Assembly: GCA_934149515.1 (NCBI GenBank)
Contig: CAKPFD010000002.1
Coordinates: 98,209-162,208 of the forward strand
Source: an uncultured Bacilli bacterium
GTDB lineage: Bacteria > Bacillota_I > Bacilli_A > RF39 > UBA660
Direction of reading: 5' to 3'
Length of the DNA stretch: 64,000 nt
In this document: in pieces, positions 1 through 64,000 of the stretch
Layout of the letters: each line of letters begins with the position of its first letter
Numbering within the stretch: position 1 is the first letter of the stretch
Program-made: the position numbers and the translations under genes
The notes under the pieces: model-generated
The model's input: only the letters and a program-made list of their open reading frames with translations
Databases searched by the model: none
Told to the model about the DNA's origin: nothing

Positions 1-1
1 T

Positions 2-715
2 GGTGAAGTTTCAGAGTTGATAGTATCTAAAAATGCTAGAAGCAAGGGTATTGGTAAGCAACTTATGCAAAAAATTGAGGAATATTTAAAAAGTATAGGA
101 TGTGAATATATCTTTATTGATGTTTTTGCTTATAATAAAAATGCTATTAGATTTTATGAAAAAATTGGTTTTCATACAAGAGGTTTAATAGATGTAAAAA
201 AGATAAATAATGAAAGTAATTATAAATGTGTTATTGCAACAGAAGAATTATTAACTAAGAAATGGGATATAGAAATAAAAAAACATGATAATTCGGATAT
301 TTGGAAAAAATTTAAAGCGGAATCATTACATAATATTGATGATAGAATTGTTTATATGGGTATTCTTAATGATGAAATAATTACTGAAGCAACAGCAATC
401 ATTTCTGAAAATGATACAGATATGCAAAATAAAGAAGGATTGATAGGTGAAGGTAAAGCATATTTAACAGCCTTTAGAACAAATAAAGAATATGAAAATC
501 AAGGATATTTTTCAAAATTATATAAATTTATGGAAAATGATTTAAAAAAGAAAGGATTTAAGTCGTTAACACTGGGTGTTGAACCATGTGAGACAAGAAA
601 TATACAAATATATTTTAAATGGGGTTTTACAAAATACATAAAAACAGATTATGAATACTGTTCAAATAAAGAAAAAATACTTGTTAATTACTACCAAAAA
701 GATTTAATACAATAA
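2..715 (+). CDS. tandem GNAT-family N-acetyltransferase (5' end cut by window edge)
   Basis: ORF is open from nt 2. Two GNAT motif-A-like segments: 'SKNARSKGIGKQLM...FYEKIGF' and 'NKEYENQGYFSKLY...YFKWGF'. Confidence 0.7.
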   Translation, partial: GEVSELIVSKNARSKGIGKQLMQKIEEYLKSIGCEYIFIDVFAYNKNAIRFYEKIGFHTRGLIDVKKINNESNYKCVIATEELLTKKWDIEIKKHDNSDIWKKFKAESLHNIDDRIVYMGILNDEIITEATAIISENDTDMQNKEGLIGEGKAYLTAFRTNKEYENQGYFSKLYKFMENDLKKKGFKSLTLGVEPCETRNIQIYFKWGFTKYIKTDYEYCSNKEKILVNYYQKDLIQ

Positions 716-801
716 TTCATTGAATATATTATATTTCGGATAAAAAGCATTATATAAAATATTATGAGCTCAAAAAAGTTTAATATATGCCACAAAAAGT
801 A

Positions 802-830
802 TTGACAATAACGAATTAATATTATATAAT
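802..830 (+). promoter_or_regulatory. sigma-A-type promoter of the biosynthetic operon
   Basis: TTGACA (802-807), 17-nt spacer, TATAAT (825-830); perfect consensus. Confidence 0.6.
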
Positions 831-887
831 ATGAACCAAGTTTTGAGTTGTTTGCTCAAATTGGAGCTTTATATTATTAAAATCATT

Positions 888-932
888 AAGGGAGACGAAA
901 GGGCAGACACCTGCTTTTTGTCCCCCTTTTTT
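888..932 (+). terminator. intrinsic-terminator-like hairpin inside the operon leader (attenuator candidate)
   Basis: Long imperfect stem 'AAGGGAGACGAAAGGGCAG-ACAC-CTGCTTTTTGTCCCCCTT' followed by a T6 run. It sits between the promoter and the RBS GAGGTGA (947-953). Confidence 0.5.
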
Positions 933-957
933 GTATAAGAATGTGTGAGGTGATGTT

Positions 958-2256
958 GTGAGAAAAATAGCAGTTATAGGTTTAGGTTATGTTGGATTGA
1001 CCACAGCTCTTGTTTTTGCAAATACAGGCATGGAGGTAGTTTGTATTGATAAAAATGAAGATAAAGTTAAATTATTAAAAAAGAAAAAGATGCCTTTTTA
1101 TGAAAAAGAATGCGATAAACTACTTGAAAAAAATTTTAATAAATTATGTTTTACCTATGATTATAATGTGATTTCTGATGTTGAAATATTCTTTGTATGT
1201 GTTGGAACCCCTTTGAATTGTAAAAATTATTTAGATGTTTCAGAAATTATGAATGCTGTTCAGACTATAAAAAAACATGTTAAACATAACAAATCAATAA
1301 CTATATGTATACGTTCTACAGTTTTGCCTGGAACTTGTGATTTAATTAATAAAACATCAAATTTTTCTGTAGTTCATAATCCTGAATTTTTGTCGCAAGG
1401 TACAGCTATAGATGATTTTATTAATGCTAAAAGAATTGTTATTGGATCAGATGATAAAATGGCAATAAAGAAAATTCAAAATTTGTATAATAGATTTATA
1501 AAATATTATAATGTAGAGATTCCTGTAGTAACAATGGAAGCAAAAGATGCTGAAATGGTTAAATTTGTCGCAAATTCATATTTAGTAATGAGAATATCAT
1601 TTATTAATGAAATGAGCAACTTATGTGAAAATATTGGTGTAAATATTTCAAATGTTATTGATGGAGTTAAATATGATGAAAGAATTGGAGAAAAATATTT
1701 CAAAAATGGAATTGGTTATGGTGGCTCTTGTTTACCAAAAGATACAAATGCAATATTGAAATTTTCAAAGAGTAAAAATTCGATATTGAAACTAGTTAAA
1801 TCAACAATAGAAATAAATGATTTGCAATTAAAAAAATGTTTTAAGATTATAAAACGTGATTTTCCGAGATTGAAAAACATAAAAGTTGCTATCTTAGGAG
1901 TTACTTTTAAAGCCAATACTGATGATATTAGAAATTCATGTTCACTATATTTGACAAATGAATTGTTAAAACATAATGCTAAAATTAATGTGTATGATCC
2001 TAAAGGCATAAATTCATATAAGAAAATTTATGCCAATAAAGTATCGTATTATGATGAAATAGATAAGTGTATATCTGAATGTGATATTATCATAATTGCT
2101 GCAGAGTGGGATACAATTAAAAACTATGATTTTAATAAAATTAAGACAAATAAAACTGTTTATGTTTATGATTTTAAATCATGTATTGATACTAAAAATA
2201 AATTTAATTGTAATATTAAATATTGGTCATTAGGAGGAAATATCAATGGAAAATAA
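958..2256 (+). CDS. UDP-glucose/GDP-mannose 6-dehydrogenase family protein
   Basis: GTG start after a GAGGTGA RBS. N-terminal Rossmann motif 'KIAVIGLGYVGL' and catalytic-Cys motif 'GGSCLPKD'. Confidence 0.8.
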   Translation: MRKIAVIGLGYVGLTTALVFANTGMEVVCIDKNEDKVKLLKKKKMPFYEKECDKLLEKNFNKLCFTYDYNVISDVEIFFVCVGTPLNCKNYLDVSEIMNAVQTIKKHVKHNKSITICIRSTVLPGTCDLINKTSNFSVVHNPEFLSQGTAIDDFINAKRIVIGSDDKMAIKKIQNLYNRFIKYYNVEIPVVTMEAKDAEMVKFVANSYLVMRISFINEMSNLCENIGVNISNVIDGVKYDERIGEKYFKNGIGYGGSCLPKDTNAILKFSKSKNSILKLVKSTIEINDLQLKKCFKIIKRDFPRLKNIKVAILGVTFKANTDDIRNSCSLYLTNELLKHNAKINVYDPKGINSYKKIYANKVSYYDEIDKCISECDIIIIAAEWDTIKNYDFNKIKTNKTVYVYDFKSCIDTKNKFNCNIKYWSLGGNINGK

Positions 2257-3178
2257 AATAGTAAATGCTGGAATTAGATTAACAAGGCAATGTAACATGA
2301 AATGTATGTATTGTAATATTCAAAATACTATACGTAAGGATCTAACATTAAATGAATGGAAAAAGGCTGTGGATATTATTAAAAGTTTGGGAGCTAAAGA
2401 AATAGTTATATTAGGTGGAGAACCAACTCTATATCCTTATATACTTGAACTTGTTGAGTATATATCTAAACATGCAAAACTCACTTGTAATCTAACTACT
2501 AATGCTTTTGACAATTTTGATTTAGTAAAACAATTATTAGAAAATGGGCTAAATTCATTAGGAGTGAGTATTGATAATTTAGAATTTAAAAATTCCATAA
2601 GCCCATTAAAAGCAAAAAATGGGTTAAATCTGATTGAATACTTAATCTGTAATTCTGTTAATCCTAATATAACAAATTATACAGTTTTAAATAAGAAAAA
2701 TGTGGATTCAATAGTAGATTTGATAAAGTATATGGATGAAAAGGGTGTTTCTACATACATTTTACCATTTCACTGGGGAAATGAGGGAACATTCGATCAT
2801 AGAAAAAACAATGAAAAATTTGCTTTTGTAACTGATGAAGATATAATAAAATATATGACCGCAATAGATAAAATTATAGATATGAAAAAAACTGGCTTTA
2901 AAATTAAAAATTCCATAGAGTTTTTAGAAAACTCAAAAAAACATATTAAAAACTTGGATTGGAAATGTAATGGTTTATCCGAATTAAGAATTGATTCCGA
3001 TGGAAAACTTGTATGTTGCTGTGATAAAATCGGTAATGTAAATAAAGAATTTACAATATTCGATTTAACAGATAGATTAGATGAATTTTATTTGGAAAGA
3101 GCAAAGGATGCTGAAAATTGTAATGGTTGTTTATGGCCAAGTTCTTTTGAGGCAGAATTGAAAAGAGGGAGAAATTAA
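2246..3178 (+). CDS. radical SAM enzyme with C-terminal SPASM/twitch-like Cys cluster
   Basis: CxxxCxxC 'CNMKCMYC' near the N-terminus and a 'GGEPTL' SAM-binding motif. C-terminal 'CNGLSELRIDSDGKLVCCC ... CNGC'. Overlaps the upstream gene by 11 nt. Confidence 0.8.
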   Translation: MENKIVNAGIRLTRQCNMKCMYCNIQNTIRKDLTLNEWKKAVDIIKSLGAKEIVILGGEPTLYPYILELVEYISKHAKLTCNLTTNAFDNFDLVKQLLENGLNSLGVSIDNLEFKNSISPLKAKNGLNLIEYLICNSVNPNITNYTVLNKKNVDSIVDLIKYMDEKGVSTYILPFHWGNEGTFDHRKNNEKFAFVTDEDIIKYMTAIDKIIDMKKTGFKIKNSIEFLENSKKHIKNLDWKCNGLSELRIDSDGKLVCCCDKIGNVNKEFTIFDLTDRLDEFYLERAKDAENCNGCLWPSSFEAELKRGRN

Positions 3179-3180
3179 AT

Positions 3181-3864
3181 ATGGAAGATATGCACATTCA
3201 TTTAAAAGAAGCAATATATAACCAAGAATTATTTGATATATATGTAGAGAAATGTATTACTTGTGGTATAAAAAAGGCTGTTTTTCTAGATCATGGTAAT
3301 AGAATTTCTAATAAACATAAGCCAGTTCTTTCCACAAAAGAAGCAATAGATCAGTTAGATAAAAAGGTTTCTGAATTTAGAAAAAGTGATTTAGCTAGTA
3401 AGATAGAAATATTAAAGGGTATTGAAATAGATTATTCGGATGATTTAAATTTTAGAAATGAAACATTTGATATACTAAATTATGGAAAATTTGATTGGAT
3501 TGTTGGTGCTATTCATAGTATGAGTTTTGATGATTATGGAAATTATTTAAGAGCAATAATTGATATGCTAAACAGTTATGACATAAATGTAATAGCACAT
3601 ATTAAAAAAACTGGTCAATATAACATGTATGATGATTTATTTGGAGAGATTTTAGACATATGTAATAAAAAGAACGTTTTGATCGAAATAAATACAAGTG
3701 ACAGGTCAAGATGGGATGATGACCAACTTTATTACATGTTAGAAATAATGAAAAAGTATAATGTAAACTATGTCTTTTCATCAGATGCACATAAGTTTGA
3801 AGAAATAGGATATATGATTAAAGAAACAGAGGAAAAGGTGAAAAGATGGCAAAGGACAAGATAA
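3181..3864 (+). CDS. PHP-domain (HisJ-type) phosphoesterase
   Basis: N-terminal 'DMHIH' and C-terminal 'SSDAH' metal-binding motifs, typical of histidinol-phosphatase-family PHP proteins. Confidence 0.65.
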   Translation: MEDMHIHLKEAIYNQELFDIYVEKCITCGIKKAVFLDHGNRISNKHKPVLSTKEAIDQLDKKVSEFRKSDLASKIEILKGIEIDYSDDLNFRNETFDILNYGKFDWIVGAIHSMSFDDYGNYLRAIIDMLNSYDINVIAHIKKTGQYNMYDDLFGEILDICNKKNVLIEINTSDRSRWDDDQLYYMLEIMKKYNVNYVFSSDAHKFEEIGYMIKETEEKVKRWQRTR

Positions 3865-4868
3865 AAGTTTGGATATTACATGCTGGTATAGAACATCCTA
3901 GCCCATATTTTTATAATTTTTGTTTTGAATTAAATACTTATGAAAATTATGAATATATTGTCAATCCAGAATTACCTTTGAAAGAGAAAATAGATAAAGG
4001 TATTATTTATTTTAATAGATTAAAAAGGTTTTATAATAATGATAATATTGAAACTGCTAATGAGTTTTTAAACAATATTGATTATTTGAAACAAAAAGGA
4101 TGGAAAATTGTATGGACGCTTCATAATTTTTTTCCAATAGATAGAAAAATAAACTATGTGGATGAATATGTAACAAGTGAATTTATAAAAAAATGTGATT
4201 TAGTATTTACTTTATCTGAATATATGAAAAAAAGTATAAAAGAACATTTTGATATTAATGCAATAAATCATGGTATAGGCATAAACAAATTGAATAATAA
4301 TTGTATAAATCCAAAAATAAAAGAGATAAAAAAGAGCAACGAATTTACATTTACTTTTATAGGTAATATATATAAATATAAAATGCTTGATCAAGTAATA
4401 AAGTCTTTTGATAAAATGAAAGATTGTCGTTTAATTATTGCAGGAAGAGAAGCAAAAAATGCTAATGTAAACATTAACTATTTGATAGGTAATAATAAGA
4501 ATATAATATATATAAATGCTTTTGTTGATGAGAATGACTGGAAAAAATTAGCAAAGGTTACTGATGCATTTGTAAGTCTTTATGATTTGAGATTTCCAGC
4601 ATTTAAATATGGATTTTTTCCTTCAAATTATATTAATATAGCTAAAACTGGGATTAGATGTATTTCACCAAAAAGCGACATAATTGAAGAGATAATTAGT
4701 AAAGAACAATTAATAACTTATGATTTTGATGATAAAAATGGTTTATATAACGCAATGTTAAAAGCTAAGTCATCAGTATCCAACAAAGTCAAAGTTGATC
4801 AAAAATATAATTATAGTTGGAAAGAAACTGTTGATAAGTTTGTAAATAGTTGTAATAAATTATTTTAG
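3846..4868 (+). CDS. hypothetical protein, possible GT-B-type glycosyltransferase
   Basis: 340-aa ORF overlapping the upstream gene by 19 nt. Only weak resemblance to group-1 glycosyltransferases ('WTLHNFFP', 'FIGNIYKYK'). The function is uncertain. Confidence 0.35.
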   Translation: MAKDKIKVWILHAGIEHPSPYFYNFCFELNTYENYEYIVNPELPLKEKIDKGIIYFNRLKRFYNNDNIETANEFLNNIDYLKQKGWKIVWTLHNFFPIDRKINYVDEYVTSEFIKKCDLVFTLSEYMKKSIKEHFDINAINHGIGINKLNNNCINPKIKEIKKSNEFTFTFIGNIYKYKMLDQVIKSFDKMKDCRLIIAGREAKNANVNINYLIGNNKNIIYINAFVDENDWKKLAKVTDAFVSLYDLRFPAFKYGFFPSNYINIAKTGIRCISPKSDIIEEIISKEQLITYDFDDKNGLYNAMLKAKSSVSNKVKVDQKYNYSWKETVDKFVNSCNKLF

Positions 4869-4887
4869 ATAATCAGTGGTGATATTA

Positions 4888-5901
4888 ATGAAGAAAAATA
4901 TATTGTTAAGTATTATTGTCAATACATTCAATTGTGAAAATTATTTGAAACAATGTTTAAAAAGTATAAAAGAACAGTTATCTGTAGAATCAGAACTAAT
5001 AGTTATCGATGATAGTTCCACTGATAATACTTTCAAAATAATTGAAAGTGAACTTTGCGACTTATCAAATTGTTCATACTATTCTATTGAACATTCTGGT
5101 ATATCAAATTCAAGAAATTTTGGAATAAGCAAAGCAAAGGGAACTTATATTATGTTTGTGGATGGTGATGATTATATAATAGAAAATTCTTTAAATAAAA
5201 TAATAGAGTATCTAAAATCGAGTGAGTTTGATCTAACTTTATTTAATACTGTCAAATACTTTGATAGTAAAAATTATTTTGAAATAGAAAAATTTTCTCT
5301 ACAAGATGGGCAATGTTTATCCGAACAAGATTTAATTAATAACAAAATATGTGCTAGACCATGGAGATTTATTTATAGAAGAGATGTGTTAAAAAATAAT
5401 TATATTCTTTTCCCAAAAGACCTGGTTTATGAGGATGAAGAATGGGTGCCAAAAGTTATTTATTACTCTAAATGTTTAAACTTCTTGGATGAGTATGTAT
5501 ATGTTTATAGAAAAAGAAAAGGTTCAATCACTGATGATAAAGATATTATATACACAATGAATTTAGCATCAGTGATTGAAAGAACATACAATTGGAGCTT
5601 AAATCGCACTCATAAAAAAGAATATATATATTTTTCTTTATCGCGTTGTATAAGAAACGTATTAGGTGCATTAAATGATTTTGAATCACCAGAAGATAAA
5701 AAAATTATATTAGATTGGTATGAAAAAAATAGAAATATGATAATGGATATTTTAGAATATAATAAAAAATTAAAATATTCTATTAATATGTTTGGACCAA
5801 ATGATGGCATAAAGTTTTATAAAAAAGTATTTAGGGAAAAATATTCTATCACTAAAGAAAAAGTGTTAGATATCAAAAACATTACACATACTGGGAGGTA
5901 A
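4888..5901 (+). CDS. family 2 glycosyltransferase
   Basis: 'LSIIVNTFNCENYL', 'VIDDSSTDNT' and 'FVDGDDY' (DxD) motifs. ATG 4888 is preferred over the upstream GTG 4876 of the ORF track. Confidence 0.8.
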   Translation: MKKNILLSIIVNTFNCENYLKQCLKSIKEQLSVESELIVIDDSSTDNTFKIIESELCDLSNCSYYSIEHSGISNSRNFGISKAKGTYIMFVDGDDYIIENSLNKIIEYLKSSEFDLTLFNTVKYFDSKNYFEIEKFSLQDGQCLSEQDLINNKICARPWRFIYRRDVLKNNYILFPKDLVYEDEEWVPKVIYYSKCLNFLDEYVYVYRKRKGSITDDKDIIYTMNLASVIERTYNWSLNRTHKKEYIYFSLSRCIRNVLGALNDFESPEDKKIILDWYEKNRNMIMDILEYNKKLKYSINMFGPNDGIKFYKKVFREKYSITKEKVLDIKNITHTGR

Positions 5902-5903
5902 AA

Positions 5904-6902
5904 ATGAAAGACATTATAATAGTGGGGAGTGGTAAAGCAGCATTATTGCATTATAATTCTTATAAAAAATTAAAAAATAAAGTAAAAGTATATTTTACCG
6001 ATATAAAAAATTGTAGTAATTATATCCCAAATAATAAATTATATTCTACGATACAAGAATGTATAAAATCCAATGATTTAAAAATCAATAATTTGATAGT
6101 GGATATATGTACACCTAAAAGTGAATTTTTAACAATTATAGAGAATTGTAAAAGTTTAGGAATAAAAGATGTATTGGTTGAAAAACCTTTTGTAATTGAT
6201 AATAAAACATTGATGAAATTAGATAATATGAATATAGTAATGGTTGAAAATTACTTATTTTCTAAACTCACCCAGATGATAAAAAAATATTTAGATGAAA
6301 ACAATAAAAAAGTTGATTTAATATATACTAATTTTTCAAAAAATAGAATTTCTGAAAGTATAGCTGGAAGAGGTTATAATACTGAAGTAACACTAAACTA
6401 TGAAATTGAAATTCCTCATCAAATATATTTAACACAATATTTTTTAAATAATCCTAATAGTATTCAAAATGATATTACTTGTTCAAGAGATTTAAAAATA
6501 GGTGATGTATCGTTAGAAAATCATGGATATGGATTAATAATATCTAGGTATAATGATATAGATATTATATATGAAAGTAATCTGACATCAGTTATTACTC
6601 AAAAAAGAATTATTATACGTACTAAAGATGGTTACACAATTGAAGGAAATTATGCGATATACTCAAAAGACTTGAAATTAATAAAACCAGCAAATATGAG
6701 TATCTATTATAATGGCAAAATTATGTATAGCGAATTTATAGAAGAAGATGATAACTTTACATATTTTATTGATGCTGCTTATTCATATTTTAATAAAGAA
6801 GCAAATAATCCTGATTTAGTTGATATAAGTACGTTTTCTAATATTATGAATTTATATTGCGATAATTTATTGGGAAGAAAAAATACAAAAACAAGTAGGT
6901 GA
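5904..6902 (+). CDS. Gfo/Idh/MocA-like NAD(P)-dependent oxidoreductase
   Basis: N-terminal 'IIIVGSGKAA' Rossmann motif and 'VEKPF' signature. Confidence 0.6.
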   Translation: MKDIIIVGSGKAALLHYNSYKKLKNKVKVYFTDIKNCSNYIPNNKLYSTIQECIKSNDLKINNLIVDICTPKSEFLTIIENCKSLGIKDVLVEKPFVIDNKTLMKLDNMNIVMVENYLFSKLTQMIKKYLDENNKKVDLIYTNFSKNRISESIAGRGYNTEVTLNYEIEIPHQIYLTQYFLNNPNSIQNDITCSRDLKIGDVSLENHGYGLIISRYNDIDIIYESNLTSVITQKRIIIRTKDGYTIEGNYAIYSKDLKLIKPANMSIYYNGKIMYSEFIEEDDNFTYFIDAAYSYFNKEANNPDLVDISTFSNIMNLYCDNLLGRKNTKTSR

Positions 6903-7882
6903 TTAAAGTAATGTTGAATGTTATTAACATTGGAGACTTAATAAATTTAAAAATTTATGCTCCATCAGAAACATTAACTGATATATCAAAAAGATTTGCA
7001 AATATCAAGAAAAGTGATTATTATGATTTTGAAATTTATTATAGGAATTTTGTTGATTTTTCTGAAATAAAGGAAGGGACTAAAGTTTTACCATTTCGAA
7101 ACGCAATGTATATTGTTAATCAAATCGATGAAAAGGTTATTGCTTATTCTCCTAAACAAAAGTATTCGTGCGAAAATCTAGTGATAAGAGAAAAAAATAA
7201 AATAGATATATTATGTCGGGATGATCATGATAGTAAAATTTTGATTAGACTTATAACCGAATTATTAATTAGAAAGTTGTTAGAAAAAAAATTTTTTCCT
7301 ATTCATGCTTCTTGTATAATGAAAGATGATGAAGCCATATTGTTTTTTGGCGGTAAAAACAGCGGAAAATCTACTGCACTATTTACTCACATTCTTTTGA
7401 ATGATGCTTATCCAATATCAAATGATATAACATTTGTTGGCAAAGAAAATGGTAAATGGCAAGCCTTTGGATTGCCATATGATATCACATTTGATAAAGA
7501 TATATTTTATCAATTAGAAAGTAAAAAGATTAATTTAGACACATTCATTAAGGCTCCAAAATATGAAAGTAACAAAATTAGATTTGATGTTTCAGAATTT
7601 TCTGATGCTTTTGGGACAAATTGGATTTGGCATGCCCCTATATCAACAATTAACTTTGTTAATTTAAACAAAGAAAATGTTTTTTCTGAGGTTTCGAATA
7701 TTTCACTTGAAGATAGTATTCTAGAATTAGATAAATATGGAAAAGATAAAAACTTTTCCTTCGGAGATTATTTAAAACTCAACAATTTATATCCGACGTT
7801 TGAATATGAAAATCTATCCAAAGAGGTTCGTTTTAATAAATTAGAAGGGAATATACTAAAACACTATTTGAGGAGGAAGTAG
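6899..7882 (+). CDS. HprK-related P-loop kinase-like protein (paralog 1)
   Basis: 'PIHASCIMKDDEAILFFGGKNSGKSTALF...PISNDITFV' follows the HPr-kinase C-domain pattern (H-A-S, Walker A, downstream acidic motif). GTGA start/stop overlap with the upstream gene. Confidence 0.55.
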   Translation: MIKVMLNVINIGDLINLKIYAPSETLTDISKRFANIKKSDYYDFEIYYRNFVDFSEIKEGTKVLPFRNAMYIVNQIDEKVIAYSPKQKYSCENLVIREKNKIDILCRDDHDSKILIRLITELLIRKLLEKKFFPIHASCIMKDDEAILFFGGKNSGKSTALFTHILLNDAYPISNDITFVGKENGKWQAFGLPYDITFDKDIFYQLESKKINLDTFIKAPKYESNKIRFDVSEFSDAFGTNWIWHAPISTINFVNLNKENVFSEVSNISLEDSILELDKYGKDKNFSFGDYLKLNNLYPTFEYENLSKEVRFNKLEGNILKHYLRRK

Positions 7883-7884
7883 AA

Positions 7885-8667
7885 ATGCAAAAAGTATCTA
7901 TAGAATATAGCATAGTTAGTCGTGGTACTGAAAAATATAATAATTGTGGTTATATGGCCATTAGTAAAATATACAATTTAAGCAGATATATATTAAATGT
8001 TGATCATAATATAAAAGATACAAATTTAAATAAAAATTGTTTAATAGCCAAGTCTTGCTATGATATAGAGAATATCGTTTTTTCTAGATTCCAATTAATA
8101 ACAGCTTTAACTTTTGAAAGAATCAGATATAGAATTAATGATAATGTTTTAATATTAGGATTAGGAAATATTGGTATAAGTTGCTTATTCTATTTATTAG
8201 ATAATAATTTTAAAAATATCACCATTTATGTAAGAAATAAAAATGATAAGATACTTAATTTATTAAAATTAGTAAAGTTGAAATATAACGTGGATATAAA
8301 AATAATTTCTAAATTTAATTATAAATATGATACTTATATTGATACTACTGGTGATTCAATTGTTTTAAGTAATGTATTTAATAATTCTGATTTTAATAGC
8401 ACAATAATTATATTAAGTACCCCAAGAGATGAAAAATACTTAATATCTCCATTAATGATTAATCGTAAAAACTTAACAGTAATTGGTGGCCATGAATTAA
8501 ATGGAATAAATGTTAATCATAGGCAATATATTTTTGAAAAGGTTCTAGAAGTTAATAAAACTAAAAGATTTTTAAAAGAGTTTATTAATGAATATAATTA
8601 TTCAGAAGAAAAATTGAAAAGTATAAAACGACAAAAATCAAATTTTATTGAGATATTTAAATATTAA
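7885..8667 (+). CDS. NAD(P)-binding dehydrogenase-like protein
   Basis: 'VLILGLGNIGISC' dinucleotide-binding motif. It resembles the cofactor domain of MDR/alcohol dehydrogenases. The function is uncertain. Confidence 0.4.
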   Translation: MQKVSIEYSIVSRGTEKYNNCGYMAISKIYNLSRYILNVDHNIKDTNLNKNCLIAKSCYDIENIVFSRFQLITALTFERIRYRINDNVLILGLGNIGISCLFYLLDNNFKNITIYVRNKNDKILNLLKLVKLKYNVDIKIISKFNYKYDTYIDTTGDSIVLSNVFNNSDFNSTIIILSTPRDEKYLISPLMINRKNLTVIGGHELNGINVNHRQYIFEKVLEVNKTKRFLKEFINEYNYSEEKLKSIKRQKSNFIEIFKY

Positions 8668-8685
8668 TGCAAATGAGGTGGTATT

Positions 8686-9405
8686 ATGAGTGCTTTAATT
8701 GTTTCGGATTATGACGGAACATTAAAAAAAGATGAAAATATAGAAGAATTGAAAAAGAATCTAAAAATATTGAGATCGTTTTTAACTGATGATATTAATA
8801 TTATGGTTTCTACTGGAAGATTGTATAAATCCATAAGATCAGAAGCAGATAAATTTGAAATTCCATTTAATTATATGTCTTGTGCAAACGGAAATATTTT
8901 GTTTGATAAAAATTTTCAAATAATCTTTAAGACAAATATCAGTTCAAAAATAATAAATGATTTACAACCATATTACAGTCAAATACTTGGAATTGAACCA
9001 TTAGATGAGTATGGCATAATAACACCTAATAATCCTACTGAATATTTAATCCATCTAGTTGAAGAACAGAAAGTTAGAAAGCAAATAGTAAAATTGCTTT
9101 TATCATCTCCTGATGTTGATTATTGTACTGATGGTAGTAATAGATATGCTATTCATATATTTACATTATCAAATAAAATAAAAACTATTGAAATTGTAAG
9201 AGACAAATTAAACTTATCTCAATCAGAAATATATACAATAGGAGATGGACCAAATGATAAAGATATGATAAAAAAATATAATGGATTAATTGTTGGCAAT
9301 TTATTTGATGAGGATAAAAATTTGAGTAATTTTCCTAAATACGAAACATTTTATTCGTGTGCGGAAGAATTACAACAAACTTTGAAAAGAGGGAGAAGAA
9401 AGTGA
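8686..9405 (+). CDS. HAD-IIB (Cof-type) phosphatase
   Basis: Motif I 'VSDYDGTL' and motif IV 'GDGPNDKDM'. Confidence 0.75.
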   Translation: MSALIVSDYDGTLKKDENIEELKKNLKILRSFLTDDINIMVSTGRLYKSIRSEADKFEIPFNYMSCANGNILFDKNFQIIFKTNISSKIINDLQPYYSQILGIEPLDEYGIITPNNPTEYLIHLVEEQKVRKQIVKLLLSSPDVDYCTDGSNRYAIHIFTLSNKIKTIEIVRDKLNLSQSEIYTIGDGPNDKDMIKKYNGLIVGNLFDEDKNLSNFPKYETFYSCAEELQQTLKRGRRK

Positions 9406-10175
9406 TTGACTTTATATATAATATTAATAATAAAAATATATACATTCATTGTGAAATAGAAGAATATTGCCACAAGATAGAAAAATGGTTAACTGCTTAT
9501 GATATTATATCTTCAAACAAATACAGCTCATATATTAAAATTTATAAAAATAAGACAGTATGGAATATAGATGGTATTGAAAAAATTATCAATAATAAAA
9601 TAAAACACACAGATTTATATCCTTTATTTTATAATTTGATTGCTAATGCAGTCCTAGATGATGATAATGTTCTTCTACATTCGGCGGTTTTATGTTATAA
9701 TAATATAGGGATTTTAGTTGTCGGGGATTTTGATTCCGGAAAGACAACACTGTGTTTGAAAGCAATGGAAAACAAAGTTGAAGTGGTATCAGCAGATCAA
9801 ACACATTTAGGTTATGTAAAAAACAAAATAATGTTAAGACGTGGTTCATTATACATGAGAATTGGTGAGGATAACGAAGTATTTTTAAGCCCAGCTAAAT
9901 CAGAGATAGAAATTAAGTTAATTATAAATCTTGTTGGTGTATGTGATAATGGAAAATTATACTTTGATGTAATTAATAATAAAGAACACATAATTAAAAA
10001 AATGTTTAAATTTTGTACATGGCATTCTGATATTCCACTATTTACAGAAACCGAAATGTTGAATATAGACAGAACGAAAATATACAAATGGCTATCTAGA
10101 ATAGATATACCATTTTACAATGTAAGGGGAGATTCAAAAAATATCATAATAAAAATAAAGGAGGTCTTAAAATGA
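9402..10175 (+). CDS. HprK-related P-loop kinase-like protein (paralog 2)
   Basis: 'LLHSAVLCYNNIGILVVGDFDSGKTTLCL...VVSADQTHL'. GTG 9402 follows the RBS GGGAGAAG and overlaps the upstream stop (GTGA). The ORF-track start at 9357 lies inside the upstream gene. Confidence 0.5.
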   Translation: MIDFIYNINNKNIYIHCEIEEYCHKIEKWLTAYDIISSNKYSSYIKIYKNKTVWNIDGIEKIINNKIKHTDLYPLFYNLIANAVLDDDNVLLHSAVLCYNNIGILVVGDFDSGKTTLCLKAMENKVEVVSADQTHLGYVKNKIMLRRGSLYMRIGEDNEVFLSPAKSEIEIKLIINLVGVCDNGKLYFDVINNKEHIIKKMFKFCTWHSDIPLFTETEMLNIDRTKIYKWLSRIDIPFYNVRGDSKNIIIKIKEVLK

Positions 10176-11197
10176 TAGAAGAAACTGTTTTTACAAATGA
10201 AAAGATAATAGAAGTTGTAAAAAAGATTTATAATATTGATGTTCATCAAGTTGAAAAATTAAATCGTGGTAGTGCTAACTTGTATTCGTTAAATGAAAAC
10301 AAATATATATTAAAAGAATTTCAAACGAAATATACAAAAGAAGAAATTGATAAGGAAATAAATATTATAAATCATCTAAAAAAAGATAATATTCCAGTTC
10401 CAGAATATATAAAAACTATAACTGGTGAATATAGTTTTATATATGAAAATAGAGTTATAATTATGCAAAAATTTATTGATGGATATACAATAGAATCTAA
10501 TACTGGAAATTACGAACAAATTTTGGAATCTGCTGAATATCTTGGTAAAATTATTAAGAGTCTTGCAACTTTAAAAGTTGAATTACCTAGTAATGATGTA
10601 TCAAGTTGGTATTCAAAAGAAACAATTAACGAGAGCATAGATAAACAAGAAAAGCTGTTGAAAAAGATATCTATAGAAAATTATCCACAAATATATAATG
10701 ATTTAACTGATAAAATTTCTATGTTGAAATATGTCAGAGATAATTTAGATTTTAGTGATATGAATAAATTGACTATTATGAATACTCATGGTGATTATAG
10801 TTTATTACAGTTTATATATAAAGATGGTAAAATAAATGCAATAATAGATTTTGTTTCAGCTTGTAAAATGCCAATTGTGTGGGAGGTAATTAGATCTTAT
10901 AGTTACATTGATCCAAAGGCAAAAGAAGGAACAATTGATATTGACAATTTAGTTGAATATGTGAGAACTTTTACCAACTATGTTAAACTAAATAAATATG
11001 ATTTTAAATTTATGTCATATTTATATTTGGTTCAACTTCTTGCAAGTACGTTTGGATATAAACAATATATTGCAGATAATTCAAAAACAAGCTTGTTAGA
11101 TTTTGCATATTTTAGAACAAGATTGTGTAAATTTTTATTTAAAAATGCAGAAAAAATAGCTAATACTTTAATAGAAGAATTAATGAATGAAAATTAG
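10172..11197 (+). CDS. aminoglycoside-phosphotransferase/choline-kinase-fold kinase
   Basis: 'NTHGDYSLLQF' (HxD catalytic loop) and 'AIIDF' (DFG-like) motifs. ATGA overlap with the upstream gene. Confidence 0.7.
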   Translation: MIEETVFTNEKIIEVVKKIYNIDVHQVEKLNRGSANLYSLNENKYILKEFQTKYTKEEIDKEINIINHLKKDNIPVPEYIKTITGEYSFIYENRVIIMQKFIDGYTIESNTGNYEQILESAEYLGKIIKSLATLKVELPSNDVSSWYSKETINESIDKQEKLLKKISIENYPQIYNDLTDKISMLKYVRDNLDFSDMNKLTIMNTHGDYSLLQFIYKDGKINAIIDFVSACKMPIVWEVIRSYSYIDPKAKEGTIDIDNLVEYVRTFTNYVKLNKYDFKFMSYLYLVQLLASTFGYKQYIADNSKTSLLDFAYFRTRLCKFLFKNAEKIANTLIEELMNEN

Positions 11198-11222
11198 TTA
11201 TTAAGTTAGGGGGAGAAGAAAA

Positions 11223-13409
11223 ATGGGAAATATTTTTAATGAAGAAAAAGAATATTTAGGATATGTGAAGGAAAGTTTAGAAAGCGAAAAAGAGTATTGT
11301 AGAAAGGAAATGCGTGAAATTCCAAAAAGATATACAAATGTTTTACAAGGAGATGCTTTTTTGGTAGAAGGATTGATGTCAACTCAAGCGACTAAACTTA
11401 GAAAATTAGAACTATCTGAAAAAAAACCTTATTTTGGAAGAATTGATTTTCTTTCTGATGGTAGTAATAATGTGGCAAAAATATATATTGGTAAAACAAC
11501 AATTCATGGTAAGAACAATGAAATAGTAACAACAGACTGGAGAACTCCTATTTGTAGTTTATATTATGATAGTGATTTGGGTAGAGTTAGTTATGAAGCA
11601 CCTTCTGGATTGGTACATGGAGATTTAAAATTAAAACGTCAAATTGTTATTGAAGATGGAGAGTTAGTTGATGTACTAGATACTAGCTTAGTAAGTAATG
11701 ATGAATTATTGCAACCATATTTAAGTGTTAATGCCGATAATAAAATGAAAACAATTATAGCTTCAATACAAAAAGAACAAAACGAAATAATTAGAAGACC
11801 AATTTCAGAAAATATTATAGTTCAGGGTGTTGCTGGTTCAGGTAAGACTTCAGTAGCTTTGCATAGAATTGCATATTTAGTTTTTAATTTAGAAAAAAAG
11901 ATAAATTCTAGTCAATTTTTAGTTATTGGACCAAATCAATACTTTTTGAATTATATATCATCTATTTTACCAGAATTAGAAACCGAGCCTGTCGAACAAC
12001 AAACCTATATGAATTTGATAAATGAACTTACGAATGAAAAATTAACATTAGATACTCAAAATACATTATTTAATCAAACTAAAGAAAAAGAGGAGTATAA
12101 AAAAATTCAAGCCTTCAAAACATCACTTGAGTATAAAAAAGCACTTGATTATTTTATGCAAGATTATTTATCAAAAGGTATTGTATTAGAAGGTTTTAAA
12201 ATTGATGGTGAAGAAATATATAGTGCTGATGAAATAAAAAGAATTTTATTTTCTGGTATAAATTCATTTCCAAACTTTGAGAGTGCTTGTAGATATTGTG
12301 TTGGTAACTTTAGAAATCATACTGATGAAATATATAGTAAATTAAATCAAAAATATAGGGAAATATATACAAGCAATTTACCAAAGGATGATCCTGTTAG
12401 AAAAGAGGCAGTGGCAAAAAGTACAGCTCTTAACAATTTAGTTAAAAATGATGGAGTAAAATTACTTAGAAACTACTTTAAAAAATTACAATTAGGACCA
12501 TTAAATACTTATAAATTATTTATTGCTAATTTAGGGTCATATACTAGCGAATTGACTGATACTGAACTTTTAAAGCTTCAAAAAAGTACATTACAAACTT
12601 TGAAAAAAAGAAAAGTAACATTTGAAGATCTTCCATCATTACTACATGTAAACAACTTACTTTGTGGATGTAATCAAAAATATAATCATATAGTAATAGA
12701 TGAAGCTCAGGATTATGGATTATTTCATTTTGATGCATTAAAGGAAACATTCCCTAGTAGTACATTTTCTATATATGGTGATTTAGCACAATCTATATAT
12801 TCTTATAGAGGTATAAAAGATTGGGAAAGCGTAGCTTCTGAAATATTCGGTAATAATTGTTCAATCTTGAATTTAAATAAAAGTTATAGAACTACTATTG
12901 AGATCACAAATAATGCAAATAAAGTCTTAAGACAGATGGATTTAACTGAAGCTGAACCTGTAATAAGACATGGTGGAGAAATTTCATTTGAAGATTTTGC
13001 TAAATCTGATGATTATAAAATTGCTAAAATAAATGATTGGTTAAATAAAGGATATCAGACTATTGCTGTTATTTGTAAAACAGATAAAGAGGCTGAAAAT
13101 ACTTATAATTCTTTAAGCAAGTATGGAATTGATATTACACATATAAAAGCTAGTGATGTTGACTATAATGGTGGTGTGTTTGTATTGACAAGTGCGTTAT
13201 CCAAAGGTTTGGAATTTGATGCTGTTATAATAAATGATGCTTCAAATAAAGTGTATGATGAGAACAATATGGATGATATGCATCTTTTATATGTTGCTGA
13301 AACTAGAGCATTGCATGAGTTAGATGTATTATATGATAAGACTTTATGTCCAGTGTTTTCAAATGAGAGAACTATGGATAAGCCAAAAGTTTTAGTTAGA
13401 AAAAAATAA
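11223..13409 (+). CDS. helD: HelD-type UvrD-like helicase (RNA polymerase recycling factor family)
   Basis: N-terminal 'KPYFGRIDF' HelD signature, Walker A 'GVAGSGKTSVALHRIAYL' and Walker B 'VIDEAQD'. RBS GGGGGAGAAG. Only 25 nt downstream of the kinase gene. Confidence 0.8.
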   Translation: MGNIFNEEKEYLGYVKESLESEKEYCRKEMREIPKRYTNVLQGDAFLVEGLMSTQATKLRKLELSEKKPYFGRIDFLSDGSNNVAKIYIGKTTIHGKNNEIVTTDWRTPICSLYYDSDLGRVSYEAPSGLVHGDLKLKRQIVIEDGELVDVLDTSLVSNDELLQPYLSVNADNKMKTIIASIQKEQNEIIRRPISENIIVQGVAGSGKTSVALHRIAYLVFNLEKKINSSQFLVIGPNQYFLNYISSILPELETEPVEQQTYMNLINELTNEKLTLDTQNTLFNQTKEKEEYKKIQAFKTSLEYKKALDYFMQDYLSKGIVLEGFKIDGEEIYSADEIKRILFSGINSFPNFESACRYCVGNFRNHTDEIYSKLNQKYREIYTSNLPKDDPVRKEAVAKSTALNNLVKNDGVKLLRNYFKKLQLGPLNTYKLFIANLGSYTSELTDTELLKLQKSTLQTLKKRKVTFEDLPSLLHVNNLLCGCNQKYNHIVIDEAQDYGLFHFDALKETFPSSTFSIYGDLAQSIYSYRGIKDWESVASEIFGNNCSILNLNKSYRTTIEITNNANKVLRQMDLTEAEPVIRHGGEISFEDFAKSDDYKIAKINDWLNKGYQTIAVICKTDKEAENTYNSLSKYGIDITHIKASDVDYNGGVFVLTSALSKGLEFDAVIINDASNKVYDENNMDDMHLLYVAETRALHELDVLYDKTLCPVFSNERTMDKPKVLVRKK

Positions 13410-13419
13410 GCATGATAAG

Positions 13420-13854
13420 TCATGTTTGTTTTTTTATTAATTCATCAATTGAAAGTTTGAATTTTTTTGCAATTTTAAACAAATATGCTGTTTGAATTGT
13501 TATATATCCATTTTCATATAAGGAATATGTTGATTTATTAATTTCTAACAAGTTAATTATGTCTTTTTGTTTCAAATTGTTTCTAATTCTAAATTCTTTT
13601 AAATTTTTTCCAAGTTTTATTAAATTAATTTTTTGAGAAGAGAAGAAATATTCATTTTTGTTGCTTAATCCTACTATATAGTCAATGCTTATTTTGTAAT
13701 AATTACTCAATTCATACAATTTGTTTAGAGTTATTGTATTTTTTCCTGTTTCCCAGCACGAATATGTTGAACGTTCTACAGATAATATTTTTGCTATTTC
13801 CATTTGTGTTAGTTTTTTCTTTTTTCGTATTAAAACTAGTCTATTAAATCGCAT
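13420..13854 (-). CDS. XRE-family regulator with two HTH domains
   Basis: Two HTH_3-like units ('LTQMEIAKILSVERSTYSCWETG' and 'LKQKDIINLLEINKSTYSLYENG'). Confidence 0.75.
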   Translation of the reverse strand: MRFNRLVLIRKKKKLTQMEIAKILSVERSTYSCWETGKNTITLNKLYELSNYYKISIDYIVGLSNKNEYFFSSQKINLIKLGKNLKEFRIRNNLKQKDIINLLEINKSTYSLYENGYITIQTAYLFKIAKKFKLSIDELIKKQT

Positions 13855-13866
13855 TCTTTTACTTCC

Positions 13867-14319
13867 TTATCTTCTAAAGTGCATATGATTACTTTTTCCA
13901 CAAATCCAATCCATTGATATATTATACTTCTTGCATATTGTATAAATAGTAATTGTATTGATTAAATAATGACCGGTTTCATAACCACTATATGTTGTTT
14001 GGAAAAAACCACAATTATCGGATAATTTTTGCTGAGTTAAATTTAACGTTTTTCTAATTTCTTTAAGCCTTTTTCCTATGCTTTCTTTTGTTGGGGTGAT
14101 TTTGCTTTTATATTTAGTATTTTCTCTTGTTAGTCCAGTCACAAAATCTAATGAGTAATTATATAAATTGCAAAATTTAATTAACTTATTGAAAGGCATT
14201 GTATCTTTTCCTGTTTCCCAGCCAGATACTGTATACTTACTTACACCAAAGACATATCCTAGTTCTGATTGTGTCATTTCCAATTCTTCTCTACAAAATT
14301 TTAAATTATTATCAATCAT
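13867..14319 (-). CDS. XRE-family regulator with two HTH domains (tandem paralog)
   Basis: 'MTQSELGYVFGVSKYTVSGWETG' and 'LTQQKLSDNCGFFQTTYSGYETG'. Same architecture as the neighbouring gene. Confidence 0.75.
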   Translation of the reverse strand: MIDNNLKFCREELEMTQSELGYVFGVSKYTVSGWETGKDTMPFNKLIKFCNLYNYSLDFVTGLTRENTKYKSKITPTKESIGKRLKEIRKTLNLTQQKLSDNCGFFQTTYSGYETGHYLINTITIYTICKKYNISMDWICGKSNHMHFRR

Positions 14320-14412
14320 AGTGTCTCACCACTATTAATTTTGACATTTATTTTAAAAATATTAGCAAAAGTAGGGGATGATAGTTAAAAATGCGGTATA
14401 ATAATATTAGAG

Positions 14413-14745
14413 GTGAAAAAAGTGAGACTTGATAAGTATGATTTACTAAAAGTAGTTGTTAAAGTTTTGGTGTATACGTCAATTGGAGTTGGTGCTTTTT
14501 ATTTATTATTGTTTGATTATGATTTGGGCACAAAATATTGTATAATAAATAATGTTCCAACAGATTTTTCTTTGACATATAGCGGAATTGGAATGGCAAA
14601 TGGTATTGCTTTAATATTATTTTTGATTGAAGTGACAATATTCTTTTGTTTTTTAAAACTACTAAACAAAATTAGTATCTTTAAAAAAAAATTCAAATTT
14701 TTAGATTTTGAAATATTAGATTTTTGTCATAAAATTAATGATTAA
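14413..14745 (+). CDS. small membrane protein, unknown function
   Basis: 110-aa ORF with two hydrophobic segments. The start is ambiguous (GTG 14413 or GTG 14422 after AGAGGTG). Confidence 0.4.
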   Translation: MKKVRLDKYDLLKVVVKVLVYTSIGVGAFYLLLFDYDLGTKYCIINNVPTDFSLTYSGIGMANGIALILFLIEVTIFFCFLKLLNKISIFKKKFKFLDFEILDFCHKIND

Positions 14746-14808
14746 TGTAAAGACAATGTTAGTTAAATAATGTGTAGTTATATTTCAATGAATAAAAAGG
14801 AGGAAAAC

Positions 14809-15233
14809 ATGAAAAAAATGATAAAATCGTTTCCATATTTTCTTATATTGCTTTGGTTTTAGTTCTTATTTGTTTAATATGTGGTGGATGTTCTGAACTT
14901 TACTTGTTTTTAAAATATAAAGCTCAACCAGTTGCATATGTTGACCTGTTACCAATAGAGCAAAAGATTTATCATATAATTTTTATTTGTATTACTATTT
15001 CGGCTGTGTTATTGTTACCAGTTTTAATAATATTATCAAAAGCAGAAAATCCGCCACTTGATTATACTATTGTTGATAAAAATGAATATAAGGATATGCA
15101 AAAACGTATGGTTGATCAAGAATATGAAAACATGAAACAAGATGCTGAAATAAGTATTATGAAGGTGAAATTTTCTTCATTAAAGCTAAAATTTCAAATA
15201 TTTAAGAAAATATTTAAGCATAGAAAAAAATAA
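14809..15233 (+). pseudogene. small lipoprotein-like membrane protein, frame broken in an A7 run
   Basis: A strong RBS AAAGGAGG (14796-14803) precedes ATG 14809, but that frame stops at 14860-14862. The long ORF (14853-15233) is in another frame and has no RBS. One extra A in the A7 run (14812-14818) would give 'MKKNDKIVSIFSYIALVLVLICLICGGCSE...'. Confidence 0.5.
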
Positions 15234-15234
15234 T

Positions 15235-15282
15235 AAAGGTGATGGCACGAAAGAAAATCCTTTCGAGGTATCAATGCAATAG
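15235..15282 (+). pseudogene. 14-codon 3'-terminal relic of a TasA-like/lectin-module surface protein gene
   Basis: Translates to 'KGDGTKENPFEVSMQ*'. The C-termini of the paralogs are 'GDGTKENPFEIALAS*' (33686) and 'GDGTKDNPFEVKLAG*' (24584). A weak hairpin plus T6 run follows (15314-15348). Confidence 0.6.
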
Positions 15283-15417
15283 GTTGCTTTTAAATAAAAT
15301 AACGACAAAAAGCCTTATGATTGTTTGTAATACGTCATAAAGTTTTTTGCTTTCTATAATAGTATTTGAAAATAAAATCACTTTATAGTAAAATAGAGCT
15401 AAGGAGACAAGAAATAT

Positions 15418-15963
15418 ATGAATGAAGATATAATTAAAACAACTAAAGAAAAAATGGAAGGAGCGCTTGCAAATTATAATAAACGTTTAAAAACAGTAAG
15501 AGCAGGAAGAGCAAATCCTTCAAGTTTAGATGGAGTAATGGTAGATTACTATGGTAGTTTAACTCCGTTAAAACAACTAGCAACCATCTCTGTACCGGAA
15601 GCAACACAATTACTAATCAAACCATTTGATCGAAGCTGTCTAAGTGCCATCGATAAAGCAATTATTGCAGCAAATCTTGGTTATAATCCAAGTAACGATG
15701 GCGAAACCATCCGTATTGTGATACCAGCACTAACAGAAGAAAGAAGAAAAGAATTAGTAAAACAAGTAAAAGCGATCAGTGAAGAAGCAAAAGTTGCTGT
15801 AAGAAACATTCGTCATGATGCAAATGAAACAATTGAAAAAGATGAATTACCAGAGGATGAAGAAAAACATTTAATGAATGAAGTACAAACGCTAGTAAAT
15901 GATACTAATAAAGAAATTGAAAAAATCTATAAAGAAAAAGAACAAGAATTATTGACAGTTTAG
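15418..15963 (+). CDS. frr: ribosome recycling factor
   Basis: 181 aa. 'RTVRAGRANPSSLDGVMVDYYGSLTPLKQLATISVPE' is the canonical RRF sequence. Confidence 0.95.
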   Translation: MNEDIIKTTKEKMEGALANYNKRLKTVRAGRANPSSLDGVMVDYYGSLTPLKQLATISVPEATQLLIKPFDRSCLSAIDKAIIAANLGYNPSNDGETIRIVIPALTEERRKELVKQVKAISEEAKVAVRNIRHDANETIEKDELPEDEEKHLMNEVQTLVNDTNKEIEKIYKEKEQELLTV

Positions 15964-16009
15964 TATTAAAATAAAGACTTTAGCATAGATTAATCATAAG
16001 GAGATACCT

Positions 16010-16468
16010 ATGAAAAAAATAAAAATCTATCTAAAGTCTATTTTATTGCCATTAATATTAGGAGGACTTGTTGGTTTTCTAACGTCTAAATCAATGGATT
16101 ACAAAGATTTAGTACAACCACCATTAGCACCACCTTCTATTCTTTTTCCTATCGTATGGAGCATTTTATATCTTTTAATGGGAATATCCTATGGAAGACT
16201 AGAAGAACAATTGAAAAACGATATGGAAGTAGATAAAATCTATAGTTTACAACTCGTTATCAATTTACTATGGCCAATCTTCTTCTTCGTATTAAAATGG
16301 CGTCTATTTGCTTTCTTCTGGTTATTGTTATTAATCTATCTTGTTATCAAAATGATAAAAACATTCTATCAGCAAGATAAACTAGCAGGACTTTTACAAT
16401 TACCATACTTACTATGGTGTTTGTTCGCAAGTTATCTAAATCTTAGTATTTATCTATTGAACAAATAA
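16010..16468 (+). CDS. tspO: TspO/MBR family tryptophan-rich sensory protein
   Basis: Five-TM 152-aa protein with 'PPSILFPIVWSILYLLMGIS' and 'NLLWPIFFF'. Confidence 0.8.
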   Translation: MKKIKIYLKSILLPLILGGLVGFLTSKSMDYKDLVQPPLAPPSILFPIVWSILYLLMGISYGRLEEQLKNDMEVDKIYSLQLVINLLWPIFFFVLKWRLFAFFWLLLLIYLVIKMIKTFYQQDKLAGLLQLPYLLWCLFASYLNLSIYLLNK

Positions 16469-16476
16469 AAAAGATG

Positions 16477-17379
16477 CTACTTCTTATAAGTATATGTAAT
16501 AACAGCATCTTTTTTTGGTTGTGTAAAATTAATAGAAGGAATAAATTCAATATCTAAAGAATCCTTTTGAAAAGCCTTCTGTAAACCTTTGAGATCATAT
16601 GTTGCAAGAATTGGTTTTTCCCTAAGATCTTGAATAGCAAATTGATATAAATAAGCTAGCTGAATAACACCATTTTCTTGTAAATTCTCCTTTAATCCTT
16701 GAAACGTTTGATAAAAACCTTCTAAAGGCCTGCTAGGATACATAAATTCTAAATACTGACTGATATTAGATAACAACATGATATCAAAGTGATCCTTTAA
16801 CATTTCATCTGCTTGTAAAATATCTCCTTGAATAAAAGTCGGATGAAGATATTGGATCTTTTTTTTCACTAACTGAAACTTTTTTGGTTCTGTAAAATAA
16901 GCATGACTGTTCTGATAATAAGATAACGGTAAAACATCTTTTGTAAATAAAGCTTCTTCTATTGTATTGACTGGATATTTTTTACATAATGTATCAAAAA
17001 AAGTAAAACTATCTTGATCTTCCTTTTCCAAAATAGCTGCCACTTTATTCATTGCTACCTTATCCATTGTCTTATGATAGAATAAATCAACAAATTCTTT
17101 TTGATCAAGACCTAAAATTCCTGCTTTTTTTAAGTAAAAATAGTATTGACTATAAGGGCAAAGATCATATAAAGTAATATCTTGGCACCCTTGATAAATT
17201 GCTTCCATGATTTGATCAGAAGATGAACCAACCGTTAGTAACTTTTTCTTTCTAACTTGCAAATTTTGGATATAACTAGCACAGTTTTCGGTAGCAAAAG
17301 GATAAAGCGTATCAAAAGCTTCACTCTTTTTCCGTAGAATTTTATCTTCTAATTTTAAAATCGCGTCACCAACCATCAA
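16477..17379 (-). CDS. hypothetical protein, DUF3419/SAM-methyltransferase-like
   Basis: The pattern 'LLTVGSSSDQIMEAIYQGCQDITLYDLCPYSQYYFYLKKAGILGLDQKEFVDLF' resembles BtaA-like DUF3419 proteins. Weak call. Confidence 0.4.
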   Translation of the reverse strand: MMVGDAILKLEDKILRKKSEAFDTLYPFATENCASYIQNLQVRKKKLLTVGSSSDQIMEAIYQGCQDITLYDLCPYSQYYFYLKKAGILGLDQKEFVDLFYHKTMDKVAMNKVAAILEKEDQDSFTFFDTLCKKYPVNTIEEALFTKDVLPLSYYQNSHAYFTEPKKFQLVKKKIQYLHPTFIQGDILQADEMLKDHFDIMLLSNISQYLEFMYPSRPLEGFYQTFQGLKENLQENGVIQLAYLYQFAIQDLREKPILATYDLKGLQKAFQKDSLDIEFIPSINFTQPKKDAVITYTYKK

Positions 17380-17451
17380 AATCCCCCCTTTTTGAAAGTG
17401 CTTCTTATTTTACCACAAATCATAAAAAAAGTAAATTTATTAGGTTAGCGT

Positions 17452-17480
17452 TTGAAAAAAATCCATTATTTTAGTATAAT
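17452..17480 (+). promoter_or_regulatory. candidate promoter of parE-parC
   Basis: TTGAAA (17452-17457), 17-nt spacer, TATAAT (17475-17480). Confidence 0.55.
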
Positions 17481-17543
17481 TTACTAGAAGAATGAAAAGA
17501 AATAGCAAAAATGAAAAGATAACAAGAGGATGTGAAATGAAGT

Positions 17544-19445
17544 ATGGAAAAATATGATGATAATTCGATTAAAATTTTAGAAGGGCTAGAAGCAGTTAGA
17601 AAAAGACCTGGTATGTATATTGGTTCAACGGATAAGAAAGGTTTACACCATCTTGTTTGGGAAATTGTCGATAATGCTATCGATGAAGCGATCAATGGAT
17701 ATGGAAAACATATTAAAATTACAATTCATAAGGATAAAAGTATATCTGTCGCTGATGAAGGAAGGGGTGTTCCCGTTGGAATGCATGCTTCAGGAAAACC
17801 AACGCCAGAAGTTATTTATACCATTTTACATGCTGGTGGAAAATTTGAAGAAGCAGGGTATAAAGTATCTGGTGGACTACATGGTGTTGGTGGAAGTGTG
17901 GTCAATGCCTTATCTAAATGGATGGAAGTAACTATCAAAAGAGATAAAGGGGAATACTATATTCGTTTTGAAAATGGTGGAAAAGTAGTTGTACCTTTAA
18001 AACAAATTGGAACAACCAATAAAACTGGAACCACTGTTCGTTTTATGCCAGATGATACGATTTTTTCTACAACGAACTTTTCTTATACAACAATTTGTGA
18101 AAGAATGCAAGAATCAGCTTTTTTATTAAAAGGGTTAACGATTGAAGTGATTGATGAAGAAGATGATCGTCACAACACTTTCCATTATGAAACAGGACTT
18201 GTCGCTTTTGTTGAATATCTAAATGAAGATAAACAAACCATGCATAATGTGTTAGATTTTGAAGGAACAAAAAATCGTATTGAAGTAGAAATTGCAATGC
18301 AATATACCAATACCTATCAAGAAAATATCGTATCCTTTGTCAATAACGTTAAAACAAGTGATGGTGGAACTCATGAAGTAGGATTCAAAACAGCCTTAAC
18401 TCGTGTATTTAATGACTATGCGAAAAATAACGGATTTATTAAAGGCAAAGAAAAATCATTAGAAGGAAGCGATGTAAGAGAAGGCTTAACAGCAGTCATT
18501 TCCTTAAAAATACCAGAAGATTTATTACAATTTGAAGGACAAACCAAAGGAAAACTAGGAACGCCTCAAGCTCGTACTATTGTCGATGCTATCGTTAGTG
18601 AAAAATTACAATTTTTCCTAGAAGAAAATAAAGCCATTGCCACAGATATCATCACCAAATCACTAAAAAGCAAACTAGCAAGAGAAGCCGCTAGAAAAGC
18701 CCGGGAAGAAGCCCGTAAAGGAAATGGTAAGAAAAAAGAAGAACGTTCTTTATCCGGTAAATTAGCACCAGCACAAAGCAAAGATAAAACGAAAAAAGAA
18801 CTATTCCTAGTAGAAGGAGATTCTGCTGGTGGATCAGCCAAACAAGGTAGAGATAGAAAATATCAAGCCATTTTACCATTGCGTGGAAAAGTATTAAATA
18901 CTGAAAAAACCAAAGAAGAAGATATCTTAAAAAATGAAGAAATCAATACGATGATTTATACCATTGGAGCAGGGTATGGTTCAAACTTTGATCTAGCCGA
19001 CTGTGAATATTCAAAAGTCATTATCATGAGTGATGCTGATGAAGATGGTGGACACATTCAATGCTTATTATTAACCTTTTTCTATCGTTATATGAGACCA
19101 TTAATTGAAGATGGACGTTTATTTGTGGCACTACCACCATTATTTAAAATTCAAAGTGGTAAAACAATTGAATACGCTTATACTGTTGAAGAAATGAAAG
19201 AAAAAAGCAAAGGCAAAAAATGCGATATTCAACGATATAAAGGATTAGGTGAAATGAATGCTGATCAACTATGTGAAACAACCATGCAAAAAGGAACAAG
19301 AACACTAATTCGTGTCAACATTGAAGACGCTCAACTAGCCGAAAAACGTGTCTCTGTTTTAATGGGAGATGAAGTAGCACCAAGAAAAGAATGGATCGAA
19401 GAAAACGTTGAATTTTCATTAGAAGATGATTATGAAATTAAGTAG
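17544..19445 (+). CDS. parE: DNA topoisomerase IV subunit B
   Basis: 'LEGLEAVRKRPGMYIGST', the 'EGDSAGGSAKQGRDR' Toprim motif and 'PLRGKVLN'. Called ParE because the partner A subunit lacks a GyrA box. Confidence 0.85.
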   Translation: MEKYDDNSIKILEGLEAVRKRPGMYIGSTDKKGLHHLVWEIVDNAIDEAINGYGKHIKITIHKDKSISVADEGRGVPVGMHASGKPTPEVIYTILHAGGKFEEAGYKVSGGLHGVGGSVVNALSKWMEVTIKRDKGEYYIRFENGGKVVVPLKQIGTTNKTGTTVRFMPDDTIFSTTNFSYTTICERMQESAFLLKGLTIEVIDEEDDRHNTFHYETGLVAFVEYLNEDKQTMHNVLDFEGTKNRIEVEIAMQYTNTYQENIVSFVNNVKTSDGGTHEVGFKTALTRVFNDYAKNNGFIKGKEKSLEGSDVREGLTAVISLKIPEDLLQFEGQTKGKLGTPQARTIVDAIVSEKLQFFLEENKAIATDIITKSLKSKLAREAARKAREEARKGNGKKKEERSLSGKLAPAQSKDKTKKELFLVEGDSAGGSAKQGRDRKYQAILPLRGKVLNTEKTKEEDILKNEEINTMIYTIGAGYGSNFDLADCEYSKVIIMSDADEDGGHIQCLLLTFFYRYMRPLIEDGRLFVALPPLFKIQSGKTIEYAYTVEEMKEKSKGKKCDIQRYKGLGEMNADQLCETTMQKGTRTLIRVNIEDAQLAEKRVSVLMGDEVAPRKEWIEENVEFSLEDDYEIK

Positions 19446-19460
19446 AAATTAGGTGAAAAT

Positions 19461-21968
19461 ATGACAAATAATAAAGAACAAACACAACAAACACTAGAAA
19501 AAATATTTGATTATACCCTAGAAGATATCATGGGCGAACGCTTTGGTAGTTACTCTAAATACATCATTCAAGATAGAGCAATTCCTGATGCAAGAGATGG
19601 CTTAAAACCAGTACAACGTCGTATCTTATATTCTATGAATAAAGAAAAAAATACCTATGATCATGGTTATCGAAAAAGTGCCAAAACAGTAGGAGATGTC
19701 ATTGGTAATTATCATCCTCATGGTGATAGCTCTATCTATGATGCTATGGTAAGAATGAGCCAAGCTTGGAAAACACGCCTTCCTTACATTGACATGCATG
19801 GGAATAATGGTTCTATCGATGGCGATAGTCCAGCAGCTTATCGTTATACAGAAGCCCGTCTTTCTAAGATTGCTAATGAAATGTTGCGTGATATTGATAA
19901 GGATACTGTAGAATTTGCACCGAACTTTGATGATACAACAGTTGAACCAACAGTTTTACCAGCAAGGTTTCCAGCCCTTTTAGTCTATGGAGCAATGGGA
20001 ATATCAGCAGGATATGCTACCAATATTCCACCACATAATCTAAATGAAATCGTAAATGCTACTATCTATCGAATTGATCATGAAGACTGCAGCTTAGAAG
20101 AATTAATGCAATTTGTTAAAGGACCAGACTTTCCAACTGGTGGAATTGTCGAAGGCTTAGCAGGTATCAAAGAAGCATACCAAACAGGAAGAGGACGAAT
20201 TATTATCAAAAGTCGTTATCAAATCGAAAAAGATGCCATCATCATTACCGAAATACCATTCGAGGTCAATAAAGCCCAATTAGTAAAAAAAATAGATGAT
20301 ATTAAATTAGATAAAAAAATCGAAGGAATTGCTGAAGTACGTGATGAATCTGCCCAAGATATCCGTATTGTCATTGATTTAAAGAAAAATGCCAACCAAG
20401 ATTTAATCATCAACTACCTATTAAAAAATACTGATATGCAAATTAGTTACAACTTCAACATGGTAGCTATCGTCAACAAACGCCCTAAATTATTAGGACT
20501 AGAAAAAGCCTTAGATGCCTTTATTAATCACCAAAAAACAGTAGTAAAAAGAAGAACAACATTCGATTTAGCACATGCCAAAGCAAGATATCATATCGTT
20601 GAAGGCTTAATAAAATGTCTTTCCATCTTAGATGAAGTCATTCAAACAATCAGGCAATCTAAAAACAAACAAGACGCCAAAGAAAATCTAGTACGTTTAT
20701 ATGACTTTACCATAGAACAAGCAGAAGCTATCGTTACCTTGCAATTATATCGCTTAACCAACACAGATGTAGTAGCACTAGAAGAAGAAATGCAAAACCT
20801 TGAAAAAATCATTCACGGCTTAAATGCAATTTTAGGAAGCGAAGAAATCTTGAAAAATGTCATGAAAAAAGATTTAAACGATCTAAACACCAACTATCAA
20901 ACACCACGTCTTACTGATATCAAAGATGAAATTACCGAAATTAAAATTGAAAAAACAGCCATGATCGCCAAAGAAGATACAATCGTAACACTAAGTAAAG
21001 ATGGCTATATCAAACGAACTAACTTAAGAAGCTATAGTGCCAGCAATGGCGAAGAAACAACCCTAAAAGAAAATGACTATTTACTAGGAATTGCCAAGAT
21101 GAATACCCTACAAACATTACTAGTATTTACCTCATTAGGAAACTTCTTATCCATTCCAGTTCACACTATCTATGATTTAAAATGGAAAGATCTAGGAAAA
21201 CATGTTAGTAACTTAGTACCACTTGATCAAGAAGAAGAGATCATCGGAATGATACCAGTCAAAGACTTTTCTGATAAAGTAAACATCTTACTAACAACAA
21301 AACTAGGAATGATTAAACGAACCAGTTTAGAAGAATTTAAACTAACAAGAAACTCTAAACCAAGTAGTTGTATGAAATTAAAACAAGAAGATAAATTAGT
21401 AAGCGTCAGCCTAGATACCGAAGAAGACATCTTTATTGAAACTTACCAAGGCTATGGATTATGGTTTTCTAAAGAAGAAGTACCAATTGTTGGTATTAAA
21501 GCAGCAGGAGTTAAAGCCATTAACTTAAAAGATGATAAGATCGTGTCAGCACTTAACTTTGCAGAAAATAAAATCGAATATATTGCAATTGTTACAGATA
21601 AAGGGACAGGTAAAAGAATGCATTTAAAAGACTTTGAAAAAACAACAAGAGCTCGTCGTGGACTAATGACCATAAGAGATGTCAAAACAAATCCATATCA
21701 CATCATCAAAGCCTTTATGCCAAACCTAAAAGATAAAATAGGACTAAAAACAGGAGAAATCATCCAAATAAAAACAACTGATCTAAAAGTAAGCGATCGC
21801 TACTCAACTGGTAATACCATTACCAAAAAACCAATTGAAGACGTTTTTCTTTACCAAGACTTGATAGAAGAACAACAAGATGAACCAGTCAAAGAAATCC
21901 CTAAAAAAGATCAAATTTCTTTAGAAGAAATCGATGCTAGATTGATGACAATTGATGATTTTTTATAA
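19461..21968 (+). CDS. parC: DNA topoisomerase IV subunit A
   Basis: 'RDGLKPVQRRILY', 'HPHGDSSIYDAMVRM' and active-site 'AAYRYTEARL'. There is no QRRGGKG GyrA box after 'KDGYIKRT'. Confidence 0.85.
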   Translation: MTNNKEQTQQTLEKIFDYTLEDIMGERFGSYSKYIIQDRAIPDARDGLKPVQRRILYSMNKEKNTYDHGYRKSAKTVGDVIGNYHPHGDSSIYDAMVRMSQAWKTRLPYIDMHGNNGSIDGDSPAAYRYTEARLSKIANEMLRDIDKDTVEFAPNFDDTTVEPTVLPARFPALLVYGAMGISAGYATNIPPHNLNEIVNATIYRIDHEDCSLEELMQFVKGPDFPTGGIVEGLAGIKEAYQTGRGRIIIKSRYQIEKDAIIITEIPFEVNKAQLVKKIDDIKLDKKIEGIAEVRDESAQDIRIVIDLKKNANQDLIINYLLKNTDMQISYNFNMVAIVNKRPKLLGLEKALDAFINHQKTVVKRRTTFDLAHAKARYHIVEGLIKCLSILDEVIQTIRQSKNKQDAKENLVRLYDFTIEQAEAIVTLQLYRLTNTDVVALEEEMQNLEKIIHGLNAILGSEEILKNVMKKDLNDLNTNYQTPRLTDIKDEITEIKIEKTAMIAKEDTIVTLSKDGYIKRTNLRSYSASNGEETTLKENDYLLGIAKMNTLQTLLVFTSLGNFLSIPVHTIYDLKWKDLGKHVSNLVPLDQEEEIIGMIPVKDFSDKVNILLTTKLGMIKRTSLEEFKLTRNSKPSSCMKLKQEDKLVSVSLDTEEDIFIETYQGYGLWFSKEEVPIVGIKAAGVKAINLKDDKIVSALNFAENKIEYIAIVTDKGTGKRMHLKDFEKTTRARRGLMTIRDVKTNPYHIIKAFMPNLKDKIGLKTGEIIQIKTTDLKVSDRYSTGNTITKKPIEDVFLYQDLIEEQQDEPVKEIPKKDQISLEEIDARLMTIDDFL

Positions 21969-22021
21969 AAAAATAGATATAATTCTATTTTTTTTCATAT
22001 AGTAGTGGTAGGTGAAGTTTG

Positions 22022-22381
22022 ATGTCAAAAGAAGCATTTAAAAGTTTTGTAAGACAACATCCCTATTTAACCGATTCTGTTTATCAACATCGCACCACCT
22101 GGCAAGAATTATATGAATTGTATGACATCTATGGTAATGATGAACAAATATTTAAAAAATATCAACTACCAAAAGAAGATACAACAACAAAAACAAAGAA
22201 TCAATTTGCTTTTAACGAACTAATTTCCATGATTCAAAATGTTGATTTAGAAACAGTACAAAAAGGTGTCAACGGACTTCAAAAAGCAATCGGCTTATTA
22301 CAAGAAATAGCACCAAATAAAGACAAAACCATAACACCCCAATATGAAGAAAGACCACTATATAAATATTATGAGGACTAA
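22022..22381 (+). CDS. YlbD-like protein
   Basis: 'FKSFVRQHPYLTDSVYQHRTTWQELYELYDIYGNDEQIF' matches the Bacillus YlbD pattern. It lies immediately upstream of a YlbE-like gene. Confidence 0.6.
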   Translation: MSKEAFKSFVRQHPYLTDSVYQHRTTWQELYELYDIYGNDEQIFKKYQLPKEDTTTKTKNQFAFNELISMIQNVDLETVQKGVNGLQKAIGLLQEIAPNKDKTITPQYEERPLYKYYED

Positions 22382-22602
22382 TGCAAGTAGCAACTCTGAT
22401 TGCAATTAAAAATAACCCTAACTTATATCGTTATTTACAAGAAAATTCATATTGGTATAAATACTTAAATAGAAGCCCCATCTATCTTGAACAAATGATG
22501 GAACAAATGAAAGAAGCCTATCACTTAACGCCAGCTGCCAAAATGGAAAACATCGCCAAAACAATGAATTTAGTAAAAAATTTTATGGACATTATCAATT
22601 AA
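22381..22602 (+). CDS. YlbE-like protein
   Basis: 'IKNNPNLYRYLQENSYWYKYLNRSPIYLEQMMEQMKEAY' matches the YlbE family pattern. TAATG overlap with the upstream gene. Confidence 0.6.
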   Translation: MQVATLIAIKNNPNLYRYLQENSYWYKYLNRSPIYLEQMMEQMKEAYHLTPAAKMENIAKTMNLVKNFMDIIN

Positions 22603-22660
22603 AATAGGTATGATAATCTTATAAGAAAAATAGAAAAAAGAAGAAATTCTTCTGTAATTA

Positions 22661-22694
22661 AAGATCAAGGTAATCTATTTTCTTGATCTTTTTA
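22661..22694 (+). terminator. terminator-like hairpin about 25 nt upstream of the paralog A start
   Basis: AAGATCAAG (22661-22669) pairs with CTTGATCTT (22682-22690), followed by a T run. The same 'GATCA(A/G)G...CTTGATCTTTTT' element precedes paralog B. Confidence 0.5.
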
Positions 22695-22718
22695 TTTGTT
22701 AAATAGTAGGGGTGAGCT

Positions 22719-24584
22719 ATGAAGAATAAAAAAGAACCGAAAAAGAAACTAATAATCAGTTTTCTAGTGCTATTTTTATGTATTATCATTGGTATCAGTT
22801 ATGCTTATTTATCGATATTTTTGACATCGAATAAAGAAAATCTTGTTAAAGTAGGGGATTTAAATCTAGTGTTAGATGAAACTTCTAGTAATGGGATAAC
22901 TTTAGAAAATGATGTTGCCATCACCGATGAAGAAGGATTAGCACAAGAAGGAACAAGCTTTTCTTTAAAGAATAATGGTAAGGCTTATATTTGTTATAAG
23001 TTATATTTAGATGATAAAGATCTAACCAGTGGCGAAACAAGAGTCGATGATAAATTAATTAAATTCAGTTTAGATAAAGATAGTGCAGTAGGGAAAGCCC
23101 AAACACTACCAACGATTGGTACCAATCCAAACCGTTTGTTGGATGAAGGAACAATTGATAGTGGAGCTACAATTAATTACAAATTACGCTTATGGTTTAA
23201 TAGTGAAATAGATGCCAATTACTCTGGCCAAGTTTTTAAAGGAAAATTAAGAGTAGAAGCAACCCAGTGTGAAAAATTACCAACAGTCTCTGAACAATTA
23301 CTAGCAGGAGTAGGTACTAAAGGAGCAATAGATACCTCTGATTCAGAGCAAACTTTTATCACTGGGACAGATCCAAACAACTATATTTGGTATAGTGGAA
23401 AACTATGGAGAGCAGTATCGATTGATCCGACCGATAATAGTGTCAAACTAGTAACACAATGGAATATATCAATAATTCCATATAATAGAAATGGTAACAC
23501 AAATTTTGAAGAAAGCCATACACAACAATGGTTGAATGATACAACAGAAGATGGTTTCTTAGGAAATTTAAGAGATTATGAAAAATTCATTAAAACTAAT
23601 AGCGTTTGGAATGCCACACAAACAACTGCAACGACAAAACCTGATAAAACCACAATGGTAACAAGTACAGTAGGATTATTAAATATGTATGAATATGTAA
23701 TGAGTTATAAAAATGCTACTACATCAACAGGTTATTTAAATAATGGTCTATATTGGTGGACGTTAACACCATATAGCACAACACTTGTTCGCTACATAAA
23801 CTATTATGGTAATATAGATAATCATAGTGTTGCATATTCATATGGAGTACGTCCTTCAATTAACTTAAAATCTAGTGTAGAAATTGTATCAGGAACCGGA
23901 ACAGAAGATAACCCTTATCGCTTAAAAGGAGATAGTGATGCACCAACATCAGGAACAAAATTAGCAACAAGATATAGTGGTGAGTACATACGATTTGGCA
24001 CTGGAGAAAACAATCTATATCAAATTGTCAGTCACGAAACAGAAAAAATGACAAAAATAGCAAGTGCTATGCCATTGAAAGAAAATGGAATTACTAAACT
24101 AATGACTTTTGCAAGTTCAGGAGTTAATTATTCAAGTAGTAATACAATAGGAGCATTTTTGAATGGTGAGTATTTAACAAGTGGAAGTTATCTAACGACT
24201 GCTCAAATAAATATGATAGAAGATAATACTACCTGGTATTTGGGAACAGTTGGATTTTGTATGAGTTATAAACTAGCCAAATACACAAATACATCTAGTA
24301 CATCAGTAACATCAAATACAACGACAGCCAAAATTGGATTATTAAGAATAGGGGAATTAAATGCAGGGCAATTTATTAGATATGGAAATAATACAACACA
24401 TTGGTCATTAACACCATATAGCACAACTAACGTTAATTACATAGATAATCTTGGCGATACGAGCAATAATGTTGTTACAACTTTGTATGGTATTCGACCA
24501 ACCATGAATTTAAAGCCTAATGTCATTATCACAAGTGGTGATGGTACAAAAGATAATCCATTTGAAGTGAAATTAGCAGGATAA
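22719..24584 (+). CDS. secreted surface protein, paralog A: SipW/TasA-type signal, camelysin-like N-domain and two lectin-like 'GxRPxxNLK' modules
   Basis: RBS AGGGGTGA. Signal-anchor 'FLCIIIGISYAYLS'. N-domain motifs 'VGDLNLVLDE', 'SFSLKNNGKAY' and 'GQVFKGKLRVEATQ' parallel TasA/camelysin. Two modules end in 'YGVRPSINLK...GTGTEDNPYRLKGD' and 'YGIRPTMNLK...GDGTKDNPFEV'. Confidence 0.85.
   Translation: MKNKKEPKKKLIISFLVLFLCIIIGISYAYLSIFLTSNKENLVKVGDLNLVLDETSSNGITLENDVAITDEEGLAQEGTSFSLKNNGKAYICYKLYLDDKDLTSGETRVDDKLIKFSLDKDSAVGKAQTLPTIGTNPNRLLDEGTIDSGATINYKLRLWFNSEIDANYSGQVFKGKLRVEATQCEKLPTVSEQLLAGVGTKGAIDTSDSEQTFITGTDPNNYIWYSGKLWRAVSIDPTDNSVKLVTQWNISIIPYNRNGNTNFEESHTQQWLNDTTEDGFLGNLRDYEKFIKTNSVWNATQTTATTKPDKTTMVTSTVGLLNMYEYVMSYKNATTSTGYLNNGLYWWTLTPYSTTLVRYINYYGNIDNHSVAYSYGVRPSINLKSSVEIVSGTGTEDNPYRLKGDSDAPTSGTKLATRYSGEYIRFGTGENNLYQIVSHETEKMTKIASAMPLKENGITKLMTFASSGVNYSSSNTIGAFLNGEYLTSGSYLTTAQINMIEDNTTWYLGTVGFCMSYKLAKYTNTSSTSVTSNTTTAKIGLLRIGELNAGQFIRYGNNTTHWSLTPYSTTNVNYIDNLGDTSNNVVTTLYGIRPTMNLKPNVIITSGDGTKDNPFEVKLAG
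23331..24584 (+). repeat. dispersed repeat copy 1 (3' two-thirds of paralog A), homologous to 32435-33686
   Basis: Long stretches are nearly identical at the DNA level, e.g. 'gatacctctgattcaga(g/a)caaac' and 'tttggtatagtggaaaactatggagag'. The variable loop segment interrupts them. Confidence 0.7.
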
Positions 24585-24693
24585 TGTTTTTTCGGTGCAG
24601 ATGTTCCTGAGCAGAAAAAAACATAAAAATTTAAATTTTAACTATAATTATAAATGTTAATAGATTATAGTAAGGTATGATCAAAAAGAAAAC

Positions 24694-24785
24694 GTCCGTT
24701 ATGTGAACAACAATGGCAATGCGAATAACAACGATGTTACGAATTCGAACGGGGGTCGTTCCATTTCCCTTTAAACCTAGTTGTT
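24694..24785 (+). pseudogene. orphan, Asn-codon-rich fragment of a 'GVRPxxxLK' module (no start, broken frame)
   Basis: Translates to 'RYVNNNGNANNNDVTNSNGG' and, after a 1-nt frame slip, 'VVPFPFKPS'. It aligns codon for codon with 'RYINYYGNIDNHSVAYSYGVRPSINLKSS' of paralog A (23790-23880). It is visibly more GC-rich than its surroundings. Confidence 0.45.
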
Positions 24786-24825
24786 TACGAAAGATGTAAA
24801 TAAAATAGCTAAAAGATACATCATT

Positions 24826-24853
24826 AAAAAAAGTCAAAACGTACCTGTTTTGG
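24826..24853 (-). terminator. terminator of the 24866-25801 gene
   Basis: On the minus strand: 'CCAAAAC-AGGTAC-GTTTTGAC' followed by T7. Confidence 0.5.
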
Positions 24854-24865
24854 CTTTTCCTTTTC

Positions 24866-25801
24866 TTAAAATAATTTTTTCACTTTAGGTGGTTTGCTTC
24901 GATCGAATACATCTTGTATCATTTCTATAATAATCTTATTTGTGTCATTAAATCTATTTGGTTTTTCATCGTAAAGAGAAGAAAACATCTCTTCTGCTAG
25001 AATATCACTTTGAATAGGGTTTAAAGTTTCAATGAAACTAGCTAAATAACATTTTGCTAACATGGCTTGATTTTGATAAGTACGTTTTTCTAAATCCTGA
25101 TCCGTTATATTACTTAATAAAAGCGTTGTATAATAAATAGGGTTTTCTGCCAAAAGCATCTTTTGATCAGAATAAAATGGTTCATACTGATGATAAAACT
25201 TGCAAGAAGTATCAAATCTGGTAGCAGAAATTTTAGCACTAGTTCTTGTAATCTTTTGATTTTTCAAAATCATTTCATCCATTAATTCTGGATATAAAAA
25301 TAAAAGTTGTTGTTGAAACTCATTTGCTACTTTCATTTCTTTTGCATCTTCTAATAAACCAATTAATCTCTCAACATGATCTAAACGATACAACACTAAA
25401 TCATCTATTTCTAAACCAGGTGGTACAAAATTAGTAAATAAATAAGAAAATAAAAAATCATAATCATCTTCATTTTCCACAAAATATTGCTCATCTTCTG
25501 CTAAAATTGTTAATAATTCAATATATAAACGTTGATAAGGAAAAAGTTTTTGATGATTTTCATTCGTTAAAAGATCAAATTCAATATTATAATCTTGCTT
25601 GGTTTGAAATAGTTGCTGAAAATAATGAAAATAATCAAATGCCTGTTTTGGCGTGATGCGACTTAAAATCTTTTTTTCTTCTTCCCGTAATAGTTGAATA
25701 TGTGGAAGATGTTTCTCATAATTTTCATCATTCATCAGTGCAATATGTTCCTTAGCAATTAAATTTTGATAACGATAAAGATTAAGATTCGTTTTACTCA
25801 T
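24866..25801 (-). CDS. hypothetical protein (311 aa, predicted all-helical, no recognised motif)
   Basis: Long ORF with its own terminator and a divergent promoter region. No family recognised by eye. Confidence 0.7.
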   Translation of the reverse strand: MSKTNLNLYRYQNLIAKEHIALMNDENYEKHLPHIQLLREEEKKILSRITPKQAFDYFHYFQQLFQTKQDYNIEFDLLTNENHQKLFPYQRLYIELLTILAEDEQYFVENEDDYDFLFSYLFTNFVPPGLEIDDLVLYRLDHVERLIGLLEDAKEMKVANEFQQQLLFLYPELMDEMILKNQKITRTSAKISATRFDTSCKFYHQYEPFYSDQKMLLAENPIYYTTLLLSNITDQDLEKRTYQNQAMLAKCYLASFIETLNPIQSDILAEEMFSSLYDEKPNRFNDTNKIIIEMIQDVFDRSKPPKVKKLF

Positions 25802-25906
25802 ATACCCATCTCACCTCGATTTAGAGTTATTATAACGATAAAACAGTAAAAAATCTAGTCATAATCTAAAATTTTCGTTATAATAAAAAAGAACTAGGTG
25901 ATAACA

Positions 25907-26182
25907 ATGATGGAAATATTAAATCAATATCAAAATGTATTAGATGCAATTGATCATTCCAAATTAATAAAAGATTATCAAGAAGCGAAAGAAAAAGTAT
26001 TACAAGATGAATCATTACAACAATTAATTGAAAAATATCATCAAACTAAAGATCCAAAACTCCAACAAAAAATTTATCAAAATGAAGCATATCAAGCTTT
26101 CAAACAACAAGAGACTAATCTTAATATTTTAATTATTCAACTGAACTTTTTATTAAAAGAATTGAAAGGAAAAAAAGCATGA
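25907..26182 (+). CDS. YlbF/YmcA (UPF0342) family protein
   Basis: 'LDAIDHSKLIKDYQEAKEKVLQDESLQQLIEKYHQ' fits the YlbF/YheA pattern. It lies directly upstream of rsmD, as in Bacillus. Confidence 0.6.
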   Translation: MMEILNQYQNVLDAIDHSKLIKDYQEAKEKVLQDESLQQLIEKYHQTKDPKLQQKIYQNEAYQAFKQQETNLNILIIQLNFLLKELKGKKA

Positions 26183-26727
26183 GAATCGTTAGTGGGACTT
26201 ATAAAGGAAGAAATTTACTAGGTTATGATCTAAAAGGAACTCGTCCTACCATGGATAGGGTAAAAGAGTCTTTATTTGCTATGATCCAAGATAAAATAAA
26301 AGAAAGTAATTGCCTTGATTTATTTGCAGGAAGTGGCAATCTAGGTTTAGAAGCCCTAAGCCAAGGAGCTAGTATAGTAACCTTTGTTGATCACAATAAA
26401 AAAGCAATTGATACCATCAAACAAAATATTCAACATCTTTCTATCAAAGAACCAATACATCTTTACAAATTAGATTTTCAACAAGCCCTAAAACAACTAC
26501 CAGCAAATGCTTTTGATATTATTTTTCTTGATCCACCTTATGATACTGACGCAATAGAAATAGCATTAAGAAAAATTCATGACTATCAACTTTTAAAAGA
26601 TGATGGTTATATCATTTTAGAAAGTAATAAGCTTGAAAAAGTCTTGCCCAAACAAATCTATCAAGTTTTGAAATACAAAAAATATGGGGATAAGTATATT
26701 AGTATCATCAAAAAAGCAAATGATTAA
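26179..26727 (+). CDS. rsmD: 16S rRNA (guanine966-N2)-methyltransferase
   Basis: 'MRIVSGTYKGRNL', 'TRPTMDRVKESLF', 'LDLFAGSGNLGLEALSQGA' and 'FLDPPY'. Confidence 0.85.
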   Translation: MRIVSGTYKGRNLLGYDLKGTRPTMDRVKESLFAMIQDKIKESNCLDLFAGSGNLGLEALSQGASIVTFVDHNKKAIDTIKQNIQHLSIKEPIHLYKLDFQQALKQLPANAFDIIFLDPPYDTDAIEIALRKIHDYQLLKDDGYIILESNKLEKVLPKQIYQVLKYKKYGDKYISIIKKAND

Positions 26728-28085
26728 TTTGCCTTTGGTAAAATAAAATAAAAAGTGGTGCCATCCATTTCTTCATCTAAAACCCCATAAGAATAATGGT
26801 GTAATTCTAAAATATTTTTCACAATACAAAGTCCTAATCCAGTACCATAAATTTGTCGTTTATGGTTTTTTCGATTGCGATAATATCGATCAAAAATTTT
26901 CTTCTTGTCTTCTTTATCTAACTTTTCACCACTATTATGAAATGAAACAAGATAACCATTTTCTTGTTCTTTGACCGCAACAATAACAGTTTTATCCTTT
27001 CCAGTATAGTGAATTGCATTTGCAACAAAATTATAAATGACTTGTTCTAATTTCTTTTTATCAGCTTTCACTAATAACGTAGAAAAACAGCTTTCAAATA
27101 AAATAGTATAACCATCTTTTTCTCCGAAAATACTAAATCGTTTTACAATAGCTTTCATAAAAGGAATTAAATCAAATTCTTTGATAGTTAAACTATCCAT
27201 GTTAGCCTCCATTTTACTAAGTGTTAAAATATCACTGACTAGTAAATTCATTCGATCTGCTTCTACCAAAATAGTATCTAAATTTTCACAAATTTTATCA
27301 GGATCGTGTAAATGAATATCCAAAATCATTTCAGCATAGGCTTTAATCATAGTAAGCGGTGTCTTTAAATCATGGGAGATATTGGCCATTAAATCTTTTC
27401 TTAATTCATCGGTTTTTGCTAATTCTATTTTCATTTCATTTAAAGAATCTGTTAATTCTACTAATTCCACAATATCACTATTACATTCAAAAACAGTATT
27501 CATTTTCCCCTTAGCAATCTTACTAGCAGCAATAGAGATAGCAACAATTGGATTACTAATACGCCGCGAAATAAAATAAGCTAAAACAAAACTTAGACCT
27601 AATACAAAAATACTAATGATAGCAAGTTGTTCTTGTAAAATAGCAACGAAAGAATGTAATGGTTCAATAGAAGTAGAAACGAAAATATAAATATCCCCAT
27701 TTTTTAAAGCATAGGTAATGCTTTTATCTTCGAATTTTGGATGTGTAAAAGTATACGTATAAGAAGAACGCCCACTTGTGATAAAGTGCTGTTCAATAAC
27801 TTGATTTTGATAACCAAAAGAATAATTGGAAGTATATAAAGTTGCAAGAGAAGCAGTTGTCATTTCCACATGGATATTTTCTTGATAAGCAAGTCTATCA
27901 ATTGCTTGACTATCCATATTTAAAATTGTATGAGCAATCTGTTTGATTTTTCTTGTTTTCGACCATTCATAATAACGATTGAAAAAAGCAACTTGGAAAA
28001 ACCATAAAAAAATAAAAATAGCAATAGAAAAACCAATTAAATAAAGCCAAATCTTTCGCCTTAATCGTTTACGTTTCATCATCAA
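26724..28085 (-). CDS. sensor histidine kinase (two TM segments, HAMP, HisKA, HATPase)
   Basis: H-box 'ISHDLKTPLT' and G-box 'GTGLGLCIV'. Overlaps the RR gene by 17 nt. Confidence 0.85.
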   Translation of the reverse strand: MMMKRKRLRRKIWLYLIGFSIAIFIFLWFFQVAFFNRYYEWSKTRKIKQIAHTILNMDSQAIDRLAYQENIHVEMTTASLATLYTSNYSFGYQNQVIEQHFITSGRSSYTYTFTHPKFEDKSITYALKNGDIYIFVSTSIEPLHSFVAILQEQLAIISIFVLGLSFVLAYFISRRISNPIVAISIAASKIAKGKMNTVFECNSDIVELVELTDSLNEMKIELAKTDELRKDLMANISHDLKTPLTMIKAYAEMILDIHLHDPDKICENLDTILVEADRMNLLVSDILTLSKMEANMDSLTIKEFDLIPFMKAIVKRFSIFGEKDGYTILFESCFSTLLVKADKKKLEQVIYNFVANAIHYTGKDKTVIVAVKEQENGYLVSFHNSGEKLDKEDKKKIFDRYYRNRKNHKRQIYGTGLGLCIVKNILELHHYSYGVLDEEMDGTTFYFILPKAN

Positions 28086-28743
28086 ATTTATATCCTACTC
28101 CTCGAACGGTAACAATAAATTTTCGGTAACATCCTAAATTATTGCGTAACATTTTAATGTGGGTATCGATCGTTCTATCATCATCATAAAAATGATACCC
28201 CCACAATTCTTTTAATAATTCTTCTCTTGAAATAGCTATTTTCCGCTTCGTAATAAAATATTGTAATAATTCAAATTCTTTTGGTGTTAAAAAGACTTGT
28301 TTACCATCTACAAAAACTGTATGCTCTAAAAAATGAACAACTAAACCATCTTTTTCATAATAGGGCATACTAGGATACACACGATTTAAAACCGCTTTAA
28401 TTCTAGCCATTAATTCTTTAGGAGAAAATGGTTTACACAAATAATCATCAATTCCCATTTCAAATCCTGCCAGTTTATCTACTTCATCATCTAAAGCTGA
28501 TAGGATAATGGTTGGTACTTTTTTCTTGATGGAGGATAATGATTCAAGTAATGTCATCCCATCCAACTTTGGCATCATTACATCTAATACCATCAAATCA
28601 ACTACTTCTGTTTGTAATAATTGAAATGCTTCCTTGCCATCTTCTGCTTCTAATACATGATATCCTTCCTTTTTGGCATATTCACAAATCACCTTTCGAA
28701 TATCTTTTTCATCATCTACAATTAATAAACATCGCGTCTGCAT
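28069..28743 (-). CDS. OmpR-family response regulator
   Basis: Receiver 'LIVDDEKDI...DLMVLDVMMPKLDG' and winged-helix 'VRGVGYKF'. Confidence 0.9.
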   Translation of the reverse strand: MQTRCLLIVDDEKDIRKVICEYAKKEGYHVLEAEDGKEAFQLLQTEVVDLMVLDVMMPKLDGMTLLESLSSIKKKVPTIILSALDDEVDKLAGFEMGIDDYLCKPFSPKELMARIKAVLNRVYPSMPYYEKDGLVVHFLEHTVFVDGKQVFLTPKEFELLQYFITKRKIAISREELLKELWGYHFYDDDRTIDTHIKMLRNNLGCYRKFIVTVRGVGYKFDDET

Positions 28744-28793
28744 CCTTGCGTCACCTCAAGAAGTATTATACACGTATAATGCAGGTAAGTAAA

Positions 28794-30086
28794 TTATTGA
28801 AACGCTCGTTTTACTTGATAATAATTATAAAATGTCATAAAGAAAATATTACAACTGGTCGCAATGATCAACCCCCAAAGACCAATATGTAGTAAGGAGA
28901 ATCCAAAAAGAAATATAGTTCTGATTAAAGTAGAAAACAATATAGCTTTAAAATTATCTTTACTTCTACCCATGGCATCTAAACTAGCAGAAAGAGGTGC
29001 TTGTATATACTGTAGTAAGAAAATAGGAGCTAAAACTCGTAAATAAGTACTACCACTCTTAGTGTGATAGATAAGTTGCAAAAACACTTCAGGATAAAGC
29101 ATGAACAAAATGCTAATCGGCACTCCAATTAATAAAGAAAAAAAGATAGCTTGTTTCACTTTTCTTATCGCTTCTTGTTTTTTCTTTTTGACCATCAGTT
29201 TAGCAATCACTGGTAATAGGGCTTGAGAAATGGCTAATGTAAAAAAAGAAGGTAACAATAATAATGGTAAAACAAACCCACTTAAAATACCATATTGCTT
29301 TAATACAAAAGAAGAAGAATACCCACAAAAATAAAGTGTAGATGTTAAAATAATAGGTTCTAAGAAATAGCCAATGGATCCAACAAAACGACTAGCTGTA
29401 CTAGGAATACTAATATGCATTGCTTCTTTGACATAATCTTTTGAAAAAGCAAAGTCACTACGTTTCAATTGTAAATGTTTTGGTAAAAAGAAATATAAAA
29501 CAACAATAGAAGAAAGTTCACTAATAACATTAGTTAAAATAATAAAACTAACCGTCTTTTCTAAACCTCTATCTAAAAACATTGGAACAAACAAGATAAT
29601 TAATAATAAACGAACAATATCTTCTAAAACATTAGAAACTACATGAGGTAACATTTGTTGTTTACCAAAAAAATAACTTCGAACAATACCAGAGCAACTA
29701 GTAAGTGGCAATACAACACACATAGCAAGAATAGGAAGCTGACTACGAGGTTCATGTAAAAATTGAATTGCAAGTGTACGACAAGAAAAAATGACAAAGA
29801 AAATAATCGTTAAATTGACAATAAGAGAAATAGGTAATAAAGAAAATAAAAGTTGGCGATTATTCTTTGTATCCTCTGCAACTAATTTGGATAAAGCAAC
29901 AGGAATACCAAACTGACAAATACCAATTAACAAAGAAAAAGTAGGGAGTACCAACATATAAAGTCCCATACCTTCACTACCTAACATTCTACTCATACAC
30001 ATCTTGATAATCATACCAAGTAACTTTGTTAAAAAGCCACCAATCATCAAAATCAGTGTTGAAATAATAAATTTTTCCCGTCTCAT
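28794..30086 (-). CDS. MOP-superfamily flippase (SpoVB/MurJ-like polysaccharide biosynthesis protein)
   Basis: 430-aa polytopic membrane protein. The N-terminus 'FIISTLILMIGGFLTKLLGMIIKMCMSRMLGSEGMGLYMLVLPTF' is typical of SpoVB-type proteins. Confidence 0.7.
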   Translation of the reverse strand: MRREKFIISTLILMIGGFLTKLLGMIIKMCMSRMLGSEGMGLYMLVLPTFSLLIGICQFGIPVALSKLVAEDTKNNRQLLFSLLPISLIVNLTIIFFVIFSCRTLAIQFLHEPRSQLPILAMCVVLPLTSCSGIVRSYFFGKQQMLPHVVSNVLEDIVRLLLIILFVPMFLDRGLEKTVSFIILTNVISELSSIVVLYFFLPKHLQLKRSDFAFSKDYVKEAMHISIPSTASRFVGSIGYFLEPIILTSTLYFCGYSSSFVLKQYGILSGFVLPLLLLPSFFTLAISQALLPVIAKLMVKKKKQEAIRKVKQAIFFSLLIGVPISILFMLYPEVFLQLIYHTKSGSTYLRVLAPIFLLQYIQAPLSASLDAMGRSKDNFKAILFSTLIRTIFLFGFSLLHIGLWGLIIATSCNIFFMTFYNYYQVKRAFQ

Positions 30087-30264
30087 ATTAGCACCTCTTT
30101 GTTAACACTATATGAAAAAAGAAATGGAAAATAGATAAAATATTTTTACTTTTATTTGTCAATATCCTAAAAACTTTTTAAGAAAAAAATTCGCAATGAC
30201 TTGTTAGGTGCTATTTATCTGTGATACACTTATAACAAGAATAGTAGTAGAGGTGAAGCAGAAA

Positions 30265-31557
30265 GTGAAAGAAATCATGGAGTTTTTAAAAATGAAAGAA
30301 GTTATTGTTATTCTGATTATATTAGCAATTATTCTAGTCGCTTATTTTGTTTTTTGGTTGATAGATTTTATGAAAGCAAGAGAATCAAAGAAGATTTTAA
30401 AAAATAATACGGCACAATTAAACCGTTTAGTAGAACAAGTAAGACAAGAGCAAGAAAAAGAAAAGCAAAAGCAGAAAGCTTTGAAAGCAAAAGAAGTAGA
30501 AGCACAAGCAATAAAGCAACCAGTTGCAGTAGCAGAAGAAACAAAAGTAAAAGAAGAAGTAATCGAAAAAGAAGAACCAACACCAAAAGTTGTTGAACAA
30601 CAAGAAATCGCAAGACCAAGTGTTACCATTGAAAAAGGATTTACTTCTCCAATTGAGATAGAACCTATCCTTGTCCAACAAGAACCAGCAAAACAAGAAT
30701 CAATGATCGATAATTTAGTATTTCAAAAACAACAAGAAAACAACATGGACCTAACGCAACCAATTCAAACGATCGAATATAAAGATGAAGTATATACAAA
30801 ACAAGAAGCCCAAGCCGAACTAGAACGTTTAAAACAAGAATTAATAAAACAAGAAGAACAAGAAAGAAAACAACAAGAAATGCTCCAAAAGCAACAACAA
30901 GAACAACAACGTCAAGAAGAATTAAAACGTCAAGAAGAATTAAAACGTCAAGAAGAATTAAAACGTCAAGAAGCCATCAAACAACAACAGGAAGCAATCA
31001 GACAACAAGAAGCCTTAAAACAGCAAGAGGCTTTAAAACAACAGGAGGCAAAAAATATTGCTTTAACTCAATTTGAAATGAGTCAAGAGGAAAATGCTAT
31101 CATCAGCTTAGATGAATTGTTGACCAAGGGAAAAACATTAATGTATAACAACGAATTAACACAGTATGAAGATGAAGGTAATGAACCAATTACAATTCAA
31201 GAATTAGAAAAACGTTATAAAGAAGAACAACAGATTACATCACCTTTGATGCAAGAAACTAAGCAAGAACAACCAAAAGAAGAAGTCATTGAAAGCTTAG
31301 AAACACCACAACCAGTAACAGAAAAGAAAATTGAACAAGTCGCATTATTTGATTTACAATCAGCACCTTACCAAGCCAATACCTATAAACCAAGCCCTGT
31401 CATCAGTCCAATTTATGGAATTGAAAAAGAAAAGGCTTTATCACAAACAAGTATTGAACTAGAAAATACAGCAAATTATGAAAAATTAGATGAAGAAATA
31501 AGAAAAACAAATGAATTTCTATCTAAGTTAAGAGAATTACAAAAGAATCTAGATTAA
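30265..31557 (+). CDS. membrane-anchored E/Q/K-rich coiled-coil protein
   Basis: GTG 30265 follows the RBS AGAGGTGA. One N-terminal TM segment, a long charged repeat region and a conserved-looking C-terminus 'YKPSPVISPIYGIEKE'. Confidence 0.6.
   Translation: MKEIMEFLKMKEVIVILIILAIILVAYFVFWLIDFMKARESKKILKNNTAQLNRLVEQVRQEQEKEKQKQKALKAKEVEAQAIKQPVAVAEETKVKEEVIEKEEPTPKVVEQQEIARPSVTIEKGFTSPIEIEPILVQQEPAKQESMIDNLVFQKQQENNMDLTQPIQTIEYKDEVYTKQEAQAELERLKQELIKQEEQERKQQEMLQKQQQEQQRQEELKRQEELKRQEELKRQEAIKQQQEAIRQQEALKQQEALKQQEAKNIALTQFEMSQEENAIISLDELLTKGKTLMYNNELTQYEDEGNEPITIQELEKRYKEEQQITSPLMQETKQEQPKEEVIESLETPQPVTEKKIEQVALFDLQSAPYQANTYKPSPVISPIYGIEKEKALSQTSIELENTANYEKLDEEIRKTNEFLSKLRELQKNLD
30910..30975 (+). 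repeat. 18-bp in-frame tandem repeat (RQEELK x3, plus a partial copy)
   Basis: 'cgtcaagaagaattaaaa' is repeated three times exactly, followed by a diverged copy. Confidence 0.8.
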
Positions 31558-31636
31558 AACAAGAAAGGAAAGTTTGCAATGAAAGTACAAATTCCTCATA
31601 AAAACACATTGGTATATGTAAACTCAAAGTTAACCT

Positions 31637-31645
31637 GGGGGGGGG
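31637..31645 (+). repeat. G9 homopolymer tract
   Basis: 'cctgggggggggtac'. Lies 109 nt upstream of the paralog B start. Confidence 0.9.
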
Positions 31646-31687
31646 TACTTTAAGAGATTAGAAAACTTCCTATTTCTATAAGAATGA

Positions 31688-31722
31688 TGATCAGGCTGAA
31701 ACGACAATTATCTTGATCTTTT
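31688..31722 (+). terminator. terminator-like hairpin about 30 nt upstream of the paralog B start
   Basis: GATCAGG (31688-31694) pairs with CTTGATC (31711-31717, one G-U pair), followed by TTTTT. Homologous to the hairpin at 22661-22694. Confidence 0.45.
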
Positions 31723-31753
31723 TCGTGTATATTTATAGACAAGGAGTAAAAAG

Positions 31754-33686
31754 ATGGAAGAACTAAAAACTAATCAAGAAAAGATAGTAATGATACTAGC
31801 AATGCTTGTTTTATTTATTGCAGTGATTGGCATCAGTTATGCAGCATTTAGTTATACAAGAACAGGGGAGAAATTAAATGCCATAACAACAGGTGTTATC
31901 AGAATGAGTTATGAAGAAAGTAGTAATGTGATATCAATTGATAAAGCCTTACCAACAACAGATGCCACAGGTAAGGTAAGATTGAAAGATGGAGAATATT
32001 TTGATTTTACATTATCTACAACCATTCAAGGATCAACTAATGTTAACTGGGAAATAGCAGCAGAAGATGTTACAACTGGTAGCAAGAAAATTGATGGTAA
32101 ATATATTAAATTATATCTAACAGAAGTAGATAGTTCAGGAACCGAAACAGAAGTAATGGCACCAGCGACTTATAGTGCTGATACTAGTGCAAATGATTAT
32201 ACTGGAAGACCAGCTAATATGATGAGTTTAGCAATGGGATCAACCTCTACAACTTTTAATAAGAAATATCGTTTAAGAATGTATGTAGATGAATCTTACA
32301 ATCCACAAGGGGATGGAGGAAACTTAGTATTTTCCGTTAAAGTAAATGCTTATGGTAAGACAGGAGAGAAAAACACTACTACATCTAGTACGGTTACAAA
32401 ACTCTTATCAGGTTTAGGAACCAATGCTGTTGTTGATACCTCTGATTCAGAACAAACCTTTGTCACGGGAACTGATCCAAATAATTACATTTGGTATAGT
32501 GGAAAACTATGGAGAGTAGTATCTGTTGATCCATCTGATAATAGTGTAAAACTAATCACGCAGTGGAATATATCAGCAATACCATATAACGAAGAGAATA
32601 ATACAGTTTTTGAAGGAAGTTATATGCAACAATGGTTAAATGATACAACAGTAGATGGTTTCTTAGGAAATTTAAGAGATTATGAAAAATTCATTAAAAC
32701 AGATAGTGTTTGGAATGCCACATTAACAACCGAAACGACAAAACCAGCAAAAACAACCATGGTAACAAGTGCTGTTGGACTCCTTAATATTTATGAATAC
32801 ATAACAACCTGTAAAAATACTACAAATGAGGTAGTATATTTAAATAATGGTCTACCTTGGTATACATTAACACCAGCGAATTCTACTGGTGTTTGGTATG
32901 TAGATGAATACGGATATGATAGCGATAGCATTAGTTCTGATCTGTCAAGAGCAGGATGGTACGGTATTCGCCCAGTAATTAATCTAAAGCCAGATGTGGA
33001 AATTATATCAGGAACAGGAACAGAAAGTGATCCATATCGTTTAAAAGGAGATGATGGTACACCAGAATCAGGAACAAAACTAGCAACAAGATATAGTGGT
33101 GAATACATTCGATTTGGAACAGGAGAAAACAATTTATATCAAATTGTTAGTCATGAAATAGAAGGAACAACAAAAATAGTCAGTACAGCCCCATTAAAAG
33201 AAGATGGAGAATATAAAATACTAGAGTTTGGCAAGAGGCCGATTTATTCAATAAATTCTTCTATTGGTAGTTTTTTAAATGGTGAATATCTAACAAGTGA
33301 AATTTATTTAACATCTTCTCAAAAAAATATGATTGAGGATAATATAACATGGTATTTAGGCGAAGTTGATATGTATCAAAATTATAAATTAGCAAAATAT
33401 ACAAGTGCATCAAGTACTAAGTTAACTTCAAATACCACCACAGCAAAAATTGGTTTATTAAGACTTGGAGAATTGATGCCTACCCAATTTTTACATATAA
33501 TGATGAAATAGAAAGTGATTGGACATTAACGCCCAGTTCATGGCTTAGCAATTATGCAAGAATATTACAAATGAGTTCTCGTGATGTAGGTGGTATTTGT
33601 CCCAGTATGTTCCTAAAATCAAATGTCATCATAACAGGTGGTGATGGTACCAAGGAAAACCCATTCGAAATAGCACTTGCAAGTTA
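31754..33686 (+). pseudogene. surface protein paralog B, interrupted by a -1 frameshift in a T5 run (33488-33492)
   Basis: RBS AAGGAG. Signal 'FIAVIGISYAAFSY'. The reading frame stops at 33509-33511. The homologous C-terminus 'FTYNDEIESDWTLTP...GGDGTKENPFEIALAS*' continues in the next frame to 33686. A T6 run would restore 'LGELMPTQFFTYNDE...'. Confidence 0.8.
32435..33686 (+). repeat. dispersed repeat copy 2 (3' two-thirds of paralog B), homologous to 23331-24584
   Basis: See copy 1. The encoded segments 'DTSDSEQTF(I/V)TGTDPNNYIWYSGKLWR' and 'SGTKLATRYSGEYIRFGTGENNLYQIVSHE' are near-identical. Confidence 0.7.
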
Positions 33687-33707
33687 GGAAGATATCTTCC
33701 TTTTTTT
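33686..33707 (+). terminator. intrinsic terminator of paralog B
   Basis: Perfect palindrome AGGAAGATATCTTCCT followed by T7. Confidence 0.75.
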
Positions 33708-33787
33708 GGTTACTGCTAATAATATTTTTCCTTGAACTTACCCATAAATAATGATAGAATAAAATTAGTAATTGTAGAGGTGATAAT

Positions 33788-34036
33788 ATGAATCAAGATC
33801 AAACAATGTTATTTCATCTAGATAACACTTCCTCAAAAGAAGTACATAGAATCTTAAAGGAAGTATATCAATCCTTAAAAGAACGTGGCTATAATCCAAT
33901 TAATCAAATTGTTGGTTATTTAGTCAGCGGTGATTTGGGGTATATTTCTAGCTATCAAGGTGCAAGAGGAAAAATGCAAGCCTTAGATCGTAGTAGAATC
34001 CTAGAAGTGTTGCTAACGGATGTGATCTTAAAGTAA
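33788..34036 (+). CDS. IreB-family regulatory phosphoprotein (UPF0297/YrzL)
   Basis: 'VYQSLKERGYNPINQIVGYLVSGDLGYISSYQGAR'. Confidence 0.8.
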   Translation: MNQDQTMLFHLDNTSSKEVHRILKEVYQSLKERGYNPINQIVGYLVSGDLGYISSYQGARGKMQALDRSRILEVLLTDVILK

Positions 34037-34449
34037 TGCGCTATTTAGGACTTGATTTTGGTACAAAAACGATTGGTCTTGCGATCAGTGATAGAACAGG
34101 ATTGATTGCTACTAGTTATCAAGTATTAAGACATGATAATGATCCTAGTACCTGTCTTCCTGCTTTAGAAGAAATTATCAAAAAAGAACAAATAGAAGCC
34201 TTGGTATTAGGATATCCAAAAAATATGAACAACACAATTGGCCCAAGAGCAAAAGCTACACTTGACTTTCAAAGCAAATTGCAAGATACTTTTTCTCTTC
34301 CAGTTTTCTTAGAAGATGAACGCCTAAGTACTGTAAGTGCAGAGCAAACCTTGATAAAAGCCAATATGCAACGAAAAAAACGAAAAGAAGTTATTGATTC
34401 TGTTGCGGCTACAATTATACTACAAGCATATTTAGATAAAAGGAGATAA
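34036..34449 (+). CDS. ruvX: putative pre-16S rRNA nuclease / Holliday junction resolvase-like YqgF
   Basis: 'MRYLGLDFGTKTIGLAISD' and 'DERLSTVSAE'. Confidence 0.9.
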   Translation: MRYLGLDFGTKTIGLAISDRTGLIATSYQVLRHDNDPSTCLPALEEIIKKEQIEALVLGYPKNMNNTIGPRAKATLDFQSKLQDTFSLPVFLEDERLSTVSAEQTLIKANMQRKKRKEVIDSVAATIILQAYLDKRR

Positions 34450-34452
34450 AAA

Positions 34453-34764
34453 ATGAACGATAAAGACGAAATGATGGGAAAGAGCAATTTTATAAGTAAT
34501 CAGCTAATTATAGGTGACACAGTATATGATGTGTTATTCACTTTTGATAGTGATGAAACTAATAAAAGTTACATTGCCTTTACCGATAACTCACAAGATG
34601 AAAACGGAAACACTCAAGTAATTGCAAAGGTTTACACTATTATAGGAGATAACGAAATAAAATTTGAGGAGATTGAAACAGATAAAGAATGGAAGATAGT
34701 TGAAGCGGTTTTAGATGAAATTCAAGAAGCAATAAATGATCCGAATAATACAGATGAGCAATAA
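34453..34764 (+). CDS. DUF1292 (YrzB-like) protein
   Basis: 'YDVLFTFDSDETNKSYIAFTDN', and its position between ruvX and mltG as in Bacillus. Confidence 0.7.
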   Translation: MNDKDEMMGKSNFISNQLIIGDTVYDVLFTFDSDETNKSYIAFTDNSQDENGNTQVIAKVYTIIGDNEIKFEEIETDKEWKIVEAVLDEIQEAINDPNNTDEQ

Positions 34765-34800
34765 TACTCATCTTTTCATCATAAAAAGGGAAGTGATTGT

Positions 34801-35865
34801 GTGAAGAAAACGCGCATTTTAGCTGTTTTTTGTGCCATCGTTGGAGTCTTGATGATTACGTTATTTCTTTATTATCAATACCAACTCTTGCCAGCAGATA
34901 AAACCTCAAAAGCCGATATAGAAGTGATTATTCCATCTGGGATGACGACAGACAGTATAGCAACAATATTAGAAAAGAAAGGCTTAATTAAGAGCAAAAC
35001 ATTTTTTAAAGTTTACTTAAAACTAAATCATGTAACCTCTTTGAAGGCTTCAACTTATACCTTGAAAAAAAATATGTCCTTAAATAAAATTGTTGAACAA
35101 TTAGAAAAAGGCAACACTTATAACGCAAATGCTGTAAGTTTAACGTTTCAAGAAGGAAAAACCATTACCGATTATGCAACCTTAATTGAAAGTAAAACAG
35201 CAATATCAAAAGCAGAGTTTCTAGCAAAAATGAAAGATGAAACCTATATAAGAACCTTAATTGATTCTTATTGGTTTTTGACAGAAGATATTTTAAATCC
35301 TGATATCTACTATCCACTAGAAGGATATCTTGCTCCAGATACATATGAATTTATCAACCAACAAGTAAGTATTGAGGAAATTGTTAAAAAGCTGTTAGAT
35401 CAAGAAGAAAAAAATTTAGAAAAGAACAAGCAAACCTTACAAGCTAAGAATATTCATCAAACTCTAACCCTTGCTTCTATTACCGAATTAGAAGGTGTAA
35501 CAAGTAGCGATCGTAAAAAAATTGTCGGTGTTTTTCAAAATCGTCTAGCTAAGGGAATGAATTTAGGAAGCGATGTAACAACATATTATGCTTTTCAACA
35601 AACAATGGATAAAGATTTGACTTCCACAATGTTTAATACTTATAATCCATACAATACAAGAAGTGAAAAAATGGCGGGAAAACTTCCAGTAGGACCAATA
35701 TGTAACCCCTCAAAAGAAAGCATCGAAGCCGCACTTCACCCAACAGCAAGCGATAACTTGTATTTTGTGGCAGATAAAAATGGGAAAGTATATTATACCA
35801 AAACACAGCAGGAACATAATGCAAAAGTAAAAGAATTGAAAGAAAATGGTGACTGGATATGGTAG
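34801..35865 (+). CDS. mltG: endolytic murein transglycosylase (YceG-like)
   Basis: N-terminal TM segment, 'GVFQNRLAKGMNLGSDVTTYYA' and 'YNTRSEKMAGKLPVGPICNPS'. Confidence 0.9.
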   Translation: MKKTRILAVFCAIVGVLMITLFLYYQYQLLPADKTSKADIEVIIPSGMTTDSIATILEKKGLIKSKTFFKVYLKLNHVTSLKASTYTLKKNMSLNKIVEQLEKGNTYNANAVSLTFQEGKTITDYATLIESKTAISKAEFLAKMKDETYIRTLIDSYWFLTEDILNPDIYYPLEGYLAPDTYEFINQQVSIEEIVKKLLDQEEKNLEKNKQTLQAKNIHQTLTLASITELEGVTSSDRKKIVGVFQNRLAKGMNLGSDVTTYYAFQQTMDKDLTSTMFNTYNPYNTRSEKMAGKLPVGPICNPSKESIEAALHPTASDNLYFVADKNGKVYYTKTQQEHNAKVKELKENGDWIW

Positions 35866-36455
35866 GAGATAACTACAAAATAATAAAAGAAATCAAAAAA
35901 GAAGCAAAAGAAAATAAAGTACCGATTATGGAAGATGATGGAATTGATTTTTTAACCACTTTTATCATTAAACACCAAATAAAAAATGTCTTAGAAATTG
36001 GAACTGCAGTAGGGTATTCAGCAATTATGATGGCCTTAGCAAATCCAAAAGTAAAAATCACTTCAATCGAACGAGACGAAAAAAGATATTTAGAAGCAGT
36101 AAAAAACATCAAAAAACTAGGCTTAGAAAATCGAATTACCTTGCTATTTCGTGATGCTTTAACTGTAAAGTTACAAGATACCTTTGATTTAGTATTTATT
36201 GACGCTGCTAAAGCACAAAATATTAAATTTTTCGAGTTATTTTCAAGAAATTTACAAGATGGTGGCTACATTATTACCGATAATATGTATTTTCACGGCT
36301 TAGTAGAAAAAAACGAAAAAGAAATTGAAAGCCATAACGTTAGAGGAATCGTTCGTAAAATCAAAGAATATATAAAATTTTTAAAAGAAAATGAAGATTA
36401 TGAAACAACTATTATGCCAATAGGCGATGGAATAGCGGTTAGTAAGAAAAGATAA
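35859..36455 (+). CDS. class I SAM-dependent O-methyltransferase (YrrM/TrmR-like)
   Basis: 'VLEIGTAVGYSAIMMA', 'FIDAAK', and synteny after mltG. Confidence 0.75.
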   Translation: MVGDNYKIIKEIKKEAKENKVPIMEDDGIDFLTTFIIKHQIKNVLEIGTAVGYSAIMMALANPKVKITSIERDEKRYLEAVKNIKKLGLENRITLLFRDALTVKLQDTFDLVFIDAAKAQNIKFFELFSRNLQDGGYIITDNMYFHGLVEKNEKEIESHNVRGIVRKIKEYIKFLKENEDYETTIMPIGDGIAVSKKR

Positions 36456-36466
36456 GAGGTGAAAAT

Positions 36467-37516
36467 ATGTTTATATTAGAAATAACATCAGAAAGTTGCA
36501 ATGATTTAGTATTAGCTAAAATTTTATCCTTACTGCACACTATATTTAACATTATAGGAATAGCAGTTCCAATATTGCTAACAGTATCAGCTGTCATATC
36601 TTTGATTTCCATGCTAACAAATCCTGAACAAAAAGATGGAATGAAAAAAATTATCAATAAATTTATGGCAGCCGTTATTGTCTTCTTTATTCCAACCATA
36701 ACCGATCTTGCTATTCAATTAGTACCAGGTACTAGTTTTAGTGTCAGTGCTTGTTGGAAAACAGCCGATAATGCTGCCAGCAATATTACCTATGCAAATA
36801 CAGATGAGCAATCTAACTGGAAAAAATCCTCAAAAGGAGATTTGGGTGGCAATCTACAATTGTTAGAAAAGTATGCTAATACTGCTAACATCAGTAGTAA
36901 CACTGGTGATACTAGCAATAATAGCGGAGGAACTACTAATACTTCTGCAAGTTGTGATGCACAAGTACCAAACATAATTTTTGATGGAACATTTACTACC
37001 AATGCGATGCCAATACCAGTTTATTTTCAAGATAAACCAGGTTGTGACTGGGGAGAGTTCAGAAAAGGCCAAACAGTCGCTGGAGGTGGTTGTGGTTTTA
37101 CCTCTCTTGCTATGATATTAAGTTATTTAACTGGTAAAACAATAACTCCTGGTGATATGGCAAAAAGATATCCTAGTTATTATAATAATAAGAAAGGAAT
37201 GGCGCATATTTTGGTAGATATTTCTGCACGTGATTATGGGCTAAAAAAACCGAAAGAAATCTCTGCAAATGATGTGAGGGCCGCTTTAAAAAATGGTCAT
37301 CCTGTCTTAGCAAGAGGGGAAGGAAATGACAATTCTAATGGGTTATTTAGTGTAGGACCACATTTTATTGTTTTGAGAGCTATTGATGGCCATGAAGGTA
37401 TATATATTAACAATCCAACTTGGGACCGTAGAGCTGAAAATACACAGCCATTTACGCTAAGGACAATAAAAAAGTGGGCAACTAAATATTGGTCATTTCC
37501 AGCTAAAGCAAATTAG
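36467..37516 (+). CDS. membrane protein with C-terminal papain-like (C39_2/YvpB-like) cysteine peptidase domain
   Basis: N-terminal pair of TM helices, an S/T/N-rich linker, then 'GGGCGFTSLAMILSYLTG' (Cys) and 'GPHFIVLRAIDG' (His). Confidence 0.55.
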   Translation: MFILEITSESCNDLVLAKILSLLHTIFNIIGIAVPILLTVSAVISLISMLTNPEQKDGMKKIINKFMAAVIVFFIPTITDLAIQLVPGTSFSVSACWKTADNAASNITYANTDEQSNWKKSSKGDLGGNLQLLEKYANTANISSNTGDTSNNSGGTTNTSASCDAQVPNIIFDGTFTTNAMPIPVYFQDKPGCDWGEFRKGQTVAGGGCGFTSLAMILSYLTGKTITPGDMAKRYPSYYNNKKGMAHILVDISARDYGLKKPKEISANDVRAALKNGHPVLARGEGNDNSNGLFSVGPHFIVLRAIDGHEGIYINNPTWDRRAENTQPFTLRTIKKWATKYWSFPAKAN

Positions 37517-37529
37517 TATGAGGTGAAAT

Positions 37530-37943
37530 ATGAAAATGAATAAGAAAAAACTAATCATTTTAGGTTCTATTATAGCAATACTTGCCCTAATGATCACTTG
37601 CCTTTTTATGTACTTTAATGTTACTTATCAAGCACCAATTGAAGCCTTGAAAAAGAAAGATAAAAATCTATCGCGCCAAACTTTAATGAAACTAGAAACT
37701 GCTTATACTAAAAAATTAGAAGAAAGACATTTAACTGATCAAAAAATCACTTACTATAAAAAAACAAATTCGTTAGATGATAGAAAATATAGTGGCTATT
37801 TTATTAGTGAAGAAGATTACGTTTACAAATTTACCTTTGATTTAGATACTCTAGAGGTAAAACTAATTGAGTATTCTCAACAGAATGAAGTAGTAAAATT
37901 TCAAGTAAAATCAAGTAATAATACTGATAAAAATGTACAATAG
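37530..37943 (+). CDS. membrane-anchored hypothetical protein (137 aa)
   Basis: RBS GAGGTGA. A single N-terminal TM segment. Confidence 0.5.
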   Translation: MKMNKKKLIILGSIIAILALMITCLFMYFNVTYQAPIEALKKKDKNLSRQTLMKLETAYTKKLEERHLTDQKITYYKKTNSLDDRKYSGYFISEEDYVYKFTFDLDTLEVKLIEYSQQNEVVKFQVKSSNNTDKNVQ

Positions 37944-37952
37944 GAGGCAAAG

Positions 37953-38654
37953 ATGGAAGAAGAAAAACAACAAAAAATTATTAAATGGTTTATTGTCGGT
38001 ATCATTATAATTGCTGTTTTACTACTAATTTCATTTATCTTAACCAAACAAAATAATAAAAAAAATAAAATTAGTGATTATGTTAGTGAACAAGCAACTT
38101 ATAAAGCTACCAATACAGGTCTAACATCAACATTACCAGCATTAACATTAGATAGTGAAGATGCAAAAAACATCAATGCTAAAATAAAAGAAGAATATAC
38201 TGCAACCATTCAAAAGAAAAACACACAATTTACCTATCAAGCAAGTCTTAATAAAAAATATATTTCACTAGCGATTATGGTAAACAAAGTAGAAAATAAA
38301 GGATATCCATATACAACCATTAAGACATATAACTTTGATAAAAAAACAGGTGCATTAGTAGATGATGAAACATTACTAAATGAGTTTCAAACATCCATTG
38401 ATAAAATTGCTGCTTCTTTTGAAAATAAAATGAAAACAATGTATGAAGAAGAAGTAGAAGGAACCTATTTAAATGAAAGTGAATGTAATTATGATTGCTT
38501 TTTACAAGCTAGAAATGTGACAAACTATCAAGATGATATTCATCTATACGTAAGAAATAATCAACTAGTTTATTATCGTCCATTCATTATTTTCTCAAGC
38601 TTTAATGACGATGATTACTATCGCTATCAAAATTTTCTTTTTAACATAAAGTAA
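37953..38654 (+). CDS. membrane-anchored hypothetical protein (233 aa)
   Basis: RBS AGGAGG. A single N-terminal TM segment. The ectodomain has a loose DUF4163/DUF3298-like flavour ('LPALTLDSEDAKNINAKIKEEY'). Confidence 0.5.
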   Translation: MEEEKQQKIIKWFIVGIIIIAVLLLISFILTKQNNKKNKISDYVSEQATYKATNTGLTSTLPALTLDSEDAKNINAKIKEEYTATIQKKNTQFTYQASLNKKYISLAIMVNKVENKGYPYTTIKTYNFDKKTGALVDDETLLNEFQTSIDKIAASFENKMKTMYEEEVEGTYLNESECNYDCFLQARNVTNYQDDIHLYVRNNQLVYYRPFIIFSSFNDDDYYRYQNFLFNIK

Positions 38655-38682
38655 GATGCTTTCAACCATATCTTACTTTTTT
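38651..38682 (+). terminator. intrinsic terminator
   Basis: GTAAGAT (38651-38657) pairs with ATCTTAC (38670-38676), followed by T6. Confidence 0.6.
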
Positions 38683-38696
38683 CTTTGAAAAAGTTC

Positions 38697-38725
38697 TTGA
38701 CGAACATATTTTCGTAAGATATAAT
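38697..38725 (+). promoter_or_regulatory. candidate promoter of the SDR-ynbB unit
   Basis: TTGACG (38697-38702), 17-nt spacer, TATAAT (38720-38725). Confidence 0.55.
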
Positions 38726-38756
38726 AAAACAGAAACCAAAGCCAAGGAGGAAGAAG

Positions 38757-39485
38757 ATGAATAAATGTGCTATTATAACAGGAGCTTCTAGTAAAATAGG
38801 ACAACAAACTGCCATTTTATTTGCCCAAAACGGTTACGATCTAGTGCTTCATTACCACCAAGATGAAACGACCATTCAAAAGCTAAAAAAAGAAATAGAA
38901 AAAAATTATAAAACATCCATACTGATTGTCCAGGCAGATTTAAATAAAGAGGAGCAAATAACAGCTTTGTGTAATACTATAGTAAGCAAATTCCCTCAAA
39001 TTGATGTCATAGTTCATAATGCAGCAATTGCTCTAGATAGTATTCTAGAAATGAAAACCGAAAAAACATTTAAAGAAACCTTTCAAGTGAACACCATAGC
39101 ACCATTTCTAATTACCAAACATCTCATGAAATTTCTAAAGAAGGATGCATCTATCATTTTCGTTTCCTCAACAAATGCGATAGATACCTATTATCAAGAA
39201 AGTATAGAATATGATGCTTCTAAAGCTGCCTTGATTTCCTTAGCACATAACCTTGCTACTTCCTTAGCACCAATAAGAGTTAACACCATAGCACCAGGAT
39301 GGGTTGACACAAAAATGAATGAAACATTAACAGATGAATTTAAACAAAAAGAAATCAATAAAATTTTATTAAAGCGCTTTGCTAAACCAGAAGAAATAGC
39401 TAAAGTCATTTGTTTTATAGCAAGCGAAGCAACCTATGTAAATGATAGCATAATAAGAGTAGATGGAGGTGTCAATAGATGTTAG
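38757..39485 (+). CDS. short-chain dehydrogenase/reductase (FabG-like)
   Basis: 'AIITGASSKIGQQTA', 'NAAI' and 'YDASKAAL'. Confidence 0.85.
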   Translation: MNKCAIITGASSKIGQQTAILFAQNGYDLVLHYHQDETTIQKLKKEIEKNYKTSILIVQADLNKEEQITALCNTIVSKFPQIDVIVHNAAIALDSILEMKTEKTFKETFQVNTIAPFLITKHLMKFLKKDASIIFVSSTNAIDTYYQESIEYDASKAALISLAHNLATSLAPIRVNTIAPGWVDTKMNETLTDEFKQKEINKILLKRFAKPEEIAKVICFIASEATYVNDSIIRVDGGVNRC

Positions 39486-40711
39486 AAAAATTAATATATG
39501 AAACAGAATTAGAAATTCAAACAAAACTACAAGAAATAGATAAACAAGAACAAATCAATAGCAAAAAAGTGTTAGGTGCTTTTCAACAAGAACAAGTAAG
39601 TGAAACAGACTTTAATAGCACTAATGGTTATGGTTATAATGATATAGGAAGAGATAAAATAGAAAGAATTGTTGCAAGAATATTTGAATGTGAAGATGCC
39701 TTAGTAAGAAATCAATTTATTTCTGGTTCACATGCTTTAACAGTAACTCTATTTGCACTTTTAAGACCTAATGATACCCTTATGAGTATTACTGGAAAGC
39801 CTTATGATACGTTAGATGAAGTGATTGGTATCAAAGATAATCCCTCATCTTTAAAAGCCTTTGGAATCTCTTATGAACAAATAGACCTAAAAGATAACGC
39901 TTTTGATACAGAAAAAATCATCAAAACCTTACAAACTAAAAAAATTAAAGTGATCGAAATTCAACGCTCAAGAGGGTATTCAACAAGAAATACACTTTCA
40001 ATAAAAGCTTTAGAAGATATCATTAAAGAAATTAGAAAAGTAGATAAAAATGTTATTATTATGGTAGACAATTGTTATTGCGAATTAGTAGAAGAAAAAG
40101 AACCGACGATGGTGGGAGCTGATATTATCGTTGGATCCTTAATTAAAAACCTAGGTGGTGGGATTGCACCAAATGGTGCTTATGTTGCTGGAAAAGAAAA
40201 ATATATTAAACTTGTTGCCGAACGACTAACATTACCAGGTGAAGGAAAAGAAGTGGGACCAACACTTGGAATTAACCGTTCTATTTTACAAGGTTTATTT
40301 ATGGCACCAAGTGTTGTAGCAGCAAGTCTTAAAACTGCATGCTTTACAGCTTGTCTGTTAGAAAAATTAGGCTATGATGTGAATCCTACTTGGCAAGAAA
40401 AAAGAAGTGATATCGTTCAAACCATTATCTTTCATCAAGAACAAGATCTAATAAAATACTGTCAAGGAATACAACAAGCATCACCAATTGATTCTTTCTC
40501 TTTACCAATTCCAGCACCAATGCCAGGTTATACTGATAAAGTTATTATGGCAAGTGGTTCTTTTACCCAAGGATCTTCTATTGAACTAAGTTGCGATGGA
40601 CCATTACGTCCACCTTATATTGCCTATCAACAAGGTGCTCTTACATTTTCTTATGGAAAACTAGGTGTCATCAATGCTTGCACTTATCTTCTAGCTTCAA
40701 AATCGGAATAA
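39479..40711 (+). CDS. YnbB/aluminium-resistance family PLP-dependent protein (methionine gamma-lyase-like)
   Basis: 'TNGYGYNDIGRDKIERI' and 'ISGSHALTV'. 410 aa. Confidence 0.75.
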   Translation: MLEKLIYETELEIQTKLQEIDKQEQINSKKVLGAFQQEQVSETDFNSTNGYGYNDIGRDKIERIVARIFECEDALVRNQFISGSHALTVTLFALLRPNDTLMSITGKPYDTLDEVIGIKDNPSSLKAFGISYEQIDLKDNAFDTEKIIKTLQTKKIKVIEIQRSRGYSTRNTLSIKALEDIIKEIRKVDKNVIIMVDNCYCELVEEKEPTMVGADIIVGSLIKNLGGGIAPNGAYVAGKEKYIKLVAERLTLPGEGKEVGPTLGINRSILQGLFMAPSVVAASLKTACFTACLLEKLGYDVNPTWQEKRSDIVQTIIFHQEQDLIKYCQGIQQASPIDSFSLPIPAPMPGYTDKVIMASGSFTQGSSIELSCDGPLRPPYIAYQQGALTFSYGKLGVINACTYLLASKSE

Positions 40712-40756
40712 ATTAAAATCTTTCTCATACAGTATAGTAGTTTGAGGAGGAAGAAA

Positions 40757-41251
40757 ATGATAAGTAAACAAAATTTATGGTTTTTAACATTATTCAGTTT
40801 AATACTAGTACTAAGTATTTATTATATTACCATGCCAAATGATTTGTTAGTTGCTAAAAATGCTACAAAAGAGAACAAAACAACTGAAACAACAACCATT
40901 GAAGAAAGCGATAATCTAACGGCTTTACGCGTAAGCCTAGAAGAAGAACGAGATGCTACAAAAGCCGAATTAAAAGCAACAATGACGAATGAAGAAGCAA
41001 CAACAGAAGAAAAAAATAACGCTTACGAACAATTAAAATATTTAAATGAAGTAGAAGGAAAAGAAGAAAAACTAGAAAAGTTAATAAAAGATACTTATCA
41101 ATTAAATAGCTTTGTTAAAATTGATAATAATCAAATAAAAGTAGTGGCGATCGCTAAAAAACATGATGTAACACTTGCTAATAATATTATGCGAACCCTA
41201 CAAGCAGAATTTAAAGACAAGCAAGTCATAACTGTAAAATTTGAAAAATAA
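40757..41251 (+). CDS. SpoIIIAH-like protein
   Basis: ATG follows the RBS GAGGAGG. N-terminal TM segment 'LWFLTLFSLILVLSIYYI', a charged helical region and the C-terminal 'VKIDNNQIKVVAIAKKHDVTLANNIMRTLQAEF' pattern. Confidence 0.5.
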   Translation: MISKQNLWFLTLFSLILVLSIYYITMPNDLLVAKNATKENKTTETTTIEESDNLTALRVSLEEERDATKAELKATMTNEEATTEEKNNAYEQLKYLNEVEGKEEKLEKLIKDTYQLNSFVKIDNNQIKVVAIAKKHDVTLANNIMRTLQAEFKDKQVITVKFEK

Positions 41252-41338
41252 TACAAATTAGGAATTTGTCCCACAACAAAATTCCTTTTTCTCATACTAT
41301 ACTATGAAGCAACTATGTCAAAAGGGAAAGGGGATATT

Positions 41339-41545
41339 ATGCATAGAGGGATATTGACGCAAAGAGAAAAAGAAATATTTGAATTACTTGTATCAGGGCT
41401 TACAACAAAAGAAATAGCAACCACACTATCCATTAGTGAAAAAACAGTACGAAATCATATATCAAACGTTATGCAAAAATTAGGAGTTAAAGGGCGCTCA
41501 AGTGCTGTTATAGAATTATTGAAGTTACAAGAAATTCACCTATAA
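41339..41545 (+). CDS. LuxR/GerE-family HTH regulator (stand-alone DNA-binding domain)
   Basis: 'LTQREKEIFELLVSGLTTKEIATTLSISEKTVRNHISNVMQKLGV'. The start could instead be ATG 41315. Confidence 0.8.
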   Translation: MHRGILTQREKEIFELLVSGLTTKEIATTLSISEKTVRNHISNVMQKLGVKGRSSAVIELLKLQEIHL

Positions 41546-41642
41546 GAAAAAAGTATCACTAAGATATTTTTTTCTTGGATTAAAAAGATAATCTAGAATT
41601 TATAAACCAATAAAATCATATTCTTTACTAAGGTGATAATGA

Positions 41643-42590
41643 ATGCTACGAAAAAAAGCTTTACGGAAGATGATTATTACAACTATGAGTCTATTTATTA
41701 TTATGGCAATCTATATGATTCCAACAACCAATGAACATAATCTACAAACAACAATGGAAATGAAATATGTCAATACCCTTGGAAATCACTATATCTATTT
41801 ATTAGACGAAAATAATCGTTTAGTAAAAACAAAAATTTTATTAGATGGTAAAAACACCATCGAAAACGCTAAAATTATCATTACAAATCTAACCAAAAGC
41901 GATAATACAAAATTCCAAGAACAATTAAAACCAGTACTTCCAACTAATACAAAGGTATTAGATATTACTTATCAAAAACAAGATAAAACAATAACACTTA
42001 ATTTTTCAAAAGAATTTTTAAAACTAGAAAAAGAAGAAAAAGCAATTGAATCCATTGTATATAGCTTAACTGAACTAAACGAAATTACAAATATTATCAT
42101 AAAAGTAGAAAATGCTACACTAGATAAATATCCAAATAGCAAACAAGAACTTCCAATTCCCTTAACAAGAAAAATAGGAATCAATAAACAATACGATTTA
42201 ACAAACACAAAAAATATTACCAAGACAGTAATTTATTATTTAGAAAATTTAGATAACAATTTATATTATGTACCAGTTACAAAATATACAAATGACAGTC
42301 AAGATAAAATTAATATTATTGTAGAAGAATTAACAACAGGATATATTTACGAACCAAATTTGATAAGTTTACTAGATGAAAAAACGAAACTAATTGATTA
42401 TCATCAAGAAGAAGATGTCTTATTTTTAAATTTTAATGATGCATTATTTGATAGTAATGGAAAAATACAAGAAGAAGTATTATATACCTTATGCTATTCT
42501 ATTTTTGATAACTATGATGTAAATGTTATCTCCATTGCCAAAGAAAATAATCAAGTAAAAACACTGACAAGAAATACAATTGGGAAGTAA
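41643..42590 (+). CDS. GerM-like protein (two GerMN-type domains)
   Basis: N-terminal anchor and two repeated about 130-aa units, each containing 'LYYVPVTKY'-type segments. Moderate call. Confidence 0.5.
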   Translation: MLRKKALRKMIITTMSLFIIMAIYMIPTTNEHNLQTTMEMKYVNTLGNHYIYLLDENNRLVKTKILLDGKNTIENAKIIITNLTKSDNTKFQEQLKPVLPTNTKVLDITYQKQDKTITLNFSKEFLKLEKEEKAIESIVYSLTELNEITNIIIKVENATLDKYPNSKQELPIPLTRKIGINKQYDLTNTKNITKTVIYYLENLDNNLYYVPVTKYTNDSQDKINIIVEELTTGYIYEPNLISLLDEKTKLIDYHQEEDVLFLNFNDALFDSNGKIQEEVLYTLCYSIFDNYDVNVISIAKENNQVKTLTRNTIGK

Positions 42591-42682
42591 AGATTTAACG
42601 CCAAAAACATGAATTTCCAAGTGAAATACTTGCCAACCAGATTCAATTCGTGATATGATAAAACAGTAATGTAGGTGGGAAG

Positions 42683-43234
42683 ATGAAAAATAAGAAAAAG
42701 GAAAAAAATACGGTTTTGATAATATCTATCCTTATTGCTGTATTAGTTCTAATTGGTGTCAGTTTAGCAATATTTGCCTTTTCGAAAACAGGTAGTAAAC
42801 AAAATGTGATAACACTAGGTTCACTAAAACTAACATTAACAGAATCAGATGAAATAAACTTAGAAGACACACTACCAATGACAGACAAAGAAGGACTTGC
42901 AACAACTGGTTATGCTTTTACATTAACAAATGATGGAACCACTTCTGTTAATTATTCAATCTATTTAGATGATGTCAGTTTATCTAGCCAAGAAGTAGCA
43001 CTAGATACAAAATTTTTAAAGTATAATCTAACAATCGACAACACCATAGGAACAGCTAAATACTTAAATACCCTTGGAACAAACAGCAATCGAATAATAA
43101 CATCAGGAACTATCACCAAAGGACAAAGTATTGCTTACAACCTAAAAATTTGGGTAACAACAGAAATTGATGGTGACATTTCAGGACAAGTCTGGAAAGG
43201 AAAAATTAGATTAACAGGAACACAAGTAAGTTAG
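42683..43234 (+). CDS. short paralog C: SipW/TasA-type signal plus camelysin-like domain only
   Basis: RBS AGGTGGGA. 'LIGVSLAIFAFSKTG', 'LGSLKLTLTE', 'AFTLTNDGTTSVNYSIYLDD' and 'GQVWKGKIRLTGTQ'. Collinear with the N-domains of paralogs A and B. Confidence 0.8.
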   Translation: MKNKKKEKNTVLIISILIAVLVLIGVSLAIFAFSKTGSKQNVITLGSLKLTLTESDEINLEDTLPMTDKEGLATTGYAFTLTNDGTTSVNYSIYLDDVSLSSQEVALDTKFLKYNLTIDNTIGTAKYLNTLGTNSNRIITSGTITKGQSIAYNLKIWVTTEIDGDISGQVWKGKIRLTGTQVS

Positions 43235-43344
43235 AAGAGAAGTCTTCTTTTTCTTCAAAAAGATAAGCGAATATATGTTTGCTAATTATCAAAAGACCAG
43301 TCAGATAATAAAAAACCTCATATAGTATATTAGAGGTGAAGAAG

Positions 43345-43635
43345 ATGAAGGAAACGATTTCCATTGTTGAATTAAAAAATCTCTTAAAACAGCAAAATAT
43401 AAAATTAATTGATATCCGACCAAATTATCAATATAATAGAGGAACAATACCAACGGCTATCAATATACCTTATCAAACCTTAATGTTATTTAAAGAAAAA
43501 TATTTATTAAAAGAAGAAGAATATTATCTTTTTTGTGATAGTGGAAAATATAGCTATGAAGCAGTTCGTAAATTACGTCCCTTAGGCTATCAAGTATTCA
43601 GTATCGAAGAAGGGTATGATGGATTTTTAAAATAG
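43345..43635 (+). CDS. rhodanese-like domain protein
   Basis: 'IDIRPNYQYNRGTIPTAINIP' and the active-site loop 'CDSGKYS'. Confidence 0.8.
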   Translation: MKETISIVELKNLLKQQNIKLIDIRPNYQYNRGTIPTAINIPYQTLMLFKEKYLLKEEEYYLFCDSGKYSYEAVRKLRPLGYQVFSIEEGYDGFLK

Positions 43636-43652
43636 AAAAGGAAGTGTAAGAA

Positions 43653-44738
43653 ATGGAATATCTTATGATAATACTATTAATTGCTATTTTGATTTTAGCA
43701 ATTATATCAGTAACTAAAAATATTAATGAAGCAGCAATCACTGAAAGACTTGGAAATTTGGAAGTAACACTAATAAAAGAATTAACTACCTTTAAAGATG
43801 GCTTAACAGAAAATATGAACAAAGATTTTACTACTTTAAATGAACAAGTAGAAAGACGTCTATTAGCAATTAATGAACAAGTAAATCAACGTTTAGATCA
43901 AAATTTTGAAAAAACAAACAAAACCTTTACAGCAGTAGTAGAAAGATTAAGTAAAATCGATGAAGCCCAGAAAAAAATAGATACATTATCAACCGATATT
44001 GTCTCATTACAGAGTATTTTAACTGATAAAAAAACAAGAGGTATTTACGGTGAAGTTAATTTAAAACATATTCTTGCCAATGTATTTGGAGAACAAAATG
44101 ACAAACTTTATCAATTACAATATCAATTACCAAATGGTACAATTGCTGATAGCGTGTTATTTGCTCCAGAACCATTAGGAACAATTATTATTGATTCTAA
44201 ATTTCCACTTGAACATTATCGTTTAATGGTTTCAAAAGATATTACAGCAGTAGAAAGACAGCAAGCAGCAAAATTATTCAAATTAGATGTAAAAAAGCAT
44301 ATTGATGCAATAAGTAGTAAATACATTATAAAAGGAATCACAAGTGATCAAGCTATTATGTTTTTACCAGCAGAAGCAATTTTTGCCGAAATTAATGCTT
44401 ATCACCAAGATATTGTGGATTATGCTTATCAAAAACGTGTTTTTATCGCCTCACCAACGACATTATTATCAACATTAACTGTGATTCAAATGATTATTAA
44501 AAATATGGAAAGAGATAAATATACTTCTATCATTCATGAAGAATTAAATAAATTAGGATTAGAATTTGCTCGTTATAAAGAACGATGGGATAAGCTATCA
44601 AGAAGTATTCAATCTGTCAATAAAGAAGTAGAAAACGTTTCCATAACAACTGATAAAATTACTAAGAAATTTGATGCTATTAATAAAGTTGAATTATCAA
44701 CTATAGAAATCAAAGAATTAAATGATCAAGAAGATTAG
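43653..44738 (+). CDS. rmuC: DNA recombination protein RmuC
   Basis: N-terminal TM segment, a coiled coil, and 'KTRGIYGEVNLKHIL...IIIDSKFPLEHY'. Confidence 0.8.
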   Translation: MEYLMIILLIAILILAIISVTKNINEAAITERLGNLEVTLIKELTTFKDGLTENMNKDFTTLNEQVERRLLAINEQVNQRLDQNFEKTNKTFTAVVERLSKIDEAQKKIDTLSTDIVSLQSILTDKKTRGIYGEVNLKHILANVFGEQNDKLYQLQYQLPNGTIADSVLFAPEPLGTIIIDSKFPLEHYRLMVSKDITAVERQQAAKLFKLDVKKHIDAISSKYIIKGITSDQAIMFLPAEAIFAEINAYHQDIVDYAYQKRVFIASPTTLLSTLTVIQMIIKNMERDKYTSIIHEELNKLGLEFARYKERWDKLSRSIQSVNKEVENVSITTDKITKKFDAINKVELSTIEIKELNDQED

Positions 44739-44838
44739 CAAAAAAGATAAGCTAACCTTTTTCTTTGATTAAAGCATAATTTTTAAAAAAAGACTGTATA
44801 CTAACAGTAAAGAAGGATAAGGAAAGGCGAAAATAAGT

Positions 44839-45048
44839 TTGAAAAAATTTACTTTAATTAGTATTGGTATTTGTTTAATGACCATTGGATTTTTCTATAT
44901 AATTATTTATACCAATCTTTTTACCTTTGGCTATTCCTTAAGAAATTATATAGAATTTATGATATCACATATTCGTAATTACACACTAATACTAGGCTTT
45001 ATTATTTTATGGATTGCCTTAAAAGAGAAAGGAAGGAAAAGGAAATGA
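44839..45048 (+). CDS. small membrane protein (TTG start)
   Basis: 69-aa ORF with two hydrophobic segments. Weak RBS. Confidence 0.35.
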   Translation: MKKFTLISIGICLMTIGFFYIIIYTNLFTFGYSLRNYIEFMISHIRNYTLILGFIILWIALKEKGRKRK

Positions 45049-45701
45049 TATACGTATACGACATATTACTAAATTGGTTTCAAAAAGAAGAACCTGTTGA
45101 ATTCTTTGAATGGGAATTAACAGATGAATTAGAACACATAAAAAAGATCCCATTATGGAAAGTAGAACCAGATCTTTTTAAAGCACTATATCATCATCAT
45201 ATAAAAATAGATAAAGAATACTTACTTAAAATTAAAAATAAAACAGAATGTTATTTTCAAAGTGAAGTTGAAACAATTTCCTTTTCTTGTATTGTTAGTG
45301 ATGGGACAAAATGTTTTGCGCTAGAATTTGATGAAACCGGTACTACAATATACAAAAGTACATTATTATTAGATGAAGAAGAGGAGGTACTAGAGTTAGT
45401 AGAAGAACTAACAACAATGAAAATTCCATTTCAAAAAATAAAAAGTAATCAAGAAGAAAATTATTTAACTCGACAAGAACAAAAAAATAAAAATTATATT
45501 TTAAAAGAACTATCTTATATAGTAAAGCAAAAAAATATAGAGAAAATGACCTATTTATATGAAGAATATTTTCCGAAAGAAGATAAATCTATTGAACAGA
45601 TGTATCAACACCTTGTAAAGTTAATCGAAGAAAATGATTGCAAAAAATATAAAGAAATATTATCTATTTTAAAATTAACCTCTTCAAAAGAAGTAAAATA
45701 A
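45045..45701 (+). CDS. conserved-looking hypothetical protein
   Basis: ATG 45045 follows GGAAGGAAAAGGA. 'MIYVYDILLNWFQKEEPVEFFEW'. The ORF-track start at 45009 overlaps the upstream gene. Confidence 0.6.
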   Translation: MIYVYDILLNWFQKEEPVEFFEWELTDELEHIKKIPLWKVEPDLFKALYHHHIKIDKEYLLKIKNKTECYFQSEVETISFSCIVSDGTKCFALEFDETGTTIYKSTLLLDEEEEVLELVEELTTMKIPFQKIKSNQEENYLTRQEQKNKNYILKELSYIVKQKNIEKMTYLYEEYFPKEDKSIEQMYQHLVKLIEENDCKKYKEILSILKLTSSKEVK

Positions 45702-45736
45702 AAAGACTTTTCTCTATAAAAAGAGGAAAGTCTTTT
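45701..45736. terminator. bidirectional terminator between convergent genes
   Basis: AAAAGACTTTTCTC pairs with GAGGAAAGTCTTTT, with A and T runs on either side. Confidence 0.5.
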
Positions 45737-45740
45737 CTAA

Positions 45741-46493
45741 TTAAAGTCTTTTAAAAGATGAAATATAATCTTCATGATAAGCTCGATTGGACATAATAGG
45801 AGTGCCATTCAAAGTAGTGGCATAATGACCTCTTGCCATAGCACAAGCTGGAGCTTTAGTAGCTTTTATATTTGGATCTTTTGGTAAAATTCTATCAATA
45901 TCTTGATCTAATTTTTGTGTTTCTTCAAGTGTAGGTTTTGGTAGTGGTTGAGGTTGTGATTGAGTCTTTCCTGGTTGAGGTTGTGATTGAGTCTTTCCTG
46001 GTTGAGGTTGTGGTTGAGTCTTTCCTGGTTGAGGTTGTGGTTGAGTCTTTCCTGGTTGAGGTTGTGGTTGAGTTTTTTCTGGTTGAGGTTGTGGTTGAGT
46101 CTTTCCTGGTTGAGGTTGTGGTTGAGTTTTTTCTGGTTGAGGTTGTTTCTTATCTTTACCATACTCATTAATAATTACTTTTTCAGGACCATCTTTTTCC
46201 TTCTCAGCTTGTTCTTCCCTTTCTTTTGCCTTTTTAATAGCAGCAAGTTCTCTTTTTTCTGCTTCTACATTTGCTTTATGTTGATCACGAATACTTTTTG
46301 CTAAACGAATGGTGGCAACTAAAGATGCAATTCCTACAATCGGACCAATACCAGGTATTACAAATAAAAACATTGGTGTTGCTAAGGCACATAACCCGCA
46401 TCCTAATCCTTTAAGACCATAACTAAATAAGTTAGAAAATGGTTTCTTTAATTTTTTTAAATCTTCTTTCATTTCTTTTAATTCATCAAACAT
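45741..46493 (-). CDS. membrane protein with a Pro/Gln-rich tandem-repeat linker
   Basis: Two TM helices ('GLGCGLCALATPMFLFVIPGIGPIVGIASLVATI'), a charged helix, then (PQPGKTQ[PS]Q)n. The start is probably ATG 46493, 10 nt after GGGAG; in-frame ATGs also lie at 46502 and 46514. Confidence 0.65.
   Translation of the reverse strand: MFDELKEMKEDLKKLKKPFSNLFSYGLKGLGCGLCALATPMFLFVIPGIGPIVGIASLVATIRLAKSIRDQHKANVEAEKRELAAIKKAKEREEQAEKEKDGPEKVIINEYGKDKKQPQPEKTQPQPQPGKTQPQPQPEKTQPQPQPGKTQPQPQPGKTQPQPQPGKTQSQPQPGKTQSQPQPLPKPTLEETQKLDQDIDRILPKDPNIKATKAPACAMARGHYATTLNGTPIMSNRAYHEDYISSFKRL
45946..46146 (-). repeat. 27-bp in-frame tandem repeat, about 7.5 copies
   Basis: The unit 'ggttgaggttgtg(g/a)ttgagt(c/t)tt(t/c)c(c/t)t' repeats head to tail from 45946. 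Confidence 0.85.
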
Positions 46494-46605
46494 ATTCACC
46501 ATACTCCCTTTCAATGGCTACATTATACTACAAATATAGCCATTTTGTCAAATAAATTTATGTATAAAAAAGAAAAATATTGGACATCTTAAAAACAGGA
46601 GGAAC

Positions 46606-47145
46606 ATGATGAAAAGAAAAATATTAACGAGTATAAGTTTAATTTTAATTCTTATTGGTATAACTGGCTGTAAGGATATGATGAATACACCAAGTAAAAG
46701 AGTAGAAGAATTTTTTAATAAGTATCAAACAATGGATTCTGATGTATTGACAGATCTAGATACCGTCATTGATAAATCTGATTATTTAGAAGAAGAAAAA
46801 CAAGAATATAAAGATTTAATGAAAAAGCAGTATCAAAACTTATCATATAAAATAAAAGATGAACAAACAAACGGAAATCAAGCAACCGTAACTGCAGAAA
46901 TAGAAGTGTTTGATTATCAAACTGCTAAAATCAAAGCCGATAAATATATAGAACAACACCAAGATGAATTAAAAGACGAAAAAGAAAAAGAAGCTTACCG
47001 TTTAAAACAAATGAAAGCAACAACAGAAAAAGTAAATTATACCATTGAATTTCATTTAGTAAAAGATAACAAAACTTGGGTATTAGAAGAAATAACAGAT
47101 ACCGATTTACAAAAAATACATGGTTTATACACAACAGTTGACTAA
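46606..47145 (+). CDS. lipoprotein, unknown function
   Basis: Lipobox 'LILIGITGC'. Confidence 0.6.
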   Translation: MMKRKILTSISLILILIGITGCKDMMNTPSKRVEEFFNKYQTMDSDVLTDLDTVIDKSDYLEEEKQEYKDLMKKQYQNLSYKIKDEQTNGNQATVTAEIEVFDYQTAKIKADKYIEQHQDELKDEKEKEAYRLKQMKATTEKVNYTIEFHLVKDNKTWVLEEITDTDLQKIHGLYTTVD

Positions 47146-47208
47146 GGAAATGGCAAATACTATTTTCTTTTTTTTATTTATCCACTATAATAATAGTAGG
47201 AGGGAAAA

Positions 47209-47925
47209 ATGGCAACGGCACATATTGAAAGTTTAAAAGAAAATATAAAAAAGAAAGTATTAATGCCAGGCGATCCATTGCGCGCTCAATATATTGCACA
47301 AAACTTTTTGCAAGATGTAAAATGCGTAAATAACGTCCGTGGTATGTTAGCCTTTACAGGAAAATATAAAGATAAGGAAATTACTGTTTTCGCATCTGGA
47401 ATGGGTGGACCAAGCATGGGAATATATGCTTACGAATTATATCATTTCTATGATGTAGAAAAAATTATTCGAATTGGTACTTGTGGTAGCAATCATCCAT
47501 CTGTAAAAGTGCGTGATATGATAATTGCAAAAGAAGCTTACACACTATCAAGTTATCCAAAACTATTCTTTAACGATGATGAACATTTGTTTCAAGCTAA
47601 TGAAAAGATAGTAACAGCGCTAGAAGAACAAACAAATAAATTACAAACTAAAACACATGTAGGAACAGTTATTACAAGTGATATATTTGATGTTTATGTC
47701 GATAAAGAAACTTATAAGAAAAACTATCCAGCAATCATCAATGAACAAGCACTAGCAGCAGAAATGGAAGCAGCAATTCTTTTATCCATAGCCAAACATC
47801 TTCATAAAGAAGCAGGTTGTATTTTAACTGTCGTAGATTCTATGTATGACGATCAAATTGTCACACCAGAAGAAAGACAAACAAGCTTAAATGATATGAT
47901 TATTTGTGCATTAGAAGCAATTTAG
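47209..47925 (+). CDS. deoD: purine nucleoside phosphorylase, DeoD type
   Basis: 'VLMPGDPLRAQYIAQNFL', 'FASGMGGPSMGIYAYEL' and 'RIGTCG'. Confidence 0.85.
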   Translation: MATAHIESLKENIKKKVLMPGDPLRAQYIAQNFLQDVKCVNNVRGMLAFTGKYKDKEITVFASGMGGPSMGIYAYELYHFYDVEKIIRIGTCGSNHPSVKVRDMIIAKEAYTLSSYPKLFFNDDEHLFQANEKIVTALEEQTNKLQTKTHVGTVITSDIFDVYVDKETYKKNYPAIINEQALAAEMEAAILLSIAKHLHKEAGCILTVVDSMYDDQIVTPEERQTSLNDMIICALEAI

Positions 47926-47970
47926 AATAGATAGTAAAAACTTGGGATATCCTACTAAAAGGAGGAAAAA

Positions 47971-49245
47971 ATGGAATACATCACAAAAGATCAAGGATCT
48001 TATCAACTACACATTATTAAAACAAATGCCTTCAAAACCATTACAGTAAAAATTTATTTGAAAGAAATAGCGAAAAAAGAAAATATAACAAAACGTAATT
48101 TCTTAAATGATATTTTATTACTTTCAAATGAAGACTATAAGACAAAATCAAGTTTTAACAAAGCCTTACAAAATTTATATGCTGCAAATATCAATATAGC
48201 GACAAGACGTCTAGGTTCATATTTAGATACCTGTTTTACCCTAAGAGTATTAAATGATAAATATACCGAAAAAGGAAATTTTGAACAAGCAATTGCTTTT
48301 TTTACTTCAGTATTATTACGTCCAAACGTTACAGATGGTGCTTTTGATGAAAAGAATTTTCAAACAGTTTATGAAGACTATCAAGCAGATCTAAATTCCT
48401 TAAAAGATGATAGAAGACTATATGCCATCATTCGTCTGTTAGAAGAAACAAATAAAAAACAAGCTTTAGCATCTACATATAGAAGTGTAGGATACCAAGA
48501 AGACTTGCAAAAAATCACTAAGCAAAATCTTTATCAATACTATCTAGAAATGTTGAAACATAATCTTATTGATATCTATGTACTAGGAGATGTCGATGAA
48601 GTTGAAGTTCAAAATTTATTCCGTCAATATTTTCAAATTAATACCTACAAGCTAAGAAAACAACCAATTCTATTAAAAGAAATACCAACAACAAGATCAA
48701 AAACCATAACAGAGTGTTTACCATCGAATCAATCACAGCTATGTATGAGTTTATCTACGAATAATTTAACAGATTACGAAAGAAATTATCCACTTTCTAT
48801 TTACAATACAATTTTAGGAGGTGGAACAGATTCTATGCTATTTAAAGAAGTAAGAGAAGAAAATTCTCTTGCCTATTATATTGGTAGTTCTCCAAGTAAA
48901 TTTGATCGCTTGATATTAATTAATGGTGGGATTACAAACAGCAGTAGCAAAGAAGTAACCCGCTTAATCAAGAAACAACTAAAAAAACTAACAAAAGGTT
49001 CTTTTACTGAAGAAAATATCCAAGCAGCCAAAGAATTTTATTTAAGTGCTTTAGATGACATAAAAGAAAGCGCAAACCGCTTAATAGAAAGTTATTATAT
49101 GATGGATTTGTTAGGTGTAGATGATATTGAAACCAAAAGGGAAAAAATACAAAAAGTAACCAAAGAAGAAGTCATAGCAGTTGCGAATAAAGTAAAAATA
49201 AATACAATTTTTGTATTAGAAGGAGAAGATAATGCAACCAATTGA
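47971..49245 (+). CDS. M16-family peptidase-like protein without a zinc motif (YmfF-like)
   Basis: Insulinase-fold length and pattern with no HxxEH. It is paired and overlapping with the active-type partner. Confidence 0.7.
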   Translation: MEYITKDQGSYQLHIIKTNAFKTITVKIYLKEIAKKENITKRNFLNDILLLSNEDYKTKSSFNKALQNLYAANINIATRRLGSYLDTCFTLRVLNDKYTEKGNFEQAIAFFTSVLLRPNVTDGAFDEKNFQTVYEDYQADLNSLKDDRRLYAIIRLLEETNKKQALASTYRSVGYQEDLQKITKQNLYQYYLEMLKHNLIDIYVLGDVDEVEVQNLFRQYFQINTYKLRKQPILLKEIPTTRSKTITECLPSNQSQLCMSLSTNNLTDYERNYPLSIYNTILGGGTDSMLFKEVREENSLAYYIGSSPSKFDRLILINGGITNSSSKEVTRLIKKQLKKLTKGSFTEENIQAAKEFYLSALDDIKESANRLIESYYMMDLLGVDDIETKREKIQKVTKEEVIAVANKVKINTIFVLEGEDNATN

Positions 49246-50515
49246 AATAAAAGGAGTAGGAAACACTGTATATAGAGAAACATTGCCTTGCGGTTTAGAT
49301 GTTATTTTAATACCAAATGCTAAAGAAAATACCAAAAAGAATTATTACGTAAACTATGGCGTTTATTATGGAGCAGATAATAATGAGTTTATCCCATATC
49401 AAAAAAAGCAAATGCACTCCTTTGCACCAGGAATTGCTCATTTCCTAGAACATAAAATGTTTGAAATGGAAGATGGTACTACACCATTTAATTTTTACTC
49501 TGAAACAGGAACCTACGTGAATGCATACACAAGTTATCGCTCTACTTGCTATGTTATTAGTGGCAGTAAAAGCCTAAAAGAAAACTTAAAATATTTATTT
49601 CGATTAGTAGCAAATCCTTATTTTACAGATGAAAATGTAGCAAAAGAACAAGGGATTATTCAGGAAGAAATTCATATGCGGGATGATGATCCGGATTATT
49701 TAGCAATGAAGATACTACGAAAGAATATGTTTCATCATTTACCAGAAAAAATACCTGTTATTGGGTCTGTAGAATCTATTCAAAAGATAACAAAAGAAGA
49801 TTTATATACAGCGTATCGGACATTTTATCGTCCTAAAAATATGTTTTTAGTTATTTCAGGATGTTTTGATAAAGAAGAAATTTATCAGACAATTTTAGAT
49901 GCTACCAAGAAATTTCCCCAAGATTTTACACCATGCACCAAAAAATATCATGAACCAGTTAAAGTTGTCAAAGAGTATGAAGAACAAACTAGTGATATTA
50001 AAATAGAAAAATTAGCTATTGGTTATAAAATGAAGCGAGCTGATCTATCTATAAAAGACGACATTTTATTAGATCTATATACGAATATGCTAATTTCTCT
50101 AAACTTCGGATCAACATCTACCTTTTTTGAACAAATGAAAGAAAATCATATATTGATTCGTTGTGGCTATACTGTACAAACAGAAGGAGAAATTCGTACC
50201 TTTGTCGTTGAAACTGACACCACAAGATCAGCTCAATTTATCAAATGCCTAGAAGAAAAATTACAAGATCTAACCATCACTGAAGAAGATATGGAAAGAA
50301 TGAAAAAAGTATGGATTTCAGGAGAAGTTGTAAAAAGCGATTACGCCGATGCACTATTAGATTCATTTGTAGACGATTTAGTGACCTATCGTGATATCGT
50401 GGTAAACTACATTGAGAAAATACGTTCAATGAATATCGAAACTATGAGAACACTTATCAAAGAATTAGATTTTTCTAATCGTTCTATTGCAAAAGTTTTA
50501 CCACAAAATGAATAA
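49232..50515 (+). CDS. M16-family zinc peptidase (YmfH-like)
   Basis: Inverted zinc motif 'HFLEH' within 'GIAHFLEHKMFE'. Confidence 0.75.
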   Translation: MQPIEIKGVGNTVYRETLPCGLDVILIPNAKENTKKNYYVNYGVYYGADNNEFIPYQKKQMHSFAPGIAHFLEHKMFEMEDGTTPFNFYSETGTYVNAYTSYRSTCYVISGSKSLKENLKYLFRLVANPYFTDENVAKEQGIIQEEIHMRDDDPDYLAMKILRKNMFHHLPEKIPVIGSVESIQKITKEDLYTAYRTFYRPKNMFLVISGCFDKEEIYQTILDATKKFPQDFTPCTKKYHEPVKVVKEYEEQTSDIKIEKLAIGYKMKRADLSIKDDILLDLYTNMLISLNFGSTSTFFEQMKENHILIRCGYTVQTEGEIRTFVVETDTTRSAQFIKCLEEKLQDLTITEEDMERMKKVWISGEVVKSDYADALLDSFVDDLVTYRDIVVNYIEKIRSMNIETMRTLIKELDFSNRSIAKVLPQNE

Positions 50516-50520
50516 AACGA

Positions 50521-50549
50521 TTGCAAAACCAATAACCTTGTGCTATACT
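50521..50549 (+). promoter_or_regulatory. candidate rplS promoter
   Basis: TTGCAA (50521-50526), 17-nt spacer, TATACT (50544-50549). Confidence 0.5.
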
Positions 50550-50555
50550 AAGTAA

Positions 50556-50620
50556 CGTCAAAAAAATGTTCCGCTTGCCTTAATATGATTGGTTATGAAC
50601 ATTGGTTATAAGATAAGGAG
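50556..50620 (+). ncRNA. possible ribosomal protein L19 leader
   Basis: 5' UTR of rplS with the stem AATGTTC ... GAACATT and a direct repeat ATTGGTTAT x2. A cis-regulatory L19 leader is known in low-GC Gram-positives, but I cannot verify the consensus by eye. Confidence 0.3.
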
Positions 50621-50628
50621 GAAAAACG

Positions 50629-50973
50629 ATGAATGTAATTGACAAAATTAATGAAAAACAAATCAATAAAGATATTCCTGAATTTCGTGTTGGTGATACC
50701 GTTCGTGTTGATGTAAAAATCATCGAAGGAAAAAGAGAACGTATTCAGGCTTTTGAGGGTGTTGTTATTTCACGTAAAGGAGGAAGTGTAAGCGAAACGT
50801 TTACAGTTCGTAAAATATCATCAGGAATTGGAGTTGAAAGAACATTTCCAATCCATTCACCAAAAATTGCTGCTATCACAGTAGTAAGACGTGGTAAAGT
50901 AAGACGTGCGAAATTAACATTCTTAAGAAATAAAATTGGTCAATATCGCATTAAAGAAAGAGGACAAAAATAA
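50629..50973 (+). CDS. rplS: 50S ribosomal protein L19
   Basis: '[32 protein letters not shown]'. Confidence 0.95.
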
Positions 50974-50992
50974 GACCACTGGTCTTATTTTT
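50972..50992 (+). terminator. rplS terminator
   Basis: AAGACC-ACT-GGTCTT followed by ATTTTT. Confidence 0.6.
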
Positions 50993-51007
50993 ATTTAGGA
51001 CAAGATT

Positions 51008-51514
51008 ATGAAAGAAAAACTAAAAGAAGTCATTCCTTATATCATCATTGTTTTCGTTGTCATTTTTATCAAAGCATTTATTGTAACACCAATCAGAGTA
51101 AATGGACCATCTATGCTACCAACACTAAAGGAAAAAGACATCATGATTTTAAACAAAACAGCATATTATTTTTCTTCACCAAAACGATTTGATATCGTTG
51201 TGATTGATACTAAAGAAAACTATATTATCAAAAGAATTATTGGACTTCCAGGAGAAGAAATAGAGTATAAAGATAACGCCTTATATGTAAATGGTGAAAA
51301 AGTAGAAGAGAAAATAGAAAACTTACAAACAGAAGACTTTACATCAGAAGAATTAGGTAGTAAAAAAATACCAGAAGATACATATTTAGTATTAGGAGAT
51401 AATCGTATGGAATCTTATGATAGCCGTTCTATTGGTTTTATTAATAAAAAACAAATATTAGGAAAAACATCCTTGACCATATTACCATTCAATCGAATTG
51501 GAATTCGCAAATAG
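51008..51514 (+). CDS. lepB: signal peptidase I (S26A, bacterial type)
   Basis: 'NGPSMLPTL', 'IKRIIGLPGE' and 'GDNRMESYDSR'. Confidence 0.9.
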   Translation: MKEKLKEVIPYIIIVFVVIFIKAFIVTPIRVNGPSMLPTLKEKDIMILNKTAYYFSSPKRFDIVVIDTKENYIIKRIIGLPGEEIEYKDNALYVNGEKVEEKIENLQTEDFTSEELGSKKIPEDTYLVLGDNRMESYDSRSIGFINKKQILGKTSLTILPFNRIGIRK

Positions 51515-51584
51515 AAGCATTTTTTTGATGTTTCTTTTTTATGCAAAATATGATATCTTTCTATTAAAGAAGGAGAACTTAAAA

Positions 51585-52655
51585 ATGGATTTATATCAAA
51601 AAATAATGGAACAATTTTCTTATAAAGGATTGACAACACTTGAAATGGCTAGATTCCTATATTTAGAATTAGCAAAAAATGTCGTATTTAGTACTAAATT
51701 TCAAAATACAACACAACAACAACAAGCCCAAATGCTTTCTGCCAAAATAGATATACATCATATGGAGAACACAAGTATTAACTGTGTGATGTGGGCACAA
51801 GCCTATAGCCAATTGTTAACAGCATTCAACATCCCAAACCGAATAAGAAACCAAGGACATCAATTTGTTGAATTTAATGTTCAAGGAAAAAAATGGGTAG
51901 CAGATGCTACTACTGGTTCTTATAATGATATAGCAAGAATTCACAATCAAGATGATCCTGCCTATTTTGGACTAAGCATATATCAATCCATAGATGAAAA
52001 AGCATCCCCATTTCCAAAATACGATAAACAAGTCACGGAAGAACTTTCGCAAATAGATGAAAAATTAGGATATCATAATAGTTCTTATCAAAATTTAAAA
52101 AAATTAAAACAAATGTTAGAAGAAGTTAAAAGCAATTACTTAAATAGTACTCAATTTTCAATAACATCTAAAGATAAGGATAAAGCAAAATTAAAACTAG
52201 AACTTTTATTTGCAAGATTAGGAACATTACCACAAGGATATTATGAAGGTAAAGAATTTGTTTATACACTAGAGAAAATTTTATTGACAGATGAAGAAAT
52301 GAAACGTTTATCAGCCAAAGAATTAAAGAAAACAAACAAAGATACAAGTGTTGATATTATTCAAGTAATCACATTGAAAAATCAAGAAAATAAGGATTAT
52401 AACTATTATTTATTTTCGGAAAATACAGCAATTCAACCAGTCGATAAAAATGATGTTGTAAGACTTTCTTTATTAGGATATGGCTTAGAAGAAGATGCTA
52501 TCATTCCAGGTATTATTTATCCTAGAAATTTTATTCCTGGTAAAATTGAAAATAGTTTATCTTACAAGTTAAAAAGAAAACTTCACCAAAAAGAAATTGC
52601 TCAATCTCCAATTGCTAAGTTTGCTTCGGCCCATCAAGCAACCATCAAGAAATAA
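51585..52655 (+). CDS. hypothetical protein (possible transglutaminase-like fold)
   Basis: ATG 51585 follows AAGGAG. The 'SINCVMWAQAY' Cys context is only suggestive. Confidence 0.6.
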   Translation: MDLYQKIMEQFSYKGLTTLEMARFLYLELAKNVVFSTKFQNTTQQQQAQMLSAKIDIHHMENTSINCVMWAQAYSQLLTAFNIPNRIRNQGHQFVEFNVQGKKWVADATTGSYNDIARIHNQDDPAYFGLSIYQSIDEKASPFPKYDKQVTEELSQIDEKLGYHNSSYQNLKKLKQMLEEVKSNYLNSTQFSITSKDKDKAKLKLELLFARLGTLPQGYYEGKEFVYTLEKILLTDEEMKRLSAKELKKTNKDTSVDIIQVITLKNQENKDYNYYLFSENTAIQPVDKNDVVRLSLLGYGLEEDAIIPGIIYPRNFIPGKIENSLSYKLKRKLHQKEIAQSPIAKFASAHQATIKK

Positions 52656-52672
52656 ACAATTTCTTTTTTTGG

Positions 52673-52720
52673 TTGACAGTTGAATAGATATTCAATTATA
52701 CTAGCAATAGTTGAGTAACA
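52673..52720 (+). promoter_or_regulatory. cad promoter with overlapping ArsR/CadC-type operators
   Basis: TTGACA (52673-52678), 18-nt spacer, TATACT (52697-52702). The 7-2-7 inverted repeat TTGAATA-GA-TATTCAA (52680-52695) lies within the spacer. A second inverted repeat AGTTGA-N8-TCAACT lies downstream. Confidence 0.55.
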
Positions 52721-52744
52721 GTTCAACTAAAGGAGGATTTACCA

Positions 52745-53122
52745 ATGAAACAGCAAACTTGGACTTGCGATTGTAATATGATACATCAAGAGGCGGTACA
52801 GAAAGCCTTAAAACATAAACCTACAACTAATCAAATTCAAAATCTATCGGATTTATTTAAAATGTTAGGAGATAAAACAAGAATCAAAATTATTTGGGCA
52901 CTTGATAATCACGAAATGTGTGTTTGTGATATTGCCAATGCACTCAATATGACAAAATCATCCATTTCCCATCAATTAGCCATCTTAAGAGAAGCAGGAA
53001 TCGTTACTTACCATAAATCAGGAAAAGAAGTATATTATATGCTAGATGATGATCATATAAAAAAAATATATGAAATTGGCTTAGAACATATTGCCCATAA
53101 AATGAAAGGAGTGTTAAAATGA
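52745..53122 (+). CDS. cadC: ArsR/SmtB-family metalloregulator (CadC-like)
   Basis: N-terminal Cys pair 'CDC', 'LGDKTRIKIIWAL', 'CVCDIANALNMTKSSISHQLAILR'. Confidence 0.8.
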   Translation: MKQQTWTCDCNMIHQEAVQKALKHKPTTNQIQNLSDLFKMLGDKTRIKIIWALDNHEMCVCDIANALNMTKSSISHQLAILREAGIVTYHKSGKEVYYMLDDDHIKKIYEIGLEHIAHKMKGVLK

Positions 53123-55173
53123 CCAAATATAAATATTCTATTCATAATTTAGACTGTGCTAATTGTGCACGTGAAATAGAGAAAAACTTAAATAAAAAGG
53201 AAGAATTTCATGATGTTTCTGTCAATTTTAGTACTTGCAAATTATCTTTCGAATCAGAAAAAAATTATACCATTAAAGAATTGAATCATTTTATTCAACA
53301 AGTAGAACCAGATGCTTATCTTACCACCACAAATATAGAAGAAGAAAAAAGTGAATATCATCTTAGCATCTTATTATTAGCATTATTCATCGGTATAGGA
53401 GCATACTTTCTACCATTACCAACCATTATGAAAACAATTTGTTATGTGTTATCTTATGCCTTACTTCTTTATCGAACAACCATCAATGCTATCAAATTAC
53501 TACTAAAAGGAAAAGGAATCAACGAAAATGCACTTATCACTATTTCTTGTCTTGGTGCTTTCTTTCTAGGAAAAATCATGGAAGGAATGATGGTAATTGT
53601 CTTATATACAATCGGTAAAATTTTAGAACAAAAAGCGATTAACAACTCTAGAAAATCAATTAAAAACTTACTAGACATCAAAGAACCATTTGCAAATAAA
53701 AAAGTAGGAAAAGAAATTATTAAAATAGCCGTAGAAGAAGTACAAAAAGGCGATATATTAATGATTAAAAAAGGAGAAAAAATACCAGTTGATGGCATCA
53801 TTACCAAAGGAACTAGTAAATTAGATATGGCAGCCTTAACAGGAGAAAGTGAATTAATAACTGTCAAGGAACAAGATACAATATTATCTGGAAGTATCAA
53901 CATGGGAAGTCCATTAGAAATAAAAGCAACCACTAATTTTGAAGATTCTACAGTAGCAAAAATACTTGATTTATTAGAAAGTGCTACAGATAAAAAAACA
54001 AAAACGGAAACGACAATTTCTAAAATTAGTAAAATTTATACCCCTATCGTTATTACTCTAGCAATAATAATCATTATCACTTTCCCAATTTTCTTTTCTA
54101 TTCCTTTAACAGAAAGTATTCATCGTGCATTAACATTTTTAGTTATTTCCTGTCCCTGTGCCATCGCTATTTCCATACCACTTTCTTACTTTACAGGAAT
54201 TGGTGTAGCAAGCAAAAATGGTATCTTAATTAAAGGTAGTAACTATTTAGATAACCTAAGTAGTGCCACTAGTATTATCTTTGACAAAACAGGAACTCTA
54301 ACAAATGGAACTTTTCAAGTAAAAGATATTAATATAGAAAAATCAGTTCAAAAACAATACACCAAAGATGAAATAATAGACATCTTACGAAAAGGAGAAT
54401 CTTTATCTACCCATCCAATTGCAACTTCTATTGTCCATTTAAAAGAAGAGAAAGTAGATAATACAATGATAAAAGATTTTCAAGAAGAAACAGGAAAAGG
54501 AATTACCTTTACCTTAAATCAGCAACAAATTAAAATAGGAAACCACAAACTATGTCATTGTGAAAATGAAGAAGCAGCACTACATTTAAATATAGATGGT
54601 AAACATATCGCTTCTATTGTCATTGATGATGGTATAAAAGAACATGCCAAAGAAGTCATTCAAACCCTAAAATCTTATCAAATAAAAACTCATATGTTTA
54701 CAGGAGATAAAAAACAAGTTGCACTTACCATCGGCAAAGAATTAAACATTGATGATATTCAATATGAAATGTTACCTCAAGATAAATTTGAAAGTTACGA
54801 AAAAATAAGTAACAGTGATGAAAATAAAATAACAGTGTTTGTCGGAGATGGCATTAATGATGCACCTGTATTAAAAAGAGCAGATATTGGTATTTCCATG
54901 GGAGGAGTTGGAACAGATTCAGCAATTGAAGCAAGTGACATCGTTTTAATGAGTGATGAACTAGATAAAATTCCATTAGCCATTGCTATTTCTAAATATA
55001 CAAAGAAAGTGATGAAGCAAAATTTAACCATGGCCATGACAATTAAAATTGTAATTTTACTTTTAAGTATGTTTGGGCTTGCCAATATGTGGATGGCGGT
55101 ATTTGCAGATACTGGTGTTACATTATTAACCATTATAAATACCTTAAAAATCATGCATAAATATCAAAACTAG
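53119..55173 (+). CDS. cadA: Cd/Zn/Co-translocating P1B-type ATPase
   Basis: N-terminal 'CANC' metal-binding domain, TM 'CPC', 'FDKTGTLT' and 'GDGINDAP'. Confidence 0.85.
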   Translation: MTKYKYSIHNLDCANCAREIEKNLNKKEEFHDVSVNFSTCKLSFESEKNYTIKELNHFIQQVEPDAYLTTTNIEEEKSEYHLSILLLALFIGIGAYFLPLPTIMKTICYVLSYALLLYRTTINAIKLLLKGKGINENALITISCLGAFFLGKIMEGMMVIVLYTIGKILEQKAINNSRKSIKNLLDIKEPFANKKVGKEIIKIAVEEVQKGDILMIKKGEKIPVDGIITKGTSKLDMAALTGESELITVKEQDTILSGSINMGSPLEIKATTNFEDSTVAKILDLLESATDKKTKTETTISKISKIYTPIVITLAIIIIITFPIFFSIPLTESIHRALTFLVISCPCAIAISIPLSYFTGIGVASKNGILIKGSNYLDNLSSATSIIFDKTGTLTNGTFQVKDINIEKSVQKQYTKDEIIDILRKGESLSTHPIATSIVHLKEEKVDNTMIKDFQEETGKGITFTLNQQQIKIGNHKLCHCENEEAALHLNIDGKHIASIVIDDGIKEHAKEVIQTLKSYQIKTHMFTGDKKQVALTIGKELNIDDIQYEMLPQDKFESYEKISNSDENKITVFVGDGINDAPVLKRADIGISMGGVGTDSAIEASDIVLMSDELDKIPLAIAISKYTKKVMKQNLTMAMTIKIVILLLSMFGLANMWMAVFADTGVTLLTIINTLKIMHKYQN

Positions 55174-55183
55174 GAGGAAAATA

Positions 55184-55669
55184 ATGAACAAACAACAAAT
55201 ATATGACTATTTAAATAGTAAAAACATTCCCTTTGAAAAATTAGAACATCAACCAGTCTACAACATGGAACAACTAACAGAAATAGATATGCCACATAAA
55301 GAATATGAAGCCAAAAATCTATTTCTTCGTGATGATAAAAGAAAAAATTACTATTTAGTGACTATCAAAGGCGATAAAAAGATAGATTTAAAAGAGGTTA
55401 GAAAAAAATACCAAACAAGGCCGTTAACATTTGCTTCTGAAGAAGAATTATTTAGCATATTACAATTAAAAAAAGGGGCAGTAACACCACTTGGCTTATT
55501 AAATGATAAAGAAAGAAAAGTGCATTTTTTATTAGATGAAACTTTTACTCCAACTTCACTTATTGGAATCCATCCAAATGATAATACAGCAACTATATGG
55601 TTAAAAGTAAATGATGTATTATCTATCATAAAAGAACATGGTAATCAAATCGATATTGTATCTATATAA
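55184..55669 (+). CDS. YbaK/ProX-type aminoacyl-tRNA deacylase
   Basis: 161 aa. 'KNLFLRDDKRKNYYLV' and 'GAVTPLGLLND' fit the pattern. Confidence 0.75.
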   Translation: MNKQQIYDYLNSKNIPFEKLEHQPVYNMEQLTEIDMPHKEYEAKNLFLRDDKRKNYYLVTIKGDKKIDLKEVRKKYQTRPLTFASEEELFSILQLKKGAVTPLGLLNDKERKVHFLLDETFTPTSLIGIHPNDNTATIWLKVNDVLSIIKEHGNQIDIVSI

Positions 55670-55738
55670 ATAAAAAATGAGTTGAAATTTAACACCAAAA
55701 TAATAGATGATCTAAAATTTAAAAGGAGAAAGTAAAAA

Positions 55739-56341
55739 ATGAAAACAGTATTATTTGCAACAGAAAATGAAAGTAAAGTCAATCGATTTAAAGCAAAACT
55801 TTTGGCAAAAGGAATCAAAATAATAACCATCAATGACCTTCCTGAAAAGTTAGAAATAGAAGAAAATGGAAAAGATGCAATTGAAAATGCTTTAATCAAA
55901 GCAAGAGCTTATGCCAAAGTACAAGACTTACCAGTTTTTGCAATGGATGATAGTTTATATATCGAAAATATTCCCCAAGATAAACAACCAGGCATGTATG
56001 TTAGAAGAGTAAACGGAAAACGTTTAACAGATGAAGAAATGCTTACTTATTATACCAACTTAGCCCATGAATATGGAATAAACGGCAAATTAACTTGTCG
56101 TTGGGTCTATGGAATTGCTACTATCAATAACAAAATAGAATCTACCTACACATTTAGTAAAGATGATTTTTATATAGTAGATAAACCATCTACCAAAATA
56201 GAAAAGGGCTATCCATTAAATACCATATCTGTTCATAAAAAATTAAACAAATACTTTACAGATATAACCAAAGAAGAATGGAAAAATCAACACGAAAATG
56301 AAGAAGATGTGATACAATTTTTATATGATCGTTTGTCATAA
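55739..56341 (+). CDS. non-canonical purine NTP pyrophosphatase-like (Ham1/ITPase fold)
   Basis: 'VLFATENESKVNRF', 'EENGKDAIENALIKA' and 'AMDDSLYI'. Confidence 0.5.
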   Translation: MKTVLFATENESKVNRFKAKLLAKGIKIITINDLPEKLEIEENGKDAIENALIKARAYAKVQDLPVFAMDDSLYIENIPQDKQPGMYVRRVNGKRLTDEEMLTYYTNLAHEYGINGKLTCRWVYGIATINNKIESTYTFSKDDFYIVDKPSTKIEKGYPLNTISVHKKLNKYFTDITKEEWKNQHENEEDVIQFLYDRLS

Positions 56342-56465
56342 GAAATTATGAAAGAAGATGTTAAACAATAACTAGAAAAGATCTCAAATGATCTTTTTTC
56401 TATAACTTTTAAGGTAAAGACATGTATTACATTTCTTAACATAAGATAAAAAGAGGAGTAAATAA

Positions 56466-57608
56466 ATGCAAAAAAATAATAATTTATTGAAAGATAGAGC
56501 ATTTCTTGAAATTAATCTAAATAATTTAGAACACAATATCAATCAAATTAAACAAATACTATCTTCTAAAACGAAAATAATGGCCGTTATTAAGGCTAAT
56601 GCTTATGGTCATGATAGTATTCTTGTTGCAAAAAAATTATCAGAACTTGGTATTGATGATTTTGCAGTAGCAACACTAGAAGAAGGAATCATCCTTCGAA
56701 AAAATCATATCAAAGGTAATATTTTAATACTTGGATATACTGATTTTGAAAACTTACAATACGTTATAAAATACGATCTAATACAAACTATCATTGATGT
56801 TGATTATTCAGAAAAAATTAAAACACTTCCTTTAAAGAACAAACTAAAATGCCATGTAAAAATAAATACTGGAATGAATCGTATTGGTGAAGATTGTCAT
56901 AATTTATCAAGTCTTATTACTATCTTTGAAAATCCAAAACTTACTATTTTAGGAACATTCAGTCACTTATGTGTAGCAGATTCTAAAAAGAAAGAAGATA
57001 TAAACTTTACTAAAAATCAAATTCAAAATTTTACTATGTGTATAAAGTCCTTACAAGAGCATGGCTTTCATCCGGGTAAATTACATATTCAAAACAGTTA
57101 TGGCGTGATAAATTATAATGAAGAAATATATGACTATGTTCGAGTTGGTATTTTAATGTATGGTGTAAATAATGAAGAAAAATCTTATCAAAAAATAAAA
57201 TTAGACTTAAAACCAGTTTTATCTTTAAAAGCCAAAATAGTGAGCATAAAAGAAATAAATAAAAATGAAAGTGTTGGTTATGGTAGAACTTATGTTGCTT
57301 CATCGAAAAGAAAAATTGCTACCATTGCTATTGGGTATGCTGATGGTTTGCCACGAAATCTTTCAAATAAAAATGTATCTGTTAAAATAAATCATGCCTA
57401 TGCTAAAATCATCGGTAGAATTTGTATGGATCAATGTATGATAGATATTACCAATATAAAAAACGCAAAAGTAGGAGATATTGCTACTATTATTGATAGT
57501 GAAGACAATCACGTATCTTTAGAAAAATTAGCAACCAAAGCAGATACTATCACCGATGAATTAGCAAGTAGATTAGGAAACCGTTTAAAAAGAATTGCCA
57601 TAGAATAA
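56466..57608 (+). CDS. alr: alanine racemase
   Basis: PLP-Lys motif 'AVIKANAYGHD' and 'YGRTY'. 380 aa. Confidence 0.9.
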   Translation: MQKNNNLLKDRAFLEINLNNLEHNINQIKQILSSKTKIMAVIKANAYGHDSILVAKKLSELGIDDFAVATLEEGIILRKNHIKGNILILGYTDFENLQYVIKYDLIQTIIDVDYSEKIKTLPLKNKLKCHVKINTGMNRIGEDCHNLSSLITIFENPKLTILGTFSHLCVADSKKKEDINFTKNQIQNFTMCIKSLQEHGFHPGKLHIQNSYGVINYNEEIYDYVRVGILMYGVNNEEKSYQKIKLDLKPVLSLKAKIVSIKEINKNESVGYGRTYVASSKRKIATIAIGYADGLPRNLSNKNVSVKINHAYAKIIGRICMDQCMIDITNIKNAKVGDIATIIDSEDNHVSLEKLATKADTITDELASRLGNRLKRIAIE

Positions 57609-57716
57609 AAGATTAGGATAACTAGTCTTTTTATTGTTTTATATATTAAAAATATAGAAATAAATGCTAAAAATTAGTATAATACTATTGGAATGAGATA
57701 AGATAGGGAGGAAAAA

Positions 57717-58030
57717 ATGATAAAACAAACAGTAGGAAAAGAAGCCTTAGAAGAATTTACTCCTAAATTTGCACATTATAATGATGATATTTTATTTGGT
57801 GAAAACTGGAATGATGAAGCAATCGATCTAAAAACAAGATAAGATGTATCATAACCGTTGTAGCATTAATGTCTAGTGGGATAACTGATAATTCTTTAAA
57901 ATATCATTTAGAAAACGCGAAGAAAGTTGGAGTAATCAAAGAAGAAATGGCTGGTATTATAACACACACTGCCTTTTACGTTGGATAGCCAAAAGGATGG
58001 ACAGTATTTAATTTAGCTAAGGTGGTATAA
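57717..58030 (+). pseudogene. carboxymuconolactone decarboxylase-family gene, inactivated
   Basis: 'MIKQTVGKEALEEFTPKFAHYNDDILFGENWNDEAIDLKTR' then a stop. A 5-bp tandem duplication (aagat aagat, 57836-57845) shifts the frame. Downstream reads 'RCIITVVALMSSG...IITHTAFYVG*PKGW', with TAG (57986-57988) where Trp is expected. Confidence 0.8.
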
Positions 58031-58032
58031 AG

Positions 58033-58476
58033 ATGAATAAAGAAGAGTTTACAACAGAAAATATATTTGGTTTAGGACAAGAAAATGTGAATTTTGCTAA
58101 ATATTTTATTGGTAAGAGTTATTTAAATCCATTGACAGATCCAAAGGATACTATCTTTTTAGCAAACGTTACATTTGAACCAGGCTGTAGAAATAATTGG
58201 CACATTCATCATGCAACAAAAAATGGCGGACAAATTTTAATATGTACTGCTGGTGAAGGTTGGTATCAAGAAGCAGGAAAAGATCCCGTTAGCTTGGAAC
58301 CAGGTATGGTAATAACAATTCCAGCAAATGTTAAACATTGGCATGGGGCTAAAAAAGATTCTTGGTTTAGTCATATCGCGATAGAAGTTCCTGGAGAAAA
58401 TACATCAAACGAATGGTGTGAACCAGTAACTGATGAAGAATATAATAAATTACTTAGAAAGCTAAATAAAATATAA
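58033..58476 (+). CDS. cupin-domain protein
   Basis: 'FEPGCRNNWHIHH' and 'PANVKHWHGA' metal-binding cupin motifs. Confidence 0.75.
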   Translation: MNKEEFTTENIFGLGQENVNFAKYFIGKSYLNPLTDPKDTIFLANVTFEPGCRNNWHIHHATKNGGQILICTAGEGWYQEAGKDPVSLEPGMVITIPANVKHWHGAKKDSWFSHIAIEVPGENTSNEWCEPVTDEEYNKLLRKLNKI

Positions 58477-58480
58477 GATT

Positions 58481-58600
58481 ATGAATTTTTATAAAGATTT
58501 AAATGACTATGATGAAATAATTCTAGGAGCGTCCATTTGGTAAGGCAACTTGATATGAAAATTTATAAATACTTAATAGCAATGAATATAAGGAGAAACA
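58481..58600 (+). pseudogene. flavodoxin gene relic (middle portion only)
   Basis: Translates to 'KDLNDYDEIILGASIW*GNL', which matches the flavodoxin 'DYD-I-LG-P-WWG' FMN-loop region. It has stops and no N-terminus. Confidence 0.45.
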
Positions 58601-58606
58601 AATAAT

Positions 58607-59086
58607 ATGAAAGAAGAAGTGCTAGATTTATATGATAATAAATTTCACAAACTTGACAAAACAATAGTTAGAAGAAAAGATGAAATACCAGAAGGCGCTA
58701 ACATAATGCAATCATATATTTTAATAAAAAATAATAATAAATATTTATTGGAACAATCAAATGTTCAAAACAGCTATCATTGGGCAATTCCTGGCGGTCA
58801 TTTAATGACTGGTGAAACACCGGAAAACGCTTTGAGTCGAGAACTTAAAGAAGAATTAAATATAGAAAATATTAGTTATAAAAAAATAGATACAATAAAA
58901 TTTCCTTACAATCAATTTATTTTTAATGTTTTTTATTCAGAAGATACTATAAATATGAATGATTTAAAATTTCAACAAGAGGAAGTTATTTCAGTTAAAT
59001 GGTATACAAAAGATGAAATATTAAAACTAATTGAAGAAGGAAAAATACCAAAAGGATATGCTTTCATTTTAAAAAAATATATGTAG
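58607..59086 (+). CDS. NUDIX hydrolase
   Basis: Nudix box 'GGHLMTGETPENALSRELKEELNI'. Confidence 0.85.
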   Translation: MKEEVLDLYDNKFHKLDKTIVRRKDEIPEGANIMQSYILIKNNNKYLLEQSNVQNSYHWAIPGGHLMTGETPENALSRELKEELNIENISYKKIDTIKFPYNQFIFNVFYSEDTINMNDLKFQQEEVISVKWYTKDEILKLIEEGKIPKGYAFILKKYM

Positions 59087-59194
59087 TAAAATAATTAATA
59101 ATATAAAAAAGATAATTAAAAACAGAACAATTATTTCATTAGAATGATGCACTACTATTTTTAGTAGAAATTACATAAAGAAAGGATGAATAAA

Positions 59195-59470
59195 ATGAAT
59201 AAAAAACTAATTGTATACTTTTCTTATATCAACCATACAAAAATGATAGCAGAAAAAATAAAAGAAACATTAAATTGTGATATTGTCCAATTGCAACCGG
59301 TAATTCCTTATTCAAAGAACTATCAACAAGATAAATAGTTTATAAAAAAATAAGAAATGAAGTACAAACCACGATAAATATCTATAAAAACTATATTATA
59401 AAATCATTTTTCTTTAAAACTAAGATACATACCAAAAATATATATGATAACGAAAAGTAAAAGGAGATAC
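59195..59470 (+). pseudogene. flavodoxin gene relic (N-terminal part, in-frame stop at 59336-59338, then degenerate)
   Basis: 'MNKKLIVYFSYINHTKMIAEKIKETLNCDIVQLQPVIPYSKNYQQDK*', the flavodoxin phosphate-binding-loop region. Full-length homologues are about 160 aa. Confidence 0.6.
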
Positions 59471-59476
59471 TAAAAA

Positions 59477-62113
59477 GTGATTAGATTATTTTTCCTAAAA
59501 AACAAATTACAAAATAAAACATTGATAAATAATCATGATGAAAAAATACTAGAAAAGTATAAAAATATTGCTCAACAAGAAAATCAAAAAATAATACAAG
59601 AATTTCAAACGAATATTGAAAAAGGCTTAACAAATAAAGAAGTGGAGCAAAGATTAAAAAAAGATGGAGAAAATATTGTTATAAAAGATGACAAACACTC
59701 TTGGTTTTATTTTTTTATCAACTCCTTTAAAGATAAATTTATTTTGATTTTAGTTATTTTAGCAATCATAAATAAATTCATTGGTGATGATACCTTAGGT
59801 ACAATTATCATTTTGGCAATTGGATTTGTAAGTGCTATGATAAAATTTATTCAAAATTATTCAACCTATAAATTCAATCAAAAACTAAAAAACGAAATGT
59901 TTTCAACTGCTATCGTCGTAAGGAACAATAAAGAACAAACCATAAGAACTGAAAAAGTTGTTAAGGGCGACATTGTTCATTTGAATACAGGATCTATTAT
60001 TCCAGCGGATATCATCATTTTGGAAAATAAAGATTTATTTTTAAACCAATCTGTCTTCACCGGAGAAAGTGCACCAATTGAAAAAAATGCTCAATTTAAT
60101 AATTCCAATGAAATATTTTCTCTTTCTAACATCTGTTTAATGGGAACGAGTGTAATAAGTGGAAAAGCAACTGCTATGGTAATTAACACAGGTTTTTCTA
60201 CTTATCTAGGAAGTATGGGAAAACAAATTGATAATAAAAGAGAAATCACCAATTTTGAAAAAGGCATGAATAATATTACAAAATTATTAATAAAATATAT
60301 GAGTGTAGTTTCAATTGCTGTATTTATTATCTACGCATTGATACGAAAAGATATATTAGAAGCTGTGTTATTTGCTTTATCAGTAGCAGTTGGAATTACA
60401 CCAACGATGTTACCCATGATAGTAAATGTCAACTTAACTAAAGGAACTAAAACACTAGCCAAGAAAAAAACATTAGTAAAAAATATGCAAGCCATTCAAA
60501 ATTTAGGCGCAATAGATGTTTTATGTACAGATAAAACAGGAACGCTGACCTTAGATAAAATAGTATTACAAAAATATATCAACGTTGAAGGAAAAGAAGA
60601 CTTATCTATACTAGAATATGCATTCTTAAATAGTTATTATAGTACAGGAATGAAAAATTTAGTAGATAAAGCCGTTATAACTTATGGTATAGAACATAAA
60701 ATAAAAGAACAGGTTATAGATTATGAAAAAATTGACGAAATACCCTTTGATTACACGAGAAAAAAAGTAAGCGTTGTTGTAAAACATGATGATCATTATA
60801 GAATCATTACAAAAGGAGCTCTAGAAGAAGTATTAAAAAGCTGCAATCAAGTAAAAATCAATGGAGAACATAAAAAAATAACTCCGGAAATGATTCAAAA
60901 TATTAATAAAAATGTTGAAGATTTTGCCAAACAAGGAATGCAAGTCATTGCACTAGCATCAAAAAAAGAGTATAGAGGAAAAGATATTTTTAATAGTAAT
61001 GATGAAAACAATATGACATTCATAGGATTTGTAGCATTTTTAGATCCACCAAAAAAAGAAGTAAAAAGTACCATCAAAGAACTAAAGAAATATGGAGTAA
61101 CAACAAAAATTTTAACTGGAGATAATCAATATACTACCGAAAATATTTGCCACTTAGTAGGAATGGAGGATTCAAACATATTACTAGGTACAGATATAGA
61201 TAAAATGTCTGATGAAAAACTTGCTGCAGCAGTAGAAAAAGTAAATGTTTTTGCTAGGATGAATCCATTACAAAAAGAAAGGATTATCAAAACACTTCGA
61301 AAAAATGGTCATATAGTTGGATATATGGGAGATGGCGTCAATGATGCACCATCACTTCATCATGCCGATGTTGGTATTTGTGTCAATACAGCGACAGATA
61401 TTGCCAAAGAAGCAAGTGATATTATCTTATTAGAAAAAAGTTTAAAAGTAATATTAAATGGGGTAATAGAAGGAAGAAAAGTATATGGAAATATTATAAA
61501 ATACATAAAGATGGCTTTAAGTTCTGATTTTGGAGATATATTTAGCATATTGATTGCAAGTATTTTCTTACCATTCTTACCACTGCTGCCAATTCAAATG
61601 TTGATTCAAGATTTTTTATATGATTTTTCTCAAATAGGAATACCCTATGATAATGTTGATGAAGAATTTTTAATAAAACCAAGAAAGTGGGATACCAAAG
61701 GCTTAGGAACATTTATGAATGTTATGGGACCATTAAGTTCCATAATAGATGTTTTAGCATTTTTAGCATTTTGGTTTATACTAGGATATAATGGATCCAT
61801 AAGTGAAAGTTATTTTCAAACCGCATGGTTCGTGGAATGTTTAATAAGTGAAACATTGATAATTCATTTTGTTCGTACAGCTAAAGTACCTTTCATCCAA
61901 TCAAAAGCAAACAAAACATTAACTTGCTTAACCATGATTACAATAATAGGAACAATCATCACGCCAATAGCATTACATAATATCAAATCATTTCATTTCG
62001 AAATCATGCCACCATTATATTATTTCATCGTAATAGCATTAACAATTCTATACGTAATTTTAGTTCAACTTATAAAGAAAGTATATATAAAGAAAGTTGG
62101 AAATTGGTTATAG
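59477..62113 (+). CDS. mgtA: magnesium-importing P-type ATPase
   Basis: 878 aa. 'CTDKTGTLT', 'TGDN' and 'GDGVNDAPSLHHADVGI'. Ten-TM MgtA/B-type architecture. GTG start after AAGGAG. Confidence 0.85.
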   Translation: MIRLFFLKNKLQNKTLINNHDEKILEKYKNIAQQENQKIIQEFQTNIEKGLTNKEVEQRLKKDGENIVIKDDKHSWFYFFINSFKDKFILILVILAIINKFIGDDTLGTIIILAIGFVSAMIKFIQNYSTYKFNQKLKNEMFSTAIVVRNNKEQTIRTEKVVKGDIVHLNTGSIIPADIIILENKDLFLNQSVFTGESAPIEKNAQFNNSNEIFSLSNICLMGTSVISGKATAMVINTGFSTYLGSMGKQIDNKREITNFEKGMNNITKLLIKYMSVVSIAVFIIYALIRKDILEAVLFALSVAVGITPTMLPMIVNVNLTKGTKTLAKKKTLVKNMQAIQNLGAIDVLCTDKTGTLTLDKIVLQKYINVEGKEDLSILEYAFLNSYYSTGMKNLVDKAVITYGIEHKIKEQVIDYEKIDEIPFDYTRKKVSVVVKHDDHYRIITKGALEEVLKSCNQVKINGEHKKITPEMIQNINKNVEDFAKQGMQVIALASKKEYRGKDIFNSNDENNMTFIGFVAFLDPPKKEVKSTIKELKKYGVTTKILTGDNQYTTENICHLVGMEDSNILLGTDIDKMSDEKLAAAVEKVNVFARMNPLQKERIIKTLRKNGHIVGYMGDGVNDAPSLHHADVGICVNTATDIAKEASDIILLEKSLKVILNGVIEGRKVYGNIIKYIKMALSSDFGDIFSILIASIFLPFLPLLPIQMLIQDFLYDFSQIGIPYDNVDEEFLIKPRKWDTKGLGTFMNVMGPLSSIIDVLAFLAFWFILGYNGSISESYFQTAWFVECLISETLIIHFVRTAKVPFIQSKANKTLTCLTMITIIGTIITPIALHNIKSFHFEIMPPLYYFIVIALTILYVILVQLIKKVYIKKVGNWL

Positions 62114-62153
62114 AAAAGTAATAAAGCTCTAATAAACAAAGCAATAAGAAACA

Positions 62154-62723
62154 ATGAAAATTATAGAAATATTATTATTAGGAATAAGTCTTTCAATGGA
62201 TGCTTTTGCAGTTTCTATTTGTAAAGGTTTAGCAATGAAGAAAATCAATTGGAAAAAAGCACTAATAATAGGGCTGTATTTTGGAATATTTCAAGCCCTA
62301 ATGCCAGCAATAGGTTATTTTTTAGGAAGCACTTTTGAAAACTTAGTGACCAATATAGATCATTGGATCGCCTTTATATTATTAGCTTTCATTGGTGGTA
62401 ACATGATAAAAGAAGCATTAGCTAAAGAAGAAAATAATAACTGTAATGATAATGTAGATTTTAAAACAATGTTAATTTTAGCAATTGCAACAAGTATAGA
62501 TGCTTTAGCAATAGGAATTACCTTTGCCTTTCTTAATGTTAATTTACTACTTGCCATTACTATAATAGGAATCACAACGTTTATTATTTCCTTAATTGGA
62601 GTGAAACTAGGAAACAAATTTGGTAGAAAATATGAAAGTAAAGCAGGAATCATGGGAGGAATTATTTTAATACTAATAGGGCTAAAGATATTATTAGAAC
62701 ATTTAAAAATAATAACTTTTTAA
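62154..62723 (+). CDS. mntP: manganese efflux pump MntP
   Basis: '[19 protein letters not shown]' and the repeated '[11 protein letters not shown]' half. Confidence 0.85.
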
Positions 62724-62748
62724 CCAATATGATCATCAAAAGCTAGAT

Positions 62749-62789
62749 AAATATCTATTTGCAACACATTCCTGCAGATAGATATTTTT
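62749..62789 (+). terminator. mntP terminator
   Basis: AAATATCTAT (62749-62758) pairs with ATAGATATTT (62778-62787), followed by a T run. Confidence 0.55.
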
Positions 62790-62797
62790 GTCTAATG

Positions 62798-62811
62798 TTA
62801 CAAAATTGTAA
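62798..62811 (+). promoter_or_regulatory. inverted repeat TTACA-AAAT-TGTAA, candidate BceR-type response-regulator binding site
   Basis: A perfect palindrome sits just upstream of a TTGTAA-17-ATAAAT promoter-like element (62815-62843) and of the Bce-type RR/HK genes. Confidence 0.4.
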
Positions 62812-62936
62812 TGTTTTGTAATATTAAAATAGCAACAAATAAATCTAAACATGCTAACATAATAGTAAATGGTTTTTTAAAAAGTGATATAATAGACCAA
62901 TAAAAAAGCACTACAATGCCCAAGGAAGAAGAAAAG

Positions 62937-63599
62937 ATGAAAAAAATATTAATCGTAGAAGATGAAGAAATTATTAGAAATGAATTAAAAACCCTATTAG
63001 AAAACTCTAATTATGAAGTTCAAGTCTTAGAAAAATTTAATAATATGATAGAAGATATCAAAAATATTCAGTCAGATTTAATTTTAATGGATATCAATTT
63101 ACCCAATATAAATGGAGAAATATTATTAAAAGAAATCAGGAAAAAATCAAATGTTCCTATTATCATGGTTACAAGTAGAATAGGAGAAGTAGACGAAGTT
63201 TTATCAATGTCTTATGGAGCAGATGATTATATTACAAAACCATATAACCCAACCATTTTATTATTAAGAATTCAAAATATATTGAAACGAACAGAAAGTA
63301 ATAAAGACGATCTGTTTTATGATGGAATAACTGTCAATCCTCAAAAAGGAAACTTAGAACAAAATGGTAAAATATTAGAACTAACAAAAAATGAAATGAT
63401 TATTTTTACCTATCTTTTAAGTCATCGTGGTAGAATAGTAACTCGTGATGATTTAATGACAGACTTATGGAATAATAACGAATTTATCAACGATAACGCT
63501 TTAACTGTAAATATCAGTAGGTTAAGAAATAAATTACAAGCGTTTGGACTTGAAAATAAAATTGAAACCAAAAAAGGGCAGGGGTACAAATTATTATGA
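62937..63599 (+). CDS. OmpR-family response regulator (BceR/GraR-like)
   Basis: 'KILIVEDEEII...DLILMDINLPNINGE' and 'KKGQGYKL'. ATG 62937 follows GGAAGAAGAAAAG. Confidence 0.85.
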   Translation: MKKILIVEDEEIIRNELKTLLENSNYEVQVLEKFNNMIEDIKNIQSDLILMDINLPNINGEILLKEIRKKSNVPIIMVTSRIGEVDEVLSMSYGADDYITKPYNPTILLLRIQNILKRTESNKDDLFYDGITVNPQKGNLEQNGKILELTKNEMIIFTYLLSHRGRIVTRDDLMTDLWNNNEFINDNALTVNISRLRNKLQAFGLENKIETKKGQGYKLL

Positions 63600-64000
63600 G
63601 TTTTAAAAGATATTTAGTAGATAAAGTCCCAGAACTAATAACATCAACTGTTGGCTTCATCATCGCTATTCTTATGTTAAACGTCTTCAAAGTAGAAAAA
63701 GATCTAAAAATAGCATTGACAGTTTTGTTTTTACTTGTTATTTTCTTAAACGTCACTTTTGATTATGTTAAAAAATACAAATTTTATAAAAAATTATTGA
63801 ATACACTAGATACCTTAGATAAAAAATATTTAATTTTAGAAATGATAAACAAACCAACCTTTTATGATGGCGAAATCTTTTATCAAGCACTTTATGATAT
63901 CAATAAATCAATGATCGAAAAAGTAAAAGAATATCATTTAAACATCAGTGACTTTAAAGAATATGTAGAAATGTGGATACACGAAGTGAAAATTCCAATC
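63596..64000 (+). CDS. BceS-type intramembrane-sensing histidine kinase (3' end beyond the window)
   Basis: ATGA overlap with the RR stop. Two N-terminal TM segments with almost no extracellular loop. 'EYVEMWIHEVKIPI' is the H-box region. Confidence 0.8.
   Translation, partial: MSFKRYLVDKVPELITSTVGFIIAILMLNVFKVEKDLKIALTVLFLLVIFLNVTFDYVKKYKFYKKLLNTLDTLDKKYLILEMINKPTFYDGEIFYQALYDINKSMIEKVKEYHLNISDFKEYVEMWIHEVKIPI

Follow-up and report, generated by a model that had tools for sequence, protein, structure and literature searches.

The 64,000-nucleotide window analyzed here, which comes from an uncultured gut Bacilli/Mycoplasmatota-like bacterium, carries twelve + strand genes that probably form one operon, driven by a promoter and probably regulated by a terminator in its 5' leader. 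It includes a conserved four-gene core, encoding a radical SAM enzyme, an MDR-like Rossmann protein, a PEPCK/HprK-fold P-loop protein, and an APH-fold kinase. We put at about an even chance the reading that the operon specifies a cytoplasmic route to a small soluble glycosylated metabolite, via phosphorylated intermediates and on a nucleotide-type or nucleotide-sugar-type scaffold.

RESULTS

Organization of the operon

The following features were assigned.

802-830, + strand: sigma-70 promoter, TTGACA-17-TATAAT, matching the consensus at 12/12 positions
837-932, + strand: 5' leader with a hairpin (842-860), an AU-rich linker, a terminator hairpin (889-927), and T6 (927-932)
958-2256, + strand: g1, NDP-sugar 6-dehydrogenase, UDP-glucose type (TIGR03026, 394.7 bits; cut-off 189.8)
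2246-3178, + strand: g2, radical SAM enzyme with a four-Cys C-terminal auxiliary-cluster motif (PF04055, 69.9 bits)
3181-3864, + strand: g3, PHP-family phosphoesterase (PF02811, 43.1 bits)
3846-4868, + strand: g4, GT-B (GT1/GT4-like) glycosyltransferase (PF00534, 31.3 bits; cut-off 26.4)
4888-5901, + strand: g5, accessory GT2 glycosyltransferase (PF00535, 98.5 bits)
5904-6902, + strand: g6, divergent Rossmann oxidoreductase, Gfo/Idh/MocA-like (PF01408, 17.7 bits, under the cut-off of 24)
6899-7882, + strand: g7, PEPCK/HprK-fold P-loop protein by predicted structure; start may be 6911
7885-8667, + strand: g8, MDR-type NAD(P)-binding protein with a shortened N-terminal domain (weak domain matches)
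8686-9405, + strand: g9, HAD-IIB (Cof-type) phosphatase (PF08282, 71.2 bits; TIGR01484, 47.7 bits, cut-off 41.8)
9402-10175, + strand: g10, second HprK-like P-loop protein (hhalign against the g7 family, 90% probability)
10172-11197, + strand: g11, APH-fold kinase (PF01636, 47.6 bits)
11223-13409, + strand: g12, HelD, RNA-polymerase recycling helicase (NF041464, 449 bits; cut-off 419)

The ORF list and translations gave a continuous series of + strand reading frames across 958-13409. Thirteen genes had been counted there in a preliminary description; twelve were found, separated by −19 to +25 nt. The last, previously grouped with the biosynthetic genes, is HelD, which leaves 11 biosynthetic genes and is probably co-transcribed with the cluster without being a biosynthetic enzyme. 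The junctions listed earlier were all correct, namely 2256/2246 (−11), 3178/3181, 3864/3846 (−19), 4868/4888, 5901/5904, GTGA at 6899-6902, 7882/7885, 8667/8686, GTGA at 9402-9405, ATGA at 10172-10175, and 11197/11223, as was a convergent gene following the operon, whose end lies at 13420. For g7, ATG at 6911 is more probably the start than 6899, judging from its AGGTGA site and the choice of gene callers on identical contigs, which puts the GTGA overlap at 6899 in doubt. Nearly all start codons are preceded by GGAGG-like ribosome-binding sites.

Promoter and conserved leader

The single consensus promoter reported at 802-830 was borne out at every position and is also kept in related loci L012, L013, L015, and L103. 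Weaker promoter-like matches in this AT-rich DNA are not commoner than chance (149 versus 134 ± 11 in shuffles). The leader, absent from the preliminary description, is conserved and has an intrinsic terminator just before g1. Its predicted fold reaches −28.7 kcal/mol (z = −2.9, RNAfold), and both helices are kept, with 3 compensatory pairs, among 5 distinct homologues (RNAalifold). A search of Rfam returned no match for it. A terminator-like hairpin also stands directly ahead of the first gene in other cluster variants. The leader is a candidate attenuator or riboswitch.

Enzymes encoded by the operon

Every motif quoted earlier was found in the translations, and catalytic motifs are conserved across the operon enzymes. 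The three kinase-like and two phosphatase genes described previously are present with catalytic residues intact. Among the earlier fold calls, those of the UDP-glucose-type dehydrogenase, radical SAM, PHP, GT1, GT2, HAD-IIB, and APH proteins pass Pfam/NCBIfam cut-offs. The Gfo/Idh/MocA call for g6 is faint, and the HprK-like calls for g7 and g10 pass no HMM cut-off, g7 being placed by its structural model and g10 by a profile match and motif. At the equivalog level of NCBIfam, 0/11 biosynthetic genes have a match.

All three UDPG_MGDP_dh Pfam domains and GGSCLPKD are present in g1, whose top equivalogs, TuaD and AglM, both score below cut-off. Metal ligands of g3 (HxH, E82, H112, H140, and D202-x-H204) and residues of g9 (D8xD10, K164, and D191) are conserved. 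The g4 transferase is kept in cluster types A, B, and F at 38-80% identity, and g5 is missing in close variants L015-L018, L100-L102, and L104. Conserved positions of g6 in 17 homologues are GxG, D33, E93-K94-P95, and H172; its profile search of PDB sequences gave no match.

The radical SAM enzyme g2 has seven invariant cysteines among 27-29 homologues (C16, C20, C23, C241, C258, C292, and C295). The earlier description of an auxiliary-cluster domain thus holds as to the radical SAM domain and an invariant four-Cys motif; assignment as a SPASM protein was rejected, as PF13186 has no match and only four C-terminal cysteines are conserved. In a Foldseek comparison its AlphaFold2 (AF2) model (pLDDT 90.5) was closest to viperin, SuiB, MoaA, SkfB, and BlsE (TM 0.6-0.67). 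These folds are equally distant (TM about 0.6), and therefore no reaction is singled out. A proposed BtrN-type analogy was not supported, g2 showing no specific similarity to BtrN. Distant members of its wider superfamily carry GT2 domain fusions. The core partner of g2 is g8, found without exception in loci that have a radical SAM enzyme of 43% identity or more and lie on a contig long enough to reveal the neighboring genes. Its family weakly matches Glu_dehyd_C, ADH_zinc_N, and Shikimate_DH in 5-9 of 11 homologues and conserves GxGxxG, S12-R13-G14-T15-E16, and H203-E204.

No Pfam or NCBIfam family matches g7, but its AF2 model (pLDDT 91.2) matches ATP-PEPCK (E 5e-8) and the HprK/P kinase domain (E 1e-4) in Foldseek; H136, G151..G156-K157-S158, and D176 are conserved. 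The g10 protein, with a weak HprK match among PDB sequences, conserves H93, G108..G113-K114-T115, and D132, and appears to be a distant paralogue of g7, tied to it by the profile match and the shared His/P-loop/Asp motif only. Conserved residues of g11 are K48, E62, H206-G-D208, and D226-F. Its family is far bigger than the cluster family, and homologues 60-71% identical to it occur outside any such cluster; g11 may therefore have an independent role.

Distribution of the cluster family

The cluster family was found only in uncultured gut Bacilli/Mycoplasmatota-like MAGs and is patchily distributed, with about 90 protein clusters in one gut lineage. As to whether gene order is conserved, a question raised earlier, the full order is kept where the radical SAM enzymes are 67-99% identical; at 43-60% the core is kept, the order is shuffled, and the accessory genes differ. 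GT2 and UDP-glucose dehydrogenase (UGDH) are dispensable inside the close clade, and most close variants, L104 excepted, have HelD after the cluster, whereas types B-F do not.

Minimal cassettes L095, L094, and L020 have no glycosyltransferase. NUDIX genes lie in or adjoin the cassettes of L011, L019/L092, L097, L020, L094, and L095; adenosine-deaminase-like genes occur in L020 and L094, and in L096 a domain of this family is fused to the g10 domain. L020 also has a fusion of the P-loop protein to a pyrimidine-5'-nucleotidase and a dTMP-kinase-like gene. The L011 variant carries two ABC exporters of the ABC_membrane type, and some variants have a fatty-acyl-AMP-ligase-like gene. Some cassette neighbors in these small genomes may be adjacent by chance. 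The NUDIX, adenosine-deaminase-like, dTMP-kinase-like, and 5'-nucleotidase genes of divergent cassettes make a nucleotide or nucleotide sugar a likelier scaffold than a cyclitol. The operon in the window has no NUDIX, deaminase, or nucleotide kinase gene, so the nucleotide link rests on divergent relatives.

DISCUSSION

In the proposed route, g2 and the MDR-like g8 would act on a phosphorylated substrate, altering its sugar ring by a radical modification and then by a redox step. Phosphate handles would come from the P-loop and APH kinases, and the PHP and HAD-IIB phosphatases would take them off (cryptic phosphorylation). UDP-glucose dehydrogenase would provide UDP-glucuronate, and the GT1 and GT2 enzymes would add sugars; the APH kinase, possibly together with co-transcribed HelD, may shield the producer. 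Natural-product-like variants with ABC exporters and acyl-AMP ligase support this reading. Against it, envelope glycopolymer loci, too, typically carry UGDH, GT1, and a TuaG-like GT2, no enzyme is matched at the equivalog level, and the operon has no exporter.

The preliminary interpretation stands as far as it described one operon of soluble enzymes that maps onto no characterized pathway, and searches of NCBIfam, PADLOC, the PDB, and the literature gave nothing better; its gene count, SPASM assignment, and cyclitol analogy were not supported. The sugar-phosphate cyclase and aminotransferase that define aminoglycoside/cyclitol pathways are missing, and an upstream GNAT gene is not conserved with the cluster. 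As stated there, the operon holds no exporter, priming transferase, aminotransferase, or precursor.

A rather unlikely alternative is that the operon makes an unusual activated sugar with which GT1 and GT2 decorate an envelope or spore glycoconjugate (teichuronic-acid-like, LTA/WTA, or coat glycan), export and polymerization being encoded elsewhere. Among equivalog-type models, g1 comes closest to TuaD and g5 to TuaG, both of teichuronic acid synthesis; GT2 is fused to distant radical SAM relatives, a Wzx-like (Polysacc_synt) flippase-like gene lies 15 kb from the operon (28794-30086), and a type-B cluster has YfhO, GT2, and GtrA genes a few kb ahead of it. Kinase and phosphatase steps are typical of activated-sugar routes such as those to heptose and KDO, and CotS-type APH-fold kinases accompany glycosyltransferases in spore coats. 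However, genes for a priming transferase, flippase, polymerase, or nucleotidyltransferase are missing from the operon, and 0/12 of its proteins have a transmembrane segment; the minimal cassettes do without any glycosyltransferase and the close clade without GT2 and UGDH, and the ABC_membrane exporters and acyl-AMP ligase of variants better suit a secreted small molecule. It is improbable that the core cassette is an anti-phage or antiviral module that, like prokaryotic viperins with kinases, converts a cellular nucleotide to a chain-terminating analogue, with HelD and NUDIX limiting self-damage. Viperins are among the top Foldseek matches of g2 (E 2e-12), PADLOC pVip models match it at 56 and 40 bits, and minimal cassettes join radical SAM with kinases, NUDIX, and a dTMP-kinase-like gene; the operon lies in a lower-GC stretch (25% versus about 30%), and on identical contigs a DNA methylase and HTH genes are found upstream of it. 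Yet g2 scores 45.6 against a cut-off of 180 with the NCBIfam prokaryotic viperin model, MoaA scoring higher, and has an invariant four-Cys auxiliary motif that, to our knowledge, viperins lack. The other nine proteins scanned had no PADLOC match except generic UvrD-helicase matches to HelD, relatives in phage and plasmid collections do not exceed 27% identity, housekeeping genes (RRF, TspO, and gyrB/gyrA) make up the flanks, and known nucleotide-analogue defense systems are far smaller than an 11-enzyme glycosylating pathway.

Decidedly improbable is salvage, repair, or detoxification of nucleotides or cofactors (for example, damaged nucleotides or 5'-deoxyadenosine) in a reduced-genome host, with no dedicated product. 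One 60% identical APH homologue sits amid five NUDIX genes and Ham1, HD, and His_Phos genes, cassette neighbors include adenosine-deaminase-like, nucleotidase, and kinase genes, and radical-SAM by-products are substrates of the APH-fold kinase MtnK and the deaminase DadD. UGDH, two glycosyltransferases, acyl-AMP ligase, and ABC exporters are instead anabolic or secretory, and the operon has no uptake transporter. A salvage route would not be expected to have a radical SAM enzyme of its own whose auxiliary motif is invariant, and the spread is patchy, confined to one gut lineage. A RiPP cluster, with a peptide modified by g2 and then given phosphate by the HprK-like proteins in the manner of phosphorylated lasso peptides, is very improbable indeed. 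HprK homologues do act on lasso precursors, and g7 has a faint ScmC match (E 0.0045); weak matches to sactipeptide and PqqE-type maturases were seen, and SuiB and SkfB are fold neighbors of g2. Nevertheless, the operon has no PqqD/RRE domain or gene, protease, or peptide exporter, and the radical SAM motif begins at residue 16, leaving no space for an N-terminal recognition domain. No small conserved ORF was found; only the leader gives an intergenic gap above 25 nt, and the ORF apparent there is upstream of the likely transcript start and not conserved. The genes are chiefly those of sugar and nucleotide enzymes.

For the metabolite route that we favor, near sequence or fold relatives of g2 that act on nucleotides or nucleoside sugars include MoaA, viperins, BlsE, and AbmM; the peptide-modifying SuiB, SkfB, and PqqE score similarly. 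The proposed pairing of g2 with g8 would resemble radical dehydratase/reductase pairs and viperin. Cryptic phosphorylation is at work in nucleoside pathways, and the three-gene thmABC cluster, which combines a radical SAM enzyme, a nucleoside kinase, and an NTPase, leads to 4'-thiothymidine (PMC12691670).

Operon organization and genomic setting

The ORF listing gave a continuous + strand series of 12 open reading frames at 958-13409, rather than the thirteen genes of the preliminary description.

Genes of the operon
958-2256, + strand: g1, NDP-sugar 6-dehydrogenase, UDP-glucose type (UGDH)
2246-3178, + strand: g2, radical SAM protein
3181-3864, + strand: g3, PHP phosphoesterase
3846-4868, + strand: g4, GT-B glycosyltransferase (GT1)
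4888-5901, + strand: g5, GT2 glycosyltransferase
5904-6902, + strand: g6, Gfo/Idh/MocA-like protein, below cut-off
6899 (or 6911)-7882, + strand: g7, PEPCK/HprK-fold P-loop protein
7885-8667, + strand: g8, putative MDR-type NAD(P)-binding protein
8686-9405, + strand: g9, HAD-IIB phosphatase
9402-10175, + strand: g10, HprK-like P-loop protein
10172-11197, + strand: g11, APH-fold kinase
11223-13409, + strand: g12, HelD

Intergenic spacing ranged from −19 to +25 nt across the g1-g12 junctions, and every junction quoted in the preliminary description was correct. The UGDH and radical SAM genes overlap by 11 nt, and GGAGG-like ribosome-binding sites precede nearly all start codons. The previously reported consensus promoter at 802-830 was confirmed with a 12/12 match. 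Weaker promoter-like sites were no commoner than in shuffled sequence (149 versus 134 ± 11), and internal promoters are therefore neither demonstrated nor excluded. No terminator-like sites were detected on the + strand inside 958-13409. As had been noted, convergent genes follow the operon, the nearest ending at 13420.

A 10-nt gap separates the end of HelD from this converging pair of Xre-type regulators (13420-14319, − strand), two neighboring paralogs with two HTH_3 domains each. Genes further downstream are housekeeping in nature (RRF, TspO, gyrB/gyrA). G+C content is 25% in the operon region compared with about 30% further on; at finer scale, the operon with its flanks (window 1-16000) has 23-27%, and most of 16000-64000, which holds gyrB/gyrA, P-type ATPases, and a two-component system, has 27-34%. 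Foreign origin or a distinct expression class may account for the low G+C at the operon. Proteins of ~620 aa with a DUF6273 domain flank the operon region, at 22719-24584 in the window and, upstream, at L001:2410-4272 in identical contigs. Scans of the whole window returned no tRNA and, at the gathering threshold, no Rfam family.

The radical SAM enzyme

The radical SAM protein g2 scored 69.9 bits against PF04055 (cut-off 29.5), and its CX3CX2C motif (C16-x3-C20-x2-C23) was invariant among homologs, placing it within the superfamily. C-terminal residues C241, C258, C292, and C295 were also invariant, with no cysteine beyond C295, and SPASM (PF13186, a 7-Cys domain with two auxiliary clusters) gave no match in g2. 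The earlier rSAM-SPASM label thus holds for its first half and fails for its second; as judged from the residue pattern, the 4-Cys motif looks like one auxiliary cluster with full ligation and not like a SPASM pair.

In sequence ranking, MoaA was the closest relative (85 bits; PDB E 6e-19, N-terminal core only), followed by SkfB, PqqE, viperins, AbmM, and BlsE. Scores of 83-85 bits against the MoaA models TIGR02666/TIGR02668 (cut-offs 284-325) and of 45.6 bits against the pVip model NF038283 (cut-off 180) leave g2 outside both families. A profile of its C-terminal domain found no detectable relative among PDB sequences. The g2 structural model (pLDDT 90.5) matched viperin, SuiB, MoaA, SkfB, BlsE, and AbmM about equally in Foldseek (TM 0.6-0.67), and with many neighbors at equal distance no subfamily could be assigned in this way.

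The g2 family is compact, comprising about 90 protein clusters, none informatively named; an exhaustive profile search with g2 recovered 193 representative clusters at E below 1e-30. More distant relatives, whose names were likewise uninformative, in some cases have a complete SPASM domain together with a GT2 domain at the N-terminus. Three of the distant relatives (P0278, P0313, and P0384; 1100-1500 aa) combine an N-terminal GT2 domain with two radical SAM stretches and SPASM, and these fusions connect the radical SAM superfamily of g2 to glycan chemistry. In phage and plasmid collections, tblastn gave no match above 27% identity, and the best plasmid match was an unrelated PqqD-linked RiPP maturase of Bacillus mycoides.

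Other operon proteins

The UDP-sugar dehydrogenase, PHP, GT2, and HAD-IIB assignments of the preliminary description passed curated cut-offs. UGDH (g1) matched TIGR03026 at 394.7 bits (cut-off 189.8) and three Pfam domains of the UDP-glucose/GDP-mannose dehydrogenase family, while falling short of the TuaD equivalog (328 against 700). PHP (g3) scored 43.1 against PF02811 (cut-off 26.4) with its metal motifs conserved, and the HAD-IIB protein (g9) scored 71.2 against PF08282 (cut-off 20.9) and 47.7 against TIGR01484 (cut-off 41.8) with Asp nucleophile motifs conserved. GT1 (g4) reached 31 bits (cut-off 26), and GT2 (g5) exceeded its curated cut-off. The Gfo/Idh/MocA assignment was not borne out by PF01408 (17.7 bits, cut-off 24), and the g6 profile had no match among PDB sequences, although GxG...EKP...H motifs are conserved; because of these motifs, g6 is likely a distant relative of that family.

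The APH-fold protein g11 scored 47.6 bits against PF01636 (cut-off 23.2) with K48, H206-G-D208, and D226-F conserved. It reached no resistance-enzyme equivalog (APH(3'), 26 against 205), and its single sequence found no match among PDB sequences. Neither Pfam nor NCBIfam assigned a family to g7, g8, or g10; g7 had no Pfam match and scored 18.4 bits against TIGR04355 (HprK-related kinase, cut-off 200), and its profile found no PDB sequence match. The HprK-like call on g7 thus found no support in family models but did in the fold: an AlphaFold model built from a 24-sequence alignment (pLDDT 91) had ATP-dependent PEP carboxykinases as its best matches (E 5e-8), ahead of the HprK/P kinase domain (E 1e-4). 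Both g7 and g10 conserve HprK-like signature residues, which in g7 read His...GxxxxGK[ST]...D. By profile comparison, g10 appears to be a distant paralog of the g7 P-loop core (hhalign probability 90%); its PDB sequence matches were weak HprK or P-loop ones. Weak Rossmann matches were obtained for g8, which appears to be an NAD(P)-binding protein of the MDR type whose N-terminal domain is shortened. The catalytic residues expected from each fold are conserved across 15-29 homologs per family, and all eleven enzymes look functional.

Distribution and cluster variants

Contigs from human gut metagenomes, several labeled Hadza, carry an identical radical SAM copy in the same gene order. Matches in genome collections were metagenome-assembled genomes (MAGs) labeled uncultured Bacilli, Erysipelotrichaceae, and Candidatus Fimihabitans (Mycoplasmatota), with a few implausible bin names. 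Contigs L012, L016, and L020, near-identical or related copies, were deposited as uncultured Rickettsiales, Muribaculaceae, and Alphaproteobacteria MAGs; such names for a low-GC Bacilli-type cluster are probably binning or labeling errors. Host sources of the cluster family were human (Hadza and Nepal samples), rabbit, chicken, and an RUG-labeled, presumably rumen, MAG. None of the matches was a cultured member of the family. The sole cultured match, Paenibacillus albidus (L022), sits in a different multi-radical-SAM cluster; it was left out of inference together with L010 and L023, in which the radical SAM protein likewise has 33% identity and belongs to other multi-radical-SAM clusters.

Clusters were compared at about 35 loci by tblastn and ORF comparison. 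Conservation of gene order, which had been singled out for checking, held: relatives with radical SAM identities as low as 67% showed the full order g1-g11 plus HelD, with GT2, UGDH, and HelD each absent from some members of this clade (at least 67%). In L098 and L013 (99% and 87% radical SAM identity), the upstream UGDH ORF matched partially (68% identity over partial length in L098; 84% coverage in L013) and may be disrupted or mosaic. At 43-60% radical SAM identity, the gene order was reshuffled.

Divergent cluster variants (rSAM, radical SAM gene)
Type B (L092, L097, L105, L019, L093): (UGDH)-acyl-AMP ligase-hydrolase-rSAM-(NUDIX)-PHP-GT1-g8-HAD-g10-APH-g6-GT2
Type C (L096), among others: g10::adenosine-deaminase fusion, second PHP, cytidylyltransferase-like, hexapeptide acyltransferase, AMP-binding enzyme
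Type D (L011): phosphatase-rSAM-g7-APH-g8-Gfo-UGDH-g10, two ABC exporters, NUDIX, sugar-isomerase-like TIM-barrel protein
Type E, minimal (L095): NUDIX-rSAM-g7-APH-g8
Type E, minimal (L094): NUDIX-rSAM-g7-APH plus adenosine-deaminase-like gene
Type E, minimal (L020): deaminase-NUDIX-rSAM-g7-APH-g8, then P-loop::pyrimidine-5'-nucleotidase fusion and dTMP-kinase-like gene
Type F (L009): APH-GT1-g8-g10-rSAM

From the gene sets of these divergent loci, the invariant core is therefore the radical SAM protein, the MDR-like g8, a PEPCK/HprK-fold protein, and the APH-fold kinase. NUDIX genes occur in 6 of about 10 distinct divergent cassettes and adenosine-deaminase-like domains in 3, one of them fused to a P-loop protein. 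In this 555-aa fusion (L096:6470-8137), residues 1-248 share 38% identity with g10 of the window, and residues 266-553 form an adenosine-deaminase-family domain with 36% identity to the stand-alone gene of L020.

A conserved leader RNA

A leader of about 100 nt (837-932), overlooked in the preliminary description, lies between the promoter and g1; its predicted folding energy is −28.7 kcal/mol (z = −2.9).

Leader elements
842-860, + strand: small 5' hairpin
889-927, + strand: long terminator hairpin followed by T6

The promoter and both helices were kept in related loci, with 3 compensatory pairs among 5 distinct sequences. Other cluster variants have unrelated leaders that likewise close with a terminator-like hairpin directly before the first gene. 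A permissive Rfam scan found no family for the leader. The arrangement looks like transcription attenuation and makes the leader a candidate attenuator or riboswitch; its conserved terminator is a possible handle on the regulatory ligand. An apparent 36-codon ORF starting at 831 was rejected as a leader peptide or precursor, as it starts ahead of the likely start of transcription and L012 and L013 do not conserve it.

The APH-fold kinase outside the cluster, HelD, and the upstream GNAT

With 677 hits, the APH family of g11 is far larger than the cluster family. At L118:7192-14555, a 60% homolog lies among GNAT, HAD, His_Phos_1, RNHCP, five NUDIX, phosphodiesterase, Ham1-like, and HD genes, a run followed by RelA/SpoT that forms an unusually dense nucleotide "house-cleaning" island. 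At L120:8348-11011, a 71% homolog stands after MazE-like, ABC_tran, and ABC2_membrane genes, and no radical SAM cluster lies in the vicinity; this arrangement looks like a resistance operon. These contexts fit a nucleoside-type or resistance-type kinase, and since the family extends beyond the cluster, g11 may act independently of the pathway.

HelD (g12), an RNA polymerase recycling motor, is probably cotranscribed with the operon (25-nt gap, no hairpin). The preliminary description counted it within the cluster; it passes the HelD equivalog NF041464 (449.2 bits, cut-off 419) and is best read as a housekeeping neighbor. A dedicated resistance role, or a part in self-protection, is speculation, given this equivalog match and the absence of HelD after the cluster in L104 and types B-F. 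In L009, a 607-aa SNF2/ResIII helicase (11037-12860) follows the rSAM gene, as HelD follows the cluster in the window clade; both families include RNA-polymerase-associated motors, and this may be coincidence. The GNAT gene upstream (17-715) was discarded as a cluster gene, since other members have different upstream genes.

Proposed function

We conclude that this is a biosynthetic operon with a radical SAM gene and that none of its core families has been characterized. Literature searches on the gene combination found no matching system, in agreement with the earlier statement that it maps onto no characterized pathway. With moderate confidence, we propose that it makes a small soluble glycosylated metabolite on a nucleotide-type or nucleotide-sugar-type scaffold; the nucleotide link comes from comparative context rather than from the window itself. 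A constant core accompanied by tailoring genes that vary (glycosyltransferases, acyl-AMP ligase, acyltransferase), with exporters in one variant, is typical of natural-product clusters. The repeated recruitment of NUDIX, deaminase-like, and nucleotide kinase or nucleotidase genes by divergent cassettes, together with the nucleotide or nucleoside-sugar substrates of the nearest radical SAM relatives, favors a scaffold of the nucleotide or nucleotide-sugar kind over a cyclitol. The preliminary interpretation is thus partly supported, without its SPASM label, its BtrN/aminocyclitol analogy, and its inclusion of HelD and of GNAT as self-resistance.

Pfam and NCBIfam searches over the 12 proteins found no priming transferase, flippase, polymerase, aminotransferase, cyclase, or PqqD; there was no precursor ORF, and none of the 12 had a predicted transmembrane segment. 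These results bear out the reported lack of exporter, priming transferase, aminotransferase, and precursor peptide and speak against three alternatives: an envelope-polymer locus complete in itself, an aminocyclitol pathway, and a RiPP. A sugar pathway for an envelope or spore glycoconjugate would accommodate the TuaD- and TuaG-like best matches, the GT2 fusions in the wider radical SAM superfamily, and a Wzx-like gene encoded on the opposite strand at a distance of 15 kb. However, the operon also has no exporter or ligase by Pfam and NCBIfam and falls outside the capsule, teichoic, teichuronic, and O-antigen classes, and with no membrane protein of its own such a role seems rather unlikely. 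A RiPP cluster in which g2 is the maturase is most improbable, since g2 has no N-terminal extension and no small ORF is conserved. A viperin-like antiviral module is improbable: g2 stays below the cut-offs, its auxiliary motif differs, and the setting is housekeeping. PADLOC found no partner genes and no known defense system, giving weak pVip matches to the radical SAM protein (56 and 40 bits), generic UvrD matches to HelD, and nothing else. Nucleotide salvage or detoxification, in place of biosynthesis, we consider quite improbable.

For the glycosylated nucleotide-type metabolite, the radical SAM protein and its obligatory MDR-like partner suggest that a sugar ring would undergo a radical step and then a redox step. 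With its three kinases and two phosphatases, the operon would be consistent with the cryptic phosphorylation known from nucleoside natural products. The window version would use UGDH, GT1, and GT2 to attach sugars, glucuronate probably among them. A precedent is thmABC, a three-gene radical SAM, kinase, and NTPase cluster that makes 4'-thiothymidine (PMC12691670).

A fuller reading, tentative and on the unlikely side when taken whole, is that the core, often with NUDIX, may define an undescribed gut-Bacilli pathway family converting a common nucleotide to a sugar-modified (e.g., deoxygenated) nucleoside antimetabolite. The window operon would then yield a glucuronate-containing glycoside, with the APH kinase, NUDIX, and HelD serving self-protection and exporter-adjacent stand-alone APH homologs in neighboring species acting as resistance genes. 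If true, this would be a new family of small-molecule pathways that depend on radical SAM enzymes and occur exclusively in uncultured gut Bacilli with reduced genomes, organisms seldom credited with secondary metabolism. It would also provide a first functional context for four unannotated protein families, namely the 4-Cys-auxiliary radical SAM clade, PEPCK/HprK-fold proteins in small-molecule metabolism, the truncated MDR-like partner, and the large APH-fold family, and a gut-made nucleoside-type antimetabolite would be relevant to microbe-microbe and microbe-phage competition.

Comparison with known systems

MoaA (GTP 3',8-cyclase), the top NCBIfam and PDB sequence match of g2, shares with it, on our reading, a C-terminal auxiliary Fe-S site and a nucleotide substrate. 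The match lies far below cut-offs and covers the N-terminal core only, g2 has four conserved Cys against three in MoaA, and no other molybdopterin genes occur at the operon. Viperins and pVips are the best Foldseek neighbors (E 2e-12, TM 0.62-0.65) and, like g2, are tied to nucleotide kinases. To our knowledge, viperins lack the auxiliary 4-Cys motif present in g2; the cluster here is also much larger and lies outside any defense island.

The C-x16-C...C-x2-C pattern of g2 is, we presume, like the fully ligated auxiliary cluster of the BtrN "twitch" domain, and aminoglycoside and aminocyclitol clusters have glycosyltransferase, dehydrogenase, and APH-type genes in common with the operon. The analogy drawn earlier is not supported: BtrN was absent from the PDB sequence hits and the top 50 fold hits of g2, and the operon has neither a sugar-phosphate cyclase (DOIS, EEVS, or MIPS type) nor an aminotransferase, which places it outside this class. 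In blasticidin S biosynthesis, the cytosylglucuronate decarboxylase BlsE is a radical SAM enzyme acting on a glucuronide derived from UDP-glucuronate, and here the UGDH gene overlaps the radical SAM gene. BlsE is a fold neighbor (E 2e-10, TM 0.65) no closer than other radical SAM enzymes, though, and the operon lacks CGA synthase, aminotransferase, and CMP hydrolase, with UGDH itself absent in several variants. With HprK/P and ATP-dependent PEPCK, g7 shares the P-loop kinase fold and signature, but it is half the size of PEPCK, has no HPr/PTS context, and occurs in a small-molecule operon; a P-loop protein of this kind is once fused to an adenosine-deaminase domain.

The thmABC and albomycin AbmM/AbmG systems are likewise compact clusters with a radical SAM enzyme of roughly 300 aa, one or more kinases, and a nucleotide hydrolase able to confer self-resistance. 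AbmM is both a sequence neighbor (E 7e-8) and a fold neighbor (Foldseek E 5e-8) of g2. The minimal cassettes here follow a comparable plan, NUDIX-rSAM-kinase-kinase-reductase, although their kinases have PEPCK/HprK and APH folds rather than being AbmG-type nucleoside kinases, and an MDR-like partner and a 4-Cys motif come on top. In the window version, NUDIX is missing, and the additional genes are those for UGDH, two glycosyltransferases, two phosphatases, and a Gfo-like enzyme.

Follow-up and report, generated by a model that had tools for sequence, protein, structure and literature searches.

The non-coding fragment downstream of paralog A is the template repeat (TR) of a diversity-generating retroelement (DGR) and no pseudogene scrap. 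DGRs are reverse-transcriptase (RT) systems that rewrite the binding tips of surface proteins. In the window (the whole stretch of DNA that was analysed, 64,000 nucleotides), which comes from a lineage of uncultured human-gut Bacilli (Candidatus Onthousia / CAG-451-like), it is likely that 24587-24815 represents a spare, RT-less copy of a DGR template-RNA gene whose machinery has been lost from this genome. This copy is probably an inactive orphan TR, and most likely a leftover without enzyme genes of its own. The sequence-only reading, which had proposed a degraded or fossil DGR template, was essentially right, as a DGR TR with no RT or Avd gene beside it and with signs of decay was found.

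The gene immediately upstream of the TR is paralog A, one of 16 full-length paralogs, and the non-coding element behind it (approximately 215 nt) comprises terminator, -10 box, leader, TR and 3' hairpin. The features of this region are:

22719..24584, plus strand: paralog A, an open reading frame for a secreted protein of 621 aa that has two C-type-lectin-like DUF6273 modules (Pfam DUF6273, 4.2e-12)
24587..24621, plus strand: hairpin followed by a T/A run right after the stop codon of A, the likely terminator of the target gene
24643..24648, plus strand: TATAAT box, candidate -10 element for the template RNA (GGCTATAAT, conserved in all copies and congeners)
24664..24682, plus strand: conserved leader ATTATAGTAAGG and 5' strand AGGTATGATC of a long-range closing stem, from the alignment
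24692..24752, plus strand: TR core with AAC/AAT codons at variable positions and adenine-biased differences to at least ten variable repeats (VRs)
24751..24762, plus strand: TR 3' end, GC-rich (GGGGGTCGTTCC), which corresponds to the VR end GGTGGGCGCCCC apart from 4 positions
24763..24815, plus strand: conserved 3' portion of the template RNA, including a hairpin (24783-24801), from alignment with copies and congeners
24829..24858, plus strand: terminator-like hairpin shared with a convergent 311-aa gene, outside the conserved element

The stop codon of A lies at 24582-24584 and the TR core starts at 24692, which agrees with the earlier description of a non-coding fragment downstream of A. Its alignment to the paralog loop segment, also described earlier, is far above chance in whole-genome BLAST, with more than 15 loop matches and E-values down to 1e-16. 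In the frame of the paralog loops, 24692-24762 reads VRYVNNNGNANNNDVTNSNGGRS and translates as ENVRYVNNNGNANNNDVTNSNGGRSISL*, in keeping with the Asn codons (AAC/AAT) at variable positions and the GC-rich 3' end that had been pointed out, and a hairpin-like GAACGGGGGTCGTTC is located at 24747-24761. The segment 24587..24621 is the first part of a common 3' flank that recurs behind five paralogs. The TATAAT box, which was not among the hits of a consensus promoter scan, presumably acts as the promoter of the template RNA.

The genus contains homologues of the element in at least 11 species, and an alignment of 14 such sequences contains a covarying closing stem that encloses the TR in congeners, alignment columns 111-121 pairing with 272-282 with compensatory changes (UA/CG, CG/UA). 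Homology of the window copy to the other copies and to congeners ends at 24815, before the 3' strand of this stem. That strand and all beyond it are missing, the complete RNA scaffold is absent, and the broken closing-stem pairs in the alignment come from the window copy.

Two further copies of the element, 93% and 88% identical (BLAST), are present in the 1.08 Mb genome, and one of them, on C3, is fuller than that in the window. The cognate VRs all lie outside the window, 28-104 kb from its TR or on other contigs, and the candidates amount to approximately 10-14 GC-rich loops in 7-8 genes of a 16-member, two-module DUF6273 family. Examples of cognate VRs are:

C2:61221-61289: cognate VR
C2:81413-81481: cognate VR
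C2:82061-82129: cognate VR
C5:61307-61375: cognate VR

When mismatches were tabulated by template base, an adenine bias was present for the VRs outside the window and absent for the loops of A. Pooled over ten VRs, 97/210 A sites and 65/480 non-A sites differ from the TR (P=2e-19), and the best VRs show a single non-A mismatch against 8-10 A mismatches over a 60-nt core. The window copy differs from the VRs at fewer non-A sites than the other two copies do. It could be argued that the fragment derives from an additional paralog as a piece of pseudogene and that its Asn-rich reading is a coincidence, since its alignment to the family loop and the next residues is in frame. However, only the loop is present, bordered by a conserved non-coding leader and a structured 3' RNA with no gene sequence; the element is kept in at least 11 species, with canonical cassettes and with adenines exactly at the VR-variable sites; and the adenine specificity of the VR differences already contradicts this origin, which we regard as extremely improbable. 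A relic of another paralog, the second option of the sequence-only reading, is likewise not supported, the element being a non-coding, genus-wide unit with a promoter-like box, structured flanks and canonical cassettes in congeners.

The loops of the two paralogs in the window present another picture:

23772..23855, plus strand: loop of module 1 of A, AT-rich (GC 0.32), with no adenine-specific relation to the TR
24417..24500, plus strand: loop in module 2 of A, also non-cognate (8/21 A and 21/48 non-A sites differ; GC 0.33)
31754..33511, plus strand: paralog B (585 aa), which diverges most among the full-length members of the family

For module 1 of A, an earlier hand count in which mismatches at non-A positions were about twice as numerous was reproduced (mismatches at 8/21 template-A and 21/48 non-A positions). 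C>T or G>A changes make up 16/21 of the non-A differences, and adenine enrichment relative to the TR is absent (P=0.76). Judged by its sequence, this loop appears to be a former variable-repeat position that is decayed or non-cognate. The A loops are identical in nine sequence variants of A from other assemblies, and are neither adenine-biased nor variable between the variants recovered. Similarly, the B loop (32876-32974) is not cognate to the TR and gave no hit in an A-masked scan. The claimed divergence between the A and B loops was confirmed, with a 5-residue indel, whereas their supposedly near-identical flanks (about 60 residues on each side) proved to be no more than highly similar, the proteins being 53% identical overall. 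The proposal that this loop is a diversification hot spot holds for the family, in which at least ten loops of other paralogs differ from the TR in an adenine-specific manner, but not for A and B.

An AlphaFold model of the DUF6273 module (pLDDT 74) places the module 1 loop of A in a beta-hairpin, with strands at residues 161-165 and 171-175 of the module; an earlier model from a 15-sequence alignment was dropped (pLDDT 33). The model matches phage DUF6273 proteins (prob 1.0, E ~1e-4), with weak matches to the C-terminal domain of Legionella Lcl and the lectin domains of CD23 and CD94, and a profile search against PDB sequences returned no match. The likeness of DUF6273 to the C-lectin fold is taken from PMC10743442.

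In congeners, the usual order is target-TR-111-aa ORF-Avd-like ORF-RT (approximately 317 aa; RT317), and the Avd-like gene behind the homologous TR encodes 114 aa. This canonical cassette was seen in seven genomes and at several family loci, and the intact cassette of one of them, G001, shows 0 non-A mismatches in the core for both adjacent VRs. In the present genome, no RT, Avd or accessory gene lies beside any of the three TR copies, remnants of the RT317, accessory and Avd genes were not found in this assembly, and the locus is likewise RT-less in 10/10 other assemblies. The 311-aa minus-strand ORF beside the TR was considered as a hidden RT and discarded, having neither a match in Pfam or NCBIfam nor any resemblance to RT317. 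That no RT or Avd gene occurs had been stated for the window and is correct there; it does not extend to the whole genome, since a DGR-type RT with MSL and Avd genes is found on another contig:

C4:85159-86283: the sole RT in the genome, 374 aa (RVT_1, 6.6e-20; motifs IGNMTSQ, of the form IGxxxSQ, and YMDD)

The cassette on C4 is intact, in the order target-TR-MSL-Avd-RT, with its own, different TR and remote targets on other contigs. Its MSL gene matches MutS_I (6.6e-7), and its Avd gene matches NF033474 below cut-off (4.2e-8) and is annotated as bAvd in other assemblies. Strain comparison indicates that this RT, which is accompanied by MSL and Avd, rewrites remote targets between strains. 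It might therefore also use the window TR in trans, and the orphan TR could be a working template served by the C4 MSL-Avd-RT (374 aa). One RT would then serve two unrelated TR classes, with TR-only satellites scattered behind target paralogs. The intact C4 genes, which have acted on a remote target since strain divergence, are consistent with this, as are the well-preserved TR core, the conserved -10 box upstream and the congeners G016 and G057, in which an orphan TR of the window class is also paired with an RT of 363-372 aa and RT317 is absent. Furthermore, use of TR and RT in trans has been proposed for degenerate loci (PMC10907252). However, the C4 RT is 35-47% identical to the RT317 class and has its own TR with other flanking RNA, and part of the conserved RNA scaffold is missing from the window copy. 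Moreover, a T present in all three TR copies is consistently C in the VRs, the orphan TR of G057 is damaged within the TR itself (A>T, C>T), and no mutagenesis-type VR change was seen for the window TR class among near-clonal assemblies. A working template served in trans is in our view unlikely. The sequence ACGAATTCGAACGG, common to the window and C4 TRs, is unproven as a common RT recognition site and was rejected as such, since what it encodes is (T/A)NSNG, a segment homologous between the related target domains. The specific scenario in which TR-only satellites are transcribed and copied in trans by one distant MSL-Avd-RT cassette, with two unrelated template classes, is judged quite unlikely; if true, more than 12 loops would be diversified by one enzyme set in a 1-Mb genome. 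The DUF6273 family occupies approximately 3% of the genome DNA.

The T to C discrepancy falls at core position 35 (T in 3/3 TR copies vs C in 8/9 VRs) and is the one systematic non-A difference in 38 sites of the TR core. At the GC-rich end, TR and VR are equal in intact cassettes (G001, C4), whereas the window TR differs. That 8/9 VRs agree with one another and depart from the three TR copies, both at position 35 and at the 3' end, would be expected if another TR had written the VRs. A complete RT317 cassette, with a master TR that has AAC at core position 35 and a VR-like GC-rich end, might accordingly exist in the organism and be missing from the assembly, the three TR copies being non-functional duplicates that arose as the 3' ends of targets were copied from one paralog to another. 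The genome is a MAG that is 94% complete and consists of 22 contigs, with breaks inside DUF6273 paralogs (ends of C3, C4, C6 and C9), which leaves room for an RT317 cassette that was not assembled. In public assemblies, contigs of the RT317 class are mostly fragments of 1-5 kb, and structural variants with and without an intact RT occur at other DGR loci (PMC10907252). We nevertheless consider such a missing cassette rather unlikely, as no RT317 trace was found in the assembly and the complete circular genome of G057 keeps an orphan TR with just a 90-aa RT317 remnant, elsewhere in the genome. The sole candidate RT317 contig examined for the present species belongs to another species (flanking gene 68% identical). 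RT loss is recurrent in the genus, orphan TRs without RT317 being found in both G016 and G057, and no closer TR was found in congeners of this 53-species genus.

Comparison of strains, which were found via exact-protein look-ups and give low power, showed the VRs of two genes (C2_59439 and C2_92863) to be unchanged in other assemblies or altered by gene conversion only, with no mutagenesis-type change seen. This invariance says little, because identity to the present genome is 99.5-100% for most assemblies, among which the intact C4 cassette likewise shows no change in its VR. In more distant strains the VRs are different ones, which mismatch the window TR at 5-7 non-A sites. The organism is present in ENA and Logan assemblies, this strain occurs in Hadza and other gut assemblies, and a degenerate 60-nt TR pattern had no match in JGI metagenome contigs.

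Under the preferred reading of a spare template-RNA gene that outlived its machinery, a promoter behind the target-gene terminator of the ancestral cassette would have driven a structured RNA containing the TR, followed by genes for a 111-aa accessory protein, an Avd-like protein and an RT of approximately 317 aa, which are still intact in congeners. The RT would have copied the TR with errors at adenines, and the cDNA would have taken the place of the homologous loop (VR) in both lectin-like DUF6273 modules of a large secreted-protein family. In this genome, the machinery would since have gone from all three TR copies. What remains would be three drifting TR copies, the window copy being closest to the sequence that last wrote VRs; approximately 10-14 GC-rich VRs that still bear the adenine-only signature, most of them probably no longer targeted; and loops such as those of A and B, which may have left the system and drifted to the AT-rich composition of the genome. 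The window copy itself, we infer, is no longer used. Counter-evidence to a fossil is that the TR core is hardly decayed. Given this slight decay and a GC content of 46% (vs 30% in the genome), either the loss of activity was recent or the copy is still under selection.

The finding accounts both for the orphan fragment and for the GC-rich, compositionally foreign loops in a large family of surface proteins, which a DGR wrote. The family displays all DGR life stages, from intact congener cassettes through orphan templates and clean VRs to loops decayed to genome composition. This gives the genus value as a natural series in which DGR loss might be dated and the survival of templates beyond their enzyme could be studied.

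In Bordetella phage BPP-1, the DGR has the order mtd-avd-TR-brt. The present system is similar in its adenine-specific flow from TR to VR, its GC-rich VR/TR 3' element and the structured RNA around the TR, but the window TR has no adjacent avd or brt and the gene order of the congener cassette differs. The 3'-end differences between the window TR and the VRs may be an IMH/IMH*-like feature or decay. New mechanisms are not revealed here, as RT-less DGR loci and DUF6273 targets are already in the literature. Thiohalocapsa sp. PB-PSB1 has degenerate RT-less DGR loci and targets diversified in trans (Dore et al. 2024, PMC10907252). Here too, complete loci and loci without an RT or accessory gene share one genome, VRs match a distant TR at non-adenine sites and trans use of degenerate loci is in question, but what is left here is no more than the TR RNA gene, in three copies, and the assembly holds no complete locus of the same class. 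DGRs containing MSL form architecture D, with MSL, avd and RT, and the multi-target chromosomal DGR of Treponema denticola has seven non-adjacent targets (Wu et al. 2018, PMC5758913). The C4 cassette, with its order target-TR-MSL-Avd-RT and remote targets on other contigs, is of this kind, and the congener RT317 cassettes keep the same order with a first gene of 111 aa, unlike the window TR, which has no such genes. Compared with the seven Treponema targets, candidate VRs are more numerous here (approximately 10-14 in 7-8 genes), with two VRs per protein. DUF6273 or C-type-lectin-like DGR targets are also known from gut phages, as tentaclins (PMC10743442) and in Faecalibacterium prophages (PMC11792537). 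The domain family is the same and the VR forms, in the model, a beta-hairpin at the surface, close to the C terminus of the domain, but unlike these phage-tail targets the proteins described here are chromosomal and secreted, with two tandem modules, and form a 16-member paralog family.

The fragment behind paralog A, a secreted DUF6273 protein, is a genuine template repeat (TR) of a diversity-generating retroelement (DGR), now orphaned, and it is probably inactive, a leftover. It sits in a conserved non-coding element that begins 3' of the end of paralog A (24584). The features of this region, and the intact cassette found elsewhere in the source genome (G000), are as follows.

Features of the paralog A region (window coordinates) and the intact cassette on contig C4
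22719-24584, + strand: paralog A, ORF of 621 aa, Pfam DUF6273 (4.2e-12)
24587-24621: hairpin and T/A run, the first part of the element
24643-24648: TATAAT box
24664-24682: leader, ATTATAGTAAGG with AGGTATGATC
24692-24752: Asn-codon-rich stretch (TR core), reading VRYVNNNGNANNNDVTNSNGGRS in the paralog-loop frame
24751-24762: GC-rich end GGGGGTCGTTCC
up to 24815: 53 more conserved bases, including a small hairpin
24829-24858: terminator-like hairpin, downstream of the element
24866-25801, - strand: 311-aa ORF, convergent on the TR
G000:C4:85159-87787: intact DGR cassette, target(VR)-TR-MSL-Avd-RT (locus L018; L046-L048 in other assemblies)

No Pfam or NCBIfam family matches the 311-aa ORF, whose sequence is 100% conserved across more than 20 assemblies.

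A BLAST search with the fragment through the whole genome (1.08 Mb, 30% GC, 22 contigs, of which the window covers C2:98209-162208) recovered two more copies of the entire element, at C5:48519-48741 (93%) and C3:1476-1698 (~90%), each directly 3' of another family member, together with more than 15 matches in paralog loops. There are 16 full-length paralogs in the family, 585-698 aa long; since each is built with two DUF6273 modules, each has two loops. When template adenines were ignored, the window copy showed the fewest non-A mismatches to the loops in every case, compared with the C5 and C3 copies. Pooled over ten loops, differences from the window TR fell at 97 of 210 A sites and 65 of 480 other sites (P=2e-19), and the best loops (C2:61221 and C5:61307) carry one non-A mismatch against 8-10 A mismatches in the 60-nt core. 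Such adenine-biased differences between template and variable repeat (VR) are the defining TR/VR signature of a DGR. The cognate loops are 48-65% GC in a genome of 30% GC, and the loops of A are 32-33% GC; none of the cognate loops lies inside the window, the nearest being 28 kb from the TR.

The sequence-only reading, which had proposed a degraded DGR template or a paralog relic, was essentially right about the template, whose adenine signature is genuine; the partner loops lie outside the window. It had set the fragment against module 1 of A and cautioned that mismatches there fell mostly on non-A positions. Codon by codon, 8/21 A sites and 21/48 non-A sites differ, and C>T or G>A accounts for 16 of the non-A changes, so both observation and caveat were accurate; module 2 behaves in the same way. 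Its description of paralogs A and B as near-identical around a divergent loop was overstated, since the flanks are well conserved but overall identity is only 53%.

The cognate VRs finish with GGTGGGCGCCCC (for example at G000:C2:61279-61290), which holds a perfect 8-bp palindrome, GGGCGCCC, that is lost from the TR copies. The C3 TR copy (G000:C3:1578-1650) reads GATGCTATGGATTCGTTTTGGTGTTGCCCC over its 3'-terminal third; template adenines there are substituted as in a VR, and the GC-rich end likewise resembles that of a VR, which would fit recombination between the TR and a VR or overwriting of the TR itself. Two further paralogs share the 3' flank (terminator, -10 box and leader) without a TR (G000:C2:61379-61495 and C9:41732-41814), and in the former the sequences flanking the missing TR are joined almost exactly. 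In addition, the N-terminal family domain occurs alone as short ORFs (183-223 aa), at G000:C4:84468-85139 and in about ten homologous stretches; one lies directly 3' of the RT gene and one in the window at 42683-43234 (C2:140891-141442).

DUF6273 has been described as a C-type-lectin-like DGR target in gut phages (PMC10743442). A module model built from a 146-sequence alignment (moderate confidence, pLDDT 74) places the loop in a predicted beta-hairpin that immediately precedes the conserved RP-INLK strand; its matches are to predicted phage DUF6273 proteins (prob 1.0) and, only weakly, to the Legionella Lcl C-terminal domain and the CD23/CD94 lectin domains. The best solved-structure match (model m47bc42a345b0) is an IgA peptidase domain of Thomasclavelia ramosa (PDB 9qa6, E=1.6e-4, TM 0.56), which hints that the domain also forms part of a protease directed at the host, in a related gut lineage. 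The family itself has a narrow range, occurring only in uncultured gut Bacilli (Candidatus Onthousia, Clostridium sp. CAG:451 and relatives).

The element is conserved at ~70-78% identity in many congeneric species. About 0.25 kb downstream of it there, and on its strand, come a 111-aa ORF, a 114-aa Avd-like ORF (bAvd 0.0024, DivGenRetAVD 0.005) and an RT of 305-320 aa, for example in the congeners G001, G003, G004, G005, G011, G014 and G019. In G001 the TR differs in the core from both VRs of the adjacent target at adenines only, and the GC-rich 3' ends match, apart from one C>T in VR2. The consensus RNA from 14 aligned elements has a long-range stem (5' AGGGAATTACC, 3' GGTAATTTCCT) that encloses the TR and shows compensatory changes at three positions, with more stems 3' of the TR.

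Several findings suggest that the window TR is a leftover. No remnant of the congener RT class (RT317), the 111-aa ORF or the Avd-like ORF was found anywhere in the assembly, a 94%-complete MAG with breaks inside these repeats, and the TR directly abuts the 311-aa gene in 10/10 other assemblies of the locus. The window copy matches the conserved RNA only as far as 24815; it lacks the closing stem's 3' strand and the remainder of the spacer, which the C3 copy retains and the C5 copy retains in part. Core position 35 is AAT in all three TR copies and C in 8/9 VRs, and the GC-rich end differs from that of the VRs at four positions, mostly T in the TR where the VR has C; in intact cassettes these ends are identical or near-identical. 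Among paralogs outside the window, C2_92863 has unchanged VRs in three other assemblies and C2_59439 in four sequence variants, a fifth being altered only by a gene-conversion patch from C2_80282, but the comparison assemblies are almost clonal (99.5-100% identical) and even the intact C4 VR is unchanged among them. Elsewhere in the genus, too, RTs have been lost with a TR left orphaned: G016 retains a full RNA element but no RT317; in the complete circular genome of G057 an orphan TR with visible damage remains, RT317 being reduced to a 90-aa remnant more than 500 kb away (G057:C1:649534-649779 and locus L147); and another locus holds a pseudogenised cassette. Against a leftover, the TR core is nearly intact. 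Strains 96-97% identical in the region have other VRs at the orthologous paralog, with 5-7 non-A mismatches to the window TR; such alleles may have come in from elsewhere instead of arising by new mutagenesis. Family members also recombine with one another between strains, with chimeric N-termini, loop gene conversion from C2_80282 and altered flanking genes, which implies paralog-mediated rearrangements (L040, L044 and L045 at the paralog A locus; L058 and L063 at the FtsK-adjacent paralog; protein P0007).

The whole-genome search returned a single RT, at C4:85159-86283 (RVT_1 6.6e-20; 374 aa, motifs IGNMTSQ and YMDD), and since this DGR RT exists, the window TR might, though less probably, be used by it in trans. 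The C4 locus runs target gene (VR), TR, MutS_I-like 148-aa ORF, Avd-like 139-aa ORF and RT, an order repeated in other assemblies, where bAvd is annotated, and corresponds to the MSL-containing DGR architecture of Wu et al. (PMC5758913). Between its 115-nt TR and the adjacent VR there are 17 differences, 17/17 at adenines and none elsewhere; this TR has two remote VRs, on C9 (15 A and 2 non-A mismatches) and C7 (18 A and 6 non-A). The C7 orthologue in a ~98% identical strain has a different VR (15 A, 3 non-A), so the C4 cassette rewrote a remote target after the strains diverged. However, the C4 TR is unlike the window TR in sequence, the template RNA of the C4 RT has other flanks, and this RT is just 35-47% identical to the RT317 class. 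The reading of the window TR as a leftover is probable but not certain. RT-less "degenerate" DGR loci, like the window TR, have been described for Thiohalocapsa, together with the question of their use in trans (PMC10907252).
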